Shown: piece by piece, positions 1 to 26,541 of the stretch | How positions within the stretch are numbered: position 1 is the stretch's first letter | Layout: every line of letters starts with the position of its first letter | Virus record (IMG/VR): IMGVR_UViG_3300033076_001180 | Coordinates: 1-26,541 of that record | Origin: a virus | Taxonomy: Duplodnaviria > Caudoviricetes | DNA length: 26,541 nt | Reading direction: 5' to 3' (one strand) | Position numbers and translations under genes: made by a program | The notes under the pieces: generated by a model | What the model saw: the letters and a program-made list of their open reading frames with translations, nothing else | Told to the model about the DNA's origin: nothing | Database searches by the model: none

Positions 1-2
1 CT

Positions 3-74
3 CGTCTGGACGTTCTTTACGGTTATCTCTGGGTTCGCCCGGAATGGGCCGTGGTCGTCGCGGACATCATCTAA
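3..74 (+). CDS. Major capsid protein, P22 coat-like, C-terminal fragment (5' truncated by window)
   Basis: Frame from position 3 reads RLDVLYGYLWVRPEWAVVVADII* (TAA 72-74). RLDVLYG...RPE is typical of P22-type coat C-termini, and the gene lies just upstream of gp4/gp10-like genes. Confidence 0.8.
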   Translation, partial: RLDVLYGYLWVRPEWAVVVADII

Positions 75-82
75 TCATCACA

Positions 83-112
83 GGGAGGGGCAGAAATGCC
101 CCTCTCGCCTTT
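83..112 (+). terminator. GC-rich hairpin after coat gene (terminator/attenuator-like)
   Basis: GGGAGGGGCA-GAAA-TGCCCCTCTC is a 10-bp stem (one G-U) with a GNRA loop. Only a short T run follows, then SD AAGGAG at 113-118. Confidence 0.6.
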
Positions 113-126
113 AAGGAGCGAGTAAA

Positions 127-456
127 ATGGCTAAAGCAAGACAGCAGTATTTAGGTGTTTACGAGAACATGGATTTCCCTGATTACAAATATGCGGAATA
201 TCCGAAAGTCGTCGGCTATCGGGATGATAAAAAATTAGACCCGATTATTGTAGCTGACGCGAAGGAAGAAGTGGAATTTATCACCACTGGTTTTCCGGGC
301 GCGCATGTTTCGAGAGAAGATGAACTTCAAGCGGAACTGGATCGGAAAGCGTTGGAATTAGATGCTGCAAAAAGGCAGCTTGCTGAACTTAAATCGCAGC
401 AGGAGAAGGCGAAGGCGAGTGTGCTGCCGCTTCCGGCTGGCAAGAAAGAAGGTTAA
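127..456 (+). CDS. Hypothetical protein in virion module (109 aa, C-terminal coiled coil)
   Basis: SD AAGGAG; lies between coat and adaptor genes; helical E/K/A-rich tail. Confidence 0.75.
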   Translation: MAKARQQYLGVYENMDFPDYKYAEYPKVVGYRDDKKLDPIIVADAKEEVEFITTGFPGAHVSREDELQAELDRKALELDAAKRQLAELKSQQEKAKASVLPLPAGKKEG

Positions 457-459
457 TCC

Positions 460-1188
460 ATGGCAACGACTGCCCAAGACATCATTACTTTAGCGTTTAA
501 AGACGCTGGTATTCTTGGTATCGGGCAGTCGATGCTTCCCGAGGATTACAATGATGCGCTGACCCGCATGAACATGATGATCGCACAATGGCGTGTGAAA
601 CGCTGGCTTGTGTGGCATCTTGTCGATAAAAGTATCGTGAGCACCGGGGCGCAGTATTACACTGTCGGTCCGGGCGGTGACATTGATGTTTCTTGGCGAC
701 CGGACAAACTTGAAAGTGCGTTCTTTCGTATGTTGCCGGGGGCGAATGGAACACAAGCTGTCGATTATCCGCTGCAGATTTTGTTTTCCTACGAGGACTA
801 TGCTCGCATCACGTTAAAAACACTTGTGTCTTTTTCACAGTGTATTTTTTACGACAGTGGGTATCCTCTTGGTAAGATTTATCCATGGCCGATTCCGCAA
901 GCAAACCTTTATTCAGTGCATATTGTGCTGAAAGAAGTGTTGAATGAATTTGCGGACTTAACATCGACGTTCGACTTTCCCCCGGAATATCTGGCGGCAC
1001 TGCACTACAATATGGTTGTGAGATTGAGAGCTGCATACAGAATGCCAGAGGACCCAGGGTTCAATGGTTTAGCGGCTGATGCGATGCAGACGTTGCGTTC
1101 TGCGAATGCCCAGATTCCGTCCCTTGTAATGCCGGATAATCTGGTCCGTCCGGGCGTTTACAACATCTACTCTGACCAGACGAGGTAA
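460..1188 (+). CDS. Head-to-tail adaptor, P22 gp4-like packaged DNA stabilization protein
   Basis: N-terminus TAQDIITLAFKDAGILGIGQ...EDYNDALTRMNMMIAQW and C-terminal FPPEYLAALHYNMVVRL match the gp4-like pattern; synteny with coat and gp10-like genes. Confidence 0.75.
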   Translation: MATTAQDIITLAFKDAGILGIGQSMLPEDYNDALTRMNMMIAQWRVKRWLVWHLVDKSIVSTGAQYYTVGPGGDIDVSWRPDKLESAFFRMLPGANGTQAVDYPLQILFSYEDYARITLKTLVSFSQCIFYDSGYPLGKIYPWPIPQANLYSVHIVLKEVLNEFADLTSTFDFPPEYLAALHYNMVVRLRAAYRMPEDPGFNGLAADAMQTLRSANAQIPSLVMPDNLVRPGVYNIYSDQTR

Positions 1189-1192
1189 TATC

Positions 1193-1594
1193 ATGGCTAT
1201 TCCGAATCGCTTTCAGTCAGGTTTCCGTCTCGAAGATGGCAACGCGCTTAATGCTGCGCTTGCTACTCCGCAGTGGCAGACGAATTATGGTATCACTGCT
1301 TTGGCTGGCGGTGCTTTATCAGCGTCTACGCCGGTTTTAAGCCTTGGCGCGAATGTCGTTGGCACCGTTGCGACGGCTGGTGACAGCGTTGTGCTGCCGA
1401 GCGCCGTTGCCGGTAGCGTTGTTTACATGCTTAACGCTGACAGCGCTGATGCGGTGAAGGTGTATGGCAATGGCAGCGATACGATTAACGGCACGGCTGG
1501 TGCTACGGGCGTGTCCTATGCGGCTGCGAAACGTGTGCTTTTCATCGCTGTGACGAATGGCGTGTGGATTGCTAACGTGCTTGCTGCCAGCTAA
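1193..1594 (+). CDS. Putative minor virion/decoration protein (133 aa, beta-rich)
   Basis: A/G/V/T-rich, with TVATAGDSVVLP...VYGNGSDTING resembling phage fibre/decoration beta domains; SD GAGG. Confidence 0.6.
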   Translation: MAIPNRFQSGFRLEDGNALNAALATPQWQTNYGITALAGGALSASTPVLSLGANVVGTVATAGDSVVLPSAVAGSVVYMLNADSADAVKVYGNGSDTINGTAGATGVSYAAAKRVLFIAVTNGVWIANVLAAS

Positions 1595-1612
1595 TAAGGC
1601 AAAGGGTGTAAG

Positions 1613-3028
1613 ATGCCTCAGATTCAGTTAGTTCAAGGTGCTTATGAAGCGCGGAGCGTGATCGCAAACGCTCAACGCTGCATAAACTTATACCCGGAAC
1701 TTAACACTAAAGATGCTGAGGTGCCTTACACGCATTACTGCACTCCGGGGCTGACGACTTTAGCACAAGGACAAATTGCTGAAGTTCGTCAGCTTTACAC
1801 TGCGTCGAATGGAAAACTGTTCGCAGTGATCGGAAATTTAGTTTACTACGTGCCTGATAATTTTGTGATGCAGGCGCTTGGTGCTATTAATACACAGTCT
1901 GGTCTTGTGTCGCTTTACGATAATAAGTTTACGCTGATTATTTTGGATGGCTCGACTGTTGGTTGGAGTATTGATTTAACAACTTTAGCGTTTAGTTCGT
2001 TCAGCCCGACGAATTTTGTGGGTGGGAACCAAGTAAGATACATTGATACGTTTTTAGTGTCGAGCACTCAAAATGGAAACATTCAATCGAGTGACTCGAA
2101 TGCCACGACCTATACGGCGTTAGCATCTGCGACGATGAGTGGTGACGCAGACCAGCTGCAAATCATTGACGTGGTGCATAAGGAAATTTGGAGTTTTGGT
2201 CGCCGCACTACAGAAGTCTGGAGTAATGTTGGCGGCTTTCCGTTTCCTTTTGCTCCAATCCCCGGCGTGTTTTTGCAACACGGCATTGCGGCGCTTCGGT
2301 CGCTGGCAAAGTGGGGCCTGAACATTTTCTTCTTATCGCAAGATAACAACGGCGAAGCGTTGGTGATGATGGGCACCGCCTACAAGGCTGACATCATTTC
2401 AACTCCCGCGATCAGCGATGCAATCGGTAATTATGAAATTATCAGCGATGCAATCGGTTTCACTTATCAGCAAGGTTCACATATTTTCTATGTGTTAACT
2501 TTCCCGACTGCCGATAAAACCTGGGTTTATGATTTGTCCACGCAACTCTGGCATGAGCGGGCGTGGCTTGATACTAACGGTCAATTACATCGCCATCGTG
2601 CGAACTGCGTTGCATATGCCTATGGCAAAACGATTTGTGGAGACTGGCAAAACGGAAAACTTTACAACTGGGATTTGCATGTCTACACAGACGACGGGCA
2701 GCCCATTGTGAAACTCCGTTCTTTCCCCCACATTGTAAGCAGCCTTGATCGCATCAGCTATAAACAATTTATGGCTGACGTGGAAGTTGGCACCGACATT
2801 GATCCATCTGATGACCCAATGTTATCGCTTCGCTGGAGTGATAACCGTGGCGTGAGTTTTGGAAACGTCGTGCAGCAATCGCTTGGAAAGACTGGTCAAT
2901 ACCAGACCATTCCTTCTTGGAATAGACTAGGGTTTGCACGAGATCGTGTGTTTGAATTGTCGTGGACTGCTGCCGCAGCGACTGCGTTAAACGGGGCGTT
3001 CATTGATGTGGAGAAAATGGAAACATAA
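1613..3028 (+). CDS. Tail hub, P22 gp10-like packaged DNA stabilization protein
   Basis: 471 aa. QRCINLYPE, TTEVW, FTYQQGSHIFYVLTFP..TWVYD..T.LWHER and LRWSDNRG..F...G..G.Y....WNRLG..RDRVFEL are characteristic of this family. Confidence 0.85.
   Translation: MPQIQLVQGAYEARSVIANAQRCINLYPELNTKDAEVPYTHYCTPGLTTLAQGQIAEVRQLYTASNGKLFAVIGNLVYYVPDNFVMQALGAINTQSGLVSLYDNKFTLIILDGSTVGWSIDLTTLAFSSFSPTNFVGGNQVRYIDTFLVSSTQNGNIQSSDSNATTYTALASATMSGDADQLQIIDVVHKEIWSFGRRTTEVWSNVGGFPFPFAPIPGVFLQHGIAALRSLAKWGLNIFFLSQDNNGEALVMMGTAYKADIISTPAISDAIGNYEIISDAIGFTYQQGSHIFYVLTFPTADKTWVYDLSTQLWHERAWLDTNGQLHRHRANCVAYAYGKTICGDWQNGKLYNWDLHVYTDDGQPIVKLRSFPHIVSSLDRISYKQFMADVEVGTDIDPSDDPMLSLRWSDNRGVSFGNVVQQSLGKTGQYQTIPSWNRLGFARDRVFELSWTAAAATALNGAFIDVEKMET
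2411..2458 (+). repeat. Exact 18-bp direct repeat inside the gp10-like gene
   Basis: ATCAGCGATGCAATCGGT at 2411-2428 and 2441-2458 (ISDAIG twice). Confidence 0.9.
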
Positions 3029-3282
3029 TGCTTCGCGCTCTTGTTCCAAACTCTCTCAAAAATCTAATCCAGCCTGACGGGTCGATCTCTCGGCAGTTGC
3101 AGCTTTTGCTTTCCGCACTTGTGCAGAACTCTGTTCCGACGACTGAGAACTCCACAACTGGAGCGCCGTTGGCGGGGGCAATACTTTTACCGGACGCCGC
3201 GATTGTGCCAAACGGCTGGGTGCAAGTCGGCACTACTGTGACTTTGGGTGGAAACACCTACAAAATTATAACGCTCGTTTAG
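3028..3282 (+). CDS. Small hypothetical tail protein (84 aa) at the tail-needle position
   Basis: TAATG coupling with the gp10-like gene; synteny only. Confidence 0.65.
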   Translation: MLRALVPNSLKNLIQPDGSISRQLQLLLSALVQNSVPTTENSTTGAPLAGAILLPDAAIVPNGWVQVGTTVTLGGNTYKIITLV

Positions 3283-3291
3283 GAGAGTGAT

Positions 3292-4128
3292 ATGGACCCT
3301 TTGACATTGGCAATGATGGGCGGGACCGCGCTCTCCGGGCTTGGCAGTATTTTTGGAGCAGGAACGCAAAGCCGTGCGGCTGGCGCATCTGGGCAAATGG
3401 GGCTGCTTGGCTCGATCATGGCGGCGCAAGCTGCGGAACAGGGCTACCAACGGGCACAAGGTGCGTTGTCGCCGTATAGTTCTGCTGGCACGAAATCGCT
3501 TGATCTTTTGCAGTCGTATTTGACTGGTGATGCTGCGCAGCAAGCTGGTGTCGGCGGCGGCGGTCCCTCGTTGATTAGCACTTTTCAGCCGACACAGGCG
3601 CAGCTTGAAGGCACTCCGGGTTATCAGTGGGCAAGAAGTCAAGCGCTTGGAGCGATGGCGAATAGCGGTGCGGCCAAAGGTTTAGGCACGTCTGGTAATT
3701 TGGTGCAGCAACTCGGCCAGACCGCGACAGGTCTTGGATCACAAACATTCCAGCAGCAACTGCAAAACTATCTCATCCAGAACCAGCAAGCCTACAACAT
3801 GCTTTACGGGCCGTCGCAGTTGGGCGCGAACGCTGCGCAGGGCATTGCATCGGCGGCTACAGGATCGGCGGCGAACATCGGCAACGCAATCATGGGCGGC
3901 GCGAATGCGCTTGGAGCTGGCATCATGGGCGCAGGCAATGCGGCAGCTGCGGGGACACAGGCGGGCTTCGGTGCTGCCGGAAACGCACTATCAATGCCAT
4001 ATTTTGCTGCGAACTTCGGCACAACCGGCAGAGGCGGAACAAGCGGCACAAATTATGCTGGCATCCCGGAAGCGTTGCAGTGGTTTTCAGGTCAAAGCCG
4101 TGGTCCCCTCGGATTTAATGTTGCGTAA
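3292..4128 (+). CDS. DNA ejection/transfer protein, P22 gp7-like
   Basis: SD AGGAG; G/A/Q-rich; hydrophobic MDPLTLAMMGGTALSGLGSIFGA start; PY..AG and TPGYQW...G motifs typical of podovirus pilot proteins. Confidence 0.7.
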   Translation: MDPLTLAMMGGTALSGLGSIFGAGTQSRAAGASGQMGLLGSIMAAQAAEQGYQRAQGALSPYSSAGTKSLDLLQSYLTGDAAQQAGVGGGGPSLISTFQPTQAQLEGTPGYQWARSQALGAMANSGAAKGLGTSGNLVQQLGQTATGLGSQTFQQQLQNYLIQNQQAYNMLYGPSQLGANAAQGIASAATGSAANIGNAIMGGANALGAGIMGAGNAAAAGTQAGFGAAGNALSMPYFAANFGTTGRGGTSGTNYAGIPEALQWFSGQSRGPLGFNVA

Positions 4129-4140
4129 GGAGTCTTAAAA

Positions 4141-5607
4141 ATGGCTGATGGTATTCCTTATCCCCAAGCTCCTTCTTACGGCACGGCTAATCCGCTGCAG
4201 CAAATGGAACAGATGCAGGCTCTTGGGCTTCGCGGCGCGGAAATGCAGCGAGTGCAGCAAGCCGTGCAGCAGCAGGAACTTGTCAACCAATCCAAAAGGG
4301 TGATTGGTGCGTTAGCGCAGCAAAGTTTGGACCCTGCGACGGGTGAACTGGACATGCACAAGTTGCTTGGTGTAGCGGCGCAACACCCGGAAGCGGCGTT
4401 GGGTTATACTGAGTTGGCTCGACAGGCCCTCGACATGGGACTTATTGATGCGCAGCGACATGAAAAGGATTTGGACATTCGGGCGAAAGAATTAGACTTT
4501 GCCTCAAGGGCAATGACTGGTTTAATTGATGACCCTGATATTCAGAATAATACTCCTGCGGCTAAAGGAAAGATTGCAGGAGCGTTCGCACAAATGGGTG
4601 TTGCCACTGGTAAGCCTCGTGAATGGGCTACGCAGCGTCTCTTAGAATATTCTCAGCTTCAAGATCAATATAAAATGAAGCCTGTGCAGTTTGTGAAAAA
4701 TGCACTTACAAATACAGAACGTGGTTTAGCTGCTACACAAGAAGCTCGTGCAAATTTTAAAAACCAGACCGAAGCTGTGCCTGTCACCGAGTATGATCCG
4801 AATACGGGTGAATATGTGCCGACCAGCATTCCGAAGTCGGAATGGCTCAAGCGTCAGGCTGGTCGTGGAAATCTTGTTGGCGTTGGGTCGGCTCCTCCCG
4901 GCGCGGCAAGTAGGCTGGAGGGTTCACCCTCGGACTCTCCAGCCGTCCCTTACGGTGAGCGCAGCGTGGCGACTGGATTGCCTGCTGGTGAAGCCGAACG
5001 ACTCAAAGGGCAAAGCGAAGCGTGGACAGGTCTGCGTAAAGACGTGCAGGAAGGTGCGCAGAATGCGACCGCCAGCATGATGCAGATTGAGGACATGGAA
5101 GGAAAATTAAAAAGCATGGGGTATCGCACGGGCATGTTTGCGCCGGAGCAACTCCAGCTTGCAAAGGCTGCGCTTTTCTTCGATCCGCAAGATCAGTCCG
5201 GTGCGCTCGACATGGTGCTTGGCGCAAAAAATCCGCAGGAAGCTGCCAAAATCATCGGCACCATGGAAGCGTTTGATAAGCAGGCGATCATCCAAAAGAC
5301 TGAAGCGCTGCGCACGGCGATGGGTTCCGCGAACAAACTTACAAACGCTGAGTTCAAAACCTTCCAAGATGCGCTTGTTGGTCTGCGGTCATCTCCGCAG
5401 GGCATTGCTGAAATCTACAAATACATGGAAAAGTTGAACAGGATTGTGCAGGAACGTGCAGCGTTTCTTAACGACTACGAAGATGAACTGGGCCACACGC
5501 CACATGGCCGTGATGCTGTTCGCTTCGAAAAAGAATGGTTCGACCATGTGAAGCGTCATCCTGATCTTTACAAATACACTGGCCCAAAAGCTGAAGGAGA
5601 AAAGTGA
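4141..5607 (+). CDS. Putative DNA ejection protein (second, gp20-like position)
   Basis: SD AAGGAG; 488 aa helical, Q-rich N-terminus; lies between the two other ejection genes. Confidence 0.6.
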   Translation: MADGIPYPQAPSYGTANPLQQMEQMQALGLRGAEMQRVQQAVQQQELVNQSKRVIGALAQQSLDPATGELDMHKLLGVAAQHPEAALGYTELARQALDMGLIDAQRHEKDLDIRAKELDFASRAMTGLIDDPDIQNNTPAAKGKIAGAFAQMGVATGKPREWATQRLLEYSQLQDQYKMKPVQFVKNALTNTERGLAATQEARANFKNQTEAVPVTEYDPNTGEYVPTSIPKSEWLKRQAGRGNLVGVGSAPPGAASRLEGSPSDSPAVPYGERSVATGLPAGEAERLKGQSEAWTGLRKDVQEGAQNATASMMQIEDMEGKLKSMGYRTGMFAPEQLQLAKAALFFDPQDQSGALDMVLGAKNPQEAAKIIGTMEAFDKQAIIQKTEALRTAMGSANKLTNAEFKTFQDALVGLRSSPQGIAEIYKYMEKLNRIVQERAAFLNDYEDELGHTPHGRDAVRFEKEWFDHVKRHPDLYKYTGPKAEGEK

Positions 5608-7958
5608 TGGCGAGGCAATTTGATGTCAGCGTCAATCCGATCCAGACGCTAAAGGCTGGTATCGGTCGGCTGGAAAGCGGAAACAATTATTTCGCCCAAG
5701 GGCCGGAGATTGCACGTAAGAAGGGAACAGATCGAGCGTATGGCAAGTATCAGGTCATGGGCGCGAATATTCCTTCGTGGACGGAGCAGGCGCTTGGCCG
5801 CAAGCTGACGCCTTTCGAGTTCTTAAATAGCCCAGAAGCACAAGAGGCTGTTTTTGAACATCAGATGGGCCGGAACTTGCAGAAGTATGGAAATCTGCAA
5901 GATGCTGCGTCTGTGTGGTTTTCAGGCAGGCCGTTGGCGCAAGCGCAAAAAGCTGGCGCGCATGACGTGAACATTGGCGTTCAGGATTATGTGGCGAGAG
6001 CGCTTGGCGGAAGCCAACAGGCGTCTGGCGGTGTGCAAGTTGCTGGTGGGGATGAGGCGCTGTTTCGGCGGCTGCAGGAAAGGGCTGCAGCGCGTTTGAC
6101 TGGCGGTGTGGCGACTGCGCCGGAACAAGCGGCGGAAACTCCCGAGGCCATGGATGCGTTTGCAAGATTGCGGGAACGCGCAGCACAGCGGATTGCTCCG
6201 ACGCCTGCCCCGCAAGCGACTGCACAAATGACTTCCCCGCCGTTGCCGCCTGTTCCGCAAGCGCCTTCTGCTCCAGCGCCTGCCGTGCCTCAAGATGTGT
6301 GGGGGCCGGGACAGGAATATCTGAATGCTTTGACGTTCGGTGCGTCTCGTGCGGCGTTGCCGTATTCGTCTGAGCAAGTCGCGCAGATGCGGAAGGCTTA
6401 TGAAACGGCCCATCCGTATCAAAGTGCTGGAATGGAAGTGCTGGGCGGCGTGACGCAGGGGCTTGGACTGGCGTTAGCGGGGCCGGAGTTGGCTGGCGCG
6501 GCGCTTGGATCACGGGCGTTGCAAGCCATTCCGGGCATGGGCCGGATCGTTCCTGCGGTGCAAAAGCTGGCGGGGATGCGTCCGGGATATGCGGGGCCGT
6601 TTCCGAGCGGCGGGTATGTCGCACGTCCCGGCATGGTTGAGGCCGGAAAGCGCGTTGCGGCGGGCGTGGGCGTCGGTGGCGCAAAAGGGGCGGGACAGGC
6701 CGCGCTTAACGTCGGCGTCCATCCTGACGTTCCTGTGGGCGAACAAATCGCCCTTGGCGGCACGGTCGGGGCGATGGCCGAACCCGTGGCCCGTTATGTC
6801 GGCGGAATGGCCGGTCCGGCGATGGCTCCCCACATTGAAGAACCTGTCCGCGACGTTGGCAAATTAGCCCAGACTAAGTTCGGCGTTTCGCTCATGCCGT
6901 GGCAGCTTTCCAACATGCCCGCCGAGCAACAACTGGCCTCCAAACTTCTGACTCCCGAACTTGCCGTTAAACAGGCGAAGGAATTTCAGAAGGCTGTTGG
7001 TGATCGGTTTGGACATACCGGACCGTTCACGCCGCAAGCTATCGCCCAAACACGAGACTCCATCGGCCAAAGCATCGGCACAATCGCTCAAGGCACTCCG
7101 ATTGATCTCACATCGCGGGGTTTGGGTCGAGCGGTTCGTCGTGACATCGACGCTCTTGTGCATCAAGCCATCACCACAATTTCTGACCCAGCCGATCTAA
7201 ACAAGGTCCTCCGCACAATTTCAAACGTGGATAACGCGGTTTTCCAAAAAGGACTGCGTGGTGATGTGATACAAAATCTTGTGCAGAAAAATGGCACGAT
7301 CAATCACGGTCTGCCGCCGACCAGCAATGCGCTTTACCAGTTTTACAATACCCAACTGCAACGCATCGCGGATAAAGTGTTTGAGGGTGCGACGATACCC
7401 GGAAAGGCAGATGCTTGGCGTGACGCAAGACGCATGTATAAAACTGCGTCTATGGCGGAAGAAGCTGCGACTGTCGCCGGTATTTTGAACCCGAAAAAGT
7501 TCGCGTCGGCTGCTGCAAAACGTGGAGCAAAAGGTGAGGAACGGGAGTTGCAGGACATCGGTGATCTGATGTTCAACGTAACCGATAAGGGTGAACCGAT
7601 TATTCCGGCTCCGCAACGCGCAGATCGGTTTTGGGAAAATCCTGCCGTGCAAATCCTTGGTGCGGCTGCGGCTCCCTACGCGGCAGGCAGCATGTCCGAA
7701 CTTGGTCAAACCATGCTTTCAAGCATTGGCTTCGGCCCGATGGCGGCAGCTGCCGGTGGCGCAACACTTGCGGCGGCTCGTTACGGTGGCGCGAAAGCAT
7801 TCGAAGCTGCAAAGCACCGCATGTTGACCACGCCTTACTATCAGCGCGCCATCATGCAAGGTGAGGTGCCTTTCGCACACAACGTATTAACTGGCCCCGT
7901 CGCGGTATCGGGGGCGGTAAGCGCTGCGGAAACTCAGAAAGCTCGGAGAAAGAAATGA
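5607..7958 (+). CDS. Large DNA ejection protein with N-terminal lysozyme/lytic transglycosylase-like domain
   Basis: TGATG coupling (ATG 5607; GTG 5604 is an alternative). LESGNNY...AYGKYQVM...W.....G......F...PEAQE..F......KYG....AASVWFSG is a lysozyme-like fold with catalytic Glu in ES. A Pro-rich linker and A/G-rich body follow. Confidence 0.75.
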   Translation: MARQFDVSVNPIQTLKAGIGRLESGNNYFAQGPEIARKKGTDRAYGKYQVMGANIPSWTEQALGRKLTPFEFLNSPEAQEAVFEHQMGRNLQKYGNLQDAASVWFSGRPLAQAQKAGAHDVNIGVQDYVARALGGSQQASGGVQVAGGDEALFRRLQERAAARLTGGVATAPEQAAETPEAMDAFARLRERAAQRIAPTPAPQATAQMTSPPLPPVPQAPSAPAPAVPQDVWGPGQEYLNALTFGASRAALPYSSEQVAQMRKAYETAHPYQSAGMEVLGGVTQGLGLALAGPELAGAALGSRALQAIPGMGRIVPAVQKLAGMRPGYAGPFPSGGYVARPGMVEAGKRVAAGVGVGGAKGAGQAALNVGVHPDVPVGEQIALGGTVGAMAEPVARYVGGMAGPAMAPHIEEPVRDVGKLAQTKFGVSLMPWQLSNMPAEQQLASKLLTPELAVKQAKEFQKAVGDRFGHTGPFTPQAIAQTRDSIGQSIGTIAQGTPIDLTSRGLGRAVRRDIDALVHQAITTISDPADLNKVLRTISNVDNAVFQKGLRGDVIQNLVQKNGTINHGLPPTSNALYQFYNTQLQRIADKVFEGATIPGKADAWRDARRMYKTASMAEEAATVAGILNPKKFASAAAKRGAKGEERELQDIGDLMFNVTDKGEPIIPAPQRADRFWENPAVQILGAAAAPYAAGSMSELGQTMLSSIGFGPMAAAAGGATLAAARYGGAKAFEAAKHRMLTTPYYQRAIMQGEVPFAHNVLTGPVAVSGAVSAAETQKARRKK

Positions 7959-9055
7959 AAAAGGTAACAGGAGCCCTCGCGGCCTTTTTGTATAGCACGA
8001 CATCACTTTGGGGCGCGACATTGCTGCCGAACGGAATGCAGCAATTCATCGACGCAAACGGCAAACCTTACGCGAATGGCAAGGTTTACTTTTACAGCAA
8101 CTATCCGACATGCTCGGTCCTGAAAAATACCTACCAAGATGAAGCAGGCTCAGTCCTCAACACCAATCCGGTCGTGCTGTCGGCCATGGGCACCGCCACG
8201 ATTTTCGGATCTGGCGCGTATTGCCAAGTTTTAAAAGACTCCCTCGGCAACACTGTCTGGACGAAATACACGTCCGACACATCGTCCGCGTCGAACTTAG
8301 GTTGGGGCGGAACGTCTGGCGGCACAGCTAACGCACAGACTGTAACTGTCACGTCCTTCACAGGCACGAATGGGCAATCGTTTTATTTCATCGCAGGGTT
8401 CACAAATACCGGCCCGTTATCTTTAGCTGTTAACGGCGGTTCGCCAATTAGCGTGGTGCGCGACACCCCTACAGGTTCGTTAACGCTTGCTGGTGGTGAG
8501 GTTGTGGCAGGCAATGTCGTCGGCGTCACCTATACATCTGCATCCGGCGTGTTCCACTTAATCACAAACACCACGCAGATCGGTTATGCTGGTGAAGTTC
8601 GCATATTTGCGATGGCGACGTGCCCAAGTGGATGGCTCGCGACAGATGGATCGGCGGTCAGCGCTACGACTTATCCTAATTTGTTTGGCGCAATCGGCAC
8701 AACTTGGGGCTCAAGCGCTGGCAATGTTGTGCTTCCGAATTTCCAAAATCAATTCTTGCGTGGTGCGGGGACAAGCGCGGTCGGCACGTATGAAGCTGAC
8801 ACGTATTTGAACCATAATCATGCTGTGACTGATCCGGGACATCAGCACACATTGTCTGTAAATAGCGACGGCTTCTCTACGGGCTCAGCCGGATCGGTTA
8901 GTCGTTTTGCTACGTTCGGAACGCAGGCTTCTCCGGGAAACACAGTAGGCACCACTTATACTGCGACCACGGGCCTCACGGTGAACACATCGACGACTGG
9001 TGGAACGGAAACGCGGCCCAAGAATTACCGCGTTCAGTTCTGCATCAAGTATTAA
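7955..9055 (+). CDS. Tail fibre protein with phage tail-collar domain
   Basis: ATGA overlap. Virion-attachment-like QFIDANGKPYANGKVYFY...TYQD....LNTNPVVL; collar motif GEVRIFA...PSGWLATDGSAVS...YPNLFGAIGTTWG...LPNFQNQFLRG; C-terminal ETRPKN..VQFCIKY. Confidence 0.85.
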   Translation: MKKVTGALAAFLYSTTSLWGATLLPNGMQQFIDANGKPYANGKVYFYSNYPTCSVLKNTYQDEAGSVLNTNPVVLSAMGTATIFGSGAYCQVLKDSLGNTVWTKYTSDTSSASNLGWGGTSGGTANAQTVTVTSFTGTNGQSFYFIAGFTNTGPLSLAVNGGSPISVVRDTPTGSLTLAGGEVVAGNVVGVTYTSASGVFHLITNTTQIGYAGEVRIFAMATCPSGWLATDGSAVSATTYPNLFGAIGTTWGSSAGNVVLPNFQNQFLRGAGTSAVGTYEADTYLNHNHAVTDPGHQHTLSVNSDGFSTGSAGSVSRFATFGTQASPGNTVGTTYTATTGLTVNTSTTGGTETRPKNYRVQFCIKY

Positions 9056-9084
9056 GGCCACTACGAACTGTGTATGGGGTGGGA

Positions 9085-10275
9085 TTAACCTGCCCCGTGC
9101 ATTTCCCTTGCAAGCGGAATGTAAGACTCCGTGCCTGCTTGCCGTTGCAAAATACCAGACTTTTCCATCAAAATCATAATCCGTTCGGCTTTTTCTGCAG
9201 GTGTGCGTTGAGATAAAAAGCGCAAGATTGTTGCGGACGCAATCGGTTGGCGGTGTTTCACGTAAATGCTAAATAGATATTGGAATGTCTCCTCGATCAC
9301 TTGATCGTCGGAGCGCATAATCATATCGCGGAAGATCATCGGCATCAGCGCTTCGATTTCAAGCAACCATCCTCTCGCCCGCTCAACATCCTGCAGCCTA
9401 ATGGCGAGTTCCTCACCTCTCGACATCGCAGCGACCATTGCCAGTTTGACAGCAAAAATCGTTCCGCGACGTGGGATGTAATTGGCGAGTTTCGGATGGT
9501 CTGGAACCGGACCCCATTTATCTTTTCGCCAGCTTTCCATTTCGTAAATAGCTTTCGCGTCCCATTTCATTTCACCATAATAATCCGCGCAATCGTCTAA
9601 CTTTTGCACGAGCCTTTTTTGCTCCGTCTCCATGTTTTTGTATTCACCGAAAAGCGGCACGTCCGGCATGGACGAACTGTAGACCATTAAAAGGCGCGAG
9701 GTCCAACCCATCGTCCACGCAGCTTCCGGGAGCAAGGTGGCGAGAAATCCTGGCTGGGAACCTACCAACAGCGTGGTCATGGGATTGTGAATTTCAATCG
9801 GGTCTTTCAAACTATGTCTGCGTTCTTCTCGATAAGTCGCTTTGTGGTCGAACAACTCGTTAATGATGGAAAGAAAGTTTAGATCGTGAGCGTTAATGAA
9901 CACACCAAGTTCTGCCGCGAACACGAACAAATGATTATAGTCCAGCATTCCTGCGTTGTTCGGCTTGAGCACGGAACGCATGGAGCGCGAAAGGGCGTCG
10001 ATGTATGAAGCAGCCGTGACGCTGTTCGGCGCGATGTGATATTTTTTCGTCGCCTTGAGCAATGCCTCTGCAGGATTGATCGCCTGCGACTTACCGATAC
10101 CGGGCGGCGCGACGAGCATAGTGTAAAGATTTGCGAACTGCGGTCCCGCTTTCGTCATACACCACACACGCTTTTCCAAAGCACCAGAGAGCGTGGTGAT
10201 CGCAGCCCATTTACGAAAAAGTTCTGGTGAAGGACGTTCATCGGTGAACGCCACAAAAGAGTCAACAAAGTCCAC
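9085..10275 (-). CDS. DUF3987/YfjI-like P-loop ATPase, probable replicative helicase
   Basis: GTG start with SD GGGAG. NLYTMLVAPPGIGKS Walker A, atypical Walker B FVFAAE, GWTSRLL arginine-finger-like motif, possible C-terminal winged helix. Directly downstream of PolA. Confidence 0.7.
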   Translation of the reverse strand: MDFVDSFVAFTDERPSPELFRKWAAITTLSGALEKRVWCMTKAGPQFANLYTMLVAPPGIGKSQAINPAEALLKATKKYHIAPNSVTAASYIDALSRSMRSVLKPNNAGMLDYNHLFVFAAELGVFINAHDLNFLSIINELFDHKATYREERRHSLKDPIEIHNPMTTLLVGSQPGFLATLLPEAAWTMGWTSRLLMVYSSSMPDVPLFGEYKNMETEQKRLVQKLDDCADYYGEMKWDAKAIYEMESWRKDKWGPVPDHPKLANYIPRRGTIFAVKLAMVAAMSRGEELAIRLQDVERARGWLLEIEALMPMIFRDMIMRSDDQVIEETFQYLFSIYVKHRQPIASATILRFLSQRTPAEKAERIMILMEKSGILQRQAGTESYIPLAREMHGAG

Positions 10276-10310
10276 CGAAAGGCTCCCAAATAATTAAAGG
10301 CTATGCGCCG

Positions 10311-11792
10311 TTATAGTTTTTGTGAGAGCAGCGGCGTCCGCTTGCGCTCGTCTTTTTTGTTTTTCCATTTGGCGAGGCCGTCTGGATTAGACTTGGGATC
10401 AAAGTTTCCCCAGTTCCATCCGACTTTCGCTTCTCCGGGGACCACAAGTTTGTGATCGCCAGAAACAAACGCGAGATCAAAATGTGAAAGCGCTTCGGAG
10501 ATGATTTCTTGCTCGTCGAGATGTTCAGGATATTGGAAGTAAAGAGCGTCGTGGACTTGGGCAATTAATTGCACCTGCGGCATGTATTTCCAAACGCGCC
10601 AGAGCACAAGGTTTAGCCTCTCCGCCGTCGCGCTCTGTGGCGAAAACGCAATCGCTTCACGTAACGTCGAGTCATCGTTCGCTCGTCCGAAGAACGTGCG
10701 CTCTCGTCCGAAAGGTGTGATGATGCGGTGGGAAGTTTGGAGTTGTTGTGCGACCCATCTATGCCATTTTGGTATTCCAGCGAATCGCTCGAAATAGCGT
10801 TGCTGGAATTGTTCAGCGACGACAACTGGGAGCTTTGCGTGCCTGGCCATGGTTGGAGGAAGTCCGCGATAATTGCTTCCATGTCCGAGCTTTTTCGCCA
10901 TGTCGCGGTAGGTGAGGTGACGATAAAATGGCGTGTCTGCGATTGCGCGGTCGCGCTTGGGATCGTCTGTCCATTCCAGTTCGGGCCAAGCAGTCCGTGC
11001 AACAAGAGTGTGAAGATCGCCACTATAGCAGGCATCCAGATAAGACCAATCACCACAAATGGTTCCCGAAAGCCATCCCACTTCTCGACTCTCTGCCTGT
11101 TCCAAGTCGATCCCGCAGAGTTTGTATCCGGGGTCAGCCACAAACATTGTTCGCAAAGATGACGTGATGTTTTGAAGATTTGTGCCAGTGCCGAACGCAT
11201 TTGTGCTGCTAGAAAAGCGACCTGTTTCTGTGCCTGCAACATTGTAAGAAGTCCTCATGCGACCATCTGAATCAACTTCGGTGTTGAGCACGGAGAGTTG
11301 TTTCACAGCGTCTCGTATAGCCAATATGGTTGCCACCATTGGACGGGCGTGAAAGTAGTTGTCGAGTTTTTCAAGAGCCTCTCGGTCCATGGACAATTTG
11401 CGCTCCCCCTTCTTCGAAGTCCAGATTTCGGGGATTCGCATGTGTTGAAAGAAAAATTCTTGCAGCATCTTTGGGGAATTGGCTTTGAGGGGCTTGTCCC
11501 AGACGGCGTAAGCAAAACGATTAAGGAGAGCAGTAAGACGCTCGATTTCTGCAGTAAGATGCGCGATGCCTTTTTGACGTTCATAACTGTCAATCCGAAA
11601 TCCGCGTTGCATCATGTCCATGACGGGGGCCTGCAAGGCGCGGGTGAAATTGTAAATCTTGGGCGCTGGGCCGATAGCGCGGATTGCGTCGAGAACTTCG
11701 TGCGTGATGCAACAGTCCAGACCGTTGTAAAGCTGCTCGTTTTCTGCGAGCACTACGCCTTCTTGCAGCGTCGATGTGTCGATGATTGGCAT
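10311..11792 (-). CDS. polA: Family A DNA polymerase, polymerase subunit (carries only the ExoIII motif of the proofreading domain)
   Basis: Start reassigned to ATG 11792 (TAATG coupling). NSPKML, GTETGRFSS, NLQNI, motif A DLEQAESR, GDLHT, motif B RDMAKKLGHGSNY, TPFGRER, PQSATA, motif C QVHDA. YNGLD lies near the N-terminus. Confidence 0.92.
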   Translation of the reverse strand: MPIIDTSTLQEGVVLAENEQLYNGLDCCITHEVLDAIRAIGPAPKIYNFTRALQAPVMDMMQRGFRIDSYERQKGIAHLTAEIERLTALLNRFAYAVWDKPLKANSPKMLQEFFFQHMRIPEIWTSKKGERKLSMDREALEKLDNYFHARPMVATILAIRDAVKQLSVLNTEVDSDGRMRTSYNVAGTETGRFSSSTNAFGTGTNLQNITSSLRTMFVADPGYKLCGIDLEQAESREVGWLSGTICGDWSYLDACYSGDLHTLVARTAWPELEWTDDPKRDRAIADTPFYRHLTYRDMAKKLGHGSNYRGLPPTMARHAKLPVVVAEQFQQRYFERFAGIPKWHRWVAQQLQTSHRIITPFGRERTFFGRANDDSTLREAIAFSPQSATAERLNLVLWRVWKYMPQVQLIAQVHDALYFQYPEHLDEQEIISEALSHFDLAFVSGDHKLVVPGEAKVGWNWGNFDPKSNPDGLAKWKNKKDERKRTPLLSQKL

Positions 11793-11905
11793 TAAATCAC
11801 CATTCCGCAAACAACACACAACAACCAAACTGCCAGCGCTTTTTCAGAACCCGTCACAATGTAATACGACATCGGCACAAACGAGATGATAAGGGGTGAA
11901 AGCAT
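11792..11905 (-). CDS. Small hydrophobic protein (37 aa)
   Basis: MLSPLIISFVPMSYYIVTGSEKALAVWLLCVVCGMVI*. TAATG overlaps at both ends, exactly filling the gap between its neighbours. Confidence 0.6.
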   Translation of the reverse strand: MLSPLIISFVPMSYYIVTGSEKALAVWLLCVVCGMVI

Positions 11906-12126
11906 TAGAGCATTCCTTTTGTCTGCAGATGGTTGAACACTCTGCGCCATGCGTAGCTCCTTGCAATACTTACAATGGTAAAAATGGCGGTTAAGGCTAG
12001 GTTTTCTTGGAGAGAAGGGTGTAGGTTGAACCATGGGAAAACCAGCCATTGCGTTAAAAGCGAAGTTAAAAACCCAGAGGCTGTATTTAAAAGCGCCTCG
12101 AGAAGGGAATGTTTGCGAGATTGCAT
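11905..12126 (-). CDS. Small two-TM phage membrane protein (DUF7220-like)
   Basis: MQSRKHSLLEALLN...G.......FP.F.......N......FT..S..RSY..RR.FN is a widespread phage family pattern; ATG immediately follows the upstream TGA. Confidence 0.8.
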   Translation of the reverse strand: MQSRKHSLLEALLNTASGFLTSLLTQWLVFPWFNLHPSLQENLALTAIFTIVSIARSYAWRRVFNHLQTKGML

Positions 12127-13182
12127 TCAGTCATCCTTCTTCATCTCCGTGATCTTTTTCCCGCGCATTGTTTTCCACGCAGGTTCGGAAGTATAAACGC
12201 TGCCTAAAAATCCCAAACCTTTTTGCATTTCAGGGTAAAGAGCGTGATGGTAAAGCATTGTATCTTCGAGACAAGAACGCGGACGATAACCTTCTTTCAT
12301 TAGATATTGCAAGTCGTAAAGTCCGTTCTGGAAGATTTTTGTCACGAACGGGTTTTCCAGAATTGACCGAACAACATTCCTCGCGTCGAGTTCAAGACGT
12401 GGTGTGGCCCAAAAATTTCCGCCCTTGGCTCGATCCCAGAATGGAACGACCATTGCGTTTTCAGCGTCCGCGCTAAATCCTACCATTTCGATCATGCCGT
12501 ATTTTGTTTCGATGTCGCAGGCGCTTTCGGCGCGGATATGCGTGGCGATCCATTCATGGCACTCAGCAATCGTGGGGTTTACCAGAATGCGTCTGGAGGG
12601 CCGTTTGATTTCCGGAAACGCGCTTTCGCGCTTGGCCTTCATTAAATCCGCGAGAGTGATCGGACGGTTGGCCCAATTACGCAAGACTGCCGCAGGGTGA
12701 TAGGTCGGGAGGACTTTGCCGCCAGCAAGAGTTCCTGTTGCCACTGTTCCGCGTAAACTTCCAAGGCCGTTAGTGCCAAGCAAAGCCCAACAAGCTGTAG
12801 CCCCCAGAGCGATAGTGATATGAGGACGAACTTCTTCCAATTCGACACGGAGGCGCTCCAATTCTGAGAGGTATTCAGGCCGCAGGTATTGACCGACTTT
12901 GCCTAAGTGCGGATGTGGGTAGTCCTCACCGCATTCTGCTTTTTTGCAGCAAAGCGCGGAAAGGTCGTTGTTTGGTGGACGCAGCGCCAGCACATTCGTC
13001 AAGAAACAATCACGACGGGAAATCCCAGCTTCTTGCAACATGCGGGTTAGTTCTTGCCCGCTGTAACCTTGGAAGGGTTTGCCGACGATTGACTCCTGCT
13101 CGCCCCATGCCTCACCGACGAGAGCGATCTTTGCGTCTCGCGGGCCGGATGAATGGGCGAATGCTGGCGCTGCGTTGTGCAT
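12127..13182 (-). CDS. Uracil-DNA glycosylase-like domain fused to partial DnaQ-like 3'-5' exonuclease (N-terminal half of split polymerase)
   Basis: Family 4 UDG-like motifs LVGEAWG..E...G.PF.G.SG..L, FLTNV...RPPNN, IALGATA, PTYHPAAVLR. Then ExoI CDIET, ExoII QNGLYD, DTML.HH.LYPE..KGLGFLGS.YT..P.WK. Confidence 0.88.
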   Translation of the reverse strand: MHNAAPAFAHSSGPRDAKIALVGEAWGEQESIVGKPFQGYSGQELTRMLQEAGISRRDCFLTNVLALRPPNNDLSALCCKKAECGEDYPHPHLGKVGQYLRPEYLSELERLRVELEEVRPHITIALGATACWALLGTNGLGSLRGTVATGTLAGGKVLPTYHPAAVLRNWANRPITLADLMKAKRESAFPEIKRPSRRILVNPTIAECHEWIATHIRAESACDIETKYGMIEMVGFSADAENAMVVPFWDRAKGGNFWATPRLELDARNVVRSILENPFVTKIFQNGLYDLQYLMKEGYRPRSCLEDTMLYHHALYPEMQKGLGFLGSVYTSEPAWKTMRGKKITEMKKDD

Positions 13183-13183
13183 G

Positions 13184-13423
13184 TTACTGCTTCTCTACCG
13201 TTAGACCTTTGACCAACCACATGCAGCCTTCTTCGAAACACTCGATTGCTTTCGAAAGTAGACGGGTTTCTTCATCGCTGATTGTATCAATGTTTTCAGG
13301 TATGAAGTCCCATGTGAAGTCGATCAACTCTGCAGCTTGCCGTTTCGCTTCTTTTACCTCTGCCTTTTCAGTCGGGAGGAAAGATTTGCGAACGAGCTTT
13401 TCGCCGTGAGTGCGCGTTAGCAT
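13184..13423 (-). CDS. Acb2/Tad1-like helical hairpin protein (79 aa), candidate immune-signal sponge
   Basis: Start reassigned to ATG 13423 (TAATG coupling). V.E.K...AELID...ETRLLSKAIECFEEGCMWLVKGLT resembles the R..A.A.T..EEA.MW motif of Tad1/Acb2-like proteins. Confidence 0.55.
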   Translation of the reverse strand: MLTRTHGEKLVRKSFLPTEKAEVKEAKRQAAELIDFTWDFIPENIDTISDEETRLLSKAIECFEEGCMWLVKGLTVEKQ

Positions 13424-13854
13424 TAACGATTTTCCTCTGCGACAATCGCCAACAGCAGCAGGCTGTAAACCACCATGTCGTCGATGCGGTCGCGGATCGG
13501 TTCGGAGCGTGCACGATTTTTGTTTTCGCGCACGTCCTTCACATACTGCGTGATCGTGTCGATGTGTTTGCCAGCAAGAAAGAACCAAGCGGTTGACATC
13601 GGCACACCCTGCTGATCCGACAGTCTGCGGAAGTTCGCCAAAATGTCAGCCTTGTCACCATACTCAGCGTTCTTCGTGGCGAATAGCTTTTCCGCACGCT
13701 TCATGGCGTCTGCGATGATGGTGAGCTGCGGGTTGCTATTGGCGACAGGTGTGGGGACTTTGTTCATTTTCGGCTCCGTGGTTGGCTTAACGTCAGCGAT
13801 GGTTTCGTAAAGTTCGTGGATGTTGATGCGTTCAGCTAGATTTTCCTGCGTCAT
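13423..13854 (-). CDS. All-alpha NTP pyrophosphohydrolase-like protein (DUF1599/Nmad1, MazG-like)
   Basis: Start reassigned to ATG 13854 (SD AAGGAG). KNAEYG...DILANF...KH...EPIRDRIDDMVVYSLLL pattern. Confidence 0.6.
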   Translation of the reverse strand: MTQENLAERINIHELYETIADVKPTTEPKMNKVPTPVANSNPQLTIIADAMKRAEKLFATKNAEYGDKADILANFRRLSDQQGVPMSTAWFFLAGKHIDTITQYVKDVRENKNRARSEPIRDRIDDMVVYSLLLLAIVAEENR

Positions 13855-15328
13855 TATTTTGCTCCTTTTGCATAGACGATGCTTTCCGTAACACTCGCGA
13901 GTGATTAAGGGCTCGCCTCGCGTTCGCCACGTATTCATCGTTAATCTCGAGGCCAATTACGTGATCGGCTCCGAGAGCTTCTGCGGCCCGCAGCGATGAC
14001 CCACCACCGCATGTCGGATCGAGAAATCTGGTATTGCTATCTACAAACATTTGAAGAAAGTGCTTGAGCACTGGTTCGGGTTTGGTGTGTGGGTGATGCT
14101 CCTTGTTTGTGGGGGATGCGATGGCGTTGCTCACGGGCTTAACAAGCAGTCTGTCCTCACGAGAAGCGATCAGCGCCGTTTCGTAAATTCGTCTGGGTTC
14201 GCGCTTGGGGTCCGGCACTATCCCAACATTATCGCTCTTTACCCACACAAGCGGGAAGTTGCAGAACGAGAGCGTCGGGGCCAAATCTGCAAACATTTCC
14301 AAAGTCCGCGATTGGATTTTAATGTCGCCAGACAGCCAAAACACAAGGTGCCCGGAGTGCGCCATGACACGATCCAGATTTGCGCACAGACATTCGATCA
14401 ATTTCACATAAACGTCCGCGCTGTCGTCATAGCCGCTGGTCGTGCGCTTTCCAGACCATGCGCCGCCGAACACGTTCACGCCATAAGGAAAGTCGCAGTG
14501 GATCAAATTGAAAGGCTCGCCGCGATAGGCTGGAGCCCAATCCAAAAAAGACTCCTGTAAAATGGACTGGTCTGCGGGGGTGATAAGCGGTGCGGTGCGG
14601 GCGGACTTTGGGGGGCCGTCCGGCGCGTGGCCGGTATGGGTGGTTTTTTGGCCGGTGGGTGCGTCGGCAAGGTCGTCGGAATGCCCGGTTTTTTGGTCCG
14701 TGGTTGCGTTCAATAGGTCGTCTAGGGGGTCTATACCGGAATTGTTTTCAAGGGCGTCATTAGCCGCCTCTGTGGCGCTATGCAAAAGGTTGCTAACCGC
14801 GTCCGCCGCGACCCGTTCATCCTCTCTGGAGATAAAGTTATACGCTCGTGTCGCTGACTCCATGTTCCGCACGTTATCCCGGTGGAGTTCCTTGGCGACA
14901 CGGCAGCAGCGCTGGACCCACGCAGGACTATACCCAAGATTTTCTGAGGTCTTTGTGTAGTTCCAGGTGTCACCGTTTTGCTGCGTCAACACTTCATGGA
15001 TCGTCGCCATGGCGATGCACTGGTCCTGCCAGCCTAAATCCTTGCGACGAAGATTTTCTTCGAGTTCCACCACGCGCTGCTCAAGCGGGGAGAGATCGTT
15101 CAACTGCCGAGCGGGAATGGTTTCGAGGTTTAATTGGCGCGATGCCGTGTAACGCCGTTCACCTGCGATAAGTTTGAAAGGCTGGTTCGCCGGACCAACT
15201 TCCGCCATCACAATAATCGGCACCAGCACCCCGTTGCGCGGAATGCTTTCTAAAAGGTCGTCAATAATGATTTCTTTTCGCTGGCGTGACCCACGGTCAA
15301 TCCAGATGTCTTTAAGGGAAATGTCCAT
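13832..15328 (-). CDS. ParB-like domain + HTH fused to beta-class amino (N6A/N4C) DNA methyltransferase
   Basis: ATG 15328 (SD AGGA). SI...GVLVPIIV, LIAGERRY, EENLRRKDL, HTH-like segment, low-complexity linker, LIHCDFPYG (motif IV variant), HPHTKP, FLDPTCGGGS (motif I), GLEINDEY. Confidence 0.85.
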   Translation of the reverse strand: MDISLKDIWIDRGSRQRKEIIIDDLLESIPRNGVLVPIIVMAEVGPANQPFKLIAGERRYTASRQLNLETIPARQLNDLSPLEQRVVELEENLRRKDLGWQDQCIAMATIHEVLTQQNGDTWNYTKTSENLGYSPAWVQRCCRVAKELHRDNVRNMESATRAYNFISREDERVAADAVSNLLHSATEAANDALENNSGIDPLDDLLNATTDQKTGHSDDLADAPTGQKTTHTGHAPDGPPKSARTAPLITPADQSILQESFLDWAPAYRGEPFNLIHCDFPYGVNVFGGAWSGKRTTSGYDDSADVYVKLIECLCANLDRVMAHSGHLVFWLSGDIKIQSRTLEMFADLAPTLSFCNFPLVWVKSDNVGIVPDPKREPRRIYETALIASREDRLLVKPVSNAIASPTNKEHHPHTKPEPVLKHFLQMFVDSNTRFLDPTCGGGSSLRAAEALGADHVIGLEINDEYVANARRALNHSRVLRKASSMQKEQNNDAGKSS

Positions 15329-15347
15329 GGTCAATCCTGTAAGGTGA

Positions 15348-15371
15348 AGGGAGGGGGGAAACCCCCTCCCT
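15348..15371 (-). terminator. Perfect 10-bp hairpin after the SSB-like gene
   Basis: Minus strand AGGGAGGGGG-TTTC-CCCCCTCCCT followed by TCACCTT (poor U tract). Confidence 0.55.
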
Positions 15372-15392
15372 GTTGGCGCAAAGCGTGTGCGA

Positions 15393-15827
15393 TTACTCGC
15401 CCTTCACGCTCTTGATGTTGTTGCGCGGCGGATCGTCCGGGCGCTCCGGGTTGAAACGCTGCGTGATATACGCGAGGACGCTCTGCCCGACTGCCTCCGG
15501 GATCAGTTCGTCAAACGTCGAACCAGCAGTTTTCAGACCAAGTGACTCCAGAAAATCTTTCAGACGAAAGCGCGCGTCGGGGGTGAGATAAAAGTCCGTG
15601 GACATTTTACGAGCGGAAAGGTCGATGTCTGCGAGATCCTTGGGGTCAACGTCATCGCTGGCGGAATGGAACTTGAGAGCAAAGCGGACATAAGGAGTTT
15701 TGTTTTTGTTGTTGTCGCCGTATTCAAAGCTCGCGATTGTGCCATGATAAGTGCCTTCGGGAAGCGCAGCAGGAGCCTTTACTTCGTCAAGGTTTACGGA
15801 AAGGAGGTCTTTAAAGTTAACAGCCAT
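15393..15827 (-). CDS. DUF669-like putative ssDNA-binding protein
   Basis: ATG 15827 (SD GGAG). LPEGTYHGTIASFEY...KTPYVRFALKF...FRLKDFLESLG is DUF669-like; follows the AAA ATPase as in Sak4-SSB modules. Confidence 0.6.
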   Translation of the reverse strand: MAVNFKDLLSVNLDEVKAPAALPEGTYHGTIASFEYGDNNKNKTPYVRFALKFHSASDDVDPKDLADIDLSARKMSTDFYLTPDARFRLKDFLESLGLKTAGSTFDELIPEAVGQSVLAYITQRFNPERPDDPPRNNIKSVKGE

Positions 15828-15881
15828 TTTATACTCCATAGTGATAAACCCCGTGAGGGGCTGGTATTAGGACCTTTGGTC

Positions 15882-16685
15882 CTAATTTCGGACCGCTGCG
15901 AAATAGTCGGCCAAGCCAGACTCTAGCGGATAAGACTGCGCCACTTTCGATGGCGCGGTATTCTTGCACTCAATCGTGCCTTGAGAAGTTGTGAAGATTT
16001 GCCGTTTAAGGTTCTGCCCGCGACCAGATGACTGCGCGAGCAATACCGTGTTGAAATATCGGCCCACTTTCGGAGGTAGAGCTTTTCCCAAAGTGTTCGG
16101 ATAGTAACGCTCCGGGCCACTTTCATCCCCCATTGGCTTGATGTGGCAGTTGATTATGACATTGCACTTTACGGACTCATCGTAAAGCATTCGCAAAAGG
16201 TTCTCGACGAGGACTTGAGCAAGGCCCCAGTCGGACTGGTGCGGGTGCTGCCCGAGGCGGCCATTCATAGCGAGGATGTAGGAAAGCGCTGCGTCGCTCA
16301 ACATGGTGAGGGAGTCGATCACAAGCACCGTGTTGCTGTCCCATGTGGTGATCGCGCCAAGGTTTGTGTCGCCGTCTTTCCAGTCACCCAACATGCCGGT
16401 CGTGCGCTGCCAAACGCTGGCCTTCGCCGGGATCAATTTGCCGCCGACGTTTTTCATGGGCTCCGTGATCGTAACGTAGTCCACGTTTGTAATGCAGTCT
16501 TTTTTGTAACGGCCCGATGTAAGGAGGTCACGCAGCACGTCCACGCCGTTGTCGAGGTCAAGGATGCGAATTTTGTAACCGGCATCTGCAAGTGAAGCGA
16601 GCGCTCCCGTCTTGCCTGATCCGCTATCGCCTACGAACAAAAGTTTTGTAGTGTCTGCTGAATGATGATCTTTAAGCGATGGCAT
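15882..16685 (-). CDS. AAA_24/Sak4-like P-loop ATPase (putative recombinase)
   Basis: Start reassigned to ATG 16685. KLLFVGDSGSGKT Walker A, RILDLDNG, LVIDSLT Walker B, DWG, NVIINCH, VGRYFNTV. Confidence 0.75.
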   Translation of the reverse strand: MPSLKDHHSADTTKLLFVGDSGSGKTGALASLADAGYKIRILDLDNGVDVLRDLLTSGRYKKDCITNVDYVTITEPMKNVGGKLIPAKASVWQRTTGMLGDWKDGDTNLGAITTWDSNTVLVIDSLTMLSDAALSYILAMNGRLGQHPHQSDWGLAQVLVENLLRMLYDESVKCNVIINCHIKPMGDESGPERYYPNTLGKALPPKVGRYFNTVLLAQSSGRGQNLKRQIFTTSQGTIECKNTAPSKVAQSYPLESGLADYFAAVRN

Positions 16686-16821
16686 TTGCGAAAACCTTTT
16701 CGATTTGTTTTGCGAGTGCAAAGTTCGGTGTTGTTGCGACTGCAATCCAGTTTTGTGATTTACGATCAAACACTGTGACGATGTAACCGTCATCAGAATG
16801 GCGGGCGATGTGAACGCTCAA
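16672..16821 (-). CDS. Hypothetical protein (49 aa)
   Basis: TTG start overlapping the nuclease TGA (TTGA), SD GAGG; MSVHIARHSDDGYIVTVFDRK...; fills the gap to the ATPase. Confidence 0.55.
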   Translation of the reverse strand: MSVHIARHSDDGYIVTVFDRKSQNWIAVATTPNFALAKQIEKVFANAIA

Positions 16822-17762
16822 ATGTCGCCTCGCACTTTGAGAGGGTCCCAGATGCGCTTGGTGAAATCTGCACGAAGCCATTCGTGGCGGACAGACGGCG
16901 GGAGGCCGCAGATTTTACGGAACGGACAACCACCATACATGCCGCAGGCTTTGTCATTCATGGGCCAATAATTCTGCGCCGCGTAAAGTTCTGCCGTGGC
17001 GATATATTGCCCAAGATCGAAATACCATTCTTCCAGCCCAGACTCCGTGCGCGGAACGACGCCTCGTAAAAAGCGCGTGAATGTCTGCGCAATCTGCGCA
17101 CCGTCCACAATGATCCCTTCGATCTGCACGTTGTAAACAATCTTGCCTGCGATGGCGTAAAGCGACATCTGGTTGTCTGGCGTGAACTTGTCGAAGAACG
17201 ACTGGTTGATTGTGCTTTTTGTGGTTTTCCGGTCGAGCACGAAAGCCTTGTCGTTTAGTGTTGCCAAACGGTCAAGGTGTCCGCACAAAAGAATGCTTTC
17301 GCCTGCGCGGGAGGTGTAGCCTGAGTCAAACCTAAAAGATAGTTCAACAGCTGGCTTGCCGTTGGCGAGGCGCACGGTTTCAATCGGGTCCTCTTTGAAC
17401 TGATCCAAATACCACACGACCGAACGAAGCAGCGTCATGCGATTTTTGTTTGGGTCGTCTGAAAGCCATGGACGATTTTTTTGCTCGTCCCATGTGATTG
17501 TCAACACATATCTAACGACTTCACGCAGCGCATCGTCATAGCCCATGCCGCCAAAACGCAGATGATCGTAACGCTCAAGCGCGGAGTGAAAATGCAAACC
17601 GAACGTCAAATGCACAGAAATTTCACGCGGCTGCCAGCCTTCGAGGATGGAAAGCTGGTAGTATCTCGGGCACGTTTTAAACGCCCCGATTGACGTGGAG
17701 TCCCACGCGAATTGAAAGCGCGGAGTGATAAGCGAAAGTGAATTGTTGACGACTTCTGACAT
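16818..17762 (-). CDS. PD-(D/E)XK nuclease, RecB/Cas4-like with four-Cys Fe-S staple
   Basis: S.....FKTCPRYY, FG..FHSALE, AVELSF, GHLDRL...VLDRKTT, QMSLYA, C....GCPFRKIC. Confidence 0.85.
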   Translation of the reverse strand: MSEVVNNSLSLITPRFQFAWDSTSIGAFKTCPRYYQLSILEGWQPREISVHLTFGLHFHSALERYDHLRFGGMGYDDALREVVRYVLTITWDEQKNRPWLSDDPNKNRMTLLRSVVWYLDQFKEDPIETVRLANGKPAVELSFRFDSGYTSRAGESILLCGHLDRLATLNDKAFVLDRKTTKSTINQSFFDKFTPDNQMSLYAIAGKIVYNVQIEGIIVDGAQIAQTFTRFLRGVVPRTESGLEEWYFDLGQYIATAELYAAQNYWPMNDKACGMYGGCPFRKICGLPPSVRHEWLRADFTKRIWDPLKVRGDI

Positions 17763-17779
17763 GGGGCGTCCCTGTCCTG

Positions 17780-17980
17780 TTATTTACGAGGGTCTGATCC
17801 GACTTGGATCATTCGATAACCGTTAACCAACATTGCTTGAATGTTGTCGTGATGTCCGCGCAGAAACATGGTGTGCGCGATCAGCTTCTCGATCTTTTCC
17901 GACGCTTCATCCCCAAGCCATGTTGAGGACTGCTGCCGAATGTCTCTTACAAGTTGTTCGAGTTCTTCGTTCGAAAGCAT
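17780..17980 (-). CDS. Hypothetical protein (66 aa)
   Basis: Co-directional, SD AAGG, fills the gap. Confidence 0.65.
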   Translation of the reverse strand: MLSNEELEQLVRDIRQQSSTWLGDEASEKIEKLIAHTMFLRGHHDNIQAMLVNGYRMIQVGSDPRK

Positions 17981-17988
17981 GAGGCACC

Positions 17989-18288
17989 TTAAAAGTTCAA
18001 GTCGATGTCTTTGAGCAGTTCATCTGCGGAAAGTATCGGGCCTTTCTGGCGCGGGGCTTTTTTCGGTTTCGGCGCAGCTTCCTGTGCGGCGAACTTTTCC
18101 CTCTGCGCTCTCAAATATTCGATGATCCGGTCGGCCTCCGCGTCGGAAATCTGCGGGGCGCGGTTCATCAATTCTTCAAGACTTGCAGGCGATGCTTCTT
18201 CTAAAATCTTTTCGCCCACATGGTCTGATTCAGTTGTGGTCTGTGATGAGGGCTGTGATTGAGTCGTCGAAGGGGACTGATTTTGCAT
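17989..18288 (-). CDS. Hypothetical protein (about 99 aa)
   Basis: Probable ATG 18288; S/Q/T-rich N-terminus, helical core, ends LLKDIDLNF. Confidence 0.65.
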   Translation of the reverse strand: MQNQSPSTTQSQPSSQTTTESDHVGEKILEEASPASLEELMNRAPQISDAEADRIIEYLRAQREKFAAQEAAPKPKKAPRQKGPILSADELLKDIDLNF

Positions 18289-18460
18289 TTGCTTTTCTCT
18301 TGAGCTGTTGGCAATACGCATGGACGATTAATCGGATAGCGTTCGACCGACCAACTGTCCGAATACCCGGACGACAAAAAGTCTGGTCGATAAACTCCAC
18401 GTCCTCCGTGTAAAGGTGGAGGTGAAGTTTTGTGGTGTCTTTATCGAGGCGGGCGGCCAT
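18230..18460 (-). CDS. Putative ribbon-helix-helix-like DNA-binding protein (76 aa)
   Basis: SD AGGAG; alternating strand TKLHLHLY followed by two helices (EDVEFIDQ; RSNAIRLIVHAYC). Confidence 0.5.
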   Translation of the reverse strand: MAARLDKDTTKLHLHLYTEDVEFIDQTFCRPGIRTVGRSNAIRLIVHAYCQQLKRKANAKSVPFDDSITALITDHN

Positions 18461-18757
18461 TTAATCGTCTCCTAACAGGTCGGCCAAATTATAAAGCGGG
18501 CCATCGCCTTGTGGGTTTTGCTTCAAGGCGTCACCGCTTGGCGGCTGGGCCTGCACTTGTGGTTTATCTGTTTTAACTATCCAAACATGCGTCGGACTTG
18601 TAGGCGAACGGGAAATCTGCAGAACGTCAAGGTCTGGGTCTTTCCGCTTCGCGGAGTAAAGCCGCTGGAGCGAGATCTGGTAATTGCCTAACAATTCGAC
18701 TTCTATCCCATAGTCGGAATGATAAGCCTCGTAGAGCAATTCCATTTCTTTCGACAT
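18461..18757 (-). CDS. Hypothetical protein (98 aa)
   Basis: SD AAGG; stop abuts the next ATG. Confidence 0.7.
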   Translation of the reverse strand: MSKEMELLYEAYHSDYGIEVELLGNYQISLQRLYSAKRKDPDLDVLQISRSPTSPTHVWIVKTDKPQVQAQPPSGDALKQNPQGDGPLYNLADLLGDD

Positions 18758-18775
18758 GCAGTTTGCACCTTACAT

Positions 18776-18816
18776 AAAAAGGGCGATCCTCGTAGGAGAA
18801 GCAAACGAGGATCGCC
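18776..18816 (-). terminator. Intrinsic terminator
   Basis: Minus strand GGCGATCCTCGT-(11 nt)-ACGAGGATCGCC is a perfect 12-bp stem followed by CTTTTT. Confidence 0.8.
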
Positions 18817-18874
18817 AGTTGTAACGGGGAGGGAGGAAACGAAAACCCCGCTATTCTAAAGGCCAAGTGGCCTT
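18776..18874 (-). ncRNA. Candidate three-hairpin small RNA with anti-SD loops
   Basis: Stems at 18859-18874, 18822-18853 and 18782-18816; loops UUUUCGUUUCCUCCCU and UUGCUUCUCCU; ends in a U tract. Confidence 0.4.
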
Positions 18875-18882
18875 GCAGATGT

Positions 18883-19356
18883 TTAGAACAGGTCCGACAG
18901 CAGATCGCCCGCAATCTGACGGGTCGAATTGATGCGGCGTTCAGCCTCCTCACGAATTTCGGGTTTATGCTGCAGCACTTTCGCAACATATTCGGAAATC
19001 TGCTCGGCGCTGTAGTCCGCCGGGTTTCCACCCTTCTTGCGGATCGCTGCGAGAACCTGCTCCTTCGCAATCTTGTTCGCCTCTTTGGCGACCGGGTCCG
19101 GGCCAGCCTTCGGGGCGCGAGCTGTGAAGCTATACGCATCAGCGTAAGTCTGAAACTCAGCAGACAGCGCCGAGGCGTCGATCTTGCCTTCTTCCGCAGC
19201 GCGCTTGATCTTGGCGATCAGCGATGTGCGAATGTTGTCCGCAAGAACGTGGTTCAGCTTTTCAGCTTCAAGCGCGGTCAGCACATGGCCTTCAGCGTAA
19301 GGCTGCGAAACGCTCACGTTGATTTCGTGCGGGAGCTTGAGGGCTCGCTTTGTCAT
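18883..19356 (-). CDS. Hypothetical helical protein (157 aa) with its own promoter and terminator
   Basis: SD AAGGA, strongly GC3-biased codons, A/K/E-rich. Confidence 0.8.
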   Translation of the reverse strand: MTKRALKLPHEINVSVSQPYAEGHVLTALEAEKLNHVLADNIRTSLIAKIKRAAEEGKIDASALSAEFQTYADAYSFTARAPKAGPDPVAKEANKIAKEQVLAAIRKKGGNPADYSAEQISEYVAKVLQHKPEIREEAERRINSTRQIAGDLLSDLF

Positions 19357-19407
19357 GGTGGTTCCTTAAATTTTAGATTGTTTTGGGCAAACGCCCGTTG
19401 ACGTTTT

Positions 19408-19436
19408 AATGTGCCATAAGGTTTAACCCATTGCAA
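19408..19436 (-). promoter_or_regulatory. Putative sigma70-type promoter TTGCAA-N17-CACATT
   Basis: Lies in an AT-rich intergenic gap about 50 nt upstream of ATG 19356; same architecture as 25627-25655. Confidence 0.55.
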
Positions 19437-19499
19437 CGAAAAATTCGCTCGCTGGGCAAAAAATCTTAGGGCCATTTCATAGCATCTAGCAAGTGGCCT

Positions 19500-20042
19500 T
19501 CACCACCCGTGCCACCCGCAAAGCGCGATCAGCCGTCCGGGCTTTTTGGTTTTCCATTTCGGAGCGGCCTTTTGCGCCTCTGTTAAAACATTGGGCTTGG
19601 GTGCAACACGCTGCGGCTTTGGCGTGTGGCCCATTTCCGCACGAGCGAGTGCGGCCTTTGCAGCGGACGCTCTGACAGCTTTGACTTGTGCTTCACGCCG
19701 TTGCTGCAAACGTCGGGCTTTTTGTTCTTCTGTAAGAACAGGTTTGTTCTTCGCCCTTCTCGCTTTCGCAAGTTCGAGTTGGCGCTCTCGAAATTCTGGA
19801 TCATTTGCGTATCGTTCCTTTCGACGCGCAGCGCGTTCTGCTTTGTGTTCGTGGTTCCAGCGTCGATTTGCTTCACGGCGCTTTTCTAAACCGGCAGCTT
19901 TTTTCTCTGCGCGAGCACGTTCAAGCTCTGCAAGGGTTTCTGGCGGAAGATCGAGTCCCTTTTTGCGCAAGCGGTAACGGGCGGAGTGTAACCGTGCTTT
20001 TTCACGGTTTTGCTCTCTCCAATCTTTAGGGTCGAAGGCCAT
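19500..20042 (-). CDS. Highly basic helical protein (180 aa), possibly nucleic-acid binding
   Basis: Start reassigned to ATG 20042 (SD AGGAG). R/K/E/A-rich quasi-repeats (WREQNREKAR, RRWNHEHKAERAARRKERYAND). Confidence 0.7.
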   Translation of the reverse strand: MAFDPKDWREQNREKARLHSARYRLRKKGLDLPPETLAELERARAEKKAAGLEKRREANRRWNHEHKAERAARRKERYANDPEFRERQLELAKARRAKNKPVLTEEQKARRLQQRREAQVKAVRASAAKAALARAEMGHTPKPQRVAPKPNVLTEAQKAAPKWKTKKPGRLIALCGWHGW

Positions 20043-20226
20043 GAAACAACTCCTTTGGAACACAGGCGAATCCGATTTTATAACCAAGCCCACCCTGTTC
20101 CGCCACAACTTTTCCTGCGTTATCGCAAGCCTCTTTCGAGACAAATTCATGCGTGGTGATGGCGCTTCCACCTGCCCCCGCGAACCAGATTATCAAAACC
20201 CACATTGGCATGTCATTCATCTCCAT
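20026..20226 (-). CDS. Small hypothetical protein, two Cys, hydrophobic N-terminus
   Basis: MWVLIIW...EF.SKEAC..AG.........FACVPK pattern common in small phage proteins; overlaps both neighbours. Confidence 0.65.
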   Translation of the reverse strand: MEMNDMPMWVLIIWFAGAGGSAITTHEFVSKEACDNAGKVVAEQGGLGYKIGFACVPKELFHGLRP

Positions 20227-20617
20227 CGGCTTTATGGGTTAGGGCTTGAAAAGCACGCTTTACGCGAACGCGGTTGAGTATGTTTGCAATGCTGCCGCGT
20301 TCCACGCCTACGCGCTCTGCGACTTGCTTTTGTGTGAGGCCATCGTTGACAAGTTTTTCGACTGCAAGTTCACGGTCGGTTATTGGGAGTTCGCGGACTT
20401 CTTTCACCCATTGCGCGCTGTATGACGGGTTTTCGATGAACGGATCTGCGTCGGGGGATTTGTATTTGTGATAAAATTCTGTGCTTTCAGCATCCTCAAG
20501 CCAGCGCAAGCGCGGGATGGAAAGAAGCATGTGTCGGATCGTGCTGCCTGCCGTCACGCCTTCTGATTTAAGGCCCGTGACAACTGGCACGTAACGGCAA
20601 ACTTTTTCGATCTTCAT
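20213..20617 (-). CDS. Protein with C-terminal LuxR/sigma region 4-like HTH
   Basis: TDRELAVEKLVNDGLTQKQVAERVGVERGSIANILNRVRVK; ATGA overlap; SD GGAG. Confidence 0.75.
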   Translation of the reverse strand: MKIEKVCRYVPVVTGLKSEGVTAGSTIRHMLLSIPRLRWLEDAESTEFYHKYKSPDADPFIENPSYSAQWVKEVRELPITDRELAVEKLVNDGLTQKQVAERVGVERGSIANILNRVRVKRAFQALTHKADGDE

Positions 20618-20910
20618 TTCTTACTCTCCAAAGCGGCGGCGGCGGCGCGGAGTTCGGCAAACGTATTAAACGCTTCGCATGGGCTATCTTCGTCGGTGTA
20701 GCGCGGTTCATTGTCAAAATAATTCGCAACGTCAGCAAACGGTTTCAGCGCCGTTTCAAGTTCCGAGATGCGGGCGGCGTAAGCATCAAGCTGGCGCGAC
20801 TGTATCCTTAATTCTTCAGTCAGGTGCCGGGCGTGTTCGTCCTCAACCTGAGTAACGATGCGCCCAACAATCTCACGAACAGCTTGTTCTATGCCTGCGT
20901 AATCAGTCAT
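20614..20910 (-). CDS. Hypothetical protein (98 aa, coiled coil)
   Basis: ATGA overlaps at both ends; RISELETALKPFA motif. Confidence 0.7.
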   Translation of the reverse strand: MTDYAGIEQAVREIVGRIVTQVEDEHARHLTEELRIQSRQLDAYAARISELETALKPFADVANYFDNEPRYTDEDSPCEAFNTFAELRAAAAALESKK

Positions 20911-21275
20911 CCGATACGCTCCACCGATATTTGTTCAATCTTGTCTTTCATCACATACCGCGTCTTGACCTTAACACCAGCAAGCTGCGCCAGACGTAGA
21001 ATAGTCTTGCGGCGCTTCTCATATTCGTCTCCAGCGGGGTAATGTGACTTGTCGCCGACTGCCATGCTTTTAAGGCAATCGGTCAATTCTGTACGGTATG
21101 GACGAAACAGTTTTAGTTTCGCGTTCTCCGCTTCCAACTCCGCAATCCGCTTCTCTTGCTTGCGAATTAAGCTCATCGCCTGATGACATGCACCAGCTTC
21201 GCCCGTATATCCCTTGGCGTTCAGCCAGTCCTCGACGTTCACAAGGTCGGGGTAGGTGTTGGTGTGGTCAGTCAT
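20907..21275 (-). CDS. Hypothetical protein (122 aa)
   Basis: Start reassigned to ATG 21275 (ATGA overlap); coiled coil followed by an LKSMAVGD...VERI domain. Confidence 0.7.
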   Translation of the reverse strand: MTDHTNTYPDLVNVEDWLNAKGYTGEAGACHQAMSLIRKQEKRIAELEAENAKLKLFRPYRTELTDCLKSMAVGDKSHYPAGDEYEKRRKTILRLAQLAGVKVKTRYVMKDKIEQISVERIG

Positions 21276-21523
21276 TCGTCGCCCCCGAGTGTGTTCGAAG
21301 AACCGGCGAGGCCACCTTCGGAGTTGTAATAGGTGGTGTAACCGCCAATGGTGTTTGCGCTCCCCGCGAATTGCCCGTTCGGCCCGGAAAAAGTGGAATA
21401 ACCTGCGATTGTGTTTGACGTTCCCGCCAGTTGACCTTGCGGCCCGTAATACGTGGTGTAACCGTCGCAGAGTCCCACGCAAAGCGCAAGCGGTGCAAGG
21501 TGTTTTGTGATTTGGGAAAGCAT
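21272..21523 (-). CDS. Small protein with three 20-aa tandem repeats
   Basis: GYTTYYGPQGQLAGTSNTIA / GYSTFSGPNGQFAGSANTIG / GYTTYYNSEGGLAGSSNTLG; TAATG coupling; SD GGAG. Confidence 0.75.
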   Translation of the reverse strand: MLSQITKHLAPLALCVGLCDGYTTYYGPQGQLAGTSNTIAGYSTFSGPNGQFAGSANTIGGYTTYYNSEGGLAGSSNTLGGDE

Positions 21524-21873
21524 TAGAAGTCTCCGAGTAGGTCGTTAAGGTCGAGCGTGACAGGCGCTGGTGTGGGGGTGGACGGTGCAAGCGGCGTCCA
21601 GCCAAACTCACGTTCCGCCACGCCTTCCGGGTCGGCAAGCCATCGTGACCAGAACGCCGCAAAGTCATCGGAGCGAATGACGAGCACTTTGCGAGTCGAA
21701 CGGTTCGGGCCACTCGAGAAAAATCCCGAGACTTCAATCGTGCTCCCGTCGTTGATGGGCGAGCAGTAAAGTCCGGGGATGATGGAAAGTCCGCCGGGGT
21801 TGGATTCGACGCGAAACGCGGGGAGCCCGGAGATACGCGGACGTTCCGGCGCAAGGAAATGTAAAGCGCTCAT
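21523..21873 (-). CDS. Hypothetical protein (116 aa)
   Basis: ATGA overlap with the helicase stop; SD AAGGA. Confidence 0.7.
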   Translation of the reverse strand: MSALHFLAPERPRISGLPAFRVESNPGGLSIIPGLYCSPINDGSTIEVSGFFSSGPNRSTRKVLVIRSDDFAAFWSRWLADPEGVAEREFGWTPLAPSTPTPAPVTLDLNDLLGDF

Positions 21874-23363
21874 GTGAAGTCCTTTAGGTTGGCTAACAGC
21901 AAAGTGTGCTTTGTGCGGGTTTCAAGCACATACTGCAGATTGTGTTCCTGTTTAATCTCGTCCTCTTTTTTGGCCCATTTGGAAGGGATGCGCCATGGGT
22001 CGAGATGCACGACTGTGTCCCACTCCAGACCCTTGGCTTTGTGTCCGGTCGCAAGCGTGACAAGGCCGGAGTCTTTTGCGAAAAGGTTGTCGAGTTCGTT
22101 GATGAGTTCGCGGACAGTCCGAGGTTTGCGATTTTCCATCACCGCGACAATACACTCAAACCGATCTGTCACGGAGTCGATCTTACTCGCGTCCTCATTT
22201 ACTTCCGCCTTTGAGCGTTCCGTTTCAAACCAGTTCGATAGAGTCTGCCGGAAAAGATCAGTTGACGTAGTTTGATCTGGGGAGAGCTTTTTGCAGAGCG
22301 CGGAAAGTCCACGGCCAATGTCTCTCCCGAGCATGTTCACGCCAAAGCCCTGCCGCAGCAATTTGAACGCCATGCTTAAAAGCGGCGCGTTGTTACGGCA
22401 GAGGATGGCAAGTTCGGTCGAGGCGTAAGGCTTGAGCGTGTCGGCGCTCCAAGGTTGCGAGGTAAGGTCGATGATTTCGCCCATGGGGTTTGAGTCGGCG
22501 GCGCGATACGCAGGGGCGTGAGCATGTTGGCGTTCGACCACGGATTGCGGACAGCGGAAAGTCGTGTTTAACGGCAACTCAATCCATTCGCTTTTAAGCG
22601 ACTTTAGGTTTGTCATGCTGTTGTGGTCTGCTCCGCGAAATGCGTAGATCGCTTGGCGCGGATCGCCTACGACAATCAATTTGCCTGCCGCCACTTTGCG
22701 GAGCATTTGGTGATTTAGAGGGGACAAGTCCTGCGCTTCATCGACCAGCACTGTGTTGAAACGCGGGAACGCGCCGGAGAACACCACAGGCAAGTAGATC
22801 TGGTCGTCGTATGAAATGCAGCCGTTCATGCCTTCTTCGATGGACGAGATCAAAACGCGACGAGCAAGTTTGCGTTCGTCCGCCGTGAGGTTGAGGTCGA
22901 GTTCGTAATCCAGTCTCTCCCATGTTTCGGGAGTGTCAGGGACAAGGCTGCGGGCGTGTTGGAATTGGGATGGGACGAGCCCGCGCTGCATCGCCATGAC
23001 CACAAGCGTTCGGATCGCTGACCACTCCCCTTTGCTTTCAGGGAAAGGCTTGAGCGCTTCGGATGTCAAGCGTCCGACCTTGTTCGGGTCGATCAGCATT
23101 TTCTTTTTGTTGATCGTGAAAGACCATGCGCGATGGCCGAGGCCGTTCATGGTCATAACGCTGAAGTTTTTAGGAAACCTTTTTTCGAGTTCTTCTTTGA
23201 TCTTTTTGTTGAAGGCGAGCGCAAGGGCTGGTTCGGGCGGAAGGGCTTTCGCCAACATGGTCAGGGTTGTGGTTTTGCCGGTGCCTGCGAGCGCGTTCAC
23301 GATTAAGGACTGCGGCTGCGTGGCGGCGTGGATGATGGCTTGCTGTTCAGGAGTAGGTTTCAC
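21870..23363 (-). CDS. Superfamily 1 UvrD/Rep-like DNA helicase
   Basis: Probable GTG 23363. PTPEQQAII, ALAGTGKTT, LAFNK, LVDEAQDLS, VVGDPRQAIYAFRGA, LNTTFRCP, ILCRNNAPL, TGHKAKGLEWDTV, YVLETRTK. Confidence 0.92.
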   Translation of the reverse strand: MKPTPEQQAIIHAATQPQSLIVNALAGTGKTTTLTMLAKALPPEPALALAFNKKIKEELEKRFPKNFSVMTMNGLGHRAWSFTINKKKMLIDPNKVGRLTSEALKPFPESKGEWSAIRTLVVMAMQRGLVPSQFQHARSLVPDTPETWERLDYELDLNLTADERKLARRVLISSIEEGMNGCISYDDQIYLPVVFSGAFPRFNTVLVDEAQDLSPLNHQMLRKVAAGKLIVVGDPRQAIYAFRGADHNSMTNLKSLKSEWIELPLNTTFRCPQSVVERQHAHAPAYRAADSNPMGEIIDLTSQPWSADTLKPYASTELAILCRNNAPLLSMAFKLLRQGFGVNMLGRDIGRGLSALCKKLSPDQTTSTDLFRQTLSNWFETERSKAEVNEDASKIDSVTDRFECIVAVMENRKPRTVRELINELDNLFAKDSGLVTLATGHKAKGLEWDTVVHLDPWRIPSKWAKKEDEIKQEHNLQYVLETRTKHTLLLANLKDFT

Positions 23364-23394
23364 GACAAATACCTTTCGACTTTGCTGATGGTGG

Positions 23395-23637
23395 TTACGC
23401 GATGCGATGCACGAAAAGGCCAAAGCCTTTTGTGTTGTATGTTGAGCGGAGTGTTATGCGAAAACCTGGACAATGCTTCTCTCTAAATCTCCTTGCAGCG
23501 TTGTGGACTTGCGTGGAGTAATTCGAACGCAAGTCGTAAGGGCAGGGCATGAAGAAAGCGTCACCGATCTCCATTTTGGCAAAAGGGTATTGCGTGAGCG
23601 GTTCAGGCTTTTTACCTTTTAAGATTTTGAATTGCAT
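23395..23637 (-). CDS. Small phage protein with YPF..MEIGDAFF motif (80 aa)
   Basis: Start reassigned to ATG 23637; YPFAKMEIGDAFF...V.R is a recurrent phage small-protein pattern. Confidence 0.7.
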   Translation of the reverse strand: MQFKILKGKKPEPLTQYPFAKMEIGDAFFMPCPYDLRSNYSTQVHNAARRFREKHCPGFRITLRSTYNTKGFGLFVHRIA

Positions 23638-23644
23638 TGTGCGC

Positions 23645-24079
23645 TCACAGATTGAAGATGACGGCAGGTTGCCCCGAACCCGTAAACGAAAGTTTGCACG
23701 GGAATCCACTCCAAAGAAAACCTTCGCCGGAAACTGAAGCATCCTCATTATGTCCTTCGATGATGCGGGCCAGCCGCTCTTGGTGGAGCGCGGCGTGTTC
23801 CTTTGCGAGATAACCGAGTTGCCAAAAGCGCTGCTCGATCAAGTCCTCGATGTTGCCGCCTGAGCCCGGAAGAGTGCTCGAAAGTTCGTCGATTGCATCT
23901 TGCGATAAGTTGAGCGCGTCGAACCAGACCGCGACGGCGTTTGCGTCGTAAGGGTTGGAAGGCTCAGGACGGAGTTCGAGTTGGTAAGCCGCCGGGAGAG
24001 ACTGGATGATGGTTTTCGCCGGGGGGCGGAAATGTGCGCCGACGAGCGGGACGACGAATGTGTTGGAGTTCGGAAGCAT
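23645..24079 (-). CDS. Stand-alone HIRAN domain protein
   Basis: LVGAHFR...LELRPEPSNPYDANAVAVW...LGYLAKEHA matches the HIRAN consensus (G..y, L..EP.N.yD.nAi.V, lGYv). Confidence 0.8.
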   Translation of the reverse strand: MLPNSNTFVVPLVGAHFRPPAKTIIQSLPAAYQLELRPEPSNPYDANAVAVWFDALNLSQDAIDELSSTLPGSGGNIEDLIEQRFWQLGYLAKEHAALHQERLARIIEGHNEDASVSGEGFLWSGFPCKLSFTGSGQPAVIFNL

Positions 24080-24089
24080 GGTGTGCCTT

Positions 24090-24317
24090 TCAGTTTAGCG
24101 TTGCGTTTTGGGGGCGCGGATCATACGCCTCGATTAAAATTTCCATCATGTCGATTTGGTTTTCAGGCGACACGTTGGAAACCGAGCAGATTTTTAATCC
24201 TCCCGGCGCGTCGAACCCGACAACCAACATGCAGGCGCGGCCCGCAAGAAGTGGTTTGATTTCGAGTATCGCCCGTTCCATGAGTTCGCGTTCTGTAGCA
24301 TCAGCGTCAGGAGTCAT
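24090..24317 (-). CDS. Hypothetical protein (about 75 aa)
   Basis: Probable ATG 24317 overlapping the upstream gene end. Confidence 0.6.
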   Translation of the reverse strand: MTPDADATERELMERAILEIKPLLAGRACMLVVGFDAPGGLKICSVSNVSPENQIDMMEILIEAYDPRPQNATLN

Positions 24318-24630
24318 ACTTTGCTCTTTCGGATGGAGACATTTTTGTGTAATCCGCAGCGATGTCGAAACCTTTTTGAATGAGGTCAAACTCTTTTTTC
24401 ATGCTATCCCCCCAAGCCTCGTAAAGTTTAACCGGAGGCACGTTGCCGCATTGCAAACGTGCGGCGCAGTAAAGCATCATAAACGCAGCGTTCATCGCGG
24501 CTTGTGCGGCGGAAGCGAGGAGTTCTGGCTCCCGTCCGAAAGTGTCGCAGATGCCGTTGATGGACTCAACTGTCCGGTCGTATGCGAGACGTTGCACGTC
24601 TCGTTTTATGTGTTTGGGGATTTCAGTCAT
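24307..24630 (-). CDS. Hypothetical protein (107 aa)
   Basis: Co-directional ORF with short overlaps. Confidence 0.65.
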   Translation of the reverse strand: MTEIPKHIKRDVQRLAYDRTVESINGICDTFGREPELLASAAQAAMNAAFMMLYCAARLQCGNVPPVKLYEAWGDSMKKEFDLIQKGFDIAADYTKMSPSERAKYDS

Positions 24631-24841
24631 TTCGGCAGTCCGTCAGTTTGCGTTCGATAAATTCGATGATCTCGTCGATTTCGACCGGGGTGAAACGCGA
24701 GGCTTTGCCCTTTGCGTGAAGGTTTAATTTACGAGTCCAATGTGCGAGGAGTTGCCGCAAGATCGGAGCGAGCCTGTCGTTGGGATAGTGAGCGCACAAG
24801 GCGCTCACTTCTTTCAGAATGTCGGAAACGGTATGCGTCAC
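24623..24841 (-). CDS. Hypothetical protein (72 aa)
   Basis: ATGA overlap; SD GAGG. Confidence 0.65.
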   Translation of the reverse strand: MTHTVSDILKEVSALCAHYPNDRLAPILRQLLAHWTRKLNLHAKGKASRFTPVEIDEIIEFIERKLTDCRND

Positions 24842-25113
24842 GCGACGGCCTCTGGGGCGGAGAGGAGAGGCAGGTTAAGGGCTTTGTTAACGCGCTTTGA
24901 TCCGAGCAAGGCGTCGAGCTTGTCAAAGGCTTTTGTGAGCGCCTCGTCACCGTCCGCGCCATGTCCGCGCACTTTGATCTCCGTGCCTTCATGGTCGAGC
25001 GTAATGGTGCATCCCCACCGCTCTGAGTCATCAGAGTAACGGTAGTTGTTACGGCAGAGCGCAACTTCAGCGTTGAGGATGTTGAGTTTGGAGAAGATCT
25101 GGGAAAGGGTCAT
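24838..25113 (-). CDS. Hypothetical protein (91 aa)
   Basis: Start reassigned to ATG 25113 with SD AGGAG. Confidence 0.7.
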   Translation of the reverse strand: MTLSQIFSKLNILNAEVALCRNNYRYSDDSERWGCTITLDHEGTEIKVRGHGADGDEALTKAFDKLDALLGSKRVNKALNLPLLSAPEAVA

Positions 25114-25184
25114 TACAAGTGCTCCTGAATTGCAAGGTGTTAGACACATTGTGGATTGAGTTTATGGTGGGTCAGAGGTGTGGA

Positions 25185-25556
25185 TTAGAAGTCGAAGTCT
25201 GGGTCGTTGAAAAGCGCCTCCATGTCTTTGAGTTTTTCGGTTAAAGGTTTGCGGGCGAAACGCTCACGTTCGGCGCGTTCACGGGCGCGTTCGGCTTTGC
25301 TTTCGGCGTTGGGGTCGCGAGCCCAAGCGTTGACGACATGCTGGATCGGCATGGTGGGGCCAGCTATGCGGTGCGGGGTAGAGGCGTGGGCCATTTCACG
25401 TTCACGCAGCACTCGCATCAAAGCGGCCATGCCCCCCGGCGTTGCGGGGAATGAAAGCTCCTGCGTGTAGCCCTTCGTGGCGCGGAGTTGGAGATAGATA
25501 AAATCGCCTTCCGAATAGATAGCGGTGGCAGCGTGGAACGGGGCGGTGCGGGACAT
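25185..25556 (-). CDS. Hypothetical protein (123 aa)
   Basis: Start reassigned to ATG 25556 with SD GGAG; downstream of the putative promoter. Confidence 0.7.
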   Translation of the reverse strand: MSRTAPFHAATAIYSEGDFIYLQLRATKGYTQELSFPATPGGMAALMRVLREREMAHASTPHRIAGPTMPIQHVVNAWARDPNAESKAERARERAERERFARKPLTEKLKDMEALFNDPDFDF

Positions 25557-25626
25557 GGTAGGCTCCGAGGTGGCGCATGGCGCCGGTATGAGGTAACATA
25601 TGGAAGAACGGGAAAACCCGTGAATT

Positions 25627-25655
25627 ATAATGACACAACCGGGGACAACTTGCAA
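25627..25655 (-). promoter_or_regulatory. Putative sigma70-type promoter TTGCAA-N17-CATTAT with overlapping inverted repeat
   Basis: Intergenic; mirrors 19408-19436; CCGGGGA-N18-TCCCCGG (25639-25670) straddles the -35. Confidence 0.55.
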
Positions 25656-25688
25656 CACTATAATCCCCGGCTGGCGTCATGTCGCGCC

Positions 25689-25871
25689 TCACTCGTCATA
25701 CAAAAGCGCGTGAATGAGTCCTTTCGGGCAGATGGCGTGGCGGGTTTTGGCGTCCCACAAAAAGCAGTAGGACAGAATCAACGAGCCGTAGATGAAGGTA
25801 TAGGCTAGAAGTGAAAAGAGCAGCCATGTGGTGAGGAAGGCTGTGAGGACGAAGATGGCGGCCACAAGCAT
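25689..25871 (-). CDS. Small membrane protein (about 60 aa)
   Basis: ATG one base after the upstream TGA; long hydrophobic stretch. An alternative start exists at 25928. Confidence 0.5.
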   Translation of the reverse strand: MLVAAIFVLTAFLTTWLLFSLLAYTFIYGSLILSYCFLWDAKTRHAICPKGLIHALLYDE

Positions 25872-25872
25872 G

Positions 25873-26208
25873 TCAACGATCCCAGCTGCGTTCGCGGTAA
25901 TAGTCCTCGTCGAAATAGTCGTTCTCATCTTCTTCCCACTCCCCGATGTATTCGATGATAGCGTCGTCAACTGCGCGGGAGGAGGCAAGGAGTTCGAACA
26001 GCGCGCCAGTCGCTTCAAAGAGCGGGGCGTCTGGTTTATCTGGGTCGTCGAGTTTGAGGTGGATCGAGTTGACTTCCCACTCCGGGTCGTCTCCGGGGTA
26101 ACAATTCTCCGGCGGCCCATAGAGTTGGGGTTTGGTGCCGGGATGGGTCAACGTCCAGTCGATGTCGAGGATGAAGTCGTGGCCCATGAAATAGATGCCG
26201 GTCTGCAT
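25873..26208 (-). CDS. Acidic hypothetical protein (111 aa)
   Basis: ATG 26208 with SD GGAG; GPPENCYPGD motif; D/E-rich tail. Confidence 0.7.
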   Translation of the reverse strand: MQTGIYFMGHDFILDIDWTLTHPGTKPQLYGPPENCYPGDDPEWEVNSIHLKLDDPDKPDAPLFEATGALFELLASSRAVDDAIIEYIGEWEEDENDYFDEDYYRERSWDR

Positions 26209-26242
26209 TTTGATGTCTCCGTGAGATGAAAGGGGAGCGCGG

Positions 26243-26539
26243 TTACGCGCTCGGCCAGACGTAGGGCAGGTCAGGGCCGTCCGTCCAATGGAATTGGCGG
26301 TAATGGTCGGGCTCCTTGCGGAGAAGGTTGGAGCGGTGGGACGCATGGAAAGCGTCGTTGCCGAGCCATGCGGGCTGAGATGTTATGAGGTCGGCGGGGG
26401 CGAAAGCGTTGATTTTGTCTGTGCATGTATCGCGGAAACCGCGTTTAACCCACTCGTGGCAGATGGCGAGGCCGTAGACCGCGAGGAGCCCTGTGTGCCC
26501 GCGCCACATTTTCACGGCGGGGTGGTTTTGCCAGCCGTA
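26243..26539 (-). CDS. Pyrimidine-dimer DNA glycosylase/endonuclease V-like protein (MSMEG_6728-like), 5' truncated
   Basis: Frame is open to the window edge: YGWQNHPAVKMWRGH...YGLAICHEW..RGFRDT...PAWLG....HASHRSNLLRK.P.HY...DLPYVWP. Confidence 0.8.
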   Translation of the reverse strand, partial: YGWQNHPAVKMWRGHTGLLAVYGLAICHEWVKRGFRDTCTDKINAFAPADLITSQPAWLGNDAFHASHRSNLLRKEPDHYRQFHWTDGPDLPYVWPSA

Positions 26540-26541
26540 GG

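Follow-up and report, generated by a model that had tools for sequence, protein, structure and literature searches.

How can a family A DNA polymerase proofread when the three motifs of its 3′-5′ exonuclease are not encoded on one polypeptide? The question is raised by the 26,541-nt stretch of DNA analysed here (the window), an incomplete contig (48% complete) from an uncultured phage, in which a uracil-DNA glycosylase (UDG)-exonuclease-polymerase is carried by two minus-strand genes, A (12127-13182) and B (10311-11792). The features of the locus are listed below, with conservation counted among 73 divergent representatives of the split form and eight of the fused, single-chain form.

12127..13182, minus strand: gene A, 351 aa; family-4 UDG plus the first three-quarters of the 3′-5′ exonuclease (ExoI, ExoII)
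12625..13149, minus strand: UDG domain, approximately residues 12-186 of A (Pfam UDG match at residues 12-172)
12505..12519, minus strand: ExoI motif CDIET; D223 and E225 correspond to Klenow D355 and E357; kept in 73/73 split and 8/8 fused representatives
12313..12327, minus strand: ExoII motif NGLYD; D290 corresponds to Klenow D424; kept in 73/73 split and 8/8 fused representatives
12127..12177, minus strand: new C-terminal end of A; W336-K337 (invariant) followed by a tail of fixed length that ends K-x-D/E-D/E-stop
11905..12126, minus strand: inserted gene 1, DUF7220 hydrophobic protein, 73 aa; begins directly after the A stop (TGA/ATG)
11792..11905, minus strand: inserted gene 2, hydrophobic ORF, 37 aa; TAATG overlap at each end
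10311..11792, minus strand: gene B, 493 aa; family A polymerase (thumb, palm, fingers) preceded by the ExoIII helix
11766..11792, minus strand: new N-terminus of B (M-x-I-I-x-T); missing in fused relatives; within the predicted A/B interface
11715..11729, minus strand: ExoIII motif YNGLD; Y22 and D26 correspond to Klenow Y497 and D501; on helix 18-38
10869..10907, minus strand: polymerase motif B, R296-K300-H304-Y308; His at B3, the Klenow F762 position
10548..11108, minus strand: span from motif A to motif C, D229 (11106-11108) to H414-D415 (10548-10553); both catalytic aspartates intact

Gene layout and domain content

The four ORFs are linked, in the order A, DUF7220 gene, 37-aa ORF and B, by the junctions TGA/ATG, TAATG and TAATG, the stop codon of A being the TGA at 12127-12129. 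A and B are thus not adjacent: the 334 bp between them in the window are occupied by the two small genes, which the first-pass annotation had overlooked. The translational coupling that it proposed stands as a relay through these two genes, and not as a direct A-B coupling. The start of B is most likely ATG 11792 (493 aa) rather than TTG 11828, judging from the alignments, because the M-x-I-I-x-T start is conserved and the in-frame stretch upstream is not. Comparison with eight relatives aligned in register (L098, a ninth, fell out of register and was excluded) gave dN/dS values of 0.05-0.15 across all four ORFs, indicating purifying selection: 0.05-0.09 for A, 0.06-0.08 for B, 0.13-0.15 for the DUF7220 gene and 0.10-0.15 for the 37-aa ORF, homologues of which were found in 10 more close relatives.

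Between 11600 and 13600, neither a promoter-like site on the coding strand (in a scan for sigma-70 sites only) nor a minus-strand terminator was found; the Rfam search of 9500-14000 returned 0 matches at E≤1, and no intein, intron or frameshift signal was found at the A/B split. Three RNA-labelled runs, uninformative as to expression or splicing, yielded short contigs only (0.05-0.06 word share), with no gap-bridging contig and no A-to-B joint. Shares in the other sequencing runs were small, and no habitat is claimed.

Profile alignments to the solved Klenow structure placed CDIET on ExoI, QNGLYD on ExoII and YNGLD on ExoIII, with Klenow residue numbers taken by us to be the chain numbers plus 323. 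These alignments uphold the original view of a gene split through the exonuclease, with ExoI and ExoII on A and ExoIII on B, and the Pfam UDG match and motif positions agree with its description of A as UDG, ExoI and ExoII followed by a stop. NGLYD and YNGLD lie exactly where it had placed them; CDIET is shifted by one base. As A terminates 61 residues past ExoII, the three motifs are not on one polypeptide, and their residues are complete only across both chains.

The family-4 UDG lies N-terminal to the exonuclease in A, and its best PDB matches are the T. maritima and T. thermophilus UDGs, with the phiLo polymerase (9qhs) also matched. Residues E24, E30, F37, N63 and H162, at positions with functional roles in family-4 UDGs, match E41, E47, F54, N80 and the HP motif of the T. 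thermophilus enzyme, and three of them are widely kept among the split representatives (E24 in 71/73, N63 in 69/73 and H162 in 71/73). A 4Fe-4S cluster bound by four cysteines is a requirement of family-4 UDGs. The UDG of A lacks these cysteines: it has no N-terminal CxxC and carries L67 at the C84 position; moreover, W26 replaces the usual Pro of GE(A/G)PG (Trp in 47/73 representatives, Pro in 11/73). Because of these two features, the UDG activity of A is uncertain.

By its motifs A, B and C (D229, R296, K300 and D415, each in 73/73 representatives), its match to Pfam DNA_pol_A (E 2e-34) and its Foldseek match to KlenTaq (E 2e-22), B is a Klenow-fold family A DNA polymerase. Modelled alone, it adopts a confident fold (pLDDT 92), and its C-terminus lies approximately 30 residues beyond the last palm strand. 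The B3 residue is His in 73/73 split and 7/8 fused representatives, the eighth having a gap.

Distribution and age of the breakpoint

The breakpoint recurs in related phages. Among 214 sources, which include the window and some contigs fetched more than once, 186 are split, 10 are fused and 18 are incomplete or unrelated, so that the identical split is present in 185 other loci, including one isolate genome, that of the cultured Caulobacter phage Kuura, for which only one DNA polymerase is annotated. Kuura is one of the 73 split representatives, and its A and B are gp29 and gp26. Alignment with the unsplit relatives revealed that these join the ExoII and ExoIII regions via a short W-K-D-E-G-K loop, and that both new ends of the split form, the A tail and the B N-terminus, are conserved extensions missing from fused forms. 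The A tail is 13-19 aa long counted from W, with K348 in 69/73 split representatives.

In a tree with the eight fused representatives identified before the further fused loci as its small outgroup, all 73 split representatives group in a single clade (support 0.979), and none of the 73 is re-fused. In the sister group, 86 of 88 loci are single-chain. On these comparisons the split is old and widespread. Trees of A and B agree in part (patristic r 0.82): of 17 well-supported splits in the A tree, 2 conflict with the B tree, and 6 of 27 in the B tree conflict with the A tree; L210, whose A ends in a frameshifted tail, was left out of this comparison. The same loop is interrupted at two loci within the fused sister group, L073 and L307, which may represent a second independent fission, each being a single contig in which errors are possible. 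Close B homologues of ~780-840 aa were considered as re-fusions and rejected, as all five inspected (669-841 aa) begin like B and bear intein-like insertions.

The A-to-B gap ranges from −4 to 2762 bp in all frames among the 73 representatives, in 11 of which the genes overlap or lie ≤40 bp apart. Gap content is unrelated between lineages, 115 ORFs falling into 85 clusters. Pfam HNH_3 was detected in the gap of 4/73 representatives and of four of five additional close relatives scanned (one under the curated cut-off); the window's own gap holds no homing endonuclease and has the DUF7220 gene and the 37-aa ORF instead. A homing endonuclease may or may not have given rise to the split: most inserts are something other than HNH genes, and those present could have come later. 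Eighteen loci labelled genome_contigs are MAG contigs from unrelated taxa and are probably binned phage DNA, so no host is assigned from them.

A predicted composite proofreading site

D223, E225 and D290 of A and Y22 and D26 of B are invariant in 73/73 split representatives. Had the site never formed, these five proofreading residues ought to have decayed, and their retention supports a site composed from both chains. Prediction of the A+B complex scored 0.83, against 0.01 for the best of three controls; 116 of 157 solved complexes reach the score mark, as do 2 of 215 mismatched pairs, and split halves can pass it through likeness to solved single-chain PolA structures. Contact agreement between runs was at least 90% and partner pLDDT at least 86. 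The predicted interface (B1-9, B16-37, A193-203, A221-225 and A283-289; ~220 contacts) has the ExoIII helix of B seated on the ExoI/II strands of A, with B27 contacting A221 and A223 and with D290 absent from the listed interface residues. Together with the recurrent breakpoint, the invariant residues and the Klenow alignments, the two-chain model supports as likely the composite-site heterodimer envisaged at first pass. In a covariation analysis across 84 A-B pairs, uncontrolled for common descent, the predicted interface took in 3 of the 10 and 10 of the 100 highest-ranking pairs (baseline 3.1%); this was not counted as evidence for the interface. Many top inter-chain pairs were implausible, and L210 was excluded here as well.

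The explanation that we favour with considerable confidence is that the enzyme is cut between ExoII and ExoIII and that A and B form a constitutive heterodimer, in which the first helix of B is predicted to complete the proofreading site on A; that B donates a helix from the core of the exonuclease fold points to constitutive pairing. Its directly observed part comprises the gene layout, the clade-wide breakpoint, the five invariant residues and the purifying selection on A and B. A single ancient fission of a single-chain ancestor would have fallen in the loop that, at the protein surface, links the invariant W-K to the ExoIII helix. A and B would then fold as separate pieces, and helix 18-38 of B, bearing Y22 and D26, is predicted to dock on the A strands carrying D223, E225 and D290 and so restore the two-metal site, while the new N-terminal strand of B would enlarge the interface. 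The UDG would likely be positioned as in single-chain UDG-PolAs, excising uracil from the template. After fission, the junction may have served as a neutral slot gathering small replication-module genes, sometimes HNH endonucleases. In reported precedents (PMC2988022), the two halves of split gp43A/B purify together and show activity, and Aeh1 NrdA is active although split. This explanation gives no role to the acidic tail conserved in A.

The proposal that fidelity or UDG coupling could be switchable found no support. Under such regulated assembly, B would be able to replicate on its own, with proofreading and uracil excision tuned by timing or by the A:B ratio; a mutator state or free UDG would result. 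Retention of the split through a deep clade with 0/73 representatives re-fused, the confident model of B alone (pLDDT 92) and the capacity of the intervening genes to decouple A and B amounts would fit it, and differential regulation was raised as a possibility for S-SBP1 by Czernecki et al. (PMC10201439); nevertheless it is improbable, as the genes form one stop/start-chained run, no promoter-like (sigma-70) site or minus-strand terminator was found in 11600-13600, the relay together with overlaps or gaps ≤40 bp in 11/73 favours equal co-production, gap content is unrelated between lineages (85 clusters from 115 ORFs), the predicted interface is large (~220 contacts), the donated element is the fold's core helix, and PolAs are described as needing the exonuclease domain for stability (PMC10201439). 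Just as improbable is a version in which B carries no more than the last catalytic helix and A is a detachable proofreading/UDG subunit whose ratio to B sets proofreading-on and proofreading-off forms or free UDG, with the acidic tail as gate and the loop as a recurrent fission point in a His-B3 family. The recurrent-fission idea draws on the two single-contig breaks in the sister group.

The tail of A, conserved in length and sequence as K-x-D/E-D/E-stop, unused in the predicted interface and able to loop back, could instead supply the missing carboxylate to a self-sufficient UDG-exonuclease, or A and B could be largely independent; this we consider quite unlikely, given that Y22 and D26 of B are invariant in 73/73 as would fit catalysis in trans, that the tail is disordered in the monomer model of A (pLDDT <50) and unplaced in the predicted complex, and that A has no ExoIII helix, which packs the core of the fold. 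Slightly less likely again is one polypeptide after all, made by RNA splicing, ribosomal frameshifting or hopping, or protein trans-splicing. The 334-bp window gap has the size of an intron and inteins occur elsewhere in B of some relatives, but against it stand the lack of Rfam matches (E≤1, 9500-14000), the varied gaps (−4 to 2762 bp, every frame, unrelated content), inserts that are genes under purifying selection, and new ends that are conserved extensions not seen in fused forms. The facing ends (K-x-D-D at the end of A, M-x-I-I-x-T at the start of B), inspected in alignments, showed no intein domain and no His-Asn plus Cys/Ser/Thr junction, in agreement with the first-pass reading of no intein. 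An assembly artefact or decaying pseudogene, which an uncultured contig of 48% completeness might suggest, has a negligible chance of being correct: the split recurs in independent assemblies (185 other loci, the isolate included) and is under strong purifying selection.

Relation to known split and single-chain polymerases

The split PolA of the S-SBP1/S-TIP37-like T7-like cyanophages is likewise encoded by two genes and predicted to re-form the single-chain architecture (PMC10201439, PMC12695635). However, the S-SBP1 exonuclease retains ExoIII (YCIQD near its C-terminus), a domain-boundary cut that leaves the whole nuclease on one chain, whereas the window enzyme is cut inside the active site, includes a UDG, often has genes between its halves and carries His (73/73) in place of the B3 Tyr of the T7-like cluster. 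A PolA cut between ExoII and ExoIII was not found in the literature searched; as the only split PolA found in print, that of S-SBP1, breaks after ExoIII at a domain boundary, the split through the proofreading site appears to be a new variant. In CCPol-MP, the PolA chain similarly retains nothing of the exonuclease but its last helices, and a partner protein completes it (PMC10201439), but that partner, MP, is described there as an unrelated beta-barrel that restores no nuclease; here the partner is the true N-terminal exonuclease part, and all catalytic residues are present.

Single-chain UDG-PolAs (N4-like, SPO1-like, SP15-like phiLo and YerA41) have the same order of family-4 UDG, exonuclease and polymerase (bioRxiv 10.1101/2025.03.26.645540); UDG motifs A and B are apparently shared, the Trp-for-Pro change aside, and in that account, too, the UDG is predicted to contact the polymerase. 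The window enzyme differs in being two chains instead of one, in its length (A+B ~844 aa, versus 1175-1306 aa in SP15-like enzymes, whose large inserts and ~80-aa C-terminal domain it lacks) and in retaining UDG residues lost in N4-like PolA. Closer, unstudied single-chain relatives are those of Microcystis phage Mel-JY34 and of vir526, and the gene neighbourhood, with a methylase upstream and DUF3987 downstream, is the same as in Mel-JY34. The window, which is half a genome, showed no genes for thymine modification. Aeh1 NrdA and the Aeromonas phage gp43A/43B are likewise essential phage enzymes in two polypeptides that reassemble without splicing, with foreign genes in the gap as here and, for NrdA, new tails that matter for function (PMC3045599, PMC2988022); those are a ribonucleotide reductase and a family B polymerase described from few phages, whereas the present family is family A and clade-wide.

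The present reading would mean that a family A polymerase can have its two-metal proofreading site divided between chains, and that this arrangement has been kept across a large, old phage clade. As precedent exists separately for split polymerases and for reassembled active sites, the surprise is moderate. The natural, tolerated split point could serve conditional-fidelity or complementation designs in polymerase work. The split would also explain an annotation gap: deposited entries label A 'uracil-DNA glycosylase' or 'hypothetical', while B is entered as a PolA lacking an exonuclease. Such half-enzymes probably number in the thousands among database proteins, an estimate from 5046 and 4048 matches at E≤0.001 that include unrelated UDGs and PolAs. 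Phage Kuura, which yields ~2x10^10 pfu/mL (PMC9959647), and its Caulobacter host make the composite-site idea testable.

The split polymerase genes and their distribution

On the minus strand of the window, in its replication module, the UDG domain and the first two exonuclease motifs are encoded apart from the third motif and the polymerase:

10311-11792, minus: gene B (493 aa), ExoIII at its start, then polymerase
10881-10883, minus: H304 of B, position B3 of motif B, equivalent to the Klenow F762 position
334 bp between B and A, minus: gap occupied by two ORFs, DUF7220 and a hydrophobic one of 37 aa
12127-13182, minus: gene A (351 aa), UDG domain plus ExoI/ExoII
12130-12162, minus: conserved K-x-D/E-D/E tail of constant length, at the end of A

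The two halves match consecutive parts of the PHROG profile phrog_17 (positions 477-799 and 808-1232). In profile alignments to the solved Klenow fragment, D223/E225 and D290 of A correspond to D355/E357 and D424, and Y22/D26 of B to Y497/D501 (with a chain-numbering offset of 323). The exonuclease motifs named in the first-pass annotation were right, but it overlooked the gap with its two ORFs that separates the genes. The four-ORF chain from A to B has the junctions TGA/ATG, TAATG and TAATG, and dN/dS is 0.05-0.15 for all four ORFs against eight close relatives (locus L098, out of register, was left out).

With the window counted, 214 sources were collected from viral contigs, GTDB contigs and annotated phages, among which 186 were split (A and B as separate genes), 10 were fused (UDG-exo-pol in a single chain), 17 held one half only, mostly at contig ends, and 1 was unrelated; as the queries were split-type proteins and some contigs were fetched repeatedly, 186 of 214 is not a prevalence estimate. 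From 161 complete rows 81 representatives were retained, and the 73 split ones formed a single clade beside the 8 fused (support 0.979 in a FastTree phylogeny of 834 columns with vir526, a fused carrier, as root). That support was computed without the loci of a later search with a fused relative as query, in which the sister group was single-chain in 86 of 88 loci. The breakpoint in split loci always lies between an invariant W-K and the ExoIII tyrosine. Recurrence in related phages, raised with the first-pass annotation, was thereby borne out, and the fission through the proofreading active site is real and clade-wide. Kuura, a cultured Caulobacter phage, is split in the same way, its gap filled by two other genes; the available text of the Kuura paper (PMC9959647) mentions only 'a DNA polymerase', along with high titres.

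Two sister-group members are broken in the same loop, each with a plausible new start (L073:5197-5200 and L307:3505-3508); these are possibly independent fissions, each seen in a single contig.

Across split representatives the A-B gap ranges from -4 to 2762 bp (at most 40 bp in 11 of 73), and the 115 ORFs in it group into 85 clusters. Commonest among the 119 proteins scanned were DUF7768 (14 over the 73 representatives), DUF1937 (8), DUF7220 (5) and HNH (HNH_3, 4), with MazG, dCMP deaminase, FkbM methylase and NrdR-ribbon genes as singletons (example loci L043, L050, L056 and L044).

Conserved residues and predicted structures

Residues D223, E225, Q285, N286, D290, D307 and K337 of A and Y22, D26, D229, R296, K300 and D415 of B are unchanged in all 73 split representatives, whose sequences are ~40% identical. 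Conservation of ExoIII on B and ExoI/ExoII on A at this identity is most simply explained if a composite proofreading site still forms. The split-clade proteins also have new ends that fused forms lack: B has gained M-x-I-I-x-T, and A the fixed-length K-x-D/E-D/E tail, where fused relatives have K-D-E-G-K immediately past the invariant Trp; these recall the essential tails described for split Aeh1 NrdA in the available text of PMC3045599.

The Klenow F762 position governs ddNTP discrimination. Its equivalent, B3, is occupied by His in all 73 split representatives and in 7 of the 8 fused ones; a literature search found nothing relevant on a His variant there, and the available text of PMC10201439 names only Phe, Tyr and Leu. 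Intein-like insertions occur in some relatives of B (L102:5001-7337; P0151, P0183, P0206, P0231 and P0179), either within motif B, behind GHG, or at the TGR motif.

Monomer models reached pLDDT 93.5 for A (<50 in tail 341-351) and 92.4 for B, with a helix at 18-38; Foldseek matched A to family-4 UDGs, the phiLo polymerase and Klenow, and B to KlenTaq. The predicted A+B complex scored 0.83 (best control 0.01), a mark that 116 of 157 solved complexes attained but just 2 of 215 mismatched pairs; its runs share at least 90% of contacts, and partner pLDDT is at least 86. The interface includes B1-9 and B16-37 against A193-203, A221-225, A283-289, A304-318 and UDG residues 148-149 and 169-174. Predicted error is lowest for the contacts of B27/B30/B33/B34 with A221, A283 and A308; B27 touches D223, and D290 is missing from the interface list. 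As halves of split genes tend to pass through likeness to solved single chains, the prediction shows compatible halves, not binding, and we infer convergence of the proofreading carboxylates from register only.

A probable two-subunit enzyme and its alternatives

A constitutive heterodimer is the reading we hold to be quite probable: the first helix of B would complete the exonuclease core of A and supply the ExoIII residues to the proofreading site, and assembly would restore the UDG-exo-pol arrangement of single-chain relatives. Counted against it are conflicts between the A and B trees (2 of 17 well-supported splits in the A tree, 6 of 27 in the B tree), and the conserved acidic tail of A, which it leaves without explanation. 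The switchable fidelity or UDG coupling proposed in the first-pass annotation fared poorly: the gap shows no sign of separate control and the helix donated by B is structural, so regulated A:B assembly is improbable and the two-subunit enzyme is probably fixed. That A is self-sufficient as an exonuclease is rather less likely still, given the invariant ExoIII residues on B, and a single spliced or recoded A-B chain is marginally less so again. An artefact, with the split found throughout the clade, is barely conceivable.

A weaker step than the heterodimer is that the UDG of A is probably active, on the analogy of phiLo, in which, according to the available text of bioRxiv 2025.03.26.645540, UDG removes template uracil ahead of synthesis. 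E24, E30, F37, N63 and H162 are retained, but most sequences have Trp in place of the motif-A Pro, and the Fe-S cysteines are lacking.

Known split polymerases and the gene neighbourhood

Split family A polymerases are already known, first from S-SBP1-like cyanophages (Czernecki et al., PMC10201439; also PMC12695635, both in their available text), and the cut in the window is a new variant. The translated S-SBP1 exo gene includes YCIQD before its end, so the nuclease there remains intact, whereas the window's cut goes through the proofreading active site; CCPol retains exonuclease helices and is completed by an unrelated protein (available text of PMC10201439). Split gp43 and Aeh1 NrdA show that fragmented phage enzymes do reassemble (PMC2988022, available text). 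Full-text searches, covering main texts and few subscription papers, turned up no PolA or UDG-PolA described as severed between ExoII and ExoIII; the supplements of PMC10201439, which treat unclustered UDG-PolAs, could bear on the question.

The window record is a linear virus, 48% complete, with podovirus-type virion genes on the plus strand converging on the replication module:

127-9055, plus: adaptor, head closure Hc3, ejection protein, tail-collar fibre
9085-10275, minus: stand-alone DUF3987 protein (PHROG 'primase', P-loop), immediately past B
13184-13423, minus: Acb2/Tad1-type hairpin domain protein, 79 aa, 1 bp upstream of A (Pfam E 7e-7, above cut-off)
13832-15334, minus: ParB-N domain and N6/N4 DNA methylase fusion
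15393-17762, 21870-24079 and 26243-26539, minus: SSB-like protein, Sak4-like annealase, PD-(D/E)XK nuclease, UvrD helicase, HIRAN-like protein, partial pyrimidine-dimer glycosylase

A DUF3987 protein likewise follows the fused polymerase of Mel-JY34, and the window yielded no separate primase catalytic domain. Fused relatives L002, L003 and L307 have a gene resembling the ParB-N/methylase fusion ahead of their polymerase. The replication module is rich in repair genes, and the 79-aa protein is possibly a signal-sponge anti-defence protein.
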